IMG/VR virus record: IMGVR_UViG_3300046001_008198
Span: 1 to 64,000 of that record
Length of the DNA stretch: 64,000 nucleotides
Source: a virus
Strand: one strand, 5' to 3'
The first letter of the stretch is position 1. Every line of letters begins with the position of its first letter. Below are positions 1 through 64,000 of the stretch, one piece after another. The notes under the pieces were generated by a model. It was not told the DNA's origin. It worked only from the letters and a program-made list of their open reading frames with translations, and did no database searches. The translations under genes and the position numbers were made by a program.

Positions 1-1
1 G

Positions 2-124
2 GAATTGCAAACAAAGAAGTTTAGGCATAACAATAATAGAATAATTCTTAGACGATTAGTTTGCGGGGACAAGAAAATGATCATTGCTATGGTTGAAACT
101 AAATTACAAATCTCACCGAGATAA
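2..124 (+). CDS. C-terminal fragment of upstream structural (probably tail) protein, 5'-truncated by window edge
   Basis: Frame 2 open from base 2: ELQTKKFRHNNNRIILRRLVCGDKKMIIAMVETKLQISPR*, stop 6 nt before next ATG; product is inferred from context. Confidence 0.6.
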   Translation, partial: ELQTKKFRHNNNRIILRRLVCGDKKMIIAMVETKLQISPR

Positions 125-130
125 TAAATC

Positions 131-1636
131 ATGAAGCGAAAAGTAAAAAATATATTTAGTTCTAATCAGTTAGTTCCTACTGAAATGGAATTAACGGAAG
201 AAGAGATAGCCGCTTATAAAGCTAAAGGTATAAAAGTAGATGAGCTTTTTGACAAGGGTGGTGAATATACCTATGGAGATAGAAACTATAAAAAAGATAA
301 TAATGGAAATTGGTCTGTAGCTGTTAAGGGTGTATGGACCCCTTTATCTAAAAATGTTGAAGCTAGAACAAAAGAATTAAACAAAAATGCAAAATTTGTA
401 AAAGATTTAGAGGGGTATAATCAAAATCAATTGTCGCGGTATGACATGATGGAAAATAATAAGCCTCAAGTAGCAGATAATACTAAAGTTCAAATTACAA
501 ATAAACCTGTACCTCAACAACAAAAGTTTGAAACAGATCCTATGCAGATTATGTTTAATAAACAAAATGCAGAAAGACTAGCACAAGATCCAACTAAGGG
601 TTACACCTTACCTCAAGGTGGAGGAGAAGCAGATTGGGTATGGGCAGCACCTCTTGCGGGTTCAGCGGTATTACAAGCAGCAGGAGCTATAGGTTCTATG
701 GCATTACCAGGACTAGGTGCAGTACCTGGAGCAACTGTAGGTAACTTAGTTAACTCTGGATTTATTGCTAACAGTTTATACGATCTTCCTAAAAATGTAA
801 ACTCCTGGTATGATGTATCTCAAGGTAATAAAGATTGGAAAGAAGCTGCTTTAGAATCAGGAGAAATAGCAGCAGGAATGATAGGTTCGGGTTCAGGCTT
901 TAAATCTTTAGGGAAAGACATTAGTCGAAATGTAAAACCGAGTAATATATTTCCTCAATATAAAGATGTATATCGTGTTGAACCAACATCTTTTGTAAAA
1001 GACATTGGAGATGATTTAAGTGGCAGATGGATGGGTGAATTAGGAGAAATGCCTTTTTATGTGCGAAACTTAAAAGATAAAACAGCAGGTGTTAGAATAT
1101 TAAAACAAAGAATGCCTGTTAAAAAATGGGAAGCTGTATCTGGACATAATATGCCAGAACAAGCAAAAACCATGAGTGCTGGGCTTGGCGACTATAAGAC
1201 TGTTGATGAAGTAGCAAACGCTGGATATTTAACACCCAATTCAGCTACAAGATTCAACAACGGTTTACATACTACCGAAGACTTAGCAGCATTATCAAGT
1301 AACCCAAAATTAATAAATTTAAATGAAGGTATTGTTTCAGATGCCTTAGCAAATAAATTAAGAACTAATAAAAGAAGTCTTTTAAACAGAAGTCAAAAAA
1401 TTGAATATCCTGCAGGAGATATGGGTAGAGAAGGAGCTATGGATTATTTGCTTGAATTAAGTTATCAAACTTATAAAAAACAAGGAGTAGCAAAACCAAT
1501 ATTAGGAATCCCTAGATCCTATTTCCCATTTGAAAAAGGAGGGGTTGTTCAACTTGGAGAAGCGGTTGAGATGGAATTAACTCAAAAAGAAATCGATGCT
1601 TATTTAGCAAAAGGGATTAAGGTTGAGTACCTTTAA
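131..1636 (+). CDS. Putative virion cargo/internal protein (501 aa) with terminal repeat module and hydrophobic Gly/Ala segment
   Basis: Long ORF; EMELT..EI.AY.AKGIKV..L at both ends; F[DE]KGG motifs; hydrophobic stretch WVWAAPLAGSAVLQAAGAIGSMALPGLG. Confidence 0.75.
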   Translation: MKRKVKNIFSSNQLVPTEMELTEEEIAAYKAKGIKVDELFDKGGEYTYGDRNYKKDNNGNWSVAVKGVWTPLSKNVEARTKELNKNAKFVKDLEGYNQNQLSRYDMMENNKPQVADNTKVQITNKPVPQQQKFETDPMQIMFNKQNAERLAQDPTKGYTLPQGGGEADWVWAAPLAGSAVLQAAGAIGSMALPGLGAVPGATVGNLVNSGFIANSLYDLPKNVNSWYDVSQGNKDWKEAALESGEIAAGMIGSGSGFKSLGKDISRNVKPSNIFPQYKDVYRVEPTSFVKDIGDDLSGRWMGELGEMPFYVRNLKDKTAGVRILKQRMPVKKWEAVSGHNMPEQAKTMSAGLGDYKTVDEVANAGYLTPNSATRFNNGLHTTEDLAALSSNPKLINLNEGIVSDALANKLRTNKRSLLNRSQKIEYPAGDMGREGAMDYLLELSYQTYKKQGVAKPILGIPRSYFPFEKGGVVQLGEAVEMELTQKEIDAYLAKGIKVEYL

Positions 1637-1696
1637 CTATTTATTAGTTATCAATTTTAAAAAAAAATGTGTATATTGAAATAAGATCTTTTGATT

Positions 1697-4240
1697 ATGA
1701 AAAAAAAAGTGATGGTATATTTACCTAAAGCGGAAGAAGGACAAGAGGTTCAGCAAGGTGCTCCTCAAGGACAAAACCCTGAGCAAGTTGTTCAACAAGT
1801 AGCTCAAGCTTTACAGCAAGGTGCTCCTATTGATCAAGTGGTTATGCAGTTAATGCAACAGTTCCAAGATCCTCAAGCTGTTATGCAAATACTTGTTCAA
1901 GCGGGTATGCCTCAAGAACAGGCCATGCAGGTTATGCAACAAGTAATGGAAGGTGCTCAACAGCAACAACAAGGTCCGGGTGAAGAAGTAGCAGAAGGTG
2001 CAGCAAGCAATCCTCAAGAAGAAATGCAAGAAGCTCCAATGATGGCTTTTGGTGGAAGAGTTCCTGTAGGTTATCATAAGATGCCTGATGGAAGTGTTAT
2101 GCCTAATAACCAAATGGCTTTTGGAGGTCCAACAAACTTTGCTCAAATTCTTAAAGAAGGTGGTGAAGCTTTGAAGAAAGAATTCACTCCTAAGATCGAA
2201 GATTATTCAACCAAAGATACTGAGTCACACGTGAAGGATTTGCAAACAGCATTTGCATCAATTGTTGCTCGTAATAACATTCATGCAAATCTCAACAGAG
2301 GAATGGATGACATGAAAGATTTATTTGCTCCCTTACCTAAAGCTGCAAATCTCAACAGAGGAATGGATGACATGAAAGATTTATTTGCTCCCTTACCTAA
2401 AGCTGCAAATGGATTAGAGGTTATGACCAGAGATGAATATACTCAAAGTAGAAATGCTGAAGGGTTTGATAAAACAACTGCAGGTGAGGAATGGGATAAA
2501 TTTAATGCAGGTAAAGGAAAAGGTAAGCAGGATTATACAACACCTTTGAGTTATTGGAATGGTCAAACTGGATGGAGTTCTAAAAATATAACCCAAGATC
2601 AATTTGATCTATTATCTGAAGAAGAAAAAAAGAAATTTCAAAATACAGGAACTGTTGGTACTCAGAATCAAGGAATGCCTTATACTATTCCCTGGAGTCC
2701 TTATGGTCAACAAAACCCTAATGCACAGCTTAGACCTTTCGGTCAAATACTAGGAGCATTCCAACCAAATTATGGCGGCAACCCTAGAGTAAGAGGTCGT
2801 GGCGATATGAGAGGAAGGGAAGCTCAATTTTTACAACAAGGTATGAGTGGTGTTGGTTCTGATGGTAGACATTGGAGTGTTAGTGATATTGAAAATAAGA
2901 ATGGTTTATTTAGAAATAAAACTAAATTTAATATTCAATGGGATGGTACTGGAGCACCTTCACAGGAAGGTATGGAATCAGGACAAGCGCCAGGTATGGA
3001 TCCAAATGGAAACAGCTTTAATGAAAGATTAATGAATGGTATATCTCGATTTGCTCCTAGAATAGCATCTCGTATGGTTCCTTCATTTGCACCATCAGGT
3101 GATAACGGTAATGGTGAATTACCAGGAAGAGGAGATGAAGCGTATAAAAATCAATTCGGTCATTATCCTGGTGAAGGTCCTGCTAATACAACTTTTATAC
3201 CACCTACTAATAGTCAAATGGAAAATGAACCAATGATTCCGTTTCCACAGACAGGTAATCCACCTCAAGGTAATCCACCTCAAGGTTGGGCTCCGGGTGT
3301 AGCCCCTGAGTTTGGAATGACAGCTTCTAATATAGGTGCTAGTAATAATCCTATTATGGATAATGCAGCTGCTCAAACTCAAGTTGTTCCTGATGCTTCG
3401 CAACCTGGTCCAGATGGAGGGTATTGGCATAATCCTGGAGCTAAAGAAGGGTATGAAGGAGATAAACAATGGTTTAAGTCAGAAGCTGATTATAAAATTG
3501 TAGATGCTAAAAGAAAAGAGGTTTACCCTATGGTTGAAGCTTGGGCTAAACAATGGGGTATTCCTGCTAATGAAGCAAACATGGCTTTTGCAAAAGAAGT
3601 TGGTGTCAATCCTATGTTTTCAAATGCTGAAGATGTAAAAAGATTTGATGAAATTTATAATAAGTACAAGCAAGGATTTAAAAAATCAGATCCTGTGACA
3701 CAATCGGTAAAACCTGTAGGGTCGCAAGTTAAACCTCCTGTAGCTGGTGGTGGTAGTCTATGGGGAGTACAAAAAGCTTTTGGTGGACCTATGCCTATAT
3801 TTGCGCCAGGTGGTTCTTTTACTGTTAAAAATAATAAGTATAATCTTGATTTAAACATGCTTGCTGATGGACTTTATGGATCTGGTATGAATGGAGTAGA
3901 TTTTGCTAATCAGGTTAACACCGGTGTTAATTACGAAGATCGCTTTAATAATTATAATATTAATAACGTTCAGGGTACAGGTGAACCAATGGGTGAAGGT
4001 ATTTATGACCAATGGGGAAGATGGATTCCTAATGATCAGAGTGCAAAAGTATTAGCTGGTACAGGTGATAAGTCTGCAGAATTTGCAAGTCGTGACAATA
4101 ACTTCTTTGGAGGTACAGGTGTAATGGCCTTCGGTGGAGATTATAATACAGGAGATGAATTCGATATGAGTGATGAAGAGGAAGAGCGTATTTCAGCACA
4201 ATTGAAAGCTGCAGGGTATACATTTAAAAAGATTAGATAA
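1697..4240 (+). CDS. Putative virion cargo protein (about 847 aa), Q/P/G-rich, multiple AFGG motifs
   Basis: Long ORF (ATG at 1697 preferred over TTG 1691); Q-rich N-terminus; 4x AFGG + FAPGG; stop overlaps next ATG. Confidence 0.8.
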   Translation: MKKKVMVYLPKAEEGQEVQQGAPQGQNPEQVVQQVAQALQQGAPIDQVVMQLMQQFQDPQAVMQILVQAGMPQEQAMQVMQQVMEGAQQQQQGPGEEVAEGAASNPQEEMQEAPMMAFGGRVPVGYHKMPDGSVMPNNQMAFGGPTNFAQILKEGGEALKKEFTPKIEDYSTKDTESHVKDLQTAFASIVARNNIHANLNRGMDDMKDLFAPLPKAANLNRGMDDMKDLFAPLPKAANGLEVMTRDEYTQSRNAEGFDKTTAGEEWDKFNAGKGKGKQDYTTPLSYWNGQTGWSSKNITQDQFDLLSEEEKKKFQNTGTVGTQNQGMPYTIPWSPYGQQNPNAQLRPFGQILGAFQPNYGGNPRVRGRGDMRGREAQFLQQGMSGVGSDGRHWSVSDIENKNGLFRNKTKFNIQWDGTGAPSQEGMESGQAPGMDPNGNSFNERLMNGISRFAPRIASRMVPSFAPSGDNGNGELPGRGDEAYKNQFGHYPGEGPANTTFIPPTNSQMENEPMIPFPQTGNPPQGNPPQGWAPGVAPEFGMTASNIGASNNPIMDNAAAQTQVVPDASQPGPDGGYWHNPGAKEGYEGDKQWFKSEADYKIVDAKRKEVYPMVEAWAKQWGIPANEANMAFAKEVGVNPMFSNAEDVKRFDEIYNKYKQGFKKSDPVTQSVKPVGSQVKPPVAGGGSLWGVQKAFGGPMPIFAPGGSFTVKNNKYNLDLNMLADGLYGSGMNGVDFANQVNTGVNYEDRFNNYNINNVQGTGEPMGEGIYDQWGRWIPNDQSAKVLAGTGDKSAEFASRDNNFFGGTGVMAFGGDYNTGDEFDMSDEEEERISAQLKAAGYTFKKIR
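2284..2410 (+). repeat. Exact 60-bp in-frame tandem duplication (about 2.1 copies)
   Basis: 2284-2343 identical to 2344-2403, plus partial TGCAAAT; encodes ANLNRGMDDMKDLFAPLPKA twice. Confidence 0.97.
3253..3286 (+). repeat. 15-bp in-frame tandem repeat (GNPPQ x2)
   Basis: AGGTAATCCACCTCA x2 + AGGT. Confidence 0.9.
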
Positions 4241-6276
4241 TGGGAACATTTCAAATTACAGGTACACCTAAGCGAACAATTCAGGCAGATCCTAGAGGTC
4301 AATCTAAAATCGAAGCTGAGAAAGGTGAAACTATTGTAACCAATACAGGTTTAGATGGGTTAATCGAACACTTTACAATTGGTGGTGAGAAACATAGCAA
4401 AGGAGGTACACCTCTTGATGTTCCAGATGGTTCATTTGTTTTCTCTATGAAAAAAACTTTGAAAATTGAAGATCCACAGATGTTGGAATTTTTCAATAAG
4501 AATCCTAAGAAACCTTTAATGCCGGGTGAGATTGCTAAACAGTATGATGTGAATGCAATCAAGATGAAGATTAAAGATCCAAATATTGATTCGATTACCA
4601 AGGAGTCTTTGATGCTTACTTACAAAAACATGATTGTTAAGTTGAGCGCTTTAGCTGTTGTTCAGGAAAGTTTAAAAGGAACTCCTCAGGGACATTCTAA
4701 AATGTTTGATGCTTTTACTGAAAGAACTGGATTGGAACCTGCAGCACTTCTTGGTGTTACAGCTCAGAATAAACAAACTGCTGAAGGTGGAGCTGCTCCA
4801 GTTATGGCTTTCGGTGGGGGTGTTAACAGAAGAGCTCTTCCTAAGTTTGATGACTTAGCTAAAGTTGATGGTACTAAACCTTATCCTGTTACTGGTTCTG
4901 GTATAAATAATACTCCAAATGAAGGACGACCTCCTTATGAGGAATGGGAAGCTTACACTCCAAAAGGAGCAAAGCAATTGAATGCATATCTTAAAATTTA
5001 TGGAATTCCTTTGGTTAACGAAAGTAAGCCTAATCGTAAAGAGATGGAGGATGCTGTGAACAGAATGCAGATTCAGATGATTAACAAAAATCCTGAATTG
5101 GTTTTTGATTACATGACTAAAAATGCTGATGGTTCACATCAACCAAATAATAAATTAGAGACTCTTATTCCTCAAGGATATACAAAAGATAAAGCTGGAT
5201 TAACCAAAGCTTTAGCTGATGGAAAACTTGATAAGCAAACCATACTTAATGGATACAATGATCAGAAATGGTGGTATCGTGCTGTAACTGCAGAAAAACA
5301 ATACATGGATAAAGCCAAGTATGATGCTTTCATAAAAGAGAATCCGAATGGTATTCCACAAGGAGAATATGTGTATTTCTTAGATGAAAAGGATCCTGAA
5401 AATTATATTGCATATTATACCGATAAAAATGGTAATCCAACAACTGTAGTTCCAGATCCAAAGAAGATTGATGAACCTATGAAAATAGATGCTCAAACTT
5501 TAGGTCAAGGAATTCAGCAGCAACAGAATATGGATTTCTACATCCAGGATAAAAACAATCTGAAGAATATTGCCCGTAAGCGTAGTAGACTTAAAAAGTA
5601 TGAAGACTTTTCGCCAAATCCAGAGTTAGGGTTTGTTGATCAGGCTTACTACTCTCCTGAGCAAGCAATTCACGCAATTGGTTCTCAGTTAGCTACTGGT
5701 GTTGATGGACAAACAGCTTTCATGACTCCTCAATCCCAAACAGCAAACTTTACACAAATGCAAGGGAATGCTTTTGCACAAGTAGCTCAGGAAATAGGGA
5801 AGTATGCCGACTTGAATGTTAATGCTTATAACCAAGAGCGAATGTTGAATACTGAAATAGCAAATAAAAAAGCTATGCTCAGTGCAGAAAATGCTCATTC
5901 ATCACAAGCAAGTCGTATAAACAATGAGAAGAGTTGGACTAGGGATTTAAATGCATTGGACGACATGTTAACTTCTGGAATAAATAAAGCAATCTCTCAT
6001 AGAGCAGATCGTCTTAATATGGAAAGAAGTATTGGTGAACAATATAAAATCGATCCTAATACTGGTATCGCTTATTATGATAAAGGTAAAGCGTTAACTC
6101 CTACAAATGGTACTGAAAAAGATATGGCTGATGAGATTAATGAAATGATGTCAAAAGTAGCAGGTCTTTCAGCCACAGATGCAACGAGAGCGGTACTTGC
6201 ACAACGTTCTGGTAAGTATGTACTTGATGCATCTGCATCGGATAATGTTACTATGCCGTCAGAACTTGGACAATAA
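4240..6276 (+). CDS. Putative virion cargo protein (678 aa)
   Basis: Long ORF; N-terminal IEAEKGE...GGEKHSKGGTPLDVPDGSFVFS segment of the kind I associate with crAss-like structural proteins; MAFGG motif. Confidence 0.75.
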   Translation: MGTFQITGTPKRTIQADPRGQSKIEAEKGETIVTNTGLDGLIEHFTIGGEKHSKGGTPLDVPDGSFVFSMKKTLKIEDPQMLEFFNKNPKKPLMPGEIAKQYDVNAIKMKIKDPNIDSITKESLMLTYKNMIVKLSALAVVQESLKGTPQGHSKMFDAFTERTGLEPAALLGVTAQNKQTAEGGAAPVMAFGGGVNRRALPKFDDLAKVDGTKPYPVTGSGINNTPNEGRPPYEEWEAYTPKGAKQLNAYLKIYGIPLVNESKPNRKEMEDAVNRMQIQMINKNPELVFDYMTKNADGSHQPNNKLETLIPQGYTKDKAGLTKALADGKLDKQTILNGYNDQKWWYRAVTAEKQYMDKAKYDAFIKENPNGIPQGEYVYFLDEKDPENYIAYYTDKNGNPTTVVPDPKKIDEPMKIDAQTLGQGIQQQQNMDFYIQDKNNLKNIARKRSRLKKYEDFSPNPELGFVDQAYYSPEQAIHAIGSQLATGVDGQTAFMTPQSQTANFTQMQGNAFAQVAQEIGKYADLNVNAYNQERMLNTEIANKKAMLSAENAHSSQASRINNEKSWTRDLNALDDMLTSGINKAISHRADRLNMERSIGEQYKIDPNTGIAYYDKGKALTPTNGTEKDMADEINEMMSKVAGLSATDATRAVLAQRSGKYVLDASASDNVTMPSELGQ

Positions 6277-6323
6277 ATAATTAATGTTTAGGATAGTTTA
6301 TATATTTTTGAAAAAAGAAACAC

Positions 6324-8027
6324 ATGGAAATTGATCAGCAGAGTGTTGTAACAGCAGCGCAAGGATGGGATCCAAATTTACAATTGGAGGCTAGTACACT
6401 CAGTACACTTCAGGGTAAATACGATCAAAATCATCAGAAGTTAAGCAATCTTTATGGGTCATTGCTTAATTCTGCTATGAGTAGAACTGAGAATATCGAA
6501 GCTCGAAATGATTTTTTTAAAATAATCAACAATGATATTCAGAAAATGGGTAACATTGATTTGAGTTTAGCAACAAACCAAACTGCAGCAACTACAGTAT
6601 TTCAATCTATTTACAAGAATAAAAATATTGTAAAGGATATGACTTGGACTCGTAATTTCCAAGACCAATTGAGTAGAGCTGAATCATTTAAGAATTGTAC
6701 AGATGTAGCAAAATGTGGTGGACAGTATTGGGAAGAAGGTGAAAAATATCTTCATTACAAGCGTCAGGAATTTATGAATGCTGGTCGCGATGAGGCTATG
6801 GCTTTTCAGGATCCAAAGTATGTCCCATATAATAATATGATGGAGAAAGCTATTGAGCAGGCAAACAAAGCAGGACTTAGTATTAAAACTGATCATATTT
6901 CCGGAGGTTATAAAATAACCAATAAGAATGGTGATCTTTTGGCAACTCCTCTTACGGAATTATTTACTCAGCTTTTTGAAGACAATCCTCAATTCCATGA
7001 CATGTATAAAGTGCAAGCCTATAATGGTCGTAAAGATTGGATTGCAAATAGCATGGCTACAGGAAAATACAAAGATGAAGGTGAAGCAATGGTTGGTTAT
7101 GTTCAACAAACATCTGAAACTTTGAATCGTCAAATAGCAAACTTGACAACTGACATTGATGATGATGCTGCTAAACTAACAGAGCGTTATCAAGAGTTAT
7201 ACGAAAAGTACCAAAGAGGTGAAATCAAAGATGGCTCTCCTGAGTATGTACGATTAACTGAATTGGATAAGCAGGCTGGTCAAATATCTAAAGCTAAAGA
7301 ATATTCCGATATGCTTAAAGCGACTCAGAAGAATATGAACAATACACAGAACATTCGTGCTATTGGTGAGATGTTAGATGATCAGCAAGCTGGTGTATTA
7401 TTTCATACCGATGTAACCCAAGCTGGAAAAACCCTTTCTCATAAAGATGAAGAGCATTTGATGGAAGCTGATAAATTTGCATTACAGGCTAATGAGTTTG
7501 CACATGATTTCAAACTTGAGCAAATGAAACACGCAAATGAAAAAGATCTTGTAACATGGAAAGCTGAGAATGGTGCTTATGGTGCAGAAGGAGGAAAGAC
7601 TAATAAGATGTTGAATACATTATCTTTATTCCAACAAGCAAATGGAACAGTTACTGAAGCTACTCCAAATGCAAGGTTGATGACAGCACTTACGGAGTCT
7701 TCAGAATTTACAGATGCTCTAGCTAATGAATTAAAAGGCGCAAAGACATGGCATCAAGTTAAAGCTTGGATTGATGGATTAGAGAATACCAAAATGAGGA
7801 CATTAGCTAATACTAAATACAAATTATTTGTAAGTGAATATAATGATGCAAAACAGTTATCAAACAAAAAAGCAGCGGATGCATTCACCGCAGGAAATGG
7901 TATAACAACAGATGATTTTTATTGGGATGTATTGAAACCTGAAGATATTGTAGCCATGGGATCTAATAATCCAGAACTGGAAGAAATGTTATACACTGAA
8001 TATATGAAAAGAACTCCTACAAAATAA
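6324..8027 (+). CDS. Putative virion/ejected protein (567 aa)
   Basis: Long helical-looking ORF within structural block. Confidence 0.75.
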   Translation: MEIDQQSVVTAAQGWDPNLQLEASTLSTLQGKYDQNHQKLSNLYGSLLNSAMSRTENIEARNDFFKIINNDIQKMGNIDLSLATNQTAATTVFQSIYKNKNIVKDMTWTRNFQDQLSRAESFKNCTDVAKCGGQYWEEGEKYLHYKRQEFMNAGRDEAMAFQDPKYVPYNNMMEKAIEQANKAGLSIKTDHISGGYKITNKNGDLLATPLTELFTQLFEDNPQFHDMYKVQAYNGRKDWIANSMATGKYKDEGEAMVGYVQQTSETLNRQIANLTTDIDDDAAKLTERYQELYEKYQRGEIKDGSPEYVRLTELDKQAGQISKAKEYSDMLKATQKNMNNTQNIRAIGEMLDDQQAGVLFHTDVTQAGKTLSHKDEEHLMEADKFALQANEFAHDFKLEQMKHANEKDLVTWKAENGAYGAEGGKTNKMLNTLSLFQQANGTVTEATPNARLMTALTESSEFTDALANELKGAKTWHQVKAWIDGLENTKMRTLANTKYKLFVSEYNDAKQLSNKKAADAFTAGNGITTDDFYWDVLKPEDIVAMGSNNPELEEMLYTEYMKRTPTK

Positions 8028-8032
8028 AAATT

Positions 8033-10174
8033 ATGGATGGAAAAGCAGCATTAGCACAATTAGAAGCTAAGTACGGAAGTGGATCAACAGGTAGTACTCC
8101 GGCAGGTAAAGCAGCTCCAGCAGGAAAAACTCCAACTACAGGAGAAGCTTGGAGAAAATCTCATATTGATGCTATCGGTAATTTAGGATTAGATGATGCA
8201 ACTGAAAAGATTGTAACTAATGCTTTGTCAAGTAAATATGATAAAGCTTTATGGATGGCTCGTGAGAAAAAGGATACAGATTTTGCACAGAATTTAACTA
8301 CTGTAAAAAATGACAGCTGGGCCTTAGCTAAAGCTGTTAAAGCTGGTGATATGTCACAGGTTAATAAGTATCTTAAAAGTATAACTAATAGTTTTAGTAA
8401 TAGTACCAATCTAGTAGATAAGTATTATGATAAAACTCAAAATGCTTACAAATCCAGAACTGCTTATACAGCATTTGATAAAGAGTCCATGAAAATTATG
8501 AGCATCAAAGATTTCGAAAAAATTAATGAAGCTCCTATTGTAAAAAAGAATTCCAGAATGAGTAATGATGTTGCTTTAAAGGAAGATAGTTTATGGGATA
8601 ATATAGCATATGGTTTATCATATCTTGCCCCAACAGGCGGACTCTATAGAGCTACAGCTGATAACAACAAAGGAATTACTGAAGTTATTGATCCAAAGAA
8701 AGCATACAAAAAAATACGTTTTCATGAAGATGGTCCTGCTAAAATTATTCAAGGTATATTACAACCAACTGTTACCAACTGGGTTACAACAGGACTGAAG
8801 AATATTGATACAGACAAAGGAGAACAACGTCAGAAAGTAAATAATATGACTGTTGAAAGTTTAAGGTTTGTTGCAAAATTTGGTAGTGCTTCTGATGAAA
8901 GTAATAAAGCAAAAGCTATAAAACTACTTGAAAAATATGACAGTTTAAAATGGGAGAAAAATGGAAAGCCTGATTTCTTAGCAAGTGAATCTTCGGCAAT
9001 TACAGATATTGTATCTGATTTAGGATACCATGGTTCTCAGTATATTTATTCAAAGTACAAAGGTGACTTTAAAGATGCTAGGTATTATGGAGGCGATGTT
9101 AATGCAATGAAGAATCTTAATAATCAAATGGAAGCTTTAATGAGAACAAAAGACACGGTTGATAAAGCAACTAAAACTTTTAGAGATAAAGCCTTTAGTC
9201 ATTTAAAAGCAAATCCTATAGAAGCTCCGAAACCTGATACATACGGTAATACTTTTGACAGTCTTAATAAAAAAATAATTTATGATAAAAGTTATAAAAT
9301 TTTGGTTGATAATTTATTAGATCCTAAGACCGGTAGAGTTAGGTCGTTCAATGATGTTCTTAATATTGCAAATAAATCTGATACTTGGGAAAACCCTGTA
9401 AATATTCTTACTTCAAAAGAAGTTGGTTATTTTAAAAAGTTATACGGTCAAACTATTAATCAATATCAAAAACAATTTAATAATATTAAAGGTAATGAGA
9501 TTGATAAGTTGAATATGGCTATATCTGGATTTTCTGGAGAAGCTGGTAAAGTTCTTCAGCAAACATCTATAGATATTAAAAACCATGGTTCAAATAAAAC
9601 TCAAAGAGCTTTAAAGGTAATTGATATTTTTAAAAATCAAATGGATAATGATCAGCAAGGAAGTGTTTATTTACATAATGGTGATTATAGTCAAGCTGTT
9701 ACTTTAGATGAGTATGATGAAAACAGTCATAGTAAATCCAACACATGGAAAAGCTCTGTTGATAAATTTTTTAAAACCGATGCCGATATCGATATGGATT
9801 TCAGGAGACAAACATCTATTCCTGGAAAAGCTGCTTATACTTTTACAAATAAAGAAACTAATAAATCTATGACTATGTACATAGATAAATCAGAAGCCGC
9901 TAGATCTGATGAATTTTTTGTTCAGAATACATATCGCTCTCACGCGGATTGGGCTTTTTCTGTAAACCAAGATTGGAATTTAACCCATCTTGATACTGAT
10001 GAACTTAAAGATTTAAAGATTACTGCAGACTCTAAAGGAAATTATATACTTAAAGGTTTTGCCACAAATGAAAAAGGTGAGCAAGTTTCTTTCAAAAAAG
10101 GAGAACTGGGTAATGTCGAAAATAAATCGATAAAAGAAGTTGAGAAAATTGTTAAACAAGCATTAAATCTTTAA
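8033..10174 (+). CDS. Hypothetical virion-associated protein (713 aa)
   Basis: Long ORF, 5-nt gap to upstream gene, no recognisable motif. Confidence 0.7.
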   Translation: MDGKAALAQLEAKYGSGSTGSTPAGKAAPAGKTPTTGEAWRKSHIDAIGNLGLDDATEKIVTNALSSKYDKALWMAREKKDTDFAQNLTTVKNDSWALAKAVKAGDMSQVNKYLKSITNSFSNSTNLVDKYYDKTQNAYKSRTAYTAFDKESMKIMSIKDFEKINEAPIVKKNSRMSNDVALKEDSLWDNIAYGLSYLAPTGGLYRATADNNKGITEVIDPKKAYKKIRFHEDGPAKIIQGILQPTVTNWVTTGLKNIDTDKGEQRQKVNNMTVESLRFVAKFGSASDESNKAKAIKLLEKYDSLKWEKNGKPDFLASESSAITDIVSDLGYHGSQYIYSKYKGDFKDARYYGGDVNAMKNLNNQMEALMRTKDTVDKATKTFRDKAFSHLKANPIEAPKPDTYGNTFDSLNKKIIYDKSYKILVDNLLDPKTGRVRSFNDVLNIANKSDTWENPVNILTSKEVGYFKKLYGQTINQYQKQFNNIKGNEIDKLNMAISGFSGEAGKVLQQTSIDIKNHGSNKTQRALKVIDIFKNQMDNDQQGSVYLHNGDYSQAVTLDEYDENSHSKSNTWKSSVDKFFKTDADIDMDFRRQTSIPGKAAYTFTNKETNKSMTMYIDKSEAARSDEFFVQNTYRSHADWAFSVNQDWNLTHLDTDELKDLKITADSKGNYILKGFATNEKGEQVSFKKGELGNVENKSIKEVEKIVKQALNL

Positions 10175-10184
10175 TCCTAACTCC

Positions 10185-13100
10185 ATGCCTGAAAATTTAA
10201 AACCGAGTGCACTCGATCGATTAAACAATGCTGATTTTGCAGGATTATCTCAAAAGAATGAAGGAGTATATCTTGGAGGAACTAATACATCTTTTGATGC
10301 TAAAGAAGTTGGTAGATATACCAGTTATGGCTCTGCTGTATATGGTAAATTAGGATATGATCCAACAAAGGATAACAATAAAATTTATAATGCTAATACC
10401 ACAGGAGGGCAAGATATTGCTCGTGCTTTTACAGGTATGTGGAAATTAGCAGGTGTTGGATTCAAAGATACTTTTGCTTTTGGTGCAACGGCTAGTGACA
10501 ACGCTCATAAAGATTTCGAAGAAGTAATGAATAGATATTCATCAACTCGTGGTGGATCTTCTGGATTTATTTCCAATACAATGCTTTCATCTGGATACAC
10601 AATTGGTATCATGGGAGCTATTGCTGCAGAAGAAGCAGGTCTTGCTTTAGGTACAGCATTAACTGGTGGATTAGCAGGTGGTGTACAGGTTGCTGAAACA
10701 GCATCTTTGTTAGGAAGAGCAGGAAAGCTTTTAGATAAAGTAGGAGATAGTGTCAATGTATTTAAAAAGTTGAGTAATGTAAAAAATGCTCGTACTTTAA
10801 ATTGGATTGGTAAACAAGGAAACTCAGTCACTAAAGGTTTATTACCAATGGGTGAAAGTTTTGATTTCCTTAGAAACTACGATAAGCTTTCTGATTTAAA
10901 TAGTTTGGGTAAGACTTTAACTGGTGCTGGAGCAATTGCCAGAGATGCTAGAAAAATCTACATGACAACTTCTGAATCTAAGTTGGAAGCAAACATGGCT
11001 AAAGATGAAGTTCGAAATGAATTATTGGATAAGTGGAATAAACAGAATCCTGGAAAGGTTATTACAGATGGCGAATTAAGTAGAATTGATAAAACATCTA
11101 CTGATGTATTTAATGATGTATACAAAAGCAATTTGGGATTAATCTATGTTACCAATGCTATTACCTTCAACACCATGTTTAAAAGCATGCGTCATGTGAA
11201 TAAAGCTTTTAAAATAGCTGATAGTTTAGGGATGACAATTAAGAAAAATGCTGGCAAAATTGCTGTTGATGCGGTTGATGATTCTGTAATATCTCTTGCT
11301 AAAAAGAAATTATCCCAAGTTACTGTTAAATCTGCTTTGAAGTGGACTGCTACATCATCAATGGAAGGTGTACAGGAAGTAGGGCAAGATGCTATTTCTG
11401 AAGCAGCGAAAGGATATAATTTAGGAATGCATGAAGATGCTCAATTCAAAGGATCCTATTATGAAGGGTTGGCAAAAGCAATGACTCATATTAATCCTGA
11501 AACCTTTTTCTCAGGTATGTTAATGGGAACCTTTGCTGCGCCAGTTGGACATGCAATTAAAGGATTTAATCAGATGACTCAAGGTGGTGGATATAGACAA
11601 TTCAGTGATTCTGAAGGATGGGCTGCTGAAAAGAAATCAGCATTTGAAACAAAGAAAACACAGGCTAAAATTTTAACTGAGTTATTTAATAGAACTGGAA
11701 CCTTCTTAGAAGTTGATGGGAAACCACAAGCCGCTATGAGTGGTTATCAAGAAAAAATGCTTGAGGCTGCTGAGAAAGGGGACCGTAAGTTTTTTGAAGA
11801 TACTAGATCAAGTGCTTTTAGAGTAGGAGTCAAAGCATTATTCAAGAATGGAATGGATGCAGAATTAATTTCTCATCTGGAAGACATGCAAGGTTATTCA
11901 GCTGAGGAGTTGAATCAGGCGATGGATAGAACTGATATTACGGAAGATAATAAATCAGAGCATTTACAAAAAGTAAGAGCTTATTCTGAGCGAATTAAAT
12001 CGTACAAATCTGAATATGATCGTATTGAAACTGAGCATGTTAACCCTGTTAACTTAAAGGCTTTATCGAACATGGATCCAAGCTCGAAAGAGTATATGCA
12101 ATACATGCATGCGTATCATGCCAATGAAGCATATAAAGATGAGTTATTATTTTCTGGAGAAAAGATTGCTGATTTTGGTAATCGAATGAAAGTTTTATCT
12201 ACAGGTTTAACTGCTAATAATGGAATGACTACTTCAGAGGTTTCTCATTTAGTATCTGCTTCAGAACTTAATATGGAAATCTCAAGGCTTACTACAGAAG
12301 TAGCCAATAATAAAGAATACAAAACCGAAGATCCTCAATTAGTTAAAAAGCTTGAGGCAATGAAGGCTTATCATAAAGCTTTAGTTAATTACGATACTAT
12401 TTCAGATCCTGAAACAAATTTCGAAGTTCAGAAAGAAATGCGCGAAGCTTTTGATAATTATCGTAATGCAGTATTGGATAGAACATCATCTATTCCAAAC
12501 AGTATTGATAATGGTAAACATTTTGATTTGCTTTGGGATTATATGAATATAGGTGATGAGCGAAAGGTGTTACAAGATCATGTGAATACATTACTGGATC
12601 CATTACATTCTATACGATTTGTTGAGCGAATGACTGATACTTTAGCCAAGCGTGATGCAAATAAAGAAAAATTAATATTTGATTCACTGAAGGCTTTTGA
12701 AGAAAGAAGTGCTTCGAATGCAATGATGGAATCTTTATTGGGAATTGGAGTTATTTTCGATATGAATGAAATCGATGATCTTATTAAGCGTGGCATCATG
12801 CCTGATAAATTTTTCGATGTTAAGACTAATGAAGAAATCAAAGGTGAGCGATTAAAGGAAGCTTATGCTATAATCGCCAGCCGTTACAAAAAACTTACTG
12901 GTAAAAAGATTATTGCTTCTGATACAGCTTATGCGGGAAGAAGTCGTTCTGAATCTGATGAAAGAACTGCAGCTCAACTTGTAACTAAATTTGGTGGTGG
13001 TAAAAAGAATACTCCAATTAAAGTATCAACTTTTATAAATCGATTGTTAAAAAGTCCAGAGCTTACTTTAACTGAAAGAAGTATCCTATTAAAGCTTCAG

Positions 13101-16100
13101 GAAAATGCTGACACTATGGGTACTATTCAGTTGACTACTGATTCTGATACTATGATCAGTTTTGCTGAAGATGGAACTGTTGCTATTGATGTTCGATTTG
13201 GAGGTTCAGATTTCCATGGAACTATTCCTTTTGAGTATGTAGCAGTCTCAGCATTACTACAGATTCACTTAGCGGATAATATGTCTCCTGAGCTCACAAA
13301 GCAAGCAGGTGAATTGATGGCTAAAACAAAAGAAGCTTATCTTGAGCGTCACCCAAATGCTACAGCGCAAGAACTAAAAGCTCTTGGTTTCTTTGATGAT
13401 GTTAAATATTTTTTAGGTGAGAGTTTAAGTAATGTTTGGTTGCAAGATTTAATGACTGATGTTGAAGATGTTACAAGTGCTGAACAAAATACTTTATGGG
13501 ATGGATTTGAGGAAGTTGTTGCTGGAAATCTAGGTCGTACTTTTGAAGGAAGTATATTACGAAAGGCAATTAAACTAGCTCAATTGGCTGTTACTGATGA
13601 AGCAGCTTCAATCATTGCTGAAGAACCAGCTATTGCTGCAGCAGAAGAGGAACCTGTTGTTGAAAATACAGATGATTTAAAAACAAGAGGTGAACTTCAG
13701 ATAGAACTTATTCGTTTGGAGAAAGCTTTAATTGCTAAACAAAAAGAATTAAAAGGTATCAGCTGGCTTAGAAAGAAAGCTAAGAGGGTTGCAATGAATG
13801 AAGTCTTTAATCTTCGTAATCAAGTTGTAGATAAACAAGCTGAATTAAATAGTTTAAAAAAAGATGAACCAGTTGGCGAAGTTATTCCTGTAGCCCAAGA
13901 AGTTAATACTGAAACTCAAGATGAACAAGAGGAAGACGGTAGTTTAATCATTGGTAAAAATACTGAGTTCACATCTCTTCCTCAAGACTTACAAATTGCT
14001 TTAGCAAAACTTTACATTGGTCATAAATTACTTACAGATCCTGTTTATAGAAAAGGTTTAGAAGCTGTATTGATCACCATGAATCCAGGAATGAAGTCCG
14101 TGATTGAGAATAATCAGGCTACAGGTTTTGAACAGGCAATGACACTTATTTCAGATGAACAGTATTTACAAAGCCTTGATGAAAAGGATATTAAAATAAT
14201 TGAAGGTCGAATTGGAACTAGCATTGATTATATCAAATTAGTGGGTGCTCACAATCTAAATACCACAGCTGCCGAAGTTGAGCCTACACCTGCAGTAATT
14301 CCTGCAGTTGCTCCTATAATTGCACCTGTAAGCGGACCTACCGTTGGAGCAGTAACACCTGTTACCGGACCTACTATTTCAGATCCAAATGCAGAAATTA
14401 ATGCTTTAAAGGAAGAGTTAAAACAAAAATATGAAAATAAAATTGCTAGTATAGATCCTGAGGAAGTAAGAAAAAGAAGAGGTATTAGTAAATTTGGTCA
14501 TAGTTTATTACTTAGAGCAATTGATGAAATTAAAGCAAAATTTAAAGAAGAGTATGAAAGAGAACTGAAAGCTTTAGAACAGGCTCCTATTACTCCTAAA
14601 ATATATACAACAGCAGATGTAGAAGCAGTAGTTCCGGCTGAATTATTTAAAGAACTTTCAGAGGATCAGGTTTTGTATTTCATCGATAAGTTAAACAAAG
14701 ATGAATTTGAATTACAAGAAGTCGTTGATCAAGTAGCAACTGTCAAAAAGCAAAAAGCAAGACAGGCTTCTAAAAGAAGTGGTAAAAAAGTAAAAGCTCC
14801 TGTCGATAATAAATTGAGTGTTGATTACTCAAAGTACAATCCTAATATCAAATTATTAAACTCTGGAGCTACAGCCTTCATAAAAAAAGGTACTGGAAAA
14901 AAAGATGACAAATGGATTCCTGTCAGATGGCCTAAAGGTGACATTCCATACATGAAGTATATGTTTGATAAAGAGTTACGTGAAATGACTCCTGAAGAAT
15001 TTAAAGCCTTTGTTATTTCTTATGTACAGAATGTAAAAATATTAGCAAAAAGTCTTAACCTAAATGGAGTGGCGCGATTAGATATAGAAGATCCAAATCA
15101 GCAGGCCGATGCTATTAACAATTACATTAAAGAACTTGAATCTAATAATGAATTAAGTTTGAGTGTCGTCAATGCCATCAATAAACATTTGGATAACATC
15201 AAAAGTCCTTTTGTTGTCAAACCTATTTCTAAAAGTAAGAAGTTTTTAAATCCTTTTAGAGCAGTCAAGCGAGGTACTGTTGTAGCTAAGAGTGTAAAAG
15301 TTGATTCAATAGGAGCTCAATTGGCTTACTATTTTACAGATCGTAGTAATGTATCCCAAGATGATGTAGATTTTTATAAATTATACGATTGGTTAACTAC
15401 ACACAAAGTTCATCCTGATGCTTTAAATAATCAAAAAGATAAAGCTCGTAAAAAGAATTTGTGGAATGTTAATAGTGAATATAATTCTTTTGATGGTATC
15501 GCTAATGAAGTATTTGCAGATGAGTTAGATCGTCTTCAGGATAGTGTAGATTCTGGAAAGCTGGCTGACTTAGTTGATGAGACTCTTAAAAACTACGATA
15601 GTGTTAAAGAGATGAGGCAGTATCTTATAGATCGCATGGAAGATCTTGAGAAACAAAAGAATGATGAGTATGATGAAAGAGAACAGGAGGAGGAAGAAGA
15701 TCCTGAATTGAATGATATGCAAAGAGCTCTTTATGAGTTCGAAGGAAGTGATGCGTATGCAATTTTAACAGGCCAATACGAAGGAGATATAGATTCTCTT
15801 TCCATATCCGACCGTCAGTTGCACAATCAAATCTATGGTGACAGTTATATTCAAACAGGAAGAAGTAAAGCTAAGGAAGCGGATGTTATGGCCAAAGAAA
15901 TTTGGAATACTTTGGATTCTAGTAAAAGTCAATCCTTTCAGTTAGTAGAAGCTTATAAGAAAAGAATCAACAATCCTGAAACATCTCTTGTAGACTTAGT
16001 GTTGGTAGCAACTTTGTTTAATCAGACACCAAATATATCTCAAGAGCAAGAAAAAATGTTTTGGGATATATTCCAAAAAAGCATACAATCTTCGGATTTT

Positions 16101-16433
16101 ACCGGAGAATTTCTTATATTAAAGGGGAAGGTTGTTAAAGTTGTTGGAACTCAAAAGTTTGGAGTGGTGGAAGTGCAAGATTTCGAAACTCAGAAAACTA
16201 GAAATGTTTCAGTTAAAGATTTTGCATTAGGAACTGAGAAGTTTTTAGGCTCAACAGGAGTCTTTAGTATTTCGAAACTGAATACTAAGGCTGAACCAGA
16301 AACAATTGACCCTGTTAAGATATCGTATCAATATATTTTTGATAACTTTACGGAGAGTATGGATCAGTACAAAGAGTTACCGGATGCAGAACTTAAAATT
16401 AGGATTAAAGAACAATTATCTAAATGTAAATAA
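10185..16433 (+). CDS. Large ejected/cargo protein (2082 aa) with N-terminal hydrophobic Gly/Ala segments and degenerate zincin-like domain
   Basis: GYTIGIMGAIAAEEAGLALGTALTGGLAGG segment; zincin-like region at about 13200-13460 lacking HExxH; single Cys at penultimate residue. Confidence 0.8.
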   Translation: MPENLKPSALDRLNNADFAGLSQKNEGVYLGGTNTSFDAKEVGRYTSYGSAVYGKLGYDPTKDNNKIYNANTTGGQDIARAFTGMWKLAGVGFKDTFAFGATASDNAHKDFEEVMNRYSSTRGGSSGFISNTMLSSGYTIGIMGAIAAEEAGLALGTALTGGLAGGVQVAETASLLGRAGKLLDKVGDSVNVFKKLSNVKNARTLNWIGKQGNSVTKGLLPMGESFDFLRNYDKLSDLNSLGKTLTGAGAIARDARKIYMTTSESKLEANMAKDEVRNELLDKWNKQNPGKVITDGELSRIDKTSTDVFNDVYKSNLGLIYVTNAITFNTMFKSMRHVNKAFKIADSLGMTIKKNAGKIAVDAVDDSVISLAKKKLSQVTVKSALKWTATSSMEGVQEVGQDAISEAAKGYNLGMHEDAQFKGSYYEGLAKAMTHINPETFFSGMLMGTFAAPVGHAIKGFNQMTQGGGYRQFSDSEGWAAEKKSAFETKKTQAKILTELFNRTGTFLEVDGKPQAAMSGYQEKMLEAAEKGDRKFFEDTRSSAFRVGVKALFKNGMDAELISHLEDMQGYSAEELNQAMDRTDITEDNKSEHLQKVRAYSERIKSYKSEYDRIETEHVNPVNLKALSNMDPSSKEYMQYMHAYHANEAYKDELLFSGEKIADFGNRMKVLSTGLTANNGMTTSEVSHLVSASELNMEISRLTTEVANNKEYKTEDPQLVKKLEAMKAYHKALVNYDTISDPETNFEVQKEMREAFDNYRNAVLDRTSSIPNSIDNGKHFDLLWDYMNIGDERKVLQDHVNTLLDPLHSIRFVERMTDTLAKRDANKEKLIFDSLKAFEERSASNAMMESLLGIGVIFDMNEIDDLIKRGIMPDKFFDVKTNEEIKGERLKEAYAIIASRYKKLTGKKIIASDTAYAGRSRSESDERTAAQLVTKFGGGKKNTPIKVSTFINRLLKSPELTLTERSILLKLQENADTMGTIQLTTDSDTMISFAEDGTVAIDVRFGGSDFHGTIPFEYVAVSALLQIHLADNMSPELTKQAGELMAKTKEAYLERHPNATAQELKALGFFDDVKYFLGESLSNVWLQDLMTDVEDVTSAEQNTLWDGFEEVVAGNLGRTFEGSILRKAIKLAQLAVTDEAASIIAEEPAIAAAEEEPVVENTDDLKTRGELQIELIRLEKALIAKQKELKGISWLRKKAKRVAMNEVFNLRNQVVDKQAELNSLKKDEPVGEVIPVAQEVNTETQDEQEEDGSLIIGKNTEFTSLPQDLQIALAKLYIGHKLLTDPVYRKGLEAVLITMNPGMKSVIENNQATGFEQAMTLISDEQYLQSLDEKDIKIIEGRIGTSIDYIKLVGAHNLNTTAAEVEPTPAVIPAVAPIIAPVSGPTVGAVTPVTGPTISDPNAEINALKEELKQKYENKIASIDPEEVRKRRGISKFGHSLLLRAIDEIKAKFKEEYERELKALEQAPITPKIYTTADVEAVVPAELFKELSEDQVLYFIDKLNKDEFELQEVVDQVATVKKQKARQASKRSGKKVKAPVDNKLSVDYSKYNPNIKLLNSGATAFIKKGTGKKDDKWIPVRWPKGDIPYMKYMFDKELREMTPEEFKAFVISYVQNVKILAKSLNLNGVARLDIEDPNQQADAINNYIKELESNNELSLSVVNAINKHLDNIKSPFVVKPISKSKKFLNPFRAVKRGTVVAKSVKVDSIGAQLAYYFTDRSNVSQDDVDFYKLYDWLTTHKVHPDALNNQKDKARKKNLWNVNSEYNSFDGIANEVFADELDRLQDSVDSGKLADLVDETLKNYDSVKEMRQYLIDRMEDLEKQKNDEYDEREQEEEEDPELNDMQRALYEFEGSDAYAILTGQYEGDIDSLSISDRQLHNQIYGDSYIQTGRSKAKEADVMAKEIWNTLDSSKSQSFQLVEAYKKRINNPETSLVDLVLVATLFNQTPNISQEQEKMFWDIFQKSIQSSDFTGEFLILKGKVVKVVGTQKFGVVEVQDFETQKTRNVSVKDFALGTEKFLGSTGVFSISKLNTKAEPETIDPVKISYQYIFDNFTESMDQYKELPDAELKIRIKEQLSKCK

Positions 16434-19400
16434 ATGAAAGTTTGTATCACTGAAACATCTTTGGAATTATTTGGAAATTTTTTCAAGAGAGCAATTCAAG
16501 CACAGCTAGAAAAAGATCAGACATACGATATGATTGTGAAAGAGCTTTATAAAGAAGCTCTTCTCGCATTTAATAAAGATGGAAATTCTGAAGACTCTGA
16601 AGTAATATTGCAACATTTATTTGTAATTCCTCAATTGATAACAGCTCAGTTTGGAAGTAAGCCTGGTTCAGTTACAGCAGAAGTAATGGCAGCCGCAGGT
16701 AAAGATGCTTCATTTGTATATGAACAGTTGCAAACTCCTACATTAGAATCTATTCAGGGAGTAGTAAATCATTTTGCTAAACTCAGTAATGAACAATCGG
16801 TTGAAGTAGATGCTGGTGTTGAACCTCAATGGTTTGATGCAATATCTACTACATTATTTAGACTTTCTTTTCAAGGCTCATTACTTAATCCTCAATCAGG
16901 AACTTATCATGATAACATCGATGATCCTGCTAAAGTTTTAGAGAACAATGTTATTCGTAAGGTTCTGAATAATCAGAATGATAAAGGGTATAAACTTCAA
17001 ATGATGACTCTTGCTCAAGCAAAAGCATTGGGTAATGTTTCAGATACAACTAACTATCGTGATGAGCAATTACCTGTAATGGTTTTAGTAAATGAGTCGG
17101 GTAAAGTTTTACGGTTTGATGAACAAGGAACTGTAACCGAAGATGGTGGAATTCCCGTGTTTCCAATTAAAACTAAAGCTGAACAGTTTAATTACAATAA
17201 GGAGTTACTGATCGAACAAAATATGAGTATCGCTGGTGTTACCAGAGAAGCAGCTGTGAAAATGGCTAATGATTTAATTAAATCTTATTTAGACAATGTG
17301 TCATACGGTTTATCTCAAATTGCTGCAGGTACTGAAGTCTTTGCTGATATTGATATGGCTGAAAGTCAAGTTGGATTTTTACAATTGAATACTCTTAATT
17401 CTACACCTCTTAGAGATGTGACAAATTTATCAGAGTTAGAATTTAAAGTATCTGTTGGAGCCAAGCAATCTAAACAACTTCTTGTATTTGCGCCAAATAG
17501 TTCAAAACCTTGGAGTTTGGATAGAGGAACATTAGATTCTTTATCTCCTGAAATCACTGAGGCTTTACTGGAATTGATGACCAATCCTTATTTGAAAAAA
17601 GATGGATCCTTAATTTCTCTTACAGAAAGATCTAATATGATTTCGATGTATATTCAACAAGGTGATTTTGGTCATGTTGTATTTGAAAAAACAGATAATA
17701 AAAATAGTGGTGCTAAGTACAATGCTTATGCCAGAGAATGGTTTAAAAGTGCAACTATTGGTGGTATCAAATATAATATTGAAACACCTGCAGAAATTGA
17801 AATATTCAAGCAAGCCTTTGTGGATTTTACAAAAGCTTACAAATTTAAACCTCATAGTCCTTTAGCTGCTATAAGTGATACCGATCACAGACTTGTTTCT
17901 GATATGGAGAGTGTAACCAAACAGGGGCAAATTGTTAAACAAGAAGCAGGACATGTCATTGGATATAAACCTGATATTAGTTTTACCTTATCTGAAAAAG
18001 CTCAACTTGATGATTTAATTCAGGTCGTTATGGGTGTTAAAGATGGAGAACTTGTGATGAGTAATGTAATGACGCGTATGAGTCATATTACAAATCATGC
18101 GATGAATAATATTGTAACCAATAAAAATGGAGAAATCCGCGGAGCTGGTTCTTATATAGCATTTGCTCCAATTAAGCAGAAGGTTGTATTTGATAAAACA
18201 AAACTTCCTCCTCGCCGTATGAGTCTTGAGCAAAGAAATCGTGCCAGTGCTGTTCAACCTTTTGAGGAGACAGAAGCGGACACATGGTTCAAGAATCATC
18301 CAATGGCTGGAGTGCTTAATTTAATTGTTACGGATCAACTTAATTCAAAAGGAAAAGGTTTTCTTGCTGATTTTTTCATGAATACAATTACTTTGTACAA
18401 AGGTTCTGATAAAACTTCTTTATACCATGAGGTTTATCATGCTTATTTTAATGGAATTCTTAGTAAAGCTGAACGCGATGAAGTATATGGTGAACTTAGA
18501 AATCAAAAAGGTTCATTCACTACAGTAGTTAATGGTAAAGCTAAGACTTTGAATTATTCAGATGCTACTGATTTAGAACTGGAAGAATTTTTGGCAGAAG
18601 AATTTAGAAGTTATGCGCGTAATGAAAGCAAGTATAACAAGCAGCCTGAAAGTAAAATTGCGAGATTCTTTAAGTATCTCTTAGAATTGTTTAATTCATT
18701 TTTTGGAAACAGAACTCATGCTGAAGTTAGAGCTTACGGTTTACCTGAATTAGTGGAAACTTCTTTCAGAAATTTATACAAAGGTAACATCGATGCTTCG
18801 AAATTTGTAACTCCTATGATGAGTGAAGCGTTGAATCAATCTGTAGAAACAGGTATGGATTTTACGCATCAGGAAGTTTCTATTGTAATGGGTTCCATGA
18901 ACTCAATGGTTTCAGATTATATTCAGACCGTTCTTAATAAATCAATTAATGCAGATCAAATTTCTGACTTAATCTGGTATAGACAAATAATGGTTACTAC
19001 GAATGTAGAATCAGAAGAATATCAAACAGCTTTAGGTTTGTATAATGAAAGTATGGGTAATTCTACAACTCATGGATACGGTGTTTTTCAATTACAGGAT
19101 CCAGAACTTTTTGGAGAAATGTTAATGAGTCATATTCTACCTGTGTTTGAATATCAGTTAGAGGTAGCAAAAGCAGAGTTAGAAGAAGATCCAACTTCTA
19201 TTCTTGCCCAAAATAATGCTGATCTATTAAAAAAAGTATGGGATAATTTTGGAGATGCTACTATAAATCCTATTAACCATCTAGGGAAAACAGATAGTAT
19301 TATTGGATTATATTTAAATAATTATGCATTTATTAAACCAGATGCTTCTTTTGGAGCAGCTTTAGATGTAGATACAAATGATTTCAATGATGCTGAGGCT

Positions 19401-22400
19401 GTTGAAGCTTTTTATAAAGACAACAACAATACATCACCTTTTGATTTAGCTGATGAGCATACAAAGATTTTATTGTCTATGATTCAAGGATATACTCATA
19501 ATGGTATGGGTACACCTATAATTAATAGATTGGGTATTCCAACACTTCGGAATCCTAAAATTATTATGGGTAAAATATTAAAACTTACAGCAAATCAAAT
19601 CACTCCTGAGGATATTCTTGATGCATTAAAAACAGCAGCATTAAAAGATAAAGAGATTGCTCAATTGGTTGCAATATTAGGACCTCTCCGTGCTACTATG
19701 GAAGAAGGTGTGGATAATTCTATATCCGTACAGATTACAGAGCATGAGCAAAAGCAGTGGAGTGGTTTCTGGGGAAGTATTAACAAACCATCAGTTCCTT
19801 TATTGCAGACAACTATTGAGCGTACAAAAATTAAAACTTTTGATGAGGAAGGGAATGAAATTGAATCTTCAGAAGGAACTTTAGAATTGAGATCAGGAAG
19901 AGTTGGAACACAGGCTAGTCAGATTATTAGAACATGGGGTGATAATTTTAATTACAATTCAACAGCTCAGGGTGCATTTTATAAAACTGCTTTAGATTTA
20001 AGAGTTTTAGATATGGAGTTGTTGTTAAGTACTTATGAATCATTAGGGTTTGCACCTTTAGATGCGACTAATTCTTTTGATATGTTCCATACAACAAAAC
20101 AAGTTGGTCGTAAGTATAGAAAATCTGTAAGAGCTGCAATGGCAATGCCGATGTATGAAGCAGATCCATTTGGTTTTCTTGAGCAATTAGGAATGATTCT
20201 TCCTCACACCGATGAAATAAGAGAAATCTTAATGGTTGGTTCAGCAGAATATGATATTCCTGGAGGGTTATTAAATAACTTAGTTGAAGTACTTCGAAAT
20301 AGACCATCTGGTTATTCAATAGAATCCTTTGATGATTTATTTAAAGCATACGATTATATAAATTCAGCAGGTGAAACTGTAACTGTATCACCGGAAGGTT
20401 ATAAAAAAGAGTTTGCAAAAATATCTGAATACTTTGATGACTCTCAAGTAAGTAGTATGGCTCGAAGAGCTGATGGTGAAACTCAATCTGAGCGTCCAAT
20501 GCATTCATCCCTTACTGTTGCTATAGCTACAATCAATTCAGCTAAAAGTTATCAGGAATTAATCAGCACTCCAGGTATGGAGTTTTGGGATATTAGTAAA
20601 AATCCTATAATTGGATCAAGTATTTTGACTCAGATGTTCCGCTTGGATAATCCTGAATTCTATGGTAAGAGAAATCAAAATATCAAACTACATCTTAATT
20701 TATTATCAGGATCCAAATTGATTAATGGTACTGCAGAGAATGGTGTTTCACCAATTGATTCTGATAATACCACTAAGTTTATTACAGATGTATATGACAC
20801 GTTCTCTGGACATCAGGAAATATTGCGGGCTGCTGATAAATCTACATCTCTTACATTCTACAATACTTTTATTAGAAAAGGTTCTACTAAAGCTGAAAAA
20901 GGTGCTATTGTTCCGATGGAAGAATCTCAGTACATGTTTGGCAAGAATTATAAATCGACTTCTTTATCTTTCTACAATCAGTTCGAAAATCATTTAGAAG
21001 CTGAGTTAATTAGAATTACACGCATTAAGAATTTGAAAAAAGAAATTAAGGATAATCCAGATAAGACTTATGCTTTCGACAAAGCTTTTATGGATCGAGG
21101 TGAAGGCTTTAATGTATTCGATGTTATTCTTCAGGATGATTCTTTACGAGATGCTTTGACAAGTTTAAATCTTAATGAGAATTTTATAATTGGAAAGATT
21201 CTTCCTAAAGAAGTTAAAGCAATGATTGATAAAGAGCTGCGTAATTATTTCATTATGAGGTCTTCTGAAATCTTACAAGATAAAGGAAAGCTACTACCAG
21301 TGATCGATAGTGTTAAAGAAAAGCACGGGGCTAAACAATCAAATGAAGAATTCAAAAAGGATTTACTTGACATGTTCACTGTAAATAACTTTATTCAAAA
21401 TCTTAATTACGCTGCTTTATTCTTAGGAGATTCAGCTTTATATAATGTTGCGGGTGAAGATTATCACAAGCGTATTGCTGGTATGATTTCTACAGGTACA
21501 CTATTTAGATTTGATAACTCTTGGTTTGATCATGTCAATACTCCTGAGTTCGGATACGATGCCTTTGCTAAAAAGCATTTATCTGAGAACATGGAAAGAA
21601 TCCAGGAGCGTAGACCTGATTATAAAAAGCCTGTTGCTAGAACATATATAGGTTATTTGAATACAGCTGTAATTCGAGAATCACAACATGACTCTGTGTA
21701 CGCGGATCATTATATGAAGATGGCAGGAATTGATGCTACTGAGTATAAAAATATGAAAGAATCCGATGGAGCTGGTTGGATAACAATGGACTCTTACAGA
21801 ACCATGGCTAAATCTTCTAATGATTGGTCACAAGGACAAGAAGATGTATTCCAAGCAATGCTTAAAGGTGAGGAAATCGATTATGATAAAGCGATTGCGA
21901 CATTCCCAGTTCGTAAATATCAGTACTACGGTCCTGTAACTACAGATAATAACCGTGCTGATGCAGGAAAATCTCCTGACTTAGGAATGATTGCCTTCCA
22001 CAAATATTCATTAATGCCTCTTATTCCTTTGGCTATTAAGGGGACAAAGCTTGAACAGTTGAATGAGAAATTGATGGAAGACGGTGTTGACTATGTAACA
22101 ATGGCAACAGGTTCGAAATTATCCACAGTTTCAAAAATCAATAGTGATAATTTAAATTCTGCTGCAGTGTATGATGATTTGTATTCTGAGGACAGAGAAA
22201 TTTTATTTGATACAGATATCACAAATAATAAAATACATGTTCGGTTCTTAAAAAGACAAGTACATATTGCTGAAGGATTCAAGGGTAAAATTAATTTGCC
22301 TTCTCAGATCCGTAAAATGATTTATCTGGGTGTATCTAACAACGGTGTTCCTATTGACAGCGTTGCTGATATAGATAATATCGCTGATAATGAGTGGACA

Positions 22401-25400
22401 AACATTAAAAAATCTCTTAAATTTAATTCTCGATTATCCAACTGGTTAGCTGAAACAGAACATACTTTAGCTATGTACCAAAAAACTTTGAAAGAAGAAT
22501 TGTTGGCTGATATTGGAATGACTGAACAAATAAGTAAAGATCCTGCAGGAAATGATGTTGTAAGTTACAGCGGAAATAATGATAAGCTAAAAGAATACAT
22601 TCAGAATCAATTGCGTAGTAAAGAATTACTTCCTGCTGAGGTTGAATTTATTATCGATAAAAATACGGGAGGTCTTCGAAGTGATTTATCTACATCGTTG
22701 AATGCCGAAACTATTGAAAAGATTTTGGTAACAATGATTGATAAAAAACTTCGCCGAATTAAAGTAACAGGAGAAGGATTTATTCAAGCTGCTGGATCTA
22801 TGTGGGAGCGGGTAGATTTTAAAAAGCCGACTGCTGAAGATTTAGAAACTTTTGGAACTAATGGTTTAAAAACATATCATCTAATTGATAAAGATGGCAA
22901 CATCATAACTGATCCTGCTCGTAAAGGAGAAGCTGTTCGTATTTCCAAAATGGAAGTAAAAATTGCAATGCAAGGAAGTTTTAAATTATTATTTGATCTG
23001 GATGACCATACTGGGAAAAAGATTAAAGTAATGAAGACTGTTACTAATTCAAAAGGGGTTACTAAAAACATTATTGATATGGAAGCGAGTATCGCTAATT
23101 TGAATAATGCTTTGAGAAATCAGGAATGGCGAGATAAACATGAACCGCTACTTACTTTAGCAGGTCCTCGTATCCCAACACAGGCGCAAAACTCTTTGGA
23201 GGCTGCAGTTATTGCTGAATTTTTACCACCATCTGCAGGAAATATAATTATTCTTCCTTCAGATATTGTTGCAAAAACAGGAGCGGATTATGATATTGAT
23301 AAGTTGTTCTTGAGCTATCCTAATATTGTTAAGATTGGAAAGTCTATTGAGTTACAGAAACATATTCCTGGTATTACCGAGTCAGATGATGCATTGAATA
23401 CTCAAATTGATAATTTGTATTTAGAAGCAGCGGGGATAGGTACTCAAATAGATGCTATTTATAAAAAGAAACAAGTAAAATTTAATTCTCTTTCTGTTGA
23501 AAAAGAAAATATTCGTGAATTAATTGCCGATCAGTTTTACATACAATCTTTGGATTTAGATAAAATTAAACAGCTGCAGATAAAAGTTACTAATATTCGG
23601 ATGAAGGAAGGTATGTATGAAACAATGCCTGTATCTCAAATGAAAGATGAATTACAGAAAACAATTAATCAGATTGATGTATTAATGGAAGCTCAAGAAG
23701 AGGTTGAGAAAAACATTAAGAATTATATGATTGCTGCTTTCGGAACCGATAAATATAATGAGTTGTTCATTGCTGAAAATAATCAAATATCAGAATTGGA
23801 GAATCAAAAACAAGCTGTTTATAATAAACTGGATTCGGTAAAGCGTGCTCTTTATGGTAAGAGTACTAAGGGCTTACAGAATGACATCCTAAGATTATTT
23901 GCAGAGCGTATTACAATGCCTGATAATTTTGGCGAATTGGTTAAGGCGAATCACACTCGTAATACAAAACCTGTGTTTGCTGCTAATAGTACACCTGAAA
24001 CAGTTAATGATGATATTATTTTTGAAGAGCTACAGGACTCTAATCAAATGGCCTATGATAAAAGAAATCGTGGTAAAAAAGGTACACCTGCAGGTATAAA
24101 AACTATTGCTAGTACAACCATCTTTGATTACATGTACAACTTACAAAAGCACGAAGAGAATACTGTTGGTATGGAATCTTTGGGAATCGCTGCTGTAGCA
24201 TCAACATACCATGCTGTATTTACACGTATGGGGGCGGCATTAGAAGGAGTACTTCCAGGAGAGAATGAAAGCATCCGAAAGGTTGTTCAAGATCACTTAG
24301 CGTCAATGAAAGATAAAAGTGTTAAAAGTAATTTGGAAGCTTTTAATTCATTGACAAAAAATTATAATAGCCGTACTTTGAGATTCGCTCACAATAAAAT
24401 TATTGATGAAACAGGTATTCAAATATCATTAGGTTCAATTAAGAGTTCTGATGGTAAAGTAATCTCGGATCTTATCGGCCAGTTGATTAATGGATACGTG
24501 GATGTTGCCAAAGATGCATGGATTTTTAATATTCAAGGTAATAAAGAAAACACACCTCAGTTATTATTTATGATAATGACAGGAGTTCCAATCAAGAGTG
24601 CTATTTATTTCTCAAGTCTTCCAATGATTAAAGAATACAATCGTATGAAGAAAGAATTGGTAGGTGTTTACGCGGGACTTGCTAACGGAAGTGGTTCAGT
24701 TTACACAAAAAGCAATGCTAAAAAAGAAGTTATTCGTAGATTGATTTCTAAATATCAGGATGCTATTCCAAAGGAATTGAAAGGAATCGATGTTGCTGAA
24801 AATCACAGGGCTCTTGCAGCATTGACCGAAGGGGAATTCGATCTTGCTAGTATTAAAAACATGATTAAAGAAAAAACTCCTTCTTACAGACAGTACGAAG
24901 CATTCTTGCATTATTTGGAAATAGAAGAGATGGCTGATGATATCAGTCAGTTCGAATCTGTAACTAAATTTGATACAGCGCAAACAGCGTCATTAAGTGA
25001 TGCTCAGAACCGTATTAATACAACTGCAGCATATCGTGATAAAACTTCTAAAGGAAGACGATCTGTAGTTCCTTCATCTTGGTATAAAGATTACTCAACT
25101 ACTTCTCCTGGTATCATGAATAATGATGACTTTACTATTAAAATGTTTAGTCAATACTTCCGATTAAGAAATCATCCACTGGTACTTAAAGCTAGTGCTA
25201 TGAAACTATTGGATAAAGATAAGAATGAAGCTTTGGGGTATGATATATCAACCCTGAGAAATGATTATAAGAATGACTTCTTATTTTACCTGTATCAAAA
25301 TGCAGTATGGAGTGATTCGTCTTACAACGGATTCACATTTAAAAGTGATGCTACTTTAGAGGATGAAGTGTTAATTGATGAAGAAGGAATGGTAATGTAT

Positions 25401-27935
25401 TACAATCCTGAAAAATTAAGACATGGTAGGACTCAGCATAATTATGAATTTAGCACAGCTCAAAAGAACAGTGATCCTACAAATCCAACTTACTTCTTTC
25501 CTACAGAGGCAATGTATTTGGCTTATAGATTGGAATTAGGTAAAGCCCGAATGATGAGTGAGGAAGAACTAAAAGAAAAGTATTCATATATGGTGTCAGA
25601 AAAACTTGCTGGTACAACCAGTGGTGAAAGTTTAAGAAGACGTATTGCATTATATAAGTCCAATAACCACATAGCATTCTTTAATTATCGATGGGGAATG
25701 GCAGGAATTCTTAAAGGTTTGGAAAGAAATAATCCTGAATTAGCTGGACAGTACGATCTGATTGATCACATCCGTGCTGATTATGATGCCAAAACTAAGA
25801 AGAGTAACTTAAAGCTGACTCAGGTTAAGGATGCAGACTTTTCTATTGTGTACCGCGAGAACTTAGAGGCACTGAAATCGTCTAAGATTCCTGAAATTGC
25901 AGAGTTCTTTAGTAAGTTTGAACACATGGCTATTATGCAAACAGGAATGAATAGAAGATCTACTTTTGATTTGACTCCTATTGTTGACCAAGAGAAGTTG
26001 CATTCTGTTATTGATTCCAATTATGGAATTGAATCTATTATTCAAGCATTGGATAGAGATTTGAATGCTGTAATAAAAGGTAAAAAGAAAATAGCTGAAG
26101 TTCCTTATTTAGGAGATTTCGATACTAAGTTTAAAGAGATGGTTGTTTCTTCTTATAAGCAGCGGGTCCGAGGTCACAATTATGTATCCGATGGTTCTAT
26201 TAAGGCTGCTACTAAACAAGTATCCGGAAAGAATGATAAGGTTGCTTTGATTTCCTGGTCGTATGTTGAAAATGAAATTGGAAATAATTTTGAAGAGCTT
26301 TCTAAAGTATTGGATAAAAGCTCCATGTTTACAGCAAAAAGAATCAATGAAGCTTACCTTCGTAAGATGCAGAGTTTACCTCAAGTTTATTTGGTTAAAG
26401 AAAAAATTGTTGCTCCTACACCAGCATTGCAAGAAAAGTTGGATACTCTTTTACAATTGTATTTTGGAATTGATAACACAGGTAGTATTCCTACATGGAA
26501 TGTTGTTGGTGCAGGACAAACAAAAGATAATATGTCTATTGCCGACAGTAAAACTTTAATGGAGCGTCATGGTATTAAAGATGAAAAGATGGCTAATATT
26601 TCTTCCAAAGCTATTGCTAGATCTGTTTCTGTAAAAGACAGTAGGCTTTCATCAACACAATCGTATATCGATGTTATCAATAAGAAGTATCCAGAAAGAT
26701 TAGCTGGAAATGTAAACTCTAAGTTTAGTTCTAAAGATAATGTGTGGATATTTGGTGCAGGTATTTTCAAAAATGCTTATGATGGTGTTTTAACAGAAGC
26801 TGAGTTTACTAAAAAAGTCAAGGATGAATTTGATGACTACTACGTTACAGAAATTGAGAAAGCTCTGAAAGCAAAAGTAAAAGTATTTAACATTGGTGTT
26901 GCTTCAGGTATTGACCAAATGGCTCGTGAGCACCTTAAAGAAAAAGGATTTATTGAAGTATATAAATACACAGCAGGTGGAGTTTATGTGACTTTATCTA
27001 CTCCTGAACTTGCATCTAGCGATATGTACGATGTTACTGCTCCTGAAATAGTAATGAGTAAATACTCAGGGTTTGGTAAATTTAAATCCGCTATTTATAA
27101 CAACAAGGTTATGACAACTATAGCAGGTACTACTAGCGAGAAGTTACTTAAAAATTCACCACTTCCTTATGTTGGTCCTTTTGTAGAATCTTTTTTGAAT
27201 ACACTATGGAATGCTCCAGGACAATATCAATACGAGATGGGCTTGCTTATGGCGAAACCAGGAAGGATTGTAATCGGCGATAGTATCATTGAAAGATTTG
27301 CTGAAGTGTATCTTATGCATAAGCGAAAAACTTATGGTAAAAAAGCAGCGCCTGTAGGTGTTGGAATTTCTTCTTTGTCAGAAGGTCAAAGGGCTGCTCT
27401 TAATAAAGAGAAACCTAATCAACAGCAATCTTTAAATATTTATTTTAGCACAAAAGAAAATGCTGATTTGAGTAATTTTGCTGAGAGACCTATAACTCTT
27501 AATGGTCAAACATTTAGAACACCTGAAGGTGCTTTTCAAGCTATGAAAATATTTTTTACAAATGCTGTTTTATTAGGTACTCCTGCCAGTAAAGAAAATT
27601 TAGAAATACTTGAAAAATTAAAAACTGCAACAGGAGCTGAAGCAAAAAGTTTAGGAACTAAAATTAAAGATTTATCAACTGCAACTTGGGATAGAGATTC
27701 ATCAGGAGTAATGAAAAATATACTTACACTTTCTTTTGAACAAAACCCACAAGCTTTAGCTAAACTTTTTGCTACCGGAAATGCTGTTCTTACACATACC
27801 CAAGATAAAGGTAAATGGGGAACAGAGTTTCCAAAATTACTTATGGAAGTAAGGAGTGAATTAAGATCTGAAGAATCTAATCCAAATGATATCACCCAAG
27901 AAGATGTTGATAAAACCCCAAATTGCGAAGGATAA
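16434..27935 (+). CDS. Virion-encapsidated DNA-directed RNA polymerase (single-chain, two-barrel, crAss-like), fused to zincin, SLOG-like and NADAR-like domains (3833 aa)
   Basis: GPRIPTQ and KTGADYDIDKLF (DYDID at 23286-23300, cf. DFDID of crAss-like vRNAPs); upstream DYHKRIAGMISTG and SDGAGWIT; HEVYH (18426-18440) + EEFLAEEF; NADAR motifs at 27431-27866. Confidence 0.9.
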   Translation: MKVCITETSLELFGNFFKRAIQAQLEKDQTYDMIVKELYKEALLAFNKDGNSEDSEVILQHLFVIPQLITAQFGSKPGSVTAEVMAAAGKDASFVYEQLQTPTLESIQGVVNHFAKLSNEQSVEVDAGVEPQWFDAISTTLFRLSFQGSLLNPQSGTYHDNIDDPAKVLENNVIRKVLNNQNDKGYKLQMMTLAQAKALGNVSDTTNYRDEQLPVMVLVNESGKVLRFDEQGTVTEDGGIPVFPIKTKAEQFNYNKELLIEQNMSIAGVTREAAVKMANDLIKSYLDNVSYGLSQIAAGTEVFADIDMAESQVGFLQLNTLNSTPLRDVTNLSELEFKVSVGAKQSKQLLVFAPNSSKPWSLDRGTLDSLSPEITEALLELMTNPYLKKDGSLISLTERSNMISMYIQQGDFGHVVFEKTDNKNSGAKYNAYAREWFKSATIGGIKYNIETPAEIEIFKQAFVDFTKAYKFKPHSPLAAISDTDHRLVSDMESVTKQGQIVKQEAGHVIGYKPDISFTLSEKAQLDDLIQVVMGVKDGELVMSNVMTRMSHITNHAMNNIVTNKNGEIRGAGSYIAFAPIKQKVVFDKTKLPPRRMSLEQRNRASAVQPFEETEADTWFKNHPMAGVLNLIVTDQLNSKGKGFLADFFMNTITLYKGSDKTSLYHEVYHAYFNGILSKAERDEVYGELRNQKGSFTTVVNGKAKTLNYSDATDLELEEFLAEEFRSYARNESKYNKQPESKIARFFKYLLELFNSFFGNRTHAEVRAYGLPELVETSFRNLYKGNIDASKFVTPMMSEALNQSVETGMDFTHQEVSIVMGSMNSMVSDYIQTVLNKSINADQISDLIWYRQIMVTTNVESEEYQTALGLYNESMGNSTTHGYGVFQLQDPELFGEMLMSHILPVFEYQLEVAKAELEEDPTSILAQNNADLLKKVWDNFGDATINPINHLGKTDSIIGLYLNNYAFIKPDASFGAALDVDTNDFNDAEAVEAFYKDNNNTSPFDLADEHTKILLSMIQGYTHNGMGTPIINRLGIPTLRNPKIIMGKILKLTANQITPEDILDALKTAALKDKEIAQLVAILGPLRATMEEGVDNSISVQITEHEQKQWSGFWGSINKPSVPLLQTTIERTKIKTFDEEGNEIESSEGTLELRSGRVGTQASQIIRTWGDNFNYNSTAQGAFYKTALDLRVLDMELLLSTYESLGFAPLDATNSFDMFHTTKQVGRKYRKSVRAAMAMPMYEADPFGFLEQLGMILPHTDEIREILMVGSAEYDIPGGLLNNLVEVLRNRPSGYSIESFDDLFKAYDYINSAGETVTVSPEGYKKEFAKISEYFDDSQVSSMARRADGETQSERPMHSSLTVAIATINSAKSYQELISTPGMEFWDISKNPIIGSSILTQMFRLDNPEFYGKRNQNIKLHLNLLSGSKLINGTAENGVSPIDSDNTTKFITDVYDTFSGHQEILRAADKSTSLTFYNTFIRKGSTKAEKGAIVPMEESQYMFGKNYKSTSLSFYNQFENHLEAELIRITRIKNLKKEIKDNPDKTYAFDKAFMDRGEGFNVFDVILQDDSLRDALTSLNLNENFIIGKILPKEVKAMIDKELRNYFIMRSSEILQDKGKLLPVIDSVKEKHGAKQSNEEFKKDLLDMFTVNNFIQNLNYAALFLGDSALYNVAGEDYHKRIAGMISTGTLFRFDNSWFDHVNTPEFGYDAFAKKHLSENMERIQERRPDYKKPVARTYIGYLNTAVIRESQHDSVYADHYMKMAGIDATEYKNMKESDGAGWITMDSYRTMAKSSNDWSQGQEDVFQAMLKGEEIDYDKAIATFPVRKYQYYGPVTTDNNRADAGKSPDLGMIAFHKYSLMPLIPLAIKGTKLEQLNEKLMEDGVDYVTMATGSKLSTVSKINSDNLNSAAVYDDLYSEDREILFDTDITNNKIHVRFLKRQVHIAEGFKGKINLPSQIRKMIYLGVSNNGVPIDSVADIDNIADNEWTNIKKSLKFNSRLSNWLAETEHTLAMYQKTLKEELLADIGMTEQISKDPAGNDVVSYSGNNDKLKEYIQNQLRSKELLPAEVEFIIDKNTGGLRSDLSTSLNAETIEKILVTMIDKKLRRIKVTGEGFIQAAGSMWERVDFKKPTAEDLETFGTNGLKTYHLIDKDGNIITDPARKGEAVRISKMEVKIAMQGSFKLLFDLDDHTGKKIKVMKTVTNSKGVTKNIIDMEASIANLNNALRNQEWRDKHEPLLTLAGPRIPTQAQNSLEAAVIAEFLPPSAGNIIILPSDIVAKTGADYDIDKLFLSYPNIVKIGKSIELQKHIPGITESDDALNTQIDNLYLEAAGIGTQIDAIYKKKQVKFNSLSVEKENIRELIADQFYIQSLDLDKIKQLQIKVTNIRMKEGMYETMPVSQMKDELQKTINQIDVLMEAQEEVEKNIKNYMIAAFGTDKYNELFIAENNQISELENQKQAVYNKLDSVKRALYGKSTKGLQNDILRLFAERITMPDNFGELVKANHTRNTKPVFAANSTPETVNDDIIFEELQDSNQMAYDKRNRGKKGTPAGIKTIASTTIFDYMYNLQKHEENTVGMESLGIAAVASTYHAVFTRMGAALEGVLPGENESIRKVVQDHLASMKDKSVKSNLEAFNSLTKNYNSRTLRFAHNKIIDETGIQISLGSIKSSDGKVISDLIGQLINGYVDVAKDAWIFNIQGNKENTPQLLFMIMTGVPIKSAIYFSSLPMIKEYNRMKKELVGVYAGLANGSGSVYTKSNAKKEVIRRLISKYQDAIPKELKGIDVAENHRALAALTEGEFDLASIKNMIKEKTPSYRQYEAFLHYLEIEEMADDISQFESVTKFDTAQTASLSDAQNRINTTAAYRDKTSKGRRSVVPSSWYKDYSTTSPGIMNNDDFTIKMFSQYFRLRNHPLVLKASAMKLLDKDKNEALGYDISTLRNDYKNDFLFYLYQNAVWSDSSYNGFTFKSDATLEDEVLIDEEGMVMYYNPEKLRHGRTQHNYEFSTAQKNSDPTNPTYFFPTEAMYLAYRLELGKARMMSEEELKEKYSYMVSEKLAGTTSGESLRRRIALYKSNNHIAFFNYRWGMAGILKGLERNNPELAGQYDLIDHIRADYDAKTKKSNLKLTQVKDADFSIVYRENLEALKSSKIPEIAEFFSKFEHMAIMQTGMNRRSTFDLTPIVDQEKLHSVIDSNYGIESIIQALDRDLNAVIKGKKKIAEVPYLGDFDTKFKEMVVSSYKQRVRGHNYVSDGSIKAATKQVSGKNDKVALISWSYVENEIGNNFEELSKVLDKSSMFTAKRINEAYLRKMQSLPQVYLVKEKIVAPTPALQEKLDTLLQLYFGIDNTGSIPTWNVVGAGQTKDNMSIADSKTLMERHGIKDEKMANISSKAIARSVSVKDSRLSSTQSYIDVINKKYPERLAGNVNSKFSSKDNVWIFGAGIFKNAYDGVLTEAEFTKKVKDEFDDYYVTEIEKALKAKVKVFNIGVASGIDQMAREHLKEKGFIEVYKYTAGGVYVTLSTPELASSDMYDVTAPEIVMSKYSGFGKFKSAIYNNKVMTTIAGTTSEKLLKNSPLPYVGPFVESFLNTLWNAPGQYQYEMGLLMAKPGRIVIGDSIIERFAEVYLMHKRKTYGKKAAPVGVGISSLSEGQRAALNKEKPNQQQSLNIYFSTKENADLSNFAERPITLNGQTFRTPEGAFQAMKIFFTNAVLLGTPASKENLEILEKLKTATGAEAKSLGTKIKDLSTATWDRDSSGVMKNILTLSFEQNPQALAKLFATGNAVLTHTQDKGKWGTEFPKLLMEVRSELRSEESNPNDITQEDVDKTPNCEG

Positions 27936-28522
27936 TGAGTTGTACATTAGAATCAAGACAAGCGGCTGTATTGGATACAGTTGCTGATATTTTTAAGAGT
28001 AAAACGGCTGACCTTGCTTTAGAGCAGGTTGGCCCATACTCTTTTATAGCTACTCCAAATAAGAGTAACACTCCTAGAAATTTATTAACCCGTGTGGCTA
28101 AAGCTCAGAAGGATGTATCCGATGTACTGGAAAAGAATCCTGAGTTCGGTGCTAAGTTTGCTTTTGGATGGGTGACTAGGAATTCAGATAATCCCCGTAA
28201 AATAAAGATAGGGTTAAAGGTTCCTGATAATTACACAAAGCTTCTGGAAGTAAAGCTTGGAAGTAAAAGTTTAGCTGATGTAAATAAAGCATTGGCTCAT
28301 GAAAGAAATTATAATTATTTTCGTGACAGAGGATTGTTTGAACAAGAGCAGCGTGAAAACACAATCGATGATAAGTTTGACCAGGAGGAGGAGGAAGAAT
28401 TGGAACTGGTTACGGATCAAGAGACAGGCCTTCCTGATTGGAATTATGATGCAACTAATGATGTATCTGTTCGAATTAATGATGAGGACTTAAATGAATT
28501 AATGAAATCTAAAAATTGTTAA
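27935..28522 (+). CDS. Small protein (195 aa) between vRNAP and 1942-aa protein, Cys at both termini
   Basis: ATG overlaps vRNAP stop (TAATG); MSCTLES...MKSKNC*; acidic C-terminal half. Confidence 0.8.
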   Translation: MSCTLESRQAAVLDTVADIFKSKTADLALEQVGPYSFIATPNKSNTPRNLLTRVAKAQKDVSDVLEKNPEFGAKFAFGWVTRNSDNPRKIKIGLKVPDNYTKLLEVKLGSKSLADVNKALAHERNYNYFRDRGLFEQEQRENTIDDKFDQEEEEELELVTDQETGLPDWNYDATNDVSVRINDEDLNELMKSKNC

Positions 28523-28523
28523 G

Positions 28524-31500
28524 ATGGGAATGTGCTTTCGTGATAAAAATGAAGAAACCAAGTTTAAAATTCTAGCAGGTGTTGTTGGTGAAAAAGAAGC
28601 ATGGAGAGATTTCTTTGAACAGAATGGTAATGTTCGTCCACCTTTAGTTGTTGTTAAAAAAATTGAAGATTTAGGCAATCAACCTGTAGCTATCGATGAA
28701 TTTCAGGAATATTACGAGAGTCTTCCTGAGGCAATTGATGAGCTACCAGTTGAACAAATCAACAATCTTTTGGCTGCAAATAGCAGAAAGGAAAGCATGC
28801 GTGCTGTGGAAACATTAAGTAAGCAGTTAGGCATTGAAGCAATTATTGTTACTCCACAGGAAGCGATGGAAATGAAGAAGTCTTCGGATCCAGGAATGGG
28901 TTTTTTCAGATCAGGAAAAGTTTATCTTGTCGAAGGAGCTTTTGATGCTGATACAATCTTCCATGAATTTTCACATCCTTTGGTTAAGAGTTTATCCAAA
29001 AATAATCGAGAGGTGTTTGAGTCTTTATTCAATGAAGTAATGGCATCGGATTTAGGGTTTCATTTAGTTTCTGGCATGGAGTCTTCTTCTTTAGATCCTG
29101 CAAGTAATGAATACAAGGAAGAGGTTATAGTAAGAGCAATGGAATTAATTAATCGGGAAGTTGTGGCTAAACCACAAAGCTGGTTAGATAAATTATTTTT
29201 TGCTTTTCGCCAGATGTTGAGAAAGGTTTTTAAAATTGATGCCTCTAAGCTGGCTCCTACAACAACACTCAAGCAATTGGTTACGATGCTTAATCAAGGC
29301 GATAGTTTTAAGTTAGACTATGAGGCTTTGAATGCTGATGATACTTTGATGCTCAAGATGGAGTCAGATGAATTAATGAAAAGAATTAATCAAGCTGGTG
29401 CTGATACTGCTCAAAAAATAATCAATGAGTTTGCTGATATGATTAAAGAGCAGGTTGCTGCAGCAGGAAAGCCAAATTCTATTTACTCTCAAATTGCAGA
29501 AGGTTTTACTAATGAAGAGAATGATGGTCTTCTACAAAACCTTCGTAAGATTACTGAGGTATTGAGCACTTCAGACAAATCCCGTAAAGCTGTCAAGTCA
29601 TTATCTGCTAATGTCCGAGATCAGGAAATAAATGAAGTTGTTACCAAACTGGAATCTATATTCAAAAGCATTGCCAAAGGAGAGGAAGTATTCAAAATGA
29701 TTCAGGAAAAAATGGCGATTCTTGAAAAGAAAGATGGAGTCATTGAAGATTTGGACGCGTTGCATGCACTTGGTCAGTATGCGCTGCAGTGGGATAACTT
29801 CTTGAATAAAACTTTGGATAAAAATGCACTCTACATGAATTTGTATAGTGATAATCAAGAAACAGCTTTTACCACTAGAATGACAACACTTGCCGAAAGT
29901 GCTACCAATTTAACCAGAGATATTGCAATTCAAAAAGCCCGTCTTGTTTCCAAGATAATAAGCGATCAGGTGAATAAAGAAAAAGCTCCTGTTACCGCTG
30001 CTTATTTGAAAAACCTAGATCAGTTGAGAGATTCAGGAAATATGAGAGATTATGATCGCATGCATACTGAATTTTATGGACTTTCTCCAGATGAGATGTT
30101 GGAATACAATCGATTGAACTCTGCCACTCCTGGAACCTTAACTGTAGCACAGCAGGAACGCTATACTAATTTTAGATTTTTAAAAACTCAAGGAACCGAA
30201 GTTACTCCCGATACAATAATGGATATGCTTATGGGACTTTCTCCTGATGCGGTTGCTTTAAATAATATTATTGAGGGTGCAGCTAACAGTCAGGATATAG
30301 TTGTAGGTGGGCTTCATACATTGGTTCGTAATCAAATGAATGAACTTCATGGTATTATGAATTCAAATCAAGCTGAGATGCTTAATAAAATTAATCCTCA
30401 CTTGAAAGCTACTGGATGGGATAAGAAAAGACATTTCGGAACCAATGGTATTGGTAGTGCTTTAAAGCAGGTTACTAATGTTGGACGACTTGTCAATAAT
30501 GAAATAGAAGATTTCCACGATTATCAATTTATGAATAACTTCAAAGATTGGGAAAAGGATATCAGTGTGTTACAGCATTCTATTAAATTGGCGGCCGATG
30601 AATATAAAAATTCTGGATTAGATGAGCATTACGATGAATACTTGAGAGCTACTGAAGCACTGGAAGATTTTAACAGGGCTTACATGCATCAAAAATATGT
30701 AGATGAGTATTACGATGTTCAGAAACTATTAAGAGGTGACATCGGTAGAGAAGTGCGTAAAAGACTTCATTTGTTTTATGGTGAAATGAATGAGATGCAG
30801 GATCTTGAATTACCTATTTGGGATCATCGTCAAACAGATCACATAAAAAATAAGTGGGTTGAGCTACGATGGATGAGTAGTATATACAATGCAGATGGAA
30901 CTGAGAAAGTTGGAAGAGAAAAAGAAATTGCTGAAAGATTGGCTGAATACAATGAGAAATCTCAGAAGTTTAAAGAGTCTGTTCGAAAAGAAGGAGTTTT
31001 TGAATTAGCTTACAATACTTTTGTTGAGAACTGGTTGGATGAAAATCCTGATCATACAATTGGAAGTTCTGCTTTCGAAGGGGCTCGTAATAGTTGGATG
31101 CGTAAGAATACTACTGTTCAAATTGATGAGGCTTACTATGAAAAAAGAGCTGCTCTTTATGATGAGAAGTCTGTCATATTAAAGAAGTTTAATGAGTTGA
31201 ATAAAGATATTGCTGATGTTGGAGATTTATACAAACAGATTTATGATTTGAATAAAAAGTCTAAAGATGATCAAGGTCAGTATGATGGGACAGCTCTTTC
31301 TGCAGCAAATCAGATCCGAATCAGGGATATGCATATTGAAATCGAAGAAGCAACTGAATTGTATTATCGAAGAAATGGATTAACTAAAGAGGAATACCGT
31401 GAGTACCGTGACATCATGATATATTTTGATACCAATGGTCATCAGTTTGAATCACCTACGGCTGAGTCGAGATACATGCAGCTTAAAGAATTGATTAATG

Positions 31501-34352
31501 AAGGATTAAAAAATGCAAAGTTTGGAATAACTCAAGATCAAGTTGAGCGATTAGCTGAAATTGAAAAAGAACTTTCTTCTATGCGTACTACTACAGCTAC
31601 AGATTATTATGCTGCAGCTTTTGTATCTATTCTTAGAGAAAAAGGAAATGAAACAGGTTTGGAAATTTTTGATGAGTATGTTCAGGGATACGGTTATGTT
31701 GTAGGTGAAGATGATATTCCGGAAGATGTTATTAGTAAATTTCTTTATGAAGAAGAATTCTTACTGGATGAAGTTAAAGCAAGCGCTCCTACTTTTGCTG
31801 AGTGGTTTGACAACAACCATTACGATAAAGAAAAATTTGTTTTAATTGAAGATGAAGAGGGTGAGAGCAGAGGTGAATATAGAATGGTTCCTGAGAAAAC
31901 AAGTCTCTGGTCTTTTACAAAACCTTCTGATAATCTTTATTACAAAGCTGAACCAATGTATGATGCTCAGGGTAACATTGTTGGTGTATTTGAACTGGAT
32001 CATACTCCTCGTGTTCCTAACATGACTTTCTATAAAAGTGTTGTCAAAGAAGAATACAAAACTGAGATTGTAGAAAGAGATTACATTGATAATAATGGGA
32101 ACTTGGTATTAGCAAACATTGATAATCGAAATAGATTTCTTCCAAAAACTCCGCAACAAGGTGCTAGCAGCAGTAAGTACATCAATCCTGATTACCAAAC
32201 TATGTTTGATACCGATCATGATTTATGGAATATGCTGGATGAGTTTAAGAACATCCATTTAGATTCTCAGATTGGTCTTGATAATGCCCAGAAATTAGGA
32301 TTGAGTTATCCTTCAGCAAGAAGAGCTGGTTTAGAGAAGTTTACTCCACATAAACCAAAAGAGGCAGCGCGTAGATTTGTAAGTAATACATTACAGATGG
32401 TACATTCTCAAGCGGATGATTACAATTTTGGTTTGATGATGAAGCCTATTGGAACTAAAAAACTTGATGAGTTTGGTAGACCTGTCTACGGTACATTTGA
32501 ATTGGATCTGGACGATCGTAGTTTGGATATCATTGATTTAATGATGCAGTATCAACAAAGTGTTGAGTCATTTAAACTTCTACGAAAGAATTATTCAGTG
32601 GCCAAAACTTTACAAGAACTTTTAGCTGGTGAAACCATTGCTCCTCAAATCAATAAATTCAAAAAAGAATTAGATTTTGTAGCTGCTGTTTCAAAGAATC
32701 CAAATGTTGTACATAGAGCAAAGGCTGTTAATCAAATCTTTGAAAGACATTATGAAGGCGCAGGGCTTACTTCTTTTGGTGAAGGAACTATTGGACGGGA
32801 AGCAACACGTATGGCTCACAGAGGTGTAAGTGGAATATCATCTCTTTCAAACAGGAAGTTCTTCTTTTTCAATTGGATGTCTGATGCTACCAATGCTGTT
32901 TCAGGAAGAGTACAATACGGTTTAATTTCTGCAACTAGATCTGGTGATTATTTCAATATGAAAAACTGGATGGTTGGTGAAAAGAAAGCTTCTTCTACAA
33001 TTTCTCAGATGTTGGCATTGACTTATTCTTCTAGTACACGGGGGGTTGATGTCCAATTGGCTCAATTAATGAACGCGGCTCCTGATAAATTTGAACATGA
33101 AATTGGAGATGCAGGTAGTCGTAATGCATCCAAAGATGCTTATGAAGGTAAAGCAGGTTATGCTGTAAGAGCTGTACTACAACATCAGTTGGAACTTGCA
33201 GCTTTTTACGCGTTACTTGATAATCAAAAATATAGATTTCAGATAAATGGAACTGGTCCGCTTACTACTTTGGATAAATCGGTTGAACTTCGTAATGGAA
33301 AGATTCATACAAAAGATGGAGTTCCTCAGGAATACAGTATTAGTTATGATTCAAAAGGTACACTTATTTTAGGTGATAAATTGAAACAAATTATGAATCA
33401 CCATAATGGATTTTTAGTAAAAGCTACAGGTCTTGCAGGTAAGTTTAGCCAATCTGAATTTATGAATAGATGGCTGCTTGGTAAAATAATGCTGATGGTA
33501 TTAAGATTTGTTCCTGGTATGACTATGGATCGATATCAATTTAAAATCAGGAAGGATATGCCTAAGTCGGCAATGACTAAATCAGGATTAGGGTATTCAG
33601 GAAGAGCAATTAAGGGATTGTTTACAGGAAATATACAGGCTCGTTATAATTGGGATACAAAACAAGCCGAGATCGGTATGTATGTTGGAGCTTTGCAATT
33701 TTTTCAAAGAACTGTTACTGGAAGATTGAGTAATGTTTCGAATAATGAGTACGCAAGAGAAAATCTTCGCGGATTATTTGGAGTTGCTTTAACTAAAGCT
33801 ATGCAGGCTTTGATTCTTTCAATGTGTTCGGGTATGGTGTTTAATGATGACGATGACGATGAGTATAATGATTATCAGTATGATCCTAACAATCCTGATT
33901 ACCAATCTTTAAAAGCTTCTGCTACACTACCGAGACTTCCTGGGGTTGATCCTAAGTATGCTGCATCAAAAGGTATGTTTGAAGTAGGTGATTATGCACA
34001 ATTAGTTGCATTACGACTTGGACTTCGGGTAGAAAAAGAAACTGATACATGGAATCCTTTAACTCTTACACCTTTAGTAAAAGATATTATCTTAGGAAAT
34101 GGTCCTGCGGGTGAGGGTTCTGTGAAAGATGTGTTTGAAATAGTTAAGCTTTTAACTTTGGAAACTAAGGCTGCTATGGGATTTGAAGTCCAAGATTCTA
34201 AATTAACTATTGGAGCAGATGCAGGTCCTTATACTTGGCAGAGAGAAGGTGAAAGAAAAATTTGGAATGTTACAGGTCGATTATTTGGACTGAACGGAAG
34301 TATGATCAATCCAGCCCAAGCAATCGAAAATGAAGCGGCTTTCGCTAAATAA
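28524..34352 (+). CDS. Large ejected protein (1942 aa) with N-terminal zincin metallopeptidase domain
   Basis: GFF..GKVYL...TIFHEFSHPLV (HEFSH at 28962-28976) followed by YKEEVIVRA; hydrophobic segment near C-terminus. Confidence 0.8.
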   Translation: MGMCFRDKNEETKFKILAGVVGEKEAWRDFFEQNGNVRPPLVVVKKIEDLGNQPVAIDEFQEYYESLPEAIDELPVEQINNLLAANSRKESMRAVETLSKQLGIEAIIVTPQEAMEMKKSSDPGMGFFRSGKVYLVEGAFDADTIFHEFSHPLVKSLSKNNREVFESLFNEVMASDLGFHLVSGMESSSLDPASNEYKEEVIVRAMELINREVVAKPQSWLDKLFFAFRQMLRKVFKIDASKLAPTTTLKQLVTMLNQGDSFKLDYEALNADDTLMLKMESDELMKRINQAGADTAQKIINEFADMIKEQVAAAGKPNSIYSQIAEGFTNEENDGLLQNLRKITEVLSTSDKSRKAVKSLSANVRDQEINEVVTKLESIFKSIAKGEEVFKMIQEKMAILEKKDGVIEDLDALHALGQYALQWDNFLNKTLDKNALYMNLYSDNQETAFTTRMTTLAESATNLTRDIAIQKARLVSKIISDQVNKEKAPVTAAYLKNLDQLRDSGNMRDYDRMHTEFYGLSPDEMLEYNRLNSATPGTLTVAQQERYTNFRFLKTQGTEVTPDTIMDMLMGLSPDAVALNNIIEGAANSQDIVVGGLHTLVRNQMNELHGIMNSNQAEMLNKINPHLKATGWDKKRHFGTNGIGSALKQVTNVGRLVNNEIEDFHDYQFMNNFKDWEKDISVLQHSIKLAADEYKNSGLDEHYDEYLRATEALEDFNRAYMHQKYVDEYYDVQKLLRGDIGREVRKRLHLFYGEMNEMQDLELPIWDHRQTDHIKNKWVELRWMSSIYNADGTEKVGREKEIAERLAEYNEKSQKFKESVRKEGVFELAYNTFVENWLDENPDHTIGSSAFEGARNSWMRKNTTVQIDEAYYEKRAALYDEKSVILKKFNELNKDIADVGDLYKQIYDLNKKSKDDQGQYDGTALSAANQIRIRDMHIEIEEATELYYRRNGLTKEEYREYRDIMIYFDTNGHQFESPTAESRYMQLKELINEGLKNAKFGITQDQVERLAEIEKELSSMRTTTATDYYAAAFVSILREKGNETGLEIFDEYVQGYGYVVGEDDIPEDVISKFLYEEEFLLDEVKASAPTFAEWFDNNHYDKEKFVLIEDEEGESRGEYRMVPEKTSLWSFTKPSDNLYYKAEPMYDAQGNIVGVFELDHTPRVPNMTFYKSVVKEEYKTEIVERDYIDNNGNLVLANIDNRNRFLPKTPQQGASSSKYINPDYQTMFDTDHDLWNMLDEFKNIHLDSQIGLDNAQKLGLSYPSARRAGLEKFTPHKPKEAARRFVSNTLQMVHSQADDYNFGLMMKPIGTKKLDEFGRPVYGTFELDLDDRSLDIIDLMMQYQQSVESFKLLRKNYSVAKTLQELLAGETIAPQINKFKKELDFVAAVSKNPNVVHRAKAVNQIFERHYEGAGLTSFGEGTIGREATRMAHRGVSGISSLSNRKFFFFNWMSDATNAVSGRVQYGLISATRSGDYFNMKNWMVGEKKASSTISQMLALTYSSSTRGVDVQLAQLMNAAPDKFEHEIGDAGSRNASKDAYEGKAGYAVRAVLQHQLELAAFYALLDNQKYRFQINGTGPLTTLDKSVELRNGKIHTKDGVPQEYSISYDSKGTLILGDKLKQIMNHHNGFLVKATGLAGKFSQSEFMNRWLLGKIMLMVLRFVPGMTMDRYQFKIRKDMPKSAMTKSGLGYSGRAIKGLFTGNIQARYNWDTKQAEIGMYVGALQFFQRTVTGRLSNVSNNEYARENLRGLFGVALTKAMQALILSMCSGMVFNDDDDDEYNDYQYDPNNPDYQSLKASATLPRLPGVDPKYAASKGMFEVGDYAQLVALRLGLRVEKETDTWNPLTLTPLVKDIILGNGPAGEGSVKDVFEIVKLLTLETKAAMGFEVQDSKLTIGADAGPYTWQREGERKIWNVTGRLFGLNGSMINPAQAIENEAAFAK

Positions 34353-34901
34353 TTAAGATAATTCTGTTAGTAGTTCGGCAAGAGCTTTCTTTCCAAAACA
34401 AACAGTTTCTTTCTCAAGAAAAGGTGGTTCTATTAGTTCCACCTTTTTCATTATAGTTTCTACATCGCAATTCAATTCATCCGCATAATCCTGATAATAG
34501 TTTTCAGGGTGTATTGCAATCTCTGAAATTGGATGATCTGTTCTGCTCAGAAGGATCTTTGTGTTTAAAGTAAGCTTTGTGTACTCACCTCGTAAGATAG
34601 TGTCGTAGATGTTAGCTATCTGCGTAAATTCAAAGAAGAAATATTCATATTCATCATCGCTAATACTAAAATCAAAGAATTTATTCTCCGAAAGTATTGT
34701 TCTGACAGTCTGACTAATGTGATTTTTATGGAACAGACAGATTAAAGGACGGGTTTTCCCTAGATCCACTGATTCAATTTGTAGATATGTGCCGATAGGA
34801 ACAACATTTTTTGGAAGTTGTAACAAAGGGAACAAGAAGATTAAACTTTTAGTGTCATCTCTATGAGTCAGAAGTTTTTCGATTACGGTTGCTTTATTCA
34901 T
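34353..34901 (-). CDS. Hypothetical protein (182 aa), last gene of leftward block
   Basis: ATG at 34901 (MNKATVIEK...) preferred; stop abuts the stop of the convergent 1942-aa gene. Confidence 0.8.
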   Translation of the reverse strand: MNKATVIEKLLTHRDDTKSLIFLFPLLQLPKNVVPIGTYLQIESVDLGKTRPLICLFHKNHISQTVRTILSENKFFDFSISDDEYEYFFFEFTQIANIYDTILRGEYTKLTLNTKILLSRTDHPISEIAIHPENYYQDYADELNCDVETIMKKVELIEPPFLEKETVCFGKKALAELLTELS

Positions 34902-34916
34902 TTTTAATATTTTATA

Positions 34917-34948
34917 TAAAGGTAATAAATAATTAATAGTTAAACAAA
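34917..34948 (-). promoter_or_regulatory. Candidate Bacteroidota sigmaA-type promoter (TTTG-N20-TACCTTTA)
   Basis: Intergenic; -33 TTTG exact, 20-nt spacer, -7 element one mismatch from TAnnTTTG, 15 nt before ATG 34901. Confidence 0.5.
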
Positions 34949-34954
34949 AAATGT

Positions 34955-36043
34955 TTAAAATCCCCACATATTTTTTACCTCTTCTAATTCAGGTTTCTGA
35001 AAATCCCTTGCTACTGAAGGGTTTCGATCACCTTCCGCATGGAATACCCAAATATAAGTTTCCACATTGGTCCCACTTTCTTTAAATGCTCCTTTTGATA
35101 CAGGAAAATAGAGGCCTCCTTCATTTTCAGCCCATTCTTTAAATTCCTGATACTTTTTTTGATTATTTGTAATTGGACTAGGGGAACTCATTGTGATTAA
35201 TTGTCCTCCTGGTTTTAGAAACTTGTACATGTGTCGAATATGTTGAATATCCTGACCTCCTGTAAAAGGTGGATTTGCAATGATTAAATTAAATTGACCA
35301 AGAGTTTCAGGAGTATGTTTAAGAAAGTCTCCTTGTAATGTAGTTACATCAGAATTTGATTCAAATTTATCAGTAAGAACTGAATAATTCACATCACTGT
35401 ATTCCAAAGCTGTTATTTTTATGTCAGGTCTTACTGTTTGAAGGGCTTGCACAATTGCTCCCTGACCTGCTGAAGGTTCAAGCATTGTGTATCCTGGTCC
35501 AAGCATTCCAATTATTTGATTGGTTAATTCTTCACAAACTGCTGCAGGTGTTCCGAAGAACTGTAATTCTTTTTTCAGATTTTTAATCTCTCCATTTAAG
35601 ATCCGCTCTTGCATGATTTTCGCTGAAATGGGGAACTCAAATGCATTGTTTTTATACTTACCAAGGTTTTTGGTTAAGTAAGTCTTTACATCATTGTAAT
35701 TATCGAAGAATACATTCTCAGGAAGGATTAGTTTTTTACCGTCAGGAATCATGCGGCCAATGTTACGGAGCACTTCATCCTCATCATATTCAACAGGTAT
35801 TGATTTCAAATCAAGTTGTTTGTTACCTGATGAAATTTCTATCGAAACTGTTTTGCCAATGTTACTTTTAATAAATTCTATATCTTGTTTGGTAAAAGTA
35901 TAGTCACAACCATCTCCTAATGCAATAGTTTTGCGGTTTTCATCTATTAATATTTTAGCTGAAATACTTCCTTCTGTTACATAATATAATTCGGATTTGA
36001 CTGTGACTGTTACAAGATCATTATGGATTTCTATTTTTTCCAT
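34955..36043 (-). CDS. N6-adenine DNA methyltransferase (362 aa)
   Basis: QFFGTP, LEPSAGQGAI (motif I), IIANPPF (motif IV), F..SGTNV. Confidence 0.88.
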   Translation of the reverse strand: MEKIEIHNDLVTVTVKSELYYVTEGSISAKILIDENRKTIALGDGCDYTFTKQDIEFIKSNIGKTVSIEISSGNKQLDLKSIPVEYDEDEVLRNIGRMIPDGKKLILPENVFFDNYNDVKTYLTKNLGKYKNNAFEFPISAKIMQERILNGEIKNLKKELQFFGTPAAVCEELTNQIIGMLGPGYTMLEPSAGQGAIVQALQTVRPDIKITALEYSDVNYSVLTDKFESNSDVTTLQGDFLKHTPETLGQFNLIIANPPFTGGQDIQHIRHMYKFLKPGGQLITMSSPSPITNNQKKYQEFKEWAENEGGLYFPVSKGAFKESGTNVETYIWVFHAEGDRNPSVARDFQKPELEEVKNMWGF

Positions 36044-36582
36044 GTAGGGTGTGTAAAATATTTATATTCAATTGGACCTCGATATCCTTTTTCAAGTTCG
36101 AGTATCATTGTTTGTATTCGAAGGTATCCGAATGACTTTCTTGGTAATGCTGTGATGGATTTCAATCCGAATTCAATTAGGTGTCTACATCTAGTGTCGG
36201 AATCAAGCATTAAGAACCAAGGCATCACTGCAATTACATGATCACTCATCTTCATACACTCATTTAAGATATGATAACCTGCGGCCATGCCAGAAAGATT
36301 GATTCCTTCTGGTGCATTGTCGATAATCAAACTCTTTCCTGAGAAAGGAGGATTCATAATAACTGCATCATACCTTTCAGTAGTATTCAATAGAAAAAAA
36401 TCTTCTGCAGCAGTTACTCTAAATCGAGGGATACCAAGACTTACTTTTGATTTACGACTATGTAGTTCTTTTACAAGATTACCTTCTCCTGGAGTTGGTT
36501 CCAATATACTGTGACAATGAAATGGAATCATGTCCACCATGTATTTAGCAACCACAGGATGTGTTTGAAATTGTTTTTCCAT
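36031..36582 (-). CDS. Small N6-adenine DNA methyltransferase (183 aa)
   Basis: FQTHP, ILEPTPGEGNLV, VIMNPPF. Confidence 0.82.
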   Translation of the reverse strand: MEKQFQTHPVVAKYMVDMIPFHCHSILEPTPGEGNLVKELHSRKSKVSLGIPRFRVTAAEDFFLLNTTERYDAVIMNPPFSGKSLIIDNAPEGINLSGMAAGYHILNECMKMSDHVIAVMPWFLMLDSDTRCRHLIEFGLKSITALPRKSFGYLRIQTMILELEKGYRGPIEYKYFTHPTWKK

Positions 36583-36583
36583 T

Positions 36584-36865
36584 TTACATTTTTACAAGTC
36601 TAATATGAGAAGCTCCATATCGATTTTGAAGTTGCTCTAATGCAACCATGTCTTCTTGGAATTCTTTTGACCATCCAAAATATTCGAGCGGATCTGGTTC
36701 TTGCATGTATGCCGCCACATTAAAGATGTGTTCTTTCATGTCTCCCTGATCTAACCATTGGTCAATTTTAAGAGTTTGTATTTTCTCAAAGGTTCCTAGA
36801 TTTAATTCTGATTGTAGCACATCAATTATTTTATGTGCATCGAACTTGGTTAATTTTTTACTCAT
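36584..36865 (-). CDS. Hypothetical protein (93 aa)
   Basis: ORF tiling the operon with minimal gaps. Confidence 0.7.
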   Translation of the reverse strand: MSKKLTKFDAHKIIDVLQSELNLGTFEKIQTLKIDQWLDQGDMKEHIFNVAAYMQEPDPLEYFGWSKEFQEDMVALEQLQNRYGASHIRLVKM

Positions 36866-37157
36866 CGTTTTGTATATATCTGATTAATACATCTTTTCCA
36901 ATTGCTTCCATTAGGTCATTAACATCATAGTAATGAATCACAGCCGATGTAGTTACACGGGATAATAATTCCTGAGGACCTAATGAATCCAATACTTTTT
37001 CTTTAGCATATTCAATCAAAACATCATCAGGAATATCCTCTAAGACTTCATTGATATAATTAGTATCAACATCAATGTAAATTCTATCGGAACTCTGAGG
37101 TTCCATATTATTAATACATTTTGCATCGAAGGTGAGATTAACGGTAGGTTGTGCCAT
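36858..37157 (-). CDS. Hypothetical protein (99 aa)
   Basis: ORF tiling the operon; acidic, short internal helical repeats. Confidence 0.7.
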   Translation of the reverse strand: MAQPTVNLTFDAKCINNMEPQSSDRIYIDVDTNYINEVLEDIPDDVLIEYAKEKVLDSLGPQELLSRVTTSAVIHYYDVNDLMEAIGKDVLIRYIQNDE

Positions 37158-37158
37158 A

Positions 37159-37707
37159 TTAAATTAATTTACTTACAAGTTTTTCAGCTTCTTTACCATA
37201 TACTTTTTTGATATGATTACTTAAAGATATATCATCAGGGCAATTTACTCTTTTGTCCAGAGCAACAATATCTAATGTGAATTTATTACTCATCGCCATA
37301 ACTAGACCATCACCTTTTGGAGTGAAGCCTAGTATTTTTGTAAGTTTTTTCCAATCTTCTTTACGCTGAAGAGCTTCTATTACTTTATGCTCATATATTT
37401 CAGGAAGGTCTTCAACTGGTGGATGTCCTGTAATTAAATTATGAGCTCTTTTTGGATCCACTTTAGATAACCATTCGATCAATTGTTTTTTACAACTAAG
37501 TTTTGTTGAGGCTGACCACATAAATAATCCAGTTCTTACTTCACTCATACTGTAATAAAAATCTTGGAATTCGCCCCGAACTAATCTAGGATGTATTCCA
37601 AACTCAAATGTTTCACCATTGATTTCCCGAGAAATAATTTCAGCGGATATTTTATATAGTTTTTCTCCAGTAGCAATTGTTATTTCACGATTGATAATTT
37701 TTGCCAT
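37159..37707 (-). CDS. Hypothetical protein (182 aa)
   Basis: ORF tiling the operon. Confidence 0.72.
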   Translation of the reverse strand: MAKIINREITIATGEKLYKISAEIISREINGETFEFGIHPRLVRGEFQDFYYSMSEVRTGLFMWSASTKLSCKKQLIEWLSKVDPKRAHNLITGHPPVEDLPEIYEHKVIEALQRKEDWKKLTKILGFTPKGDGLVMAMSNKFTLDIVALDKRVNCPDDISLSNHIKKVYGKEAEKLVSKLI

Positions 37708-37708
37708 C

Positions 37709-37951
37709 TTATCCTTTTTTAACTTCGGTTAATAATTTTAGTTGTCTTTCCAATTCAAGCGCTACCTGAATTCCTTTTTGAGCTGTGAATGCAGGATCTG
37801 ATGTTAAGTTTGGATTACTTAAAGCAGCTGCAGTAAATTCTCTAGCACATCTTTCGAAGTAAGATTCACCTTCTTCTTCTTTCCAGGTTTTGTCTCCACT
37901 TGGATATTCCATAGTAGCAAATACAGGATGTACTTTTTTACTTAGATCCAT
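37709..37951 (-). CDS. Hypothetical protein (80 aa), paralogous motif with upstream neighbour
   Basis: AAALSNPN...AQKGIQVALELERQL. Confidence 0.72.
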   Translation of the reverse strand: MDLSKKVHPVFATMEYPSGDKTWKEEEGESYFERCAREFTAAALSNPNLTSDPAFTAQKGIQVALELERQLKLLTEVKKG

Positions 37952-38345
37952 CTCTTAATATATTTTCCATGATTTCTAATTGGTTGCATACAGCTAATGC
38001 AATTTGAATAGCCTTCTGAGCAACCTGTTCTGGTTCTAAGTTGTTATTATTAGGATTGGCTGTTATTCCTGATATAGCATGCTCAGTATAGATTGCAAGA
38101 TAGTTTTTGTTACTACCCGGAACGCGTAAAGCTTTCTTTTCATGAATCGTATGTGATTTCTGCATATCTTGCATAGGTCCTGAATTAGCCTTAGCCATTG
38201 TCATATTAATCTTACCAATTGTACCCTCCGCTGCTTGATCTATAGGAAGTATTCCTAAAGCTTGCTGTCTTTTTTGTATAGAATTTAAATTATCTTGAAG
38301 GCTTGCTCTTGCATATTTTGCGGAACGATCTCCATCTGTACTCAT
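37938..38345 (-). CDS. Hypothetical protein (135 aa)
   Basis: GITANPN...AQKAIQIALAVCNQL. Confidence 0.72.
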   Translation of the reverse strand: MSTDGDRSAKYARASLQDNLNSIQKRQQALGILPIDQAAEGTIGKINMTMAKANSGPMQDMQKSHTIHEKKALRVPGSNKNYLAIYTEHAISGITANPNNNNLEPEQVAQKAIQIALAVCNQLEIMENILRDGSK

Positions 38346-38539
38346 AATAGTTTTTCTTTTTCTTGAATAATATTTGCTTCTACTTCAATCCAGAAGCGTG
38401 CATTTGTAATAGTTGTCATATATGGAACATTTTCGATTGAGTTCTGCTCCATTTTGATATATCCTTGAACTTGCTTATGTGCTGCAGCTATCCCCATTTC
38501 TTGAATCAGGGTAATAGCTTTTAGATGTGGAATTGTCAT
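38342..38539 (-). CDS. Hypothetical protein (65 aa)
   Basis: ORF with ATGA overlap and abutting neighbours. Confidence 0.65.
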   Translation of the reverse strand: MTIPHLKAITLIQEMGIAAAHKQVQGYIKMEQNSIENVPYMTTITNARFWIEVEANIIQEKEKLL

Positions 38540-39481
38540 TTAAAATTTATTTTTGACACAATGTCCGTGCGACATTTTATAGTCTTCCAATTCTTCAATT
38601 GTCATATGACCATATTTTTCTTCTGCTATGATTAGCATCTCAGGTAATAGTTTCTTGCCCCATACTCCAAGGTTGTCTACAATTTTACCTGTCTTTTGAG
38701 ATACAGCTTTTGTAAGATCTCCTTTGTAAGCATTGGCTTTTATCTTATTCACTTCCAATTCCACCCATTCTTCATATTCAAATGGCCATACTCTCCATAA
38801 ATAAAGTAATTCTTGTAAGCTCATGAAAGGACAAATCATGCAATTGCTCGGAGGTGGAACCGTCCAACCAGTTGACTTGATATAATCTTGACAAGCCTGT
38901 CTATCTAGTCCTAAGTCAATTAATGGATACACTTTGTTTATTGCAAGGCGCATCCATATAGCTATGCTGTCTTCATTTGTTGAAGCTCTCTTTTCTTCAC
39001 CTGCAGCAATTCCTAAAAGCATGTCAATTTTACCATACTTTTTAGCGAATTCTTGTAATGCTCTTTTAAGTCCTACTTTTTCAGTGCTGTATGTAGTGTG
39101 AACATATTGTTCTAACCAATTGTAAATCGGTGTAATTTTTAATTTATCCGTGCAAGTCTTTGGAAAAGCTTTGGATCCAATTGCATTTGCTGATCGGTAG
39201 AATCCTTTCAATCCTTTAGACCATGATGGGGAAGTATGTCCCATATCTCCAGTAATGAAGTAGAAAGGGATTTTTTTCTTTGCACACAATGTTTGCACCC
39301 ATTTTCGATGAGCTATTGTCTTTGGATGCTCATTACCTGTGTCAGCCATTACAACAATTAAATCTCCTGGAGCGTATGTCTTTTTAAAGAAAGGTTCATA
39401 GATGAGTCGATATAAAATTGCTGTGCTGTCTTGACCTGCTCCGAAACTTAATACTGTTAGTTTCGCAAGTTTATTCAACAT
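38540..39481 (-). CDS. PAPS-reductase/DndC-like PP-loop family protein (313 aa)
   Basis: LSFGAGQDSTA (SxGxDS PP-loop), DTGNEHP, CTDKLKITPI, C-terminal SNCMICPF. Confidence 0.8.
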   Translation of the reverse strand: MLNKLAKLTVLSFGAGQDSTAILYRLIYEPFFKKTYAPGDLIVVMADTGNEHPKTIAHRKWVQTLCAKKKIPFYFITGDMGHTSPSWSKGLKGFYRSANAIGSKAFPKTCTDKLKITPIYNWLEQYVHTTYSTEKVGLKRALQEFAKKYGKIDMLLGIAAGEEKRASTNEDSIAIWMRLAINKVYPLIDLGLDRQACQDYIKSTGWTVPPPSNCMICPFMSLQELLYLWRVWPFEYEEWVELEVNKIKANAYKGDLTKAVSQKTGKIVDNLGVWGKKLLPEMLIIAEEKYGHMTIEELEDYKMSHGHCVKNKF

Positions 39482-39836
39482 GGGACTTGTATTTTAAAAT
39501 TAAATTTCCTTCTTCATCAAGCTTTTGTTTATAGGTTGTTTTATTAAATTTTTCAGTTCTATAACCATTATGAGAAGTTTCAATATTAAAAATTGGCTGA
39601 GTAACAATCTCAACTTCCATCTGATTGCATTTTTTATTCGACTGTTCTTCAACTACTCGAAATAATTCAGCACAATTAACTTTTGATAATTTTTTGAGTA
39701 TTGTCCCATTACGCTCTGATTGAGCTACATCATCTGCTTCAAAAGGATATTGCGATGAACCAAGTATTTTACAGTCTTCTCCTGTAAGAGTATAACCTAC
39801 TCCTTTAGGATATTTATATTTAACTAATGTATACAT
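39471..39836 (-). CDS. Hypothetical protein (121 aa)
   Basis: ORF tiling the operon. Confidence 0.7.
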   Translation of the reverse strand: MYTLVKYKYPKGVGYTLTGEDCKILGSSQYPFEADDVAQSERNGTILKKLSKVNCAELFRVVEEQSNKKCNQMEVEIVTQPIFNIETSHNGYRTEKFNKTTYKQKLDEEGNLILKYKSHVE

Positions 39837-39868
39837 GTAGCTTATGTTTTAAAATTATTTATAACAAT

Positions 39869-40101
39869 TATCAACCTATAGGTTTATTTTAATCTTCTTC
39901 TTCGTATTCAGTTCCATCTAATCTTTCTCCATTACCATCCCAATATGGAACTTTTGTATCAGTATAAAAATTAATTATTTGAGCATCTATTAACTCATCA
40001 ACACATTCTACTAATAAATCTTTTATTTGGTCAATTTCTAATGTTTCAATCCAAATTTTTAATCTTTCTCTTCGGCTCATAATATCAACTTATAGGTTTA
40101 T
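39869..40101. repeat. 19-bp direct repeats (18/19 identical) at 39869-39887 and 40083-40101 flanking a 63-aa gene
   Basis: TATCAACCTATAGGTTTAT vs TATCAACTTATAGGTTTAT; first copy contains palindrome AACCTATAGGTT. Confidence 0.85.
39889..40080 (-). CDS. Hypothetical protein (63 aa)
   Basis: MSRRERLKIW...YWDGNGERLDG; acidic tail. Confidence 0.72.
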   Translation of the reverse strand: MSRRERLKIWIETLEIDQIKDLLVECVDELIDAQIINFYTDTKVPYWDGNGERLDGTEYEEED

Positions 40102-40370
40102 ACTAATAAAGCTTCTTCGATTTCTTCAGCATATTCTTTTATCATTTCGATAACAGAGTCTGTAAAAGTGTCATCTACAGGGGCAAATAGCTCTTCCCTG
40201 AAACCTTTTCTTGCATTAGCAGGGTTGTCCAATAACTCTTTGAGTATTACTCCAAATTTAGGAGTGTATCCGTGGACTGTGTAAATAATGTCTTTTTTTA
40301 ATACAATGCCGTGGTCAGGGTACTGCATAGCTTTGACACATACAATTTTTTGATCGGGTTTAAATCTCAT
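40098..40370 (-). CDS. Hypothetical protein (90 aa)
   Basis: MRFKPDQKIVCV... small beta-rich phage-like protein. Confidence 0.72.
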   Translation of the reverse strand: MRFKPDQKIVCVKAMQYPDHGIVLKKDIIYTVHGYTPKFGVILKELLDNPANARKGFREELFAPVDDTFTDSVIEMIKEYAEEIEEALLV

Positions 40371-40371
40371 A

Positions 40372-40731
40372 TTACTTTGTTAATTGTAAATAAATATCTT
40401 TCTCCTTAGTAGATAAGGTTTCGAAAGAATAGGATTCAGGATAGATGGATTCTTTGTCATAATAAGGTTCTTCTTTTGAACCAAAATGAACAGGCTTTAA
40501 TGAAAAATGCCAAAGGACAAACTCTTTAAAATAAATCTTATCGAATTTGTCTGTAATATTTAAAAGTCTAGTCAAAGAATTTCCTCTTCCTGCATTTAAA
40601 TTATAATAGGATAATCCGTCAACATAAACATAATGTTCAATCTGAGGAATCAAACTTAGAAAGTGGTCTAGGAGCGTTCCACTTAATTCTGGGATCTTTT
40701 TTGGGCTGTTTTGGTGGATCATATCGGACAT
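40372..40731 (-). CDS. Hypothetical protein (119 aa)
   Basis: ORF; true start uncertain because of 95-nt overlap with upstream ORF. Confidence 0.6.
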   Translation of the reverse strand: MSDMIHQNSPKKIPELSGTLLDHFLSLIPQIEHYVYVDGLSYYNLNAGRGNSLTRLLNITDKFDKIYFKEFVLWHFSLKPVHFGSKEEPYYDKESIYPESYSFETLSTKEKDIYLQLTK

Positions 40732-40927
40732 TAAATATAGTGATTAATTTATTATAATCTTCCTTTATTTTTTGATTCGAGTAGTTGCATCTACGCTTAC
40801 CTTTTATAGTGAACCATCGCTTAAAATACTTTAGCTTTCTATGGCTATCGAATACATAAGTTTTGAATGTGTCTTTGATAAGTTTTGCAACTACTCGCTG
40901 CTTGAATTCTTGGTCAGTCCATTTCAT
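40637..40927 (-). CDS. Hypothetical basic protein (96 aa)
   Basis: ORF overlapping both neighbours; K/R-rich. Confidence 0.55.
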   Translation of the reverse strand: MKWTDQEFKQRVVAKLIKDTFKTYVFDSHRKLKYFKRWFTIKGKRRCNYSNQKIKEDYNKLITIFNVRYDPPKQPKKDPRIKWNAPRPLSKFDSSD

Positions 40928-41486
40928 ATTCAGAAATTAATGACGGAATTACTTCCGGGTTGACAAAATCATAACCGTCAATTTTTAATTTTGCAATCAT
41001 TCCTTTGGGGCCAAATTTTAATTTCTGTGATTTAGTAAACAACTGATCGTATTTAAAATTGTCATACCAATTACTAATCACAGATTTACCTTTGACAACT
41101 AAAACATTTGAGTTTAATTCTAAATAACGATCATTTAGGTGTAGTTTAATGACCTCCTCTGCATAGTTAATTAAAGTTGATCGAGTTACTGCTATTTTGA
41201 TTAACTGTTTGTCATATGTGTAAGGAACTTGTCTGTTACCATCGAAGATATGAAATTGAATGGTATCTACATCTCTGGATGTGTATATAGATGCCATTTT
41301 GAATGTTTTGAAATATAAATCAACTGACCAATATTCTATATTAATGCATCGGATAATGTTTATATTGAATCCCATGTTTGTGAATATTGAAATAAACTCT
41401 AAACATTTATCACGATTTTCACTTTTTGTGAATATTGTTGTGGCTTTATCAGAGTTGAAATGTTGTAATACAGATTTGAGTTTCAT
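40914..41486 (-). CDS. Hypothetical protein (190 aa)
   Basis: ORF tiling the operon. Confidence 0.7.
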   Translation of the reverse strand: MKLKSVLQHFNSDKATTIFTKSENRDKCLEFISIFTNMGFNINIIRCINIEYWSVDLYFKTFKMASIYTSRDVDTIQFHIFDGNRQVPYTYDKQLIKIAVTRSTLINYAEEVIKLHLNDRYLELNSNVLVVKGKSVISNWYDNFKYDQLFTKSQKLKFGPKGMIAKLKIDGYDFVNPEVIPSLISEYEMD

Positions 41487-41496
41487 TTGAATGTTT

Positions 41497-42234
41497 TTAA
41501 GCGGTGTATATTACTGTTTCTTGAGTGTTGATTGGATCTATTCCTTCTGAAGTAAACCATTCAGGGTTGGCAATAAATGATTGTTTATCACCCATTAATC
41601 GAATGTGTTCTTTGCGAGCGCGAATGGTGTTAATCTTTTTAGTTTTAACTTTGGTTACTGATTGTTGAAACCATTTGTTATCATTATCAGGAAAAGTTCG
41701 AAGTATAAATAAGGTTTTGTCTTTCTTTTTAACAAACTCATCATTAAAATAATGAATCTTTCTAAGGTACATGAATATTTGCTCATTGAATGCATGCACT
41801 TGAGCATCTGTTTTATTTGCAAAGAATTTGAATAAGTGTTTAGTTGGTTCTTTAGTTTTAAACATTGAGCCAATAAACTCAGTTTTACTTCTAACAATAG
41901 GTGTGGAATGTTGGGATTTAGCAAATACATTTTGTTGTGAAGGTATTATTTGTCTATAGCTCATAACAGGAATGTCATTTATACTCAATACAAAACAGTA
42001 TCCTGATCTGTGGATATAACGTCTATCCAATACAGGATCATATTCTTCGAAGAGATGAACATATTCTATTTTTATATTAGCTTTATGTTGTAGTCCTGCT
42101 AACTGTCTAAATGCTGGATAATCTGTAGAAGTAGAATTGAGATGTACTTCAGGTATGTATTGGAAGCCTGCTGTTAATAATAATTTTACGGATTCTTTGT
42201 CAATAAGTGGTATTTCATTGAATGGGATGTACAT
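41497..42234 (-). CDS. Hypothetical protein (245 aa)
   Basis: ORF tiling the operon. Confidence 0.72.
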   Translation of the reverse strand: MYIPFNEIPLIDKESVKLLLTAGFQYIPEVHLNSTSTDYPAFRQLAGLQHKANIKIEYVHLFEEYDPVLDRRYIHRSGYCFVLSINDIPVMSYRQIIPSQQNVFAKSQHSTPIVRSKTEFIGSMFKTKEPTKHLFKFFANKTDAQVHAFNEQIFMYLRKIHYFNDEFVKKKDKTLFILRTFPDNDNKWFQQSVTKVKTKKINTIRARKEHIRLMGDKQSFIANPEWFTSEGIDPINTQETVIYTA

Positions 42235-42278
42235 GATGCTTAACGTTTGATGATAGTAAAAGCAGGCTGTAACACCTA

Positions 42279-42890
42279 CTATGGTTTGTCCTGCATTTTA
42301 TAGAGGGTGAATATTTCTGGGTTGAACACGGGAATGTTTTTCAGTACGGTTTGGATATGCCACTTTCTTCTTTCTGCCGGACTCATGTTGGAAAAGGGTT
42401 TTGAGTTGTATCTGCATGGAATGAATGTTAATGGATATGTTACTGTCGAACTCCATTCTGTATCTGAGCTTCTGAAGGTTAGGATATGATTTGCCTTTAA
42501 CTTATTTAGGATGTTCTCGAACAATGCTTTTTTGATTAGTTCTACTACAATATCTCCTAGAGTATTATGACCTGATGATTCATTGAACTCTTCTGCTGGT
42601 GAAGTCCAATGTCTTATTAGATTATCTATTTCATTTAATATTTTAAGATCTATGGGATCTGCATTTCTTACAACGATTGATGACCATCCGTCTACATATG
42701 ATGCAGAAAAATCACAGGCTTGTATGTCATCGATATATAACTTGCATGTAAAGTTTACATTGTAACTGAATTCGCTGTGATGTACACTCTTGTCATATTT
42801 GACATTAGGCTTTGCAACTGACAATTTGTATTTGTTAACTACTTCCAAAAGCTCTGGCTCTAAATCGTATATGGCTCTTATAGTTTTCAT
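42279..42890 (-). CDS. Hypothetical protein (203 aa)
   Basis: ORF tiling the operon. Confidence 0.72.
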   Translation of the reverse strand: MKTIRAIYDLEPELLEVVNKYKLSVAKPNVKYDKSVHHSEFSYNVNFTCKLYIDDIQACDFSASYVDGWSSIVVRNADPIDLKILNEIDNLIRHWTSPAEEFNESSGHNTLGDIVVELIKKALFENILNKLKANHILTFRSSDTEWSSTVTYPLTFIPCRYNSKPFSNMSPAERRKWHIQTVLKNIPVFNPEIFTLYKMQDKP

Positions 42891-43231
42891 AGCTGTTTAC
42901 AATAAGTTATAAATTCTTCGGTGAATTCACCTTCGTCAGTGAGTACTTCAATAGATTCAGTTTCATCCTGACCACAGAAAAGCGGGTAAGGTTCTTTGCT
43001 GTTGTATGTAGTTTTGAATATTACTTTTTTCTTCTTAATGGAAACATCAAGATTAGAAATAGTTAAGGATCCTTCATCCAATAATTCTATTTCGAAAGGC
43101 TCATCTATTTCATCGTATCCCATTTTAACAGGAGTTCTTCCATCAAGTATTAATAGTATAAGTCTACCCATGCATTTGAGTAGTTTTCCTTCATTAAAAA
43201 GGTCACGGGGTATTACGCGGTTATAACTCAC
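42887..43231 (-). CDS. Conserved phage hypothetical protein (114 aa)
   Basis: MSYNRVIPRDLFNEGKLLKCMGRL N-terminus resembles a phage family I recall, function unknown. Confidence 0.75.
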   Translation of the reverse strand: MSYNRVIPRDLFNEGKLLKCMGRLILLILDGRTPVKMGYDEIDEPFEIELLDEGSLTISNLDVSIKKKKVIFKTTYNSKEPYPLFCGQDETESIEVLTDEGEFTEEFITYCKQL

Positions 43232-43400
43232 AGTTCTTTGTAAAATTTAAAATGTTAGTGGACCATCGATCCTTCAGTCTAGTTTCCAAAAGTCTAAGCT
43301 TTGACTTATCTGGATGTATTGTTTGTAGATTACGAGTTTTGTTTATTGCTATAGTAAGCGTGTAATCTTTTTTTATGAAATAATTTAATGGTTTTTTCAT
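43221..43400 (-). CDS. Small hypothetical protein (59 aa), not in ORF track
   Basis: Hand-translated: MKKPLNYFIKKDYTLTIAINKTRNLQTIHPDKSKLRLLETRLKDRWSTNILNFTKNCEL*; fills the gap with ATGA overlap. Confidence 0.6.
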   Translation of the reverse strand: MKKPLNYFIKKDYTLTIAINKTRNLQTIHPDKSKLRLLETRLKDRWSTNILNFTKNCEL

Positions 43401-43936
43401 AAGCTGTGATATAGTGTTAATTCTTTTAAATTTTCAATAATGAATCCTTTTAATCTGAAGTGAGCAATGTTTGCTTTTATGGTAGCAGCATCGGAAGGAA
43501 TTGGAATAAGTTTCCAGAAATCTCCTGATGCTGTAGGATGAGAAGCTTTGATTGCTCTACTGCTTAATAAATGTTTTTTTTGATGTAAATAAATCATCGC
43601 TTTGGCTATTGAAGTCCTCATAGTTTCCACAGGTTTGCCTTGATACATTCCTGTAAAAGATATAGAGTCTGCTTTTTTAGAAGCTGTTATGTAACAATTT
43701 GTATTAGTTACACCTACTTCTAATTCATAGTAACCATCCCAGTTTGATTTTATAATATAGTTATCACTTTGAAGATCGTGATTGAGTTCAAGCATTCTAA
43801 ATGAGTGTTGAAATATTTCTATGAATTCATCTATTGATACTTTAGGAAAGGTTGTGTGTTTTGCATTATTAAAATAAAGTAATGTGTTGGTGTCAGGAAG
43901 TAGTCTTACCCGTCTAATTAACCATAGATGTGTCAT
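43397..43936 (-). CDS. Hypothetical protein (179 aa)
   Basis: ORF tiling the operon. Confidence 0.7.
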   Translation of the reverse strand: MTHLWLIRRVRLLPDTNTLLYFNNAKHTTFPKVSIDEFIEIFQHSFRMLELNHDLQSDNYIIKSNWDGYYELEVGVTNTNCYITASKKADSISFTGMYQGKPVETMRTSIAKAMIYLHQKKHLLSSRAIKASHPTASGDFWKLIPIPSDAATIKANIAHFRLKGFIIENLKELTLYHSL

Positions 43937-43948
43937 AATATAAAAATT

Positions 43949-43975
43949 AAAAAAGCCCGCTGTATGGTCGCGAGC
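43949..43975 (-). terminator. Intrinsic terminator-like hairpin
   Basis: GCUCGC-9nt-GCGGGC followed by U6, 12 nt before next ATG. Confidence 0.65.
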
Positions 43976-44120
43976 ACACCCCTTTGATAAGCATTCCGTT
44001 ATGATTATTTAAGCAGTACGGTTTATACATCTTTCTGTGATACAATTCAAGGGTTCAACAAGAAAGTAGTCTGATTATCGTAACCTCTCAGGACTGAGGT
44101 GAACATTCACTGCACCCTAA
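43976..44120 (-). ncRNA. Candidate structured non-coding RNA / cis-regulatory element
   Basis: Longest ORF-free intergenic stretch outside the introns, GC-richer than flanks, several complementary segments (see findings). Confidence 0.35.
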
Positions 44121-44126
44121 CAATAT

Positions 44127-45911
44127 TTATAATTCTAAATAAAAGACTTCAGATGTTTCTGTAAGTTGTACATTAATAAATCCGTCCACTACTTGATGAG
44201 TGTATTCGGCATTCTCTTTTTTGTACAACTCTTTAATTCTTGCTTCGATACGATCAGCAAATTGATTCTTTGATGCTTCGATAACTGGTTCAGAAATTTC
44301 CATGAAGTCAACACCTTCGATTGTTGGTGTAGCTACATTTTGTTGAACAGCATTTAATAATGCTAAATCACTTTCATCTAATTGCATAATAGGAGCATCT
44401 CCTGCAGCAGCTGTTAATTCAGCCATGATATCTACAGACATTTCTGGAGTTGCTTCAACAGCAGGTGTTTCAGTTGATGACATTCTTTCTCTTGCTTCTT
44501 GGCAAGCCATGATAATGTTTTCTGTAGACATTGTTTCATGGGGAAGAGATTGGAATAATTCTAAAAAGTCTGCTTCAGCCAAAAGTCTTTCTGACGGTTC
44601 TGTAGTTACGACAGTCCCAACACTTTCCTGAACTTCTACTTCTACAGTCTTCTTTCTTTTCGGCTTTTCAGCAGTATCTGGAGCCATTGATGTAATCCAA
44701 TTCTCACAAAGAGTTTGATTGAAAGCTATGGATTCCATTTCTTTAAACTGTTCACCTGCATATTGGTATATCAATGCAGGACTATGCTTAGTTGTGTCAA
44801 GCATGTGATCAACAAAAGCTTCTGAAGTTATTGTTGACGTAGCAGGAGCTTCTTCTTCTTTAGAGAATTCAATTACTAACTCACTGTCTTCTGCATCAAC
44901 AACTTCTTCTTCTCCAAGGTTATGATCAATTTCTAAACCTTCTGCAAATCCTGATTGTTCTACTTCAGGTTCTCCTTCAATTTCAGCTACTCTTTCAAGA
45001 TACTCTTGATCGCTTTCAACATGAGCTTCAACTTCATATTTAAAACCTTCTTCTGTTTCAACTGGTTCTGTAACAACTTTTAGTTGCATTTCAGTTTCAA
45101 CTTCATTGTTTTCCAATACAAGTTCAAAAGCATCTTGGTGTACAGTATCTTCTTCTGCTATTTCTAATTCGAACTTAGGAAGAGTTAATTCAGTCGGTAC
45201 ATAATTAGCTACTTCAAGCATAACTGACATGTGTATACGTTGCTGACATACTTGCCATAATCCCATACCTGCATCTTGAATACCAAACATTAGGTATTTA
45301 TACAAGCCCCATAGAGTATCGCGATCCGTGTATTCAAACATAGGTTTCTTTCTTTCTCGGAATACAGCAACTGCTTGAGTTTGATTTAGGAATTCTTTCT
45401 CAAAGAATAATCTTCCCATAATGATTCCATACAACTGATCAGTTAAAGGAATTTTCAACATCTCATTTTTCTCATCAATGATTGATTGGAAATGGTCAGC
45501 CGCTTGAGAACATAAGTCTTTGATTGTTTCTTCAGCTTCATCGAAGGCTGTTCCTGTATGCTTGCGTAACCACTTAGCACCTGTAGAACCAATCATGGTA
45601 GTTTGGTTATCGTAAATCATTCCTGCAATAGCACAGCCAAACTTTACTTTCTTGTTGTAAGAGTTCTGCCAGTGGAAAACCATTCCCATTTGAGGGTCGG
45701 TTAGATTTTGAATAAAGAATTCTCCTTCAGCTACATCACCTTGATCTCCTTCAAAGAAAGATTCCGAAGTTATTTCGAAATTATTTGCTGCAAGTTCACG
45801 GCGAATTGTATCGATTACAAAACCGTGAGGGATTACAGTATAGGTATCTGTTGCCACAGGTAATGTGGTATTTCTTAAATAAGCTTCTGATATTGATATT
45901 TGTGCTTTCAT
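44127..45911 (-). CDS. DUF932-like domain protein with long acidic C-terminal region (594 aa)
   Basis: TYTVIPHG...NSYNK...RKHTG N-terminal pattern; E/D-rich after about residue 240. Confidence 0.65.
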   Translation of the reverse strand: MKAQISISEAYLRNTTLPVATDTYTVIPHGFVIDTIRRELAANNFEITSESFFEGDQGDVAEGEFFIQNLTDPQMGMVFHWQNSYNKKVKFGCAIAGMIYDNQTTMIGSTGAKWLRKHTGTAFDEAEETIKDLCSQAADHFQSIIDEKNEMLKIPLTDQLYGIIMGRLFFEKEFLNQTQAVAVFRERKKPMFEYTDRDTLWGLYKYLMFGIQDAGMGLWQVCQQRIHMSVMLEVANYVPTELTLPKFELEIAEEDTVHQDAFELVLENNEVETEMQLKVVTEPVETEEGFKYEVEAHVESDQEYLERVAEIEGEPEVEQSGFAEGLEIDHNLGEEEVVDAEDSELVIEFSKEEEAPATSTITSEAFVDHMLDTTKHSPALIYQYAGEQFKEMESIAFNQTLCENWITSMAPDTAEKPKRKKTVEVEVQESVGTVVTTEPSERLLAEADFLELFQSLPHETMSTENIIMACQEARERMSSTETPAVEATPEMSVDIMAELTAAAGDAPIMQLDESDLALLNAVQQNVATPTIEGVDFMEISEPVIEASKNQFADRIEARIKELYKKENAEYTHQVVDGFINVQLTETSEVFYLEL

Positions 45912-47908
45912 AAATTAAGAGTTGTTTGTGACACTAAGGCCTTTAGATTATTAATTTCTCTGTTGACTTTTTTGATATAAAAACTGTAATCGATTTGATA
46001 ATATTCGATAGGTAATGTGCTGTCTACATTGATTGCTACTTCTTCTAATGAGGAAGATGCTTCTAGTTTCAATACACCTGCAACAGTTTTAGACTTATGT
46101 ACTTTTAGGATCTTACATCCATTCTTACATGCGTAGTACCGAATGGTTTTAGGGAGGGGAAATGTTACCATTTCGTCATCCATTCCTAGATAACATTCTT
46201 TTATAAATTTCCAATCCCCTTTGGCTCGAACACCCGCGCAATAATCGTAAATGTTTTGACCTTCTTTGATTGTTTTTTCTACAGGTATACCTAGTACAAA
46301 ATAATTATACAAGGCAATACGATTTATCCTATAGGATTTGTTTTTATGCAAAGCTTTATCTACTTCGAAGCGACCTTTACATTTGGTAGCGAAGTGATAA
46401 ATCTTATCGCCAGAAACTTTAAGCAAGGGTTTCTGTTCTTCAGCTAATAAACTTTTAGCTTTCTCTAAAGGAATTTCTTTTCCTTTAAATATACCTATGT
46501 AATTATTAACATCAAATACAATAAGCCTTTGGTAATCTTCATACTCCAATTCAAGTAGAGTTTGAGCTTCCCATTCTTTACAAATCTGATCGAATAGTTC
46601 TTCATATTCCTGTGGAATTAATACTTCTCCACCGTCAGTGTTTACCATCAGTGGTCTAGCCATTGGAATACGCTCACACAGGTCTTCTAAGAGCATAACT
46701 AATGAAAGCTGTCCATTACATGTAATCTGCATTGTAAAGAAGCTGTCCTTGAGAAAGCTATTCTTTTCATTACTTAACCCATAGGTTGAGTTCAGAACAA
46801 TTTTATACATGTAGTTTAGCGGATTCTTTTTGTCATACTTCAGACGCTCATTATAAAACCATTCATATCTGTTACAAAAGATTTCATTATTGATATGTGC
46901 TGGAGCCCATCTGTTACGGATTGCGAGATTAGGATAGAAAGATTTGACATCAAAAGATTTGATAATCATTCCGTCACCTGATTTATAATCACCTCGCTTG
47001 GCTCCATGGATTCCACCTAATGCAAAAGATATAGGTAAACCTCGATAGCTGATATCATATTTGAATGTACCTTTTAGATTTTCACCATCGAGTACTAGGT
47101 TCTTGAATGTACCTAGCATTTTCTGAAGACCTTCTGTTTTGAATTTAATGTATGGAAGAATTGCTTCTTTCAAATGAATTTTAGGACGATAAGTTTTCTT
47201 GTCTTTCAGATCCCATTTGCTAATACCTAAATCTTTACTTAGTAAATCCAGAAATATTTTCTTTACCATGTCTGGCTCAGAAGAATTCTTTAGATTCAAA
47301 TTAAAAACTTTCGATAACTCTTGTCTGATTTCAACTTCTCCTTTGTTTATTTTGTAAAGTTCTAAGGTAGATAAGCAATCATTCAAACAATATTTCCTGA
47401 GATCTAAAATTTGTTCGCGTGTGAGATGATCTCCTGGTTGGCAATCCATATCCATAATATTTGGATAGTCCATATTGTATTGGATCCATTTGAGAGATGC
47501 GAACTTTTGTTGGTTGTTGTAATTATTTATTGATGCTATATCGCAATCATTGTAAAGGAGATCCTTCTTTTTATAGATAGCATAACCTTTAGTATTTTTT
47601 TGATCGAGAAGGGTTTGAACAAAAAGATAAACTTCTTCAGCCACCCTTTCTCCAGAGAGATGGAGTAAGCGCTCATAGTTACTAATGACAAATGTTGAAA
47701 CCTGCGTATCAAAATCAAGCCCGTTGAATGAAATCAATCGAGTCTTATTTTTAATTAATTGTTTTTGAAAGTGGAGGTATTCAGTAAGTTGATTTTCATA
47801 TGAAGATACTTCAAAGCTGATAACATCATCAGGTTTATCGGCATCAACATATAAGGTCAGAAAACAGTTTCGAATTGTTTCTTTATCAAATACATATTCT
47901 TTTTCCAT
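45908..47908 (-). CDS. polB: Family B DNA polymerase (666 aa)
   Basis: Exo motifs FDKET, FNGLDFD, YCLNDC; pol motifs FDVKSFYP, KIVLNSTYG, NTDG. Confidence 0.92.
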   Translation of the reverse strand: MEKEYVFDKETIRNCFLTLYVDADKPDDVISFEVSSYENQLTEYLHFQKQLIKNKTRLISFNGLDFDTQVSTFVISNYERLLHLSGERVAEEVYLFVQTLLDQKNTKGYAIYKKKDLLYNDCDIASINNYNNQQKFASLKWIQYNMDYPNIMDMDCQPGDHLTREQILDLRKYCLNDCLSTLELYKINKGEVEIRQELSKVFNLNLKNSSEPDMVKKIFLDLLSKDLGISKWDLKDKKTYRPKIHLKEAILPYIKFKTEGLQKMLGTFKNLVLDGENLKGTFKYDISYRGLPISFALGGIHGAKRGDYKSGDGMIIKSFDVKSFYPNLAIRNRWAPAHINNEIFCNRYEWFYNERLKYDKKNPLNYMYKIVLNSTYGLSNEKNSFLKDSFFTMQITCNGQLSLVMLLEDLCERIPMARPLMVNTDGGEVLIPQEYEELFDQICKEWEAQTLLELEYEDYQRLIVFDVNNYIGIFKGKEIPLEKAKSLLAEEQKPLLKVSGDKIYHFATKCKGRFEVDKALHKNKSYRINRIALYNYFVLGIPVEKTIKEGQNIYDYCAGVRAKGDWKFIKECYLGMDDEMVTFPLPKTIRYYACKNGCKILKVHKSKTVAGVLKLEASSSLEEVAINVDSTLPIEYYQIDYSFYIKKVNREINNLKALVSQTTLNL

Positions 47909-47920
47909 AAATTATTGGAT

Positions 47921-47951
47921 AAAAAAAGGAGTGCTATGATGCACCCCTTTT
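47921..47951 (-). terminator. Intrinsic terminator
   Basis: GGGGUGC-6nt-GCACUCC (one G-U) + U7. Confidence 0.75.
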
Positions 47952-47971
47952 ATTCTTTGATATATTGGAAA

Positions 47972-48379
47972 CTATAGAAATGACTTGTAGTCAGCTCTAT
48001 CAGCATTTATCGCAAACATCTCTACAAATGTAATGATGTCCTCAGCTTTTTCAATTTGGATTTCATGAAATACTTCAAACATTTTTCGCTCTTGCTTGAA
48101 TGGATGACTTACTTTGGTACGACTGTCCGTATTAGGAGTCATCATTCCTTTGTCATCTACTTTCGGCATGAAGCTGAAATGATTTTTCTTTTCTTTCAGT
48201 AAGCACGCTAAGATTTTTCTTTTAGGATCGAATACACATTCTACATAAGGGCAGTCTGTTGTAAGCGGGATTAAAGAAAAAGTTGACTGCTCTCCACTTA
48301 AAGTGGTTGAAGTAATAAGCATTGAACCTATTACAGGTAATGCTTTGGACTTGGTTGGTTTATTAGGTAACTCTGGCAT
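47972..48379 (-). CDS. Conserved hypothetical protein (135 aa)
   Basis: TFSLIPLTTDCPYVECVFDP motif; sits between a promoter element and a terminator. Confidence 0.75.
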   Translation of the reverse strand: MPELPNKPTKSKALPVIGSMLITSTTLSGEQSTFSLIPLTTDCPYVECVFDPKRKILACLLKEKKNHFSFMPKVDDKGMMTPNTDSRTKVSHPFKQERKMFEVFHEIQIEKAEDIITFVEMFAINADRADYKSFL

Positions 48380-48395
48380 ATAATTAATTTTTTTT

Positions 48396-48403
48396 CAAAT
48401 ATA
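48396..48403 (-). promoter_or_regulatory. Bacteroidota-type -7 promoter element TATATTTG
   Basis: Exact TAnnTTTG in the intergenic gap 16 nt upstream of ATG 48379; no clear -33 element. Confidence 0.5.
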
Positions 48404-48409
48404 AGAAAT

Positions 48410-49381
48410 TTATAATTCAACTTCACCTAAAGCATATTCTTTTGGTAAATTGAATTCTTGTTTTCTCAAATGCCACTGCACTGTGTCAAATGATTTATTC
48501 ATTCTACAAGTCCATTTGTGCATACTTTCTTCTGAAACTTTGAATGCGTACACATCATTGTTTTTATCACATACAAGAAAGTAAAATTCAATCTTCCATT
48601 TATCTTTAGAGTTTTTTGGAATAAGTGACTCTACTAATTTTTTGTATATAGGAGGTTGTAAAAAGTAATGATATGTATCGAAACTAAATTCCTTCCACTC
48701 TTGTAAAGTACGCTCGGTCTTCTTGAGATCTACAATTTGTAGTACACACTTTTCATAATCGACTTTTAGTCTGTCCACAATTCCTCTAAGATCGAAATCC
48801 CATTCAGGCATGTTACAAGTTACATCCATTTCATTACGACATACTTGTTTCTGATTTGTTTGTTCAAAGAAATTATGATGCGCTTTATCATAATCCAAAA
48901 CAGCATCCGCTTTGGCAGTCATGGTAGCTACCGAATCATAAGTAACAATAGGAACTTTTTTAATGTTTGCTTCCTGCAATGCTCTAAAGTAATCAATAGC
49001 TTCAGGTGTTTGAATTCTTGAAAGTTTTATAGGATCTGTCATTTTATCATACAAACCTTGCTCTTTAATCCATGCTAAAGTTTCAACATTTAATTCACCT
49101 AAGCCCACGATTCCTTTTTCAGCAACCCATTGATAGTTAAAGTACCAATCACAAAAAGCTTTTGGATTTGCACTAGGCAGTTTGGCTGACTGCATCATAA
49201 ATTTTTCATTGATGGTATCTCTTTCCAATAGTAATGCATGGAATAATTGTCCGTCTACAAAATGTTTCTGATCAACTTCTTCAATTCCTTCTATGTATTT
49301 TTTGTAAAATTCTTTAGGACTTTTAATCAATGTTGTTATCGATGAGAAGCTTAACCTTCTTCTTTTTTTTTCTGTAAGCAT
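48410..49381 (-). CDS. PD-(D/E)XK (RecB/Cas4-like) exonuclease (323 aa)
   Basis: LSFSSITTL, LRGIVDRL, IVDLKKT, Q..IY. Confidence 0.82.
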   Translation of the reverse strand: MLTEKKRRRLSFSSITTLIKSPKEFYKKYIEGIEEVDQKHFVDGQLFHALLLERDTINEKFMMQSAKLPSANPKAFCDWYFNYQWVAEKGIVGLGELNVETLAWIKEQGLYDKMTDPIKLSRIQTPEAIDYFRALQEANIKKVPIVTYDSVATMTAKADAVLDYDKAHHNFFEQTNQKQVCRNEMDVTCNMPEWDFDLRGIVDRLKVDYEKCVLQIVDLKKTERTLQEWKEFSFDTYHYFLQPPIYKKLVESLIPKNSKDKWKIEFYFLVCDKNNDVYAFKVSEESMHKWTCRMNKSFDTVQWHLRKQEFNLPKEYALGEVEL

Positions 49382-49387
49382 AGATAT

Positions 49388-50278
49388 TTATTTAAATTTT
49401 AATTTTGCTTTGAACATAAACTTATCACTTTTTTCTGTTATAAGTGGATTGTATTCTGCTAAGATGAAGGACATCATACGTGTTTTATCTTGCTTATAAA
49501 TACTTGGATCTCCATCACGTACAGCTGAATTTAATTCACATAATGTATCAATTGTATCAAGATGTAATTCTCCTTGAAATCCATTCTGTGATGTAGATGC
49601 TGATATAGTTTTAAGATAATTTAATAACACATCTCCTTTTAATATCTCTTTGTTTATATGACCAAGCATGATAAGATATTCAAATGATGTTACAGCATTC
49701 CATCTAAGACATGATGTTATACCGAGTTTTATATTTTCTGCATTTTCAGATGTCAACAAAGCTTTAGTTTTAGTATAGTCTTCTAGTTGCATAGTTGGTC
49801 TATCCATTAATCTAAAAAATTCAGATACAGGTACACGGATAGCAGATGATTTAGGATTTGGTGCACGAACAAAACTTTTTGTATGCCCTACGCTTTCATT
49901 AGTTTTATCCATATCTGCTGTAAATACTGTTGCCTCAGGATACTCTTCTAATATTTCTTTGGCAATGTCTATAATATTAGCATCTTGAGATGCAAATGCA
50001 GGAATTACTTTCATATATTCTATTGATAATTTATCAATAAATAATATATTTTCAAGTGTTCTGTTAACAGCAAATGGACTTATTGTTATAGGAGATCCTT
50101 GAATTTGGAATACTATATCGGTCGATGATTGCTTTTGCTTTTTGAACCAATCAATTTGTATATCAGAAGCCTTTATTTTAGGACATAAAGCTTCAACAAA
50201 AGTTGTAACACAAGAAGCTGTGTATTTAACTTGGGTTAGGTTTTCTTTTAATACTTCTTTGAAGATAATTATTTCCAT
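49388..50278 (-). CDS. Hypothetical protein (296 aa)
   Basis: Long ORF downstream of MoxR. Confidence 0.75.
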   Translation of the reverse strand: MEIIIFKEVLKENLTQVKYTASCVTTFVEALCPKIKASDIQIDWFKKQKQSSTDIVFQIQGSPITISPFAVNRTLENILFIDKLSIEYMKVIPAFASQDANIIDIAKEILEEYPEATVFTADMDKTNESVGHTKSFVRAPNPKSSAIRVPVSEFFRLMDRPTMQLEDYTKTKALLTSENAENIKLGITSCLRWNAVTSFEYLIMLGHINKEILKGDVLLNYLKTISASTSQNGFQGELHLDTIDTLCELNSAVRDGDPSIYKQDKTRMMSFILAEYNPLITEKSDKFMFKAKLKFK

Positions 50279-50285
50279 TGTTTTT

Positions 50286-50312
50286 AAAAAAAGGGAGAAC
50301 CGAAGTCCTCCC
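50286..50312 (-). terminator. Intrinsic terminator with C(UUCG)G tetraloop
   Basis: GGGAGGAC-UUCG-GUUCUCCC + U7. Confidence 0.88.
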
Positions 50313-50319
50313 GTAATTA

Positions 50320-51525
50320 TTATTCCATTACTGTTTGGTAGATGGCATTGTTAAGAAGTAAGTCATTCCACTTGTCATCTCCTCCTACTAATTTACGAGT
50401 GAGTACAAAGCGTAAGTCTGCTCCTAAACATTTGCTGTCAATCAAATCAACAACTCGTTGGATCATTACTTTATCAACCTGATTCTTTTGTACTACATGC
50501 TGAAGATGATTTGCTACACGAACCATAAGAACATTTGCAATGTCAGCACGGTATGTTGTACCAGATGAGCATACATTATTTATTTCCGATAAGATGTTTG
50601 CAAAAGGAATACTCAAGTCAAAGATTTTATCAGGAGAAATAATCATATCCATTTTGTTATGAATGAATGATGTGAACATTGATGCAGCTTCGCTACCTAA
50701 AGAACCTTCACCTAACATTTGGATAAGCTCTAAGTTTTGTTCGAAGTTTTGGAAGGTGCTGATCACTGAGAAGAACATTGAGATCGATCTTGGATTTACC
50801 TCTGGTCTTTTGTCATCGATTAGTTCTGGAGTCATCAATACAAAATTGATACATCTCGAATCTATTCCTGATTTCACTGCCCATTCAGCCCAAACTTCAG
50901 CATCAAACTTTACAAATAAGTTTAAGTATCTTGATTGTTGAGCAGGATCTTGGTATGCAACAGTGTAAATTCCGTCATCTGGATTAGATGATAAAAGAAT
51001 TGTCCAATCTTTTGGTAACTCCCAAGTCATATACTTCTGAGTACTAATCAAATTCATTACTGCTTGAGTGAACTGAGGGGCAGCGCGCGTATAATCATCA
51101 AGGATTAAAATACCTGCACCTTTCTTACCTTTAATCCATTGAGGTTCTGAATATGCCATACGTGAATCTGTAGTCACAACATATCCTAAAGTCTTATATG
51201 AATCAATTGCTTTTTCTCTTACCCATATTGAATCAACTACATCTCCTTTTTTGCAGACCATTTTATATTCTTCAACAGGAAGACCAATTAAATCACCTAT
51301 CTCTTGCATCTCAGCCATGTTTACCTGAGTCACATTATTTGCTGGATAACCAAGCATTTGTCCAACCTGATTGATTGCAGATGTTTTACCTAGTCCTGCT
51401 GGACCTACTATGTTTGCTGCTACAGGAGGAAGACCTTTAGCTGAATTTACTTTATTCGCTGCAATAATATGTAACATTACATTTTGCAATTCTTGAATAT
51501 TTACCTCGGTGTTTTTTGATGCCAT
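50320..51525 (-). CDS. MoxR-like AAA+ ATPase (401 aa)
   Basis: GPAGLGKT Walker A, ILILDDYTRA Walker B, SSNP sensor, PRS; adjacent to VWA gene. Confidence 0.85.
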   Translation of the reverse strand: MASKNTEVNIQELQNVMLHIIAANKVNSAKGLPPVAANIVGPAGLGKTSAINQVGQMLGYPANNVTQVNMAEMQEIGDLIGLPVEEYKMVCKKGDVVDSIWVREKAIDSYKTLGYVVTTDSRMAYSEPQWIKGKKGAGILILDDYTRAAPQFTQAVMNLISTQKYMTWELPKDWTILLSSNPDDGIYTVAYQDPAQQSRYLNLFVKFDAEVWAEWAVKSGIDSRCINFVLMTPELIDDKRPEVNPRSISMFFSVISTFQNFEQNLELIQMLGEGSLGSEAASMFTSFIHNKMDMIISPDKIFDLSIPFANILSEINNVCSSGTTYRADIANVLMVRVANHLQHVVQKNQVDKVMIQRVVDLIDSKCLGADLRFVLTRKLVGGDDKWNDLLLNNAIYQTVME

Positions 51526-51532
51526 AATTAAT

Positions 51533-53892
51533 TTACATTTCTAGTTTGATACATTTTCCTGGAAGGTCGTCATTCATTCCGCTTACGGATGACAGAACCC
51601 ATAATATATTCCCTCTTGCATTTTCTGGAGCAGAACATTCTCCGTCTGTAAAATAAATCAGACATGAGTATTTACTTAAATTTTTGCGATACATATCTAT
51701 AACAGGTTGAAATTCTGTACCTCCTCGACCATTGATTTTAATATTGGCTCTTGGATTATACCTAATCACATTGTTAATTCTTGTATCACATAATACAACT
51801 GTTACATCGTGACCTGTACGATAGATGTGATGTATTTCATGCATGAATTCTGTAAGCTCATCGTTGCTTACACTAGCACTGGTGTCAATTGCTACAAGTA
51901 TATGTGAGAAATCTTTTCTTTTTAAACCAGGCATGTCAGAAAAGCGATTACTCTTTTTTCTTTTAGTGGTTACAAAATGGCACTTCACTGAAGTCCCTAC
52001 AAAGTTTCTTACAAATCCTCTCCAATTGAATTTTGGTGGAGTGATATCAACTATTTTATCAAGGATGTGCTTAACATCGAAAGGTAATGTACCTCGTGCT
52101 TTAGTCACTTCCTTAACAGCTTGGTCAATTGAATGAGCAAAACCTCGGTCTAAGATTTCTTTCATGGTATTACTCATACCTTCTATCTCATCCCATTGAT
52201 GATTTGGATTGTGTAATGGTTTACCATCGTCACCCATAACCATTTTACCACCAGGTTGACCTTCACCATCACCATCACTACCTGCTCCTTGACCATCACC
52301 TTCTTGGCTCTGGTTCAATAAATCTTTTAAAGCCTGTGAGTTTGGACAACCTGCTTCTTTTTCCTGAAGCAAAGCTTTGTAATAAAAGTTTGTGTCTTTT
52401 CCAGCAGGAAGATTTAAATCTTTGAATGCTTCTAAAGTACAGCCTCCTTCAGGTAATAACTCAGTAGGTATATCCTGATTGATATAAATATCCATTGCCA
52501 TGTTTGACAATTCTTTATCTTTCAAGTGACCAAAATCGGTAAGGTGGAAGAAACATATATGCCTTCATTATGTTAACTATAATTTTCATTATAGATCGGA
52601 CTATACCTTCATCTCATTGAGATGGCTTATTGTAGTCTCTGAACCTCCTTCTTGGTTTATAGGTATCAAAATAATTTTTATAGATATTATACTTTCTTTC
52701 TAAACATATTGTATGATTAGAATACATATAATTGTATAATATTAAACTATCTTGAATAGAAAAAGATAATAGGTAAACACCTGTAAATGATAATGTTTTC
52801 TTATGTGTTGGCAGAATAGTTATTAAATCTTTTAAAAATAATTCTGATCCTGAACAAATTTCTGTTTGCAATCGGATCCAATCTTGTGATTTAATATTCC
52901 TACTTACTCTAACACATCCATCACCATCAAAATAACCTCTTACAAAATGACTATATAAAGCATCATTTAATTTTGGTAATCTAATGGTTAATGATTTAGC
53001 TGATGTACAGCCTAGATTTATTAAATCTTGTTTCATTTTTGATGAACAAAGTCTAGCTTTCCATATTACACTTTTGTATTTATTGTGTATTTCTTTGGTT
53101 ATGAAGCCGGTATATTGTAGATCTTTTAAAAATGATTCTATGACTATTTTATCCTTCGATGTTAAGAAAACATTGTTGTTGTTTTTACCTATATTACCAT
53201 CGGCAAATAAGAATCCTAACCAGTAAGCTTTTCTTTCTGTATTTATATTTTCAAAATAATTATCATCACATGTAAATTTTAAAGCAGCTTCGGATGAAGT
53301 TCTTATATGATGATTGTTTCTTTTTAGAATTCTGAATACAGTTTTTCTATCTATACTAATTAGATTTGCTATTTTATCTGCTGATAATTTTTGATCAGTG
53401 TATAAATTTAACACTTGATCTTCTTTTTCTTTTACCATTATATGTAATTATATATGTACAAATGTACCTATTATTTTTAAATTACACAAGAAGTTTGGCT
53501 GCGGATTTCCCATTCGGACATCTTTATCTTTTTTACTATACCTGAGTGATTAATTCAGCCGCATACTATGTTACCATGTATGTTTAGTAGATAAAGCTTT
53601 AGGGGGTCCCCGTCAATTTAAAGCATTTTTACATGTACATCACTATACAAGGAGCCCAGACGTTAAGCTCATGGATTAATAATCCTTTCTTATGAGGTTC
53701 AGGTAAACTATCCCAGAAGTCAGGATTGATAAGCAGTTGATAGTTGATTCCATTAAGGCCAACACCTGCTGTTTTAGTTTTTCTTGTTACTTGTTTATTC
53801 AAACTAAGTAATACAAGTCCGTAAAAAGGCTCATCAAATATAAGCTGTTTACAGATTTTAAATACCGAATCTAAAACTTTTTGTTCACTCAT
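51533..53892 (-). CDS. Intron-split metallopeptidase/VWA protein (DUF2201-like), 419 aa after splicing; exon1 53666-53892, exon2 51533-52565
   Basis: Splicing joins CAT GAG CT|A AGG CAT = HELRH (HExxH); 227+1033=1260 nt in frame; C-terminal MIDAS VAIDTSASV, GRGGTEF, FTDGE. Confidence 0.88.
52614..53438 (-). CDS. Double-motif LAGLIDADG homing endonuclease with N-terminal HTH (274 aa)
   Basis: AYWLGFLFADGNI and FVRGYFDGDGC motifs; N-terminal LSADKIANLISIDRKTVFRILKR. Confidence 0.9.
   Translation of the reverse strand: MVKEKEDQVLNLYTDQKLSADKIANLISIDRKTVFRILKRNNHHIRTSSEAALKFTCDDNYFENINTERKAYWLGFLFADGNIGKNNNNVFLTSKDKIVIESFLKDLQYTGFITKEIHNKYKSVIWKARLCSSKMKQDLINLGCTSAKSLTIRLPKLNDALYSHFVRGYFDGDGCVRVSRNIKSQDWIRLQTEICSGSELFLKDLITILPTHKKTLSFTGVYLLSFSIQDSLILYNYMYSNHTICLERKYNIYKNYFDTYKPRRRFRDYNKPSQ
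53459..53490 (-). promoter_or_regulatory. Intron-internal Bacteroidota-type promoter for the endonuclease (CTTG-N20-TACATTTG)
   Basis: Exact TAnnTTTG, 20-nt spacer, TTG upstream; 20 nt before endonuclease ATG. Confidence 0.6.
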
Positions 53893-54368
53893 GGTAAATC
53901 ATCTGATTCAATTAAAAATTCTGGGTCTAATGGTTCTGCCGACATAGATATTAAACTTTTCTTTTGAGCTTTAACATCAGGTGTTAACTCTTTTAGAGAT
54001 GCGAATAATACTTTTGTTTGCTCGACATAATAATGTTCTAAGGCATGAACATTGATCGATGATTTATATTTAGCCGTTTTGATAACTAATTTAACCAACT
54101 GTGTAAGATCAATATCCTCATCTGAATTATGGTTTTCATGCAGATTAACTTTCAAATCTTTGAATGCCGCATAGAAAACTTTTATATCATCTTTGTATGT
54201 TGATGCGGAACTTTCTTGTTTTAAACAAAAATCTTTCATCAATAACATTGAAGCTATACAGTTTTTATCTGTTAGTTTGTTAGTAAGAAATAATATAAGC
54301 ATCTTATGATCCGCAGGTGAAGACCCGCTTATGAAACCTAAATGCTTTTCAAATTCTGATTGTGTCAT
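53889..54368 (-). CDS. Hypothetical protein (159 aa)
   Basis: ORF with overlaps to both neighbours. Confidence 0.72.
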   Translation of the reverse strand: MTQSEFEKHLGFISGSSPADHKMLILFLTNKLTDKNCIASMLLMKDFCLKQESSASTYKDDIKVFYAAFKDLKVNLHENHNSDEDIDLTQLVKLVIKTAKYKSSINVHALEHYYVEQTKVLFASLKELTPDVKAQKKSLISMSAEPLDPEFLIESDDLP

Positions 54369-55351
54369 TTGTAATATGTATTAAAGGTTGTGGTTAAACT
54401 TTTCAGCATAAACAATCTTGAGTTTGCAACACCGTGTTCTTTCAAACAATCAGCTACATCCTTTTCAATTGTAAAGTTTATACTTTGTAAATCGAATCTT
54501 TCTTTGTAGACAGCAGCACTTTTTAATCCTGCTGCATCGTTATCAAATAAGATTGAGATGAATGGATATTTTGATTTGAAAAATAGCATATCCGCTTCAC
54601 TGAGTATACTGTTTTCACTGTCGGCCGCAATGCATTCCATGCCTGATATCTTTAAGCGTTTGAAGGCTGCAATATCTTTAATGCCGCTTTGTATAAGTAA
54701 CCAAGGAGCTTTGTATTGAAGTTGATCTTTACCTTGGATGTAATCTTTAACCTTAATGTATTTGGTTTTCTTCTCTCCTGGATTATAAATCTTATACAGT
54801 TCTCCTGCAGCAGTAAAGAAACCATAGCATAAAGGCTTATCAAATTGAAAGTACTCTGTATTAACACCGAGTTTCTTTTCAAAGATATACTTTGATAAAG
54901 GTTTTACATTTAAATAATTCAGGATGTCAGATCCTATATGAAACTGTGACCAGTGCTCTTGATCTAAAGTGTTCCAACCTCTAACTTCATGGTGTGTAAT
55001 AGTCCATACAGGTTTTGTAAAAGTGCTTAGTGTATGAGAGTGAATATCAGTATTGCCTTCTTTGTATAGATTAAATATTTTTCTATAGGCTTCCTGCTTA
55101 TCCAGATTGTATAACAGCTGAACCAAATGTACTCCGTCTCCTTTATAACCGCTGCTGAAATCTACAAATTTGTATTTGCCAGCCTCATTTATATAAAGCA
55201 TGAAGGATGGATCAGTGTCTTGAGCATTGAATACAGAGCGGATTTTAATTGTTTGACCTATAAGTTTTTCATTGATTGGTAGAAAGTTTTCGAACACCCA
55301 TTCATTAGGTACAGGAAAATTTTCATGATCGAATTGAAATGTTGAAATCAT
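54365..55351 (-). CDS. DnaG-type (TOPRIM) DNA primase (328 aa)
   Basis: LLIQSGIKD and ILFDNDAAG TOPRIM motifs, KDVAD; N-terminal domain lacks Zn-ligand Cys. Confidence 0.82.
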   Translation of the reverse strand: MISTFQFDHENFPVPNEWVFENFLPINEKLIGQTIKIRSVFNAQDTDPSFMLYINEAGKYKFVDFSSGYKGDGVHLVQLLYNLDKQEAYRKIFNLYKEGNTDIHSHTLSTFTKPVWTITHHEVRGWNTLDQEHWSQFHIGSDILNYLNVKPLSKYIFEKKLGVNTEYFQFDKPLCYGFFTAAGELYKIYNPGEKKTKYIKVKDYIQGKDQLQYKAPWLLIQSGIKDIAAFKRLKISGMECIAADSENSILSEADMLFFKSKYPFISILFDNDAAGLKSAAVYKERFDLQSINFTIEKDVADCLKEHGVANSRLFMLKSLTTTFNTYYK

Positions 55352-55362
55352 ATCTGTAAAAT

Positions 55363-55394
55363 AAAAAAGGGTGAAGTATGTACCTCACCCTTTT
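55363..55394 (-). terminator. Intrinsic terminator (possibly bidirectional)
   Basis: GGGUGAGG-6nt-CUUCACCC + U6; flanked by A4/T4 tracts. Confidence 0.8.
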
Positions 55395-55411
55395 ATTGTG
55401 ACTAATATTAA

Positions 55412-56206
55412 TTATGCATCTAGCAAATCATCTGCTGCTGAAGGTGCATTATTCTTTTCCCAAGGTAAATCACTTGCGTCTTCATCTTGCATGAATTTTT
55501 CAGCGTTTCCTGGACTAGCTGTTGGGATGTTATCTCCTGTGAATCCTCCTACTGGTTTAGCAGAACTCTTCTCACCTTGGATATGTAATACAGGATCGAA
55601 CCTTTGAACAGGTGTCTCACTTGTATCATTACCAAAAGTTTTGAATCCTTTCTCTGGCTTAGGAAGGAACAACCAGTATTGAGGGTATCCTGCCTCATTA
55701 ATTTGCTTATCTGCAGCAAGACAGAAGTTTAAGAACACATCTTTGAATGCTACTTCAGCATTGAATGCCTCACCTAATGCTTCCCATGTTGGGTAGTTTG
55801 AATCCTTGTCAAACCATTCTTGATTTCCAACAGTTTCCTGAGCGACTCTTCTCAGGAAAGCAATTGTTTGTTCAGCATCAGTCTTAGTGATCATCTCACC
55901 TGACTTCTTGTCTTTGAAAGTGAATGTACTGAAAGGAAAGTCAGATGCTTTGACTGTTCCTACACGACCAAGAAAAGTTCCTTGTGTTGGATCATTCTTA
56001 TCAATTTGAAATCCTTTGAAGTCTCCTCCAATAGGTTCTGTTTCTATACGCAATTTGACTGTTACCTCATTGCGAGTTTTCTTTTCATTGTACTTGGCTG
56101 TAATAGTTACCTCGTTGATCTTCGCTCTTACATTACCCGGGTTGATAGACATACCACCTGTTGATACTTTTTCAACACCTACTCCTTTTGTTCCGATACC
56201 TGACAT
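55412..56206 (-). CDS. Putative single-stranded DNA-binding protein (264 aa)
   Basis: Next to primase and Sak4-like ATPase; acidic tail DASDLPWE...DDLLDA. Confidence 0.5.
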   Translation of the reverse strand: MSGIGTKGVGVEKVSTGGMSINPGNVRAKINEVTITAKYNEKKTRNEVTVKLRIETEPIGGDFKGFQIDKNDPTQGTFLGRVGTVKASDFPFSTFTFKDKKSGEMITKTDAEQTIAFLRRVAQETVGNQEWFDKDSNYPTWEALGEAFNAEVAFKDVFLNFCLAADKQINEAGYPQYWLFLPKPEKGFKTFGNDTSETPVQRFDPVLHIQGEKSSAKPVGGFTGDNIPTASPGNAEKFMQDEDASDLPWEKNNAPSAADDLLDA

Positions 56207-56238
56207 GATTTACCTGTATTAAATTGTTATGTTATAAA

Positions 56239-57036
56239 TTACTTAGTCTTTGGGAAAATTTTATCCCAGTGTGTGATAAGTTCATCCTTATCATTATATT
56301 CAGAAATAAGAATATGTTCTTTTTCTAAATCTCTAAAGCGACCACCTGCTGTGGTATCTTCTGATGCATTGAAGTTAATCCAGTTCTGCTTTCCTTTTCT
56401 GTAAAGGTATCCTGCAGCATCTGCATTAAACATTGTTACAAATCTAGTACGCTTACTTAATTGTAAATCGATTTCTGTTTTATCAACTCCATCTTTGCTA
56501 ACTGTATTTGTAACACTGTGAGCAAGAATAATTAACTTTGGCGCACATCTTTCTAGCTTTTTAAGAACAGCTTCAAAGGCATCAGCTACATACTTTTGAC
56601 CTTTTCCGAAAGGAAGATTGGTTAAAGAACCGTATCTAGCTTTCCCAGATTTTGCATGTAATGAACCGTCTTCATTTTGAAGGAACCATTTCTCACCTTC
56701 AGGGGAGTTTGCATAGTTAACTTCTGCTTGCGTCATACACATCTCTTCAAGACTTGAAGCTGTATCAATGGTGATGTATTGATAAGGAGCTTTGCCTGAA
56801 GATTTAATTGCAGCATGAATTGCATCACATACCCCGTCTACATCAGAATACTTTCTGATTTGGATTGCCATTGCAGCTATTGCCAAGGAACCTTTTTCAA
56901 AGTCCAAGATTAAATTGTTGGGCAACTCAGCTACGACAGTTGTTTTACCTGTCTTAGGTCTTGAAAATAATACAAGCCTCGATGGTGATGTGATTTGTGC
57001 TGGTCTTTTTTCTGTAGGAAGATTTATTTCTGCCAT
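56239..57036 (-). CDS. Sak4/AAA_24-type RecA-fold ATPase (265 aa)
   Basis: SRPKTGKTT, LILDFEKGS, ITIDTASSL, IILAH. Confidence 0.8.
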   Translation of the reverse strand: MAEINLPTEKRPAQITSPSRLVLFSRPKTGKTTVVAELPNNLILDFEKGSLAIAAMAIQIRKYSDVDGVCDAIHAAIKSSGKAPYQYITIDTASSLEEMCMTQAEVNYANSPEGEKWFLQNEDGSLHAKSGKARYGSLTNLPFGKGQKYVADAFEAVLKKLERCAPKLIILAHSVTNTVSKDGVDKTEIDLQLSKRTRFVTMFNADAAGYLYRKGKQNWINFNASEDTTAGGRFRDLEKEHILISEYNDKDELITHWDKIFPKTK

Positions 57037-57037
57037 A

Positions 57038-57580
57038 TTATTTAATTGATTTGGTTACTGCTTCATTGAGCCATGCTTTTTTACTACATGGTACTCGTAG
57101 ATGTATCGCTGCGTAATCACGCAATGACATTTGTTTTGCGGGTCCATCGCTTTCCGGATCTTCAATGAGTCCGAAGTCGTAGACTTCTCCTGATTCCTCA
57201 TCATCATTCATAGGAAGTACAACAATTTCTAAAGCACTGGTCGGGACTACATATCCTAATCCTGTACTGATAGTTCTTGTTTCATACTCCTGTTTGTAAT
57301 GAGGATTATGGGGAAGTTTATATAATGTGTGAGTAGGATCTTCGGATTCATAAGCTCGGTTTACGAACTCTAAATAAATATCCTTTCCTGCCTCACATTC
57401 ACTAGGAAATAAAGTTATGACCTGTCTCTCCTTGTATTGATACACCATCTTAGGTGTGAATACAGGATCCGTGATACCTATTTGCATTAAGCCTGGTATA
57501 TGACGGAGAAGCAGGTCTGCTATCTTTTCCTTGTTTGTTTTTTCTGTGGACCCTTGACTTGGTGGTGTTACACTTACCAT
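57038..57580 (-). CDS. Hypothetical protein (180 aa)
   Basis: ORF tiling the operon; C-terminal MSLRDYAAIHLRVP. Confidence 0.72.
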   Translation of the reverse strand: MVSVTPPSQGSTEKTNKEKIADLLLRHIPGLMQIGITDPVFTPKMVYQYKERQVITLFPSECEAGKDIYLEFVNRAYESEDPTHTLYKLPHNPHYKQEYETRTISTGLGYVVPTSALEIVVLPMNDDEESGEVYDFGLIEDPESDGPAKQMSLRDYAAIHLRVPCSKKAWLNEAVTKSIK

Positions 57581-57581
57581 G

Positions 57582-58634
57582 TTATGCTGATATTTTTGGT
57601 CCTGGTTTTTGCATTACACCCGGAGTTGTCATTTCTTCAATGGTCATGTGTTCAAATTTAGCTCTAAAGAAACTCATTCGTGTATCGCCTGTTCGAGTCT
57701 TGAGGATGTGTGCTACCAATACGGTATCATCTTCAATAATAAATCCTTCAGGGCCATACACATCGATATGTCTTAGAGCAGGTCTATCCCATACCATTAA
57801 GAAATCCGCGTGTTGTAATAAAGCATCAGCTCCGAAGATGTCCTCATCGTTTGGATAATTTCCATACTTGTTTGGTTCACATCTAGCTGGTGTTGTGATG
57901 CTTCGATTTAATTGAGAAAGAATAACAAAGATAATAGGGTATGCTTTCTTGAGTTCGGTACATACTTCACCTAATTCATTTAACATATCCATTGTTGTTT
58001 GACCTTGACCTTTTCGAAATAAAACCGAGTGGTCAATTGTAACAAGAGTGTTACGGTAAATTACCATATCAATCTCTTGTTCATTCTTTACTCTTTTTTC
58101 GGTACGACATTTAGCTTTCATGTACTCAATGACTTCTTTGCGAAATTCTTTCACAGTCATTTGACGATCTACAATATCGATAGCGAAGTGAGATGCTTTT
58201 ACAGCATGCTCTTGACAGATAGTAAATATCTCATCGCTGAGTACTATTCCTTCTTGTTCAGCACTACATAAATACTTGTAACTTCTTTTTGTTATAGCGG
58301 AGAATTCTCTAATTTTTGAGTTTCTACCAACCATTTCCAAACTGAAATCAAGTACAGTCATGTCGAGGTCTGCATTTTCAGGAGAGAAAGCGTGACGGAC
58401 AATCATATCCTTACTCAAGGTTTTACCTCCACCTGGTCTGGATCCAATGATGTTGATTGAATGGAACTCCCATCCTTTAATACCTGCATCATTGATTTTA
58501 CCCCATGGTGTTTTCATGGTTTGGTTCTTACCTTGCTGTCCTTTCTTTAGATACACTAAAGCTTCTTGATAGTGCTTTGCGTGCGGTTTCCAACTTGGAA
58601 TGTATGTATCTGGTTTTGTAACTTTCTGTGTCAT
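57582..58634 (-). CDS. dnaB: DnaB-like SF4 replicative helicase (350 aa)
   Basis: GSRPGGGKT, FSLEM, VTIDH, LSQLNR, DALLQHAD, KTRTG. Confidence 0.9.
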   Translation of the reverse strand: MTQKVTKPDTYIPSWKPHAKHYQEALVYLKKGQQGKNQTMKTPWGKINDAGIKGWEFHSINIIGSRPGGGKTLSKDMIVRHAFSPENADLDMTVLDFSLEMVGRNSKIREFSAITKRSYKYLCSAEQEGIVLSDEIFTICQEHAVKASHFAIDIVDRQMTVKEFRKEVIEYMKAKCRTEKRVKNEQEIDMVIYRNTLVTIDHSVLFRKGQGQTTMDMLNELGEVCTELKKAYPIIFVILSQLNRSITTPARCEPNKYGNYPNDEDIFGADALLQHADFLMVWDRPALRHIDVYGPEGFIIEDDTVLVAHILKTRTGDTRMSFFRAKFEHMTIEEMTTPGVMQKPGPKISA

Positions 58635-59227
58635 ACTACGCGGGTTTTAAATACCTTCTTTTCTTGAGGTATATCTCCTTGATTTAATCGATCACAATAG
58701 TTTGCCAATTCAGAAACAAGCATTTTATTCCTCTCTTTACATATAAAATACATAGCTGTTGCCATGTACATGTATGGTGGAGAAGCTTGTTGATACTCAT
58801 TGATATACATTTGGGTTGCTTTAAGCACAATATCCCAGGAGTAATCGTATTCTGTAAAGAACCATAGCATATTCTTTTCTATGTTCTTTTTATCACCCTT
58901 CGCATACTTTTTACTTGGTAGTATGCCGTCAGGAAATATATTGATAAACTTTTGTAGATTCTCAGTAAATTCTGGAGTAACCTTTGCGCTTTCGACAAGC
59001 TTCTTCTTAGTTGTAAAGAAAGCTTCTATCTTTTTTACCAATGCTATTGTTGTACTACTTAGTACTCCGTGATCGTCAAGTGTTCCTTCAGGAAGAGAAC
59101 TTCTTACTGAGTCAGGTAACTTACTTATATCCTCTGGATGAATGTACAAGTGATGCATTATACTGTATTGGTAAATAGATAGTTTTGCTTTTTTAATAGC
59201 CTCGAAAAAGTATGTTTGTTTTAACAT
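58631..59227 (-). CDS. Hypothetical replication-associated protein (198 aa)
   Basis: Directly upstream of DnaB with overlap; function inferred from position only. Confidence 0.65.
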   Translation of the reverse strand: MLKQTYFFEAIKKAKLSIYQYSIMHHLYIHPEDISKLPDSVRSSLPEGTLDDHGVLSSTTIALVKKIEAFFTTKKKLVESAKVTPEFTENLQKFINIFPDGILPSKKYAKGDKKNIEKNMLWFFTEYDYSWDIVLKATQMYINEYQQASPPYMYMATAMYFICKERNKMLVSELANYCDRLNQGDIPQEKKVFKTRVV

Positions 59228-59252
59228 AAGGGGTTATAAAAATACAACTTTT

Positions 59253-59924
59253 TTACCACTTAATTACATCCCCAGTATTCTTTTTGAGAATAGAGTTGAT
59301 GATGTTAAAAATGTCCATGTCATTCCAATTCTTTTTATCTGGATTCGGAATAAACATTTTATAGTTGTGCTCACTTATAAGAGAACCGAATGCTTCAACT
59401 GCATCACCTACGAACACATAAATAATCCCTGTTTGGTCTTGCATTGATTCAATGATTGCTTTTGTAACAGGTCCCCATAAGATAGCATGGCTGTCAGGTT
59501 TTCCTAATGTACAAGTAGCAGCTACATTGAGCATGAGTACACCTTGCTTTACTAAATATTCAAGATTTGCTTGAGGTAAGTCTTCTGGATCTGTAGGAAA
59601 TGCATCTGCAAAGAATTTTGCATTAGCGTTCTGTACATAACCTGATAGCGCTAACCCGTCTGCTTGTCCTGATCCTTCAAATGGAAGTCCATTAATGAAT
59701 ACAACTCGTACATCATCAGGTGGACATAACATCATAGATTTGAAGATATCTTTCATCGGTGGAGTAAATGTAGCTCCTGATGTAACATCTTCCAACCATT
59801 TTGCAACCAGTGGAGTGAATATTGGATTTTTGATAATCGGTACAAGGATGTTATTCCATGGGGAATTTTCATACTTTTGTACTAACCTCTCAATGAGGTC
59901 TTCTTTACTTAATTGATTTGACAT
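59253..59924 (-). CDS. Family-1 uracil-DNA glycosylase homolog, catalytic motifs degenerate (223 aa)
   Basis: DDVRVVF, GQADGLALS, KQGVLMLN, SH..W match UNG, but GQDPYH reads NGLPFE and HPSP reads IPNP; ATG 59924 preferred. Confidence 0.82.
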   Translation of the reverse strand: MSNQLSKEDLIERLVQKYENSPWNNILVPIIKNPIFTPLVAKWLEDVTSGATFTPPMKDIFKSMMLCPPDDVRVVFINGLPFEGSGQADGLALSGYVQNANAKFFADAFPTDPEDLPQANLEYLVKQGVLMLNVAATCTLGKPDSHAILWGPVTKAIIESMQDQTGIIYVFVGDAVEAFGSLISEHNYKMFIPNPDKKNWNDMDIFNIINSILKKNTGDVIKW

Positions 59925-60216
59925 GAGTGAAAAAAAGTATAAAGGGATTAAACTTGAATCTCTAATTAACATTAAAATAAGCGGAGCTTTCTATGCTGAT
60001 TTGAAGACTGTACTATTTGAGTATGTCCATGAAGGAGAAACTCAGGAAAGCGTAACTTTAATGCTGAAAAATATTCAGAATAAAACCGTAACAACTTCTA
60101 AAGAAAAGTATTGCTATCTTATAATGGCATTGCTGGCGCAAGTAGAAGCTGATGCGGCTGATCAAGGATTGATCGATGACTTTGTTAAACCTAGCGAAGA
60201 AGATCTCCAAAATTAA
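59923..60216 (+). CDS. Hypothetical protein (97 aa), only rightward gene in replication block
   Basis: Fills the 59925-60190 gap, where the track lists no independent minus-strand ORF; protein-like composition. Confidence 0.7.
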   Translation: MSEKKYKGIKLESLINIKISGAFYADLKTVLFEYVHEGETQESVTLMLKNIQNKTVTTSKEKYCYLIMALLAQVEADAADQGLIDDFVKPSEEDLQN

Positions 60217-60586
60217 TATTTAGGAATACACCGATTTCAATTACGGTTTCAATTACATTACTGAGCTCTTCTTTAGAACAATCTGTAAAGGATCGGTATT
60301 CTCTATTGTTTGCATCGCCTGTGTATAAACCACACTTGTGTTTTAGATCGATTTTAGATGCAGCCATACTTTGACCTTGTTCTTTAGCAATTTCAGCAAG
60401 ACATGCATGAATTTTTGCAATTTGCGCTTTGGTTCCAGTATGCGATCTGATTTCGAATAGGACATCAACTGTTTCATCTTCTTTGAGGGATGCTAGAAAG
60501 AATTTATACTTTTCTTGGCACACCCCATTCTCAACGATTAGCTTTCCATCCTTTTTGTACATTTTAAGACTGAGGGACTGACTCAT
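60191..60586 (-). CDS. NinB/Orf-like recombination protein (131 aa)
   Basis: T.AQ..KIHA.L.EIA...G and SF.D.SKEEL...IE pattern. Confidence 0.55.
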   Translation of the reverse strand: MSQSLSLKMYKKDGKLIVENGVCQEKYKFFLASLKEDETVDVLFEIRSHTGTKAQIAKIHACLAEIAKEQGQSMAASKIDLKHKCGLYTGDANNREYRSFTDCSKEELSNVIETVIEIGVFLNINFGDLLR

Positions 60587-61157
60587 GGATTTTCTTTATT
60601 AAGAGTGTTGGATTGATTTCGAATTCTTCCCATGGCTTTGATGATAGTAACTCTTCCAATCGGTCGTATCTAAAATCATCTTCATCTTCATCTTCATCGT
60701 CTTCTTTAATTTCAGCTTCGGGGTTTGCAAGATACGCTTTATAACTATCAGTTGTTTTAGTAGCGCTGTATTCTTTGTTATCTAAATCTCTGAATTCAAA
60801 AAGATAATCTGTTGATAATTCGGATTCTTTGGTACAACGATATTCTCCATACATCCACATACCGCTTTCTTCTGCTGAACCTTCGCATGTAAGATTGAAA
60901 CCGTATGCTAAAAGAAATAAATCTTCTATGCTGGGTCCCCATTTACTTTGATAAGTCAGGAGAAGACTATCGCCATCTAAATCAAATTCACACTCAAATA
61001 ATGCTTTTGAATTATCCCCTACTTCAAGAAATGGTAGATAAAATCCTTCATTTTTTTGTAGTGCTATTTGACAAGACTGTTGCATTTTGGCATGTAGAAT
61101 GCTTAGAAGTTGAGGTGCTCCTTTAAATTGTACTGAGTTATAACACCAATTAGCCAT
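60564..61157 (-). CDS. YubB/DUF1281 ferredoxin-like fold protein (197 aa)
   Basis: MANWCYN N-terminus, SKWGP, EESGM. Confidence 0.7.
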   Translation of the reverse strand: MANWCYNSVQFKGAPQLLSILHAKMQQSCQIALQKNEGFYLPFLEVGDNSKALFECEFDLDGDSLLLTYQSKWGPSIEDLFLLAYGFNLTCEGSAEESGMWMYGEYRCTKESELSTDYLFEFRDLDNKEYSATKTTDSYKAYLANPEAEIKEDDEDEDEDDFRYDRLEELLSSKPWEEFEINPTLLIKKIHESVPQS

Positions 61158-63516
61158 CTTTAATAGTTTTAAATGTGTATGCTTGTTTTATTTCAACCTT
61201 GAGTTTAGCTCGCGTGATTGCTGTGTACAACCATCGGGCTTTATTCCAAGCATCGCTTAGCCAATCGGCATTAATGTAGACATGATCCCATTCCTGACCT
61301 TGCGGTTTATTTAATTGTTATTTTTTGAGTGTGTTTATCAAACACATAACAATTACCTTCTGTTTCCATGAAGGATTGGACTATATCTTTAACATTTGCA
61401 TTACAATATGCTATGAATGATACACTGTAAGTTTTTGAGAATTTCCATTTCACATCATGCAAAGTATTATGTTTTGCTGTAGTTGTGAGCGTACTCCAAG
61501 TATGTCTATTATTAAAAAATAGATTTGCTTCAAGTGCATTTTTAAAAATTAGAATTTGATTTTCATTTTCTAAAATGATAGGTGGATGTTTTGTTTTACC
61601 TGCTTGTGGATTTCCATAACCTTTTCTTTGTTTAGATAAGTTTTCAGAGAAGCCTGTTGGTTTAGCAACACCTTTAATTTTTTTAGATATCAAATGAGAA
61701 GTAATCTTTTTAGATTCTTCTGTAAGCATTGAATATGTATCACCTCCTTTACCACCAATAGTTTGATTAGTTAAAGAGTGTTTTTGTGAATATATTTTAA
61801 TGTAATGCTTTTCTAATAGATTAGAGATAATTTCAGAACAACAATCTATTTCGGTAATTATTGCTTTTGTTGGCAATAAGTTATGTAAATAAGAAAGCCT
61901 TTTGTTCCAATTAACTGATCCTTTATTTGCAGCAGTTACTCTTCTGTAATGTGCAGATAATCTATCTTTTAATTCTAATTTAGTACAACCAATATAAAAT
62001 ATTTCATTGGTCAATGGATTACTTAATGTGTAAATCTTATGTGTGTTCATAGTTTTGATTATAAAGATAAGCTTTATGAATCGATGTTGCAAATATTACT
62101 TCCTGTTTCGGATAAAGTTTGATAACTTTTCCTACTCTACTTCCTTCCATTCTAAAAGAATGTGGTTTCGATAGTCTCTGAACCTTACCCATTTTACAAG
62201 GTCTTGGCTGCTGATTGCCCATTCGACATCTCAGTAATTTTTAAGCATTCACACTTACTCTTTGGAGTTATGTTGTAGCTTACTGAGCTTTAGGGTATTC
62301 CAGCAATTAAAGAAGTTTTATAAGACCCAAGTTAAGCCTTGTGTGTGCTTGTTGCATAGCCATAGGTACTAATGATAACCGAAGATTTCCATCCGAGTAC
62401 TCGCTTGTTACCAAAATATACGGCTGTAGTAAATCTCTTATCAAATTTGAAAGAGTTTATCTTCATAAGCATTGATGGATGTAGACTTGGTTTATCAAGG
62501 TCTGTGACTAATAGAGTTTGAAACTTTCTATCGATGAATTTAGGATCGGTAGTTTCTATCTCATGTTCGATGAATACGAATGAGTAAATGCCATAGACAG
62601 GATTATTTTTAGTGCCTGTGTCAATTTCTCTTCGGAAGGTATCAAGCACAACTGGATTACGAATTACATATTGCTCACCATTGTTGTACAAGGTGTTTGC
62701 TACAGAGATAACTCTTTCATAGTCATTGATAGGGTTTTTGATTTCATCCTTGTATCTCACACCTCTGATCAATCGATTGTATTCTAATCTTTTGTTATTA
62801 GTGGATGTAAGCAGGATGTAACTTTTATTTCCTGTGATGTCAGCTATTAGTTCTGGGCTGAACTTTTTAACTACACTGAAATCTTCTGAACCGTTATCAA
62901 TTAGATGACATTCATTTGATTGACGAAGATGTGTTGCTACTTTGAGGATTGCTCCATCGTTGCGCTTTACTTCATACAAAGTGAACATCCATTCTTCTTT
63001 GAATTCCATGTTAGAGTTATTCCATGAGAATATTTGCGGGTCTTTGCCAACAGGTTCCAATTGGAATCCATCGCCCATAAATATAATCTTTGCACTTGCT
63101 TTCTTTGCTTCACTTAATAAATCAAGAAGAACTTGTTCATCAATCATAGAGCATTCGTCAACAATGTACACACGGCGAAGGTCAAGACCTTTACCTTTTT
63201 TGAACTCGCCTGTTTTTTCATCAGGACCTCCGTATAATGCTGAATGTAATGTAGAGAAAGAGGTTGAATTGTTTATAATCTTTTCTCTTAATCTTTTTAC
63301 TGCAGCATTGGTTGGAGCCATAACATCGGCTTTAAAATATACAGCTATGTTTTCAGCAATGGTTGTTTTACCAGTACCTGCATAACCGCTTAGAAGAAAG
63401 TATCTTTCTCCGCTTTTTTCCCATTCCAGTATCTTTTCTAAAGCACCCCTCTGATCCGCTGTGTATTCAATTACATTGGATCGAGAGGTGAATATATCTT
63501 TTACAATTTGACTCAT
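61150..63516 (-). CDS. Intron-split RecD/Dda-like SF1B helicase, 444 aa after splicing; exon1 62335-63516, exon2 61150-61302
   Basis: GYAGTGKTT, IVDECSM, GDGFQLEPV; splicing gives YATSTHKA|QGQEW; exon2 QGQEWDHVYINADWLSDAWNKARWLYTAITRAK...DG*. Confidence 0.92.
61303..62334 (-). mobile_element. Group I intron (1032 nt, IA2-like with P7.1) with GIY-YIG homing endonuclease
   Basis: P1 AAGGCU/GGUCUU with U-G; P10 CUUG/CAAG; P3 ACUUCUUU/AAGGAAGU; Q GGCAAUCAGCAGCC; R GUUCAGAGACUAUC; S AAGAUAUAGUCC; P9 CCUUC/GAAGG; terminal G. Confidence 0.93.
61307..62050 (-). CDS. GIY-YIG homing endonuclease (247 aa)
   Basis: KIYTL..P.....FYIGCT...LKDRL..H, E...I, NQTIGG; ATG 62050 preferred. Confidence 0.9.
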   Translation of the reverse strand: MNTHKIYTLSNPLTNEIFYIGCTKLELKDRLSAHYRRVTAANKGSVNWNKRLSYLHNLLPTKAIITEIDCCSEIISNLLEKHYIKIYSQKHSLTNQTIGGKGGDTYSMLTEESKKITSHLISKKIKGVAKPTGFSENLSKQRKGYGNPQAGKTKHPPIILENENQILIFKNALEANLFFNNRHTWSTLTTTAKHNTLHDVKWKFSKTYSVSFIAYCNANVKDIVQSFMETEGNCYVFDKHTQKITIK

Positions 63517-63517
63517 G

Positions 63518-64000
63518 TTATTCGCGAGCCCATCCGTAAAACATATAGAGTCCTACACTTTCTTTACTGCTAGGTTTATAATTTACGGTTGCTGTAAGTG
63601 TGCTACCTTTTTCTAATTTTTTAGCTATGTTGATTGTACATTTACGCTTATTCTTTTCACTCCAAGTGCGAGCTTTTGTAAGAGCTTCGCCTTTTGTAGC
63701 ACATGAGTCAAGTAAATCGTCACCGCTGGATGTAGAAATTTCAAAGACCTGGATCCATTTTTTAGTTCCTTTTTCTACATGGTGTTCAACTGTAGTTTTA
63801 ATTTTAGATTTATTTTCTACTGGTTTGACTAATTCCATGAAATAAATGGCTTCATCATTATTTGATGCATACTCTTCTGCAAAGTCGTAGAATCCTTTCT
63901 TTTTTGCTTTTGCGAAGTCGCAAGTTCTATCAATCAAGCGGTGTGATTTGCTTGAATTAATAGTTCCTGAATAACCTTCTTGATGGCCCATTTCATCATC
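63518..64000 (-). CDS. Hypothetical protein, probably 5'-truncated by window edge
   Basis: Frame stays open upstream of the ATG (GAT GAT GAA ATG GGC CAT); GHQEGYSG motif. Confidence 0.7.
   Translation of the reverse strand, partial: DDEMGHQEGYSGTINSSKSHRLIDRTCDFAKAKKKGFYDFAEEYASNNDEAIYFMELVKPVENKSKIKTTVEHHVEKGTKKWIQVFEISTSSGDDLLDSCATKGEALTKARTWSEKNKRKCTINIAKKLEKGSTLTATVNYKPSSKESVGLYMFYGWARE

Follow-up and report, generated by a model that had tools for sequence, protein, structure and literature searches.

The window analysed here, 64,000 nucleotides from a viral genome (IMG/VR record IMGVR_UViG_3300046001_008198, positions 1 to 64,000), contains on its plus strand four abutting genes, A (10185..16433, 2082 aa), B (16434..27935, 3833 aa), L (27935..28522, 195 aa) and C (28524..34352, 1942 aa), which are separated by gaps of 0, -1 and +1 nt. 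The genes belong to a divergent crAss-like phage (125 kb), of which they constitute the cargo block that includes the polymerase. Protein B is the virion RNA polymerase. The catalytic DxDxD motif of two-barrel polymerases is present as DYDIDK (23286-23303, plus strand; residues 2285-2290), with D2285, D2287 and D2289 invariant among 21 homologues, accompanied by the zincin motif HEVYH (18426-18440, plus strand), whose columns H665, E666 and H669 are invariant in the alignment, and by a NADAR domain (27453-27830, plus strand) in the C-terminal tail of the polymerase. A zincin HExxH motif is equally found in C (HEFSH, 28962-28976, plus strand). In tblastn searches, B matched the RNA polymerase of IAS virus as well as Carjivirus gp44 and cr108_1 (E values of 4e-7 to 6e-9), over no more than short segments surrounding the catalytic motif. 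A PDB sequence search did not retrieve the phi14:2 gp66 chain, the PHROGs collection gave no match for A, L, C and the upstream virion genes, and megablast of the region against phages returned none.

The gene order A-B-(L)-C with giant partners flanking the polymerase is that of the Crassvirales cargo block, and A, lying upstream of the polymerase, corresponds in position to crAss001 gp47 and phi14:2 gp67. Common to phi14:2 gp67-gp66-gp65, crAss001 gp47-gp50-gp49 and the window is a giant DxDxD polymerase placed between two giant partners together with zincin motifs, whereas the phage of the window is very divergent; its block consists of four pieces, not three, and its polymerase bears a NADAR tail. 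In these two phages only, phi14:2 and crAss001, the cargo proteins have been detected in virions by mass spectrometry (bioRxiv 10.1101/2020.03.07.982082; PMC10172136).

The cysteine residues of the four proteins are few and peculiarly placed. Protein A, the first in the series, has its sole Cys at residue 2081, the second from the C-terminus (LSKCK before the stop; TGT, 16425..16427, plus strand), and faces across junction 1 Cys4 of B (MKVC; TGT, 16443..16445, plus strand). The only other Cys of B, Cys3831 (PNCEG before the stop; TGC, 27924..27926, plus strand), faces across junction 2 Cys3 of L (TGT, 27941-27943), and Cys195 of L (TGT, 28517-28519) faces Cys4 of C (TGC, 28533-28535), the last protein, which has in addition an internal Cys1768 (33825-33827). 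Seven Cys are thus present in 8,052 residues, six of them not more than four residues away from the three internal junctions, while the outer ends of the series, the N-terminus of A and the C-terminus of C, are without Cys. If Cys were placed uniformly, at least six of seven would lie within four residues of any terminus with a probability of 2.7e-14, which rules out chance. The cysteine counts and codon coordinates given in the first-pass annotation, which had been made by hand, proved correct throughout upon recount, and the terminal enrichment that it had proposed to test is hereby quantified. The virion genes upstream of A (501, 849, 678 and 713 aa) are devoid of Cys, and the Cys content amounts to approximately 1-2% in the minus-strand replication genes.

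Terminal Cys have equally been retained at the orthologous junctions of relatives, the comparison across Crassvirales that the first-pass annotation had proposed. Among the non-redundant junctions of 76 related IMG/VR loci, both sides carry a Cys in 131 and neither side in 55, while one junction is discordant (Fisher p = 5.5e-47, a value that ignores shared ancestry). On the C-terminal side the Cys is 1-10 residues away from the end, on the N-terminal side it occupies position 3-6, and it is encoded by TGT as well as TGC, with 283 terminal Cys as compared to 32 internal ones in 214 chain proteins (524,020 aa). The number of N-side Cys always equals the number of C-side Cys, and the outer ends of the chain stay without Cys. 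Most of 23 full-length homologues of B, which share 24-41% identity with B, possess two Cys and no more, one at position 3-5 and the other 1-9 residues from the end; most homologues of C have an N-terminal Cys only, often as MxxCPN. The Cys is the sole invariant column among 54 aligned C-termini of A (mean identity 13%) and equally among 54 aligned N-termini of B, and the column of Cys3831 at the C-terminus of B is invariant in the alignment of homologues.

The same rule of terminal Cys holds in phi14:2, crAss001, IAS virus, p-crAssphage and most Suoliviridae checked. In phi14:2, Cys1797 is the last residue of gp67, gp66 has only Cys3 and Cys2179 and gp65 only Cys3. In crAss001, gp47 has one Cys three residues from its end, gp50 has Cys5 and Cys2404 besides an internal Cys1334, and gp49 has Cys5 only. 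A C-terminal Cys is also found in gp058 of IAS virus, the gene of which is, as that of crAss001 gp47, located on the strand opposite to the polymerase. Literature searches on Crassvirales cysteines, disulfides and ejection returned no description of the rule; neither the two virion studies (bioRxiv 10.1101/2020.03.07.982082; PMC10172136) mention the terminal cysteines, nor does the supplement of the crAss001 paper (PMC10172136) contain anything on gp47, gp49 and gp50. As exceptions, B of cr273_1 has its Cys at a distance of 50 residues from the end, and p-crAssphage gp47 has a C-terminal Cys without a partner. Internal Cys are more numerous in gut phages.

The placement of Cys tracks the splitting and fusion of genes. 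At every gene split examined, a new Cys pair is present, namely where A is divided into A1 and A2 in locus L002 and in loci L040 and L076, between protein L and C, and where the long C is split in a comparison of loci L064 and L017. In every fusion that could be placed, the pair is absent: residues 1-2040 are free of Cys in the A-B fusion of cr118_1 (gp14), as are residues 1490-2307 in the cr52_1 fusion. The A-B fusion of the Suoliviridae (cr118_1 gp14) and the B-C fusion of p-crAssphage (gp44) contain the same domains in unchanged order in one continuous chain, and such single genes have a peptide bond in place of the Cys pair, the fusion point being free of Cys in cr118_1 and cr52_1. In p-crAssphage gp44, Cys2220 lies near the place where B and C are estimated to be fused (residues ~2250-2550), which makes this a less clean case than the other fusions.

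Synteny together with phmmer and jackhmmer searches shows protein L to be homologous to the small proteins of loci L001, L002 and L014. It is equally homologous to a part (residues ~30-155) of the C proteins that are unsplit in loci L040 and L076, where Cys is absent at the boundary of the L-like domain; word-based searches found no relatives of L, and none were found in viral contigs. L is a split-off N-terminal domain of C, rather than a dedicated linker as which the first-pass annotation had viewed the 195-aa protein.

A precedent for facing terminal Cys that are linked is available. In the pre-ejectosome of cyanopodophage A4 (Anabaena phage A-4L), cryo-EM has visualized a disulfide between Cys1715 of gp27 and Cys5 of gp26 (PNAS 2025, PMC12002296), so that a mechanism of which the first-pass annotation knew no description has in fact been described, as a single link. 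As in the window, the genes are adjacent and code for large internal or ejection proteins with facing terminal Cys, gp27 having a single Cys three residues from the C-terminus and gp26 a single Cys at position 5. In the four proteins of the window, likewise, each C-terminal Cys faces one at position 3-6 and hardly any other Cys are found. Unlike the window, A4 joins just two proteins, by a single link, and no polymerase is involved. Furthermore, the A4 bond is presented as stapling a folded pentameric ring, not as part of a thread, and neither a general rule nor a behaviour upon gene split and fusion has been stated (PMC12002296). No phmmer match at E <= 1 was obtained between A4 gp26-gp29 and all chain proteins; the likeness is one of mechanism, not of ancestry.

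We consider it probable that intermolecular disulfides connect the four products in the virion, head to tail, into a "pseudo-polyprotein", with links between A Cys2081 and B Cys4, B Cys3831 and L Cys3, and L Cys195 and C Cys4. The joining of the proteins in gene order via their terminal Cys, which had been suggested from the window, is supported by the junction table, the Cys-free outer ends, the splits and fusions and the A4 disulfide. Each disulfide would replace the peptide bond of a polyprotein to give one quasi-linear strand of ~8,050 residues. The bonds might form after assembly or lysis between already docked termini, and internal Cys may have been lost to prevent mispairing into branched products that could not be threaded. 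Inter-subunit disulfides do occur in crAss001 virions, in the tail and in gp57, in a virion structure in which the cargo is not resolved (PMC10172136). On the other hand, purification and crystallisation of phi14:2 gp66 were performed with DTT or TCEP, and assembly in the reducing cytoplasm and the life of the gut relatives without oxygen count against a disulfide chain. An Erv1/ALR-type oxidase or thioredoxin was not found in this phage genome, and a phage-encoded thiol oxidase as the maker of the bonds has accordingly been rejected.

The disulfides could be arranged otherwise, with B and L cyclised from N- to C-terminus and the C-terminal Cys of A bonded to the N-terminal Cys of C, or with homotypic pairs between copies. 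Equal numbers of N-side and C-side Cys fit such arrangements equally well, as the pairing is not fixed by the sequence alone, but cyclisation would need a rewiring of partners at every split where the chain just adds one pair. The pairing observed in A4 is that of an upstream C-terminus with a downstream N-terminus (PMC12002296), and a middle protein does not exist in the two-piece systems of A4, cr118_1 gp14/gp15 and p-crAssphage gp45/gp44; we regard such alternative pairings as improbable.

Slightly less probable still is the sharing of a metal ion by the facing Cys in a thiolate-metal-thiolate bridge, which the first-pass annotation had raised besides the disulfide. Such a bridge could form under reducing or oxygen-free conditions and would suit a cytoplasmic assembly, the many relatives that are gut phages and the lack of an encoded oxidase. 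However, each terminus offers a single Cys, His, Asp or Glu at a fixed spacing near the Cys are not conserved over the 131 junctions, the 6, 8 or 10 Cys of longer chains are not divisible into four-ligand sites, and the equivalent signature in A4 is a disulfide (PMC12002296). Zinc hooks, zinc knuckles and other multi-ligand sites have been rejected on the same grounds, that is, one Cys per terminus and the absence of conserved His, Asp and Glu over the 131 junctions.

The least probable of these readings is that the terminal Cys do not link at all and are signals for processing, packaging or modification, or meet needs of stop-start translational coupling, to which the abutting genes with gaps of 0, -1 and +1 nt and the zincin motifs in B and C might point. 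However, the Cys is kept even where A is encoded on the other strand and 11 kb separate it from the start of B, it lies at varying distances from the end, and it is encoded by either Cys codon. Moreover, Cys are never found at the outer ends and are lacking in fused forms, which is unlike an end-specific signal. The first-pass annotation had regarded the abutting genes as expected for translational coupling, and the gaps do fit; coupling is nevertheless not the cause of the Cys placement, as demonstrated by the opposite-strand A genes of crAss001 and IAS virus, and a nucleotide motif is ruled out by these genes, the variable distance and the use of both codons. As the Cys is kept when A is encoded on the opposite strand, the rule acts on proteins, not on genes. 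Split inteins are equally dismissed, with Cys 1-4 residues from the ends leaving no room for intein halves and no intein Pfam matches, and so is stop-codon read-through to one polyprotein, as A, B and L all end with TAA and the 1-nt overlap at junction 2 places L in another frame.

What the disulfide chain might be good for can be addressed more tentatively. The links may keep the pieces ordered in storage and during passage through the tail, a role to which we assign a little less than an even chance, and would then be reduced in the host cytoplasm to free the polymerase. Slightly less likely again is the general proposition that crassviruses and, convergently, at least one cyanophage might employ a reducible pseudo-polyprotein. 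Terminal disulfides would string together as many as six giant proteins, each translated separately, and the resulting strand of ~8,000 residues would be threaded through the tail in a fixed order. Cytoplasmic reduction would then cut the strand and switch on the injected RNA polymerase, and each evolutionary split would swap a peptide bond for a disulfide.

Crassvirales include the most abundant human gut viruses, and the question touched is the way in which these phages carry and deliver nearly a megadalton of protein, polymerase included, for which the crAss001 atlas states no more than that the order of ejection depends on packing and mutual interactions (PMC10172136). A simple sequence rule, true in nearly every crAss-like phage checked, predicts covalent links end to end and would account for the near-total lack of other Cys and for the interchangeability of fused and split gene forms. 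In addition, it suggests reduction as a possible trigger by which the self-inhibited polymerase is activated.

Adjacent genes for large, almost Cys-free ejected proteins are equally known from T7 (gp14/gp15/gp16) and N4 (gp50/gp51/gp52), with no Cys in T7 gp15 and gp16 and none in the 4,294 residues of N4 gp50-gp52. Unlike the window, these phages are without facing terminal Cys pairs and hence without covalent concatenation of their ejection proteins. By analogy only, AB toxins such as diphtheria toxin tether the translocated polypeptide by one disulfide and free it by cytosolic reduction; their two chains are, however, cut from one precursor and are unrelated proteins, not separately translated partners joined end to end.

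The window covers the opening 64 kb of one phage record 125,219 bp long, and its four abutting giant cargo genes on the + strand were delimited from the ORF listing and by direct reading: A (10185-16433; 2082 aa, Cys at 2081), the virion RNA polymerase B (16434-27935; 3833 aa, Cys at 4 and 3831), L (27935-28522; 195 aa, Cys at 3 and 195) and C (28524-34352; 1942 aa, Cys at 4 and 1768). The intergenic gaps are 0, -1 and +1 nt, and A, B and L all stop with TAA. The Cys codon coordinates of the first-pass annotation were all right on re-reading of the sequence, and computational recounting gave the same picture: 7 Cys in 8,052 residues, six of them at most 4 residues from the three internal junctions, where they face each other, with Cys-free outer ends (N-terminus of A, C-terminus of C). 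Under a uniform placement model at least six of seven Cys fall that near any terminus with a probability of 2.7e-14; chance placement was excluded. The upstream virion genes of 501, 849, 678 and 713 aa equally encode zero Cys; in the - strand replication genes Cys amounts to roughly 1-2%.

The catalytic core of B gave tblastn matches to the annotated crAss polymerases of IAS virus, Carjivirus gp44 and cr108_1, and its HExxH (H665, E666, H669) and DxDxD (D2285, D2287, D2289) motifs are invariant in an alignment of 21 homologues. B also has a C-terminal NADAR domain, to which the E. coli YbiA structure is a match as well. Close to its N-terminus, C carries HEFSH, in which it resembles phi14:2 gp65, the described zincin-bearing partner. 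Since B matches crAss polymerases, yet A, L, C and the virion genes upstream of the chain all lacked a PHROGs match and megablast gave no close phage, the window phage is, as judged from these searches, a divergent crAss-like lineage. Among the B homologues P0005-P0026 the C-terminal end is an exchangeable module: many carry NADAR, P0012 and P0022 an AlkB-like PF13532 domain, to which P0022 adds helicase domains, and others PF18760 or PF25176. The terminal Cys always comes after the module, and these modules have the look of injected enzymes for counter-defence or repair. In cr108_1 (L078) the annotation divides the polymerase gene into two CDS 290 nt apart (21398-21689); they part within the catalytic motif (...AKAGSD / LYDIDK...), as if the DxDxD site had been interrupted by an intron or a comparable insertion.

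Conservation of the terminal Cys in orthologs, proposed as a test in the first-pass annotation, was borne out. Most of the 23 full-length B homologues in the protein collection (24-41% identity, 2,660-4,800 aa) have two Cys and no more, one at position 3-5 and the other 1-9 residues from the C-terminus. ORFs were called in 76 related IMG/VR loci retrieved with flanks, and each side of a junction was scored positive with a Cys within 10 residues: of the non-redundant same-strand junctions, 131 had Cys on both sides, 55 on neither and a single one, between two unrelated small Cys-rich proteins, was discordant. At C-termini the Cys is located 1-10 residues from the end (most commonly 2), and at N-termini it occupies position 3-6; the codon is TGT (227) or TGC (36). 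In 214 distinct chain proteins with 524,020 residues, the terminal windows contain 283 Cys and the remainder 32, equal to 0.006%. Furthermore, with 54 sequences aligned at a mean identity of 13-15%, Cys is the sole invariant column in the last 300 residues of A and in the first 330 residues of B. The N-terminal Cys of the last chain protein is very often followed by PN (MxxCPN) in L001-L076, L078, L082, L083, L085 and L086, from contigs of environmental origin to Suoliviridae and Steigviridae of the human gut; the start of C in the window (MGMCFRD) deviates.

As the Fisher p value of the junction table (5.5e-47) ignores shared ancestry, independent gene splits and fusions carry more weight. 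Two genes take the place of A in L002 and, as a separate case, in L040 and L076, with Cys at both new ends; the halves align to the two halves of intact A, which has no Cys there. In L064 a 574-aa gene and a 1934-aa C together cover the undivided 2352-aa C of L017 over its whole length in alignment, with one Cys on each side of the break and none near the same point in L017. The L family is small (window, L001, L002 and L014), and the 195-aa protein, previously proposed as a linker, instead matches part of the unsplit C (residues about 30-155) in L040 and L076, a C whose only Cys is at position 3. On the other hand, A and B are a single protein in Suoliviridae: the cr118_1 gp14 fusion point at about residues 1760-1920 lies within a Cys-free stretch (1-2040), and cr52_1 has zero Cys in 1490-2307, fusion points being estimates from BLAST offsets. 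The B-C fusion gp44 of p-crAssphage, with N-terminal and without C-terminal Cys, is less clean, with an internal Cys 2220 near the estimated fusion point (about 2250-2550). The rule is obeyed in all of at least six separate architecture changes; because splits have pairs and fusions lack them, the simplest reading of these sequences is that a Cys pair substitutes for the absent peptide bond.

Characterized phages follow the same pattern. In phi14:2, gp67 ends in its one Cys, the only Cys of the crystallised polymerase gp66 are Cys3 and Cys2179, and gp65 has Cys3 alone; in crAss001, the one Cys of gp47 lies 3 residues from its end, gp50 has Cys5, Cys2404 and one internal Cys, and gp49 Cys5 alone. 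Among further families, facing pairs occur in p-crAssphage (gp45 ...SFSCM / gp44 MSCGN...), cr108_1 (...NLCK / MANVCPN...) and the Suoliviridae cr52_1, cr118_1, cr4_1 and cr10_1. Exceptions are mild: in cr273_1 (L087 16900-17160) the fused giant protein has its last Cys 50 residues short of the end, before a low-complexity tail, p-crAssphage gp47 (L077 4706-7279) ends ...QSCR with no Cys in the next protein, and gut phages retain more internal Cys. Translational coupling, invoked earlier for the abutting genes, does not cause the pattern: crAss001 gp47, on the strand opposite to gp50-gp49, and the opposite-strand A homologue of IAS virus still have the terminal Cys, which rules out stop-start coupling or another nucleotide effect at the gene junction. 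Judging from these arrangements, the Cys rule acts on proteins.

What the Cys do in the virion is probably to form head-to-tail disulfides A-B, B-L and L-C, as suggested by this pattern together with a precedent in phage A4. By cryo-EM of the A4 pre-ejectosome, the gp27 C-terminal helix is inserted in gp26 and held by a Cys1715-Cys5 disulfide (PNAS 2025, PMC12002296). According to the GenBank record, 5 nt separate the two genes, and the one Cys of each product lies 3 residues from the end in gp27 (1717 aa) and at position 5 in gp26 (1114 aa), the same signature as in the crass chain proteins; homology to these is not detectable, and the A4 bond is described solely as stapling a folded ring. 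Inter-subunit disulfides are equally known from the tail and gp57 of crAss001 virions (PMC10172136). Another pairing, such as cyclised middle proteins, is consistent with the Cys counts; it appears improbable, as partners would need rewiring at every split and cyclisation is inapplicable to two-piece systems. A metal bridge between facing Cys is likewise improbable, with a single ligand per end and no conserved His, Asp or Glu found beside the terminal Cys in the junction sequences. A non-linking role, also improbable, leaves the Cys-free outer ends and Cys loss on fusion unexplained.

The head-to-tail disulfides would form between already docked termini, after assembly or lysis; an Erv1/ALR-type oxidase or thioredoxin was not found in this genome. 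Cys near the very ends would keep the linked product quasi-linear, and the loss of internal Cys would serve to avoid mispaired products, branched or looped, that could not pass the tail constrictions, which require partial unfolding of the cargo (PMC10172136). Ordered threading and release by cytoplasmic reduction are plausible, if tentative, candidate steps. Such links were beyond the reach of existing work, because reductant was present when the phi14:2 polymerase was purified and crystallised (bioRxiv 10.1101/2020.03.07.982082) and the crAss001 cargo was not resolved in the structure (PMC10172136). The first-pass annotation knew of no description of such a mechanism; this does not hold for a single link, published for A4, and holds for crassviruses, for which no statement of the terminal-Cys rule was found in the open literature. 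New would thus be a multi-link chain, polymerase included, that obeys the split/fusion rule.

T7 gp15 and gp16 and N4 gp50 (vRNAP, 3500 aa), gp51 and gp52 (together 4,294 residues) have zero Cys and T7 gp14 has one, at position 2. As the Cys-free ejection proteins of these model phages have no terminal pairs, Cys removal from ejected podophage proteins looks general, with the facing pairs as a specific addition. The otherwise Cys-poor cargo protein upstream of the chain (6324-8027) has one close internal Cys pair, 125/131, with comparable pairs at 390/398 in crAss001 gp45 (L079) and 369/378 in phi14:2 gp69 (L080, g069); its L001 counterpart (116-1786) has two internal Cys too, and the pair may represent another conserved site, for a disulfide or a metal. 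Beyond the window, consecutive + strand proteins at 108816-119320 of the whole record (G000) contain 2-7% Cys (6.7% at 113718-114212) and are probably disulfide-rich tail or receptor-binding proteins on the virion exterior, in sharp contrast to the Cys-free internal proteins.
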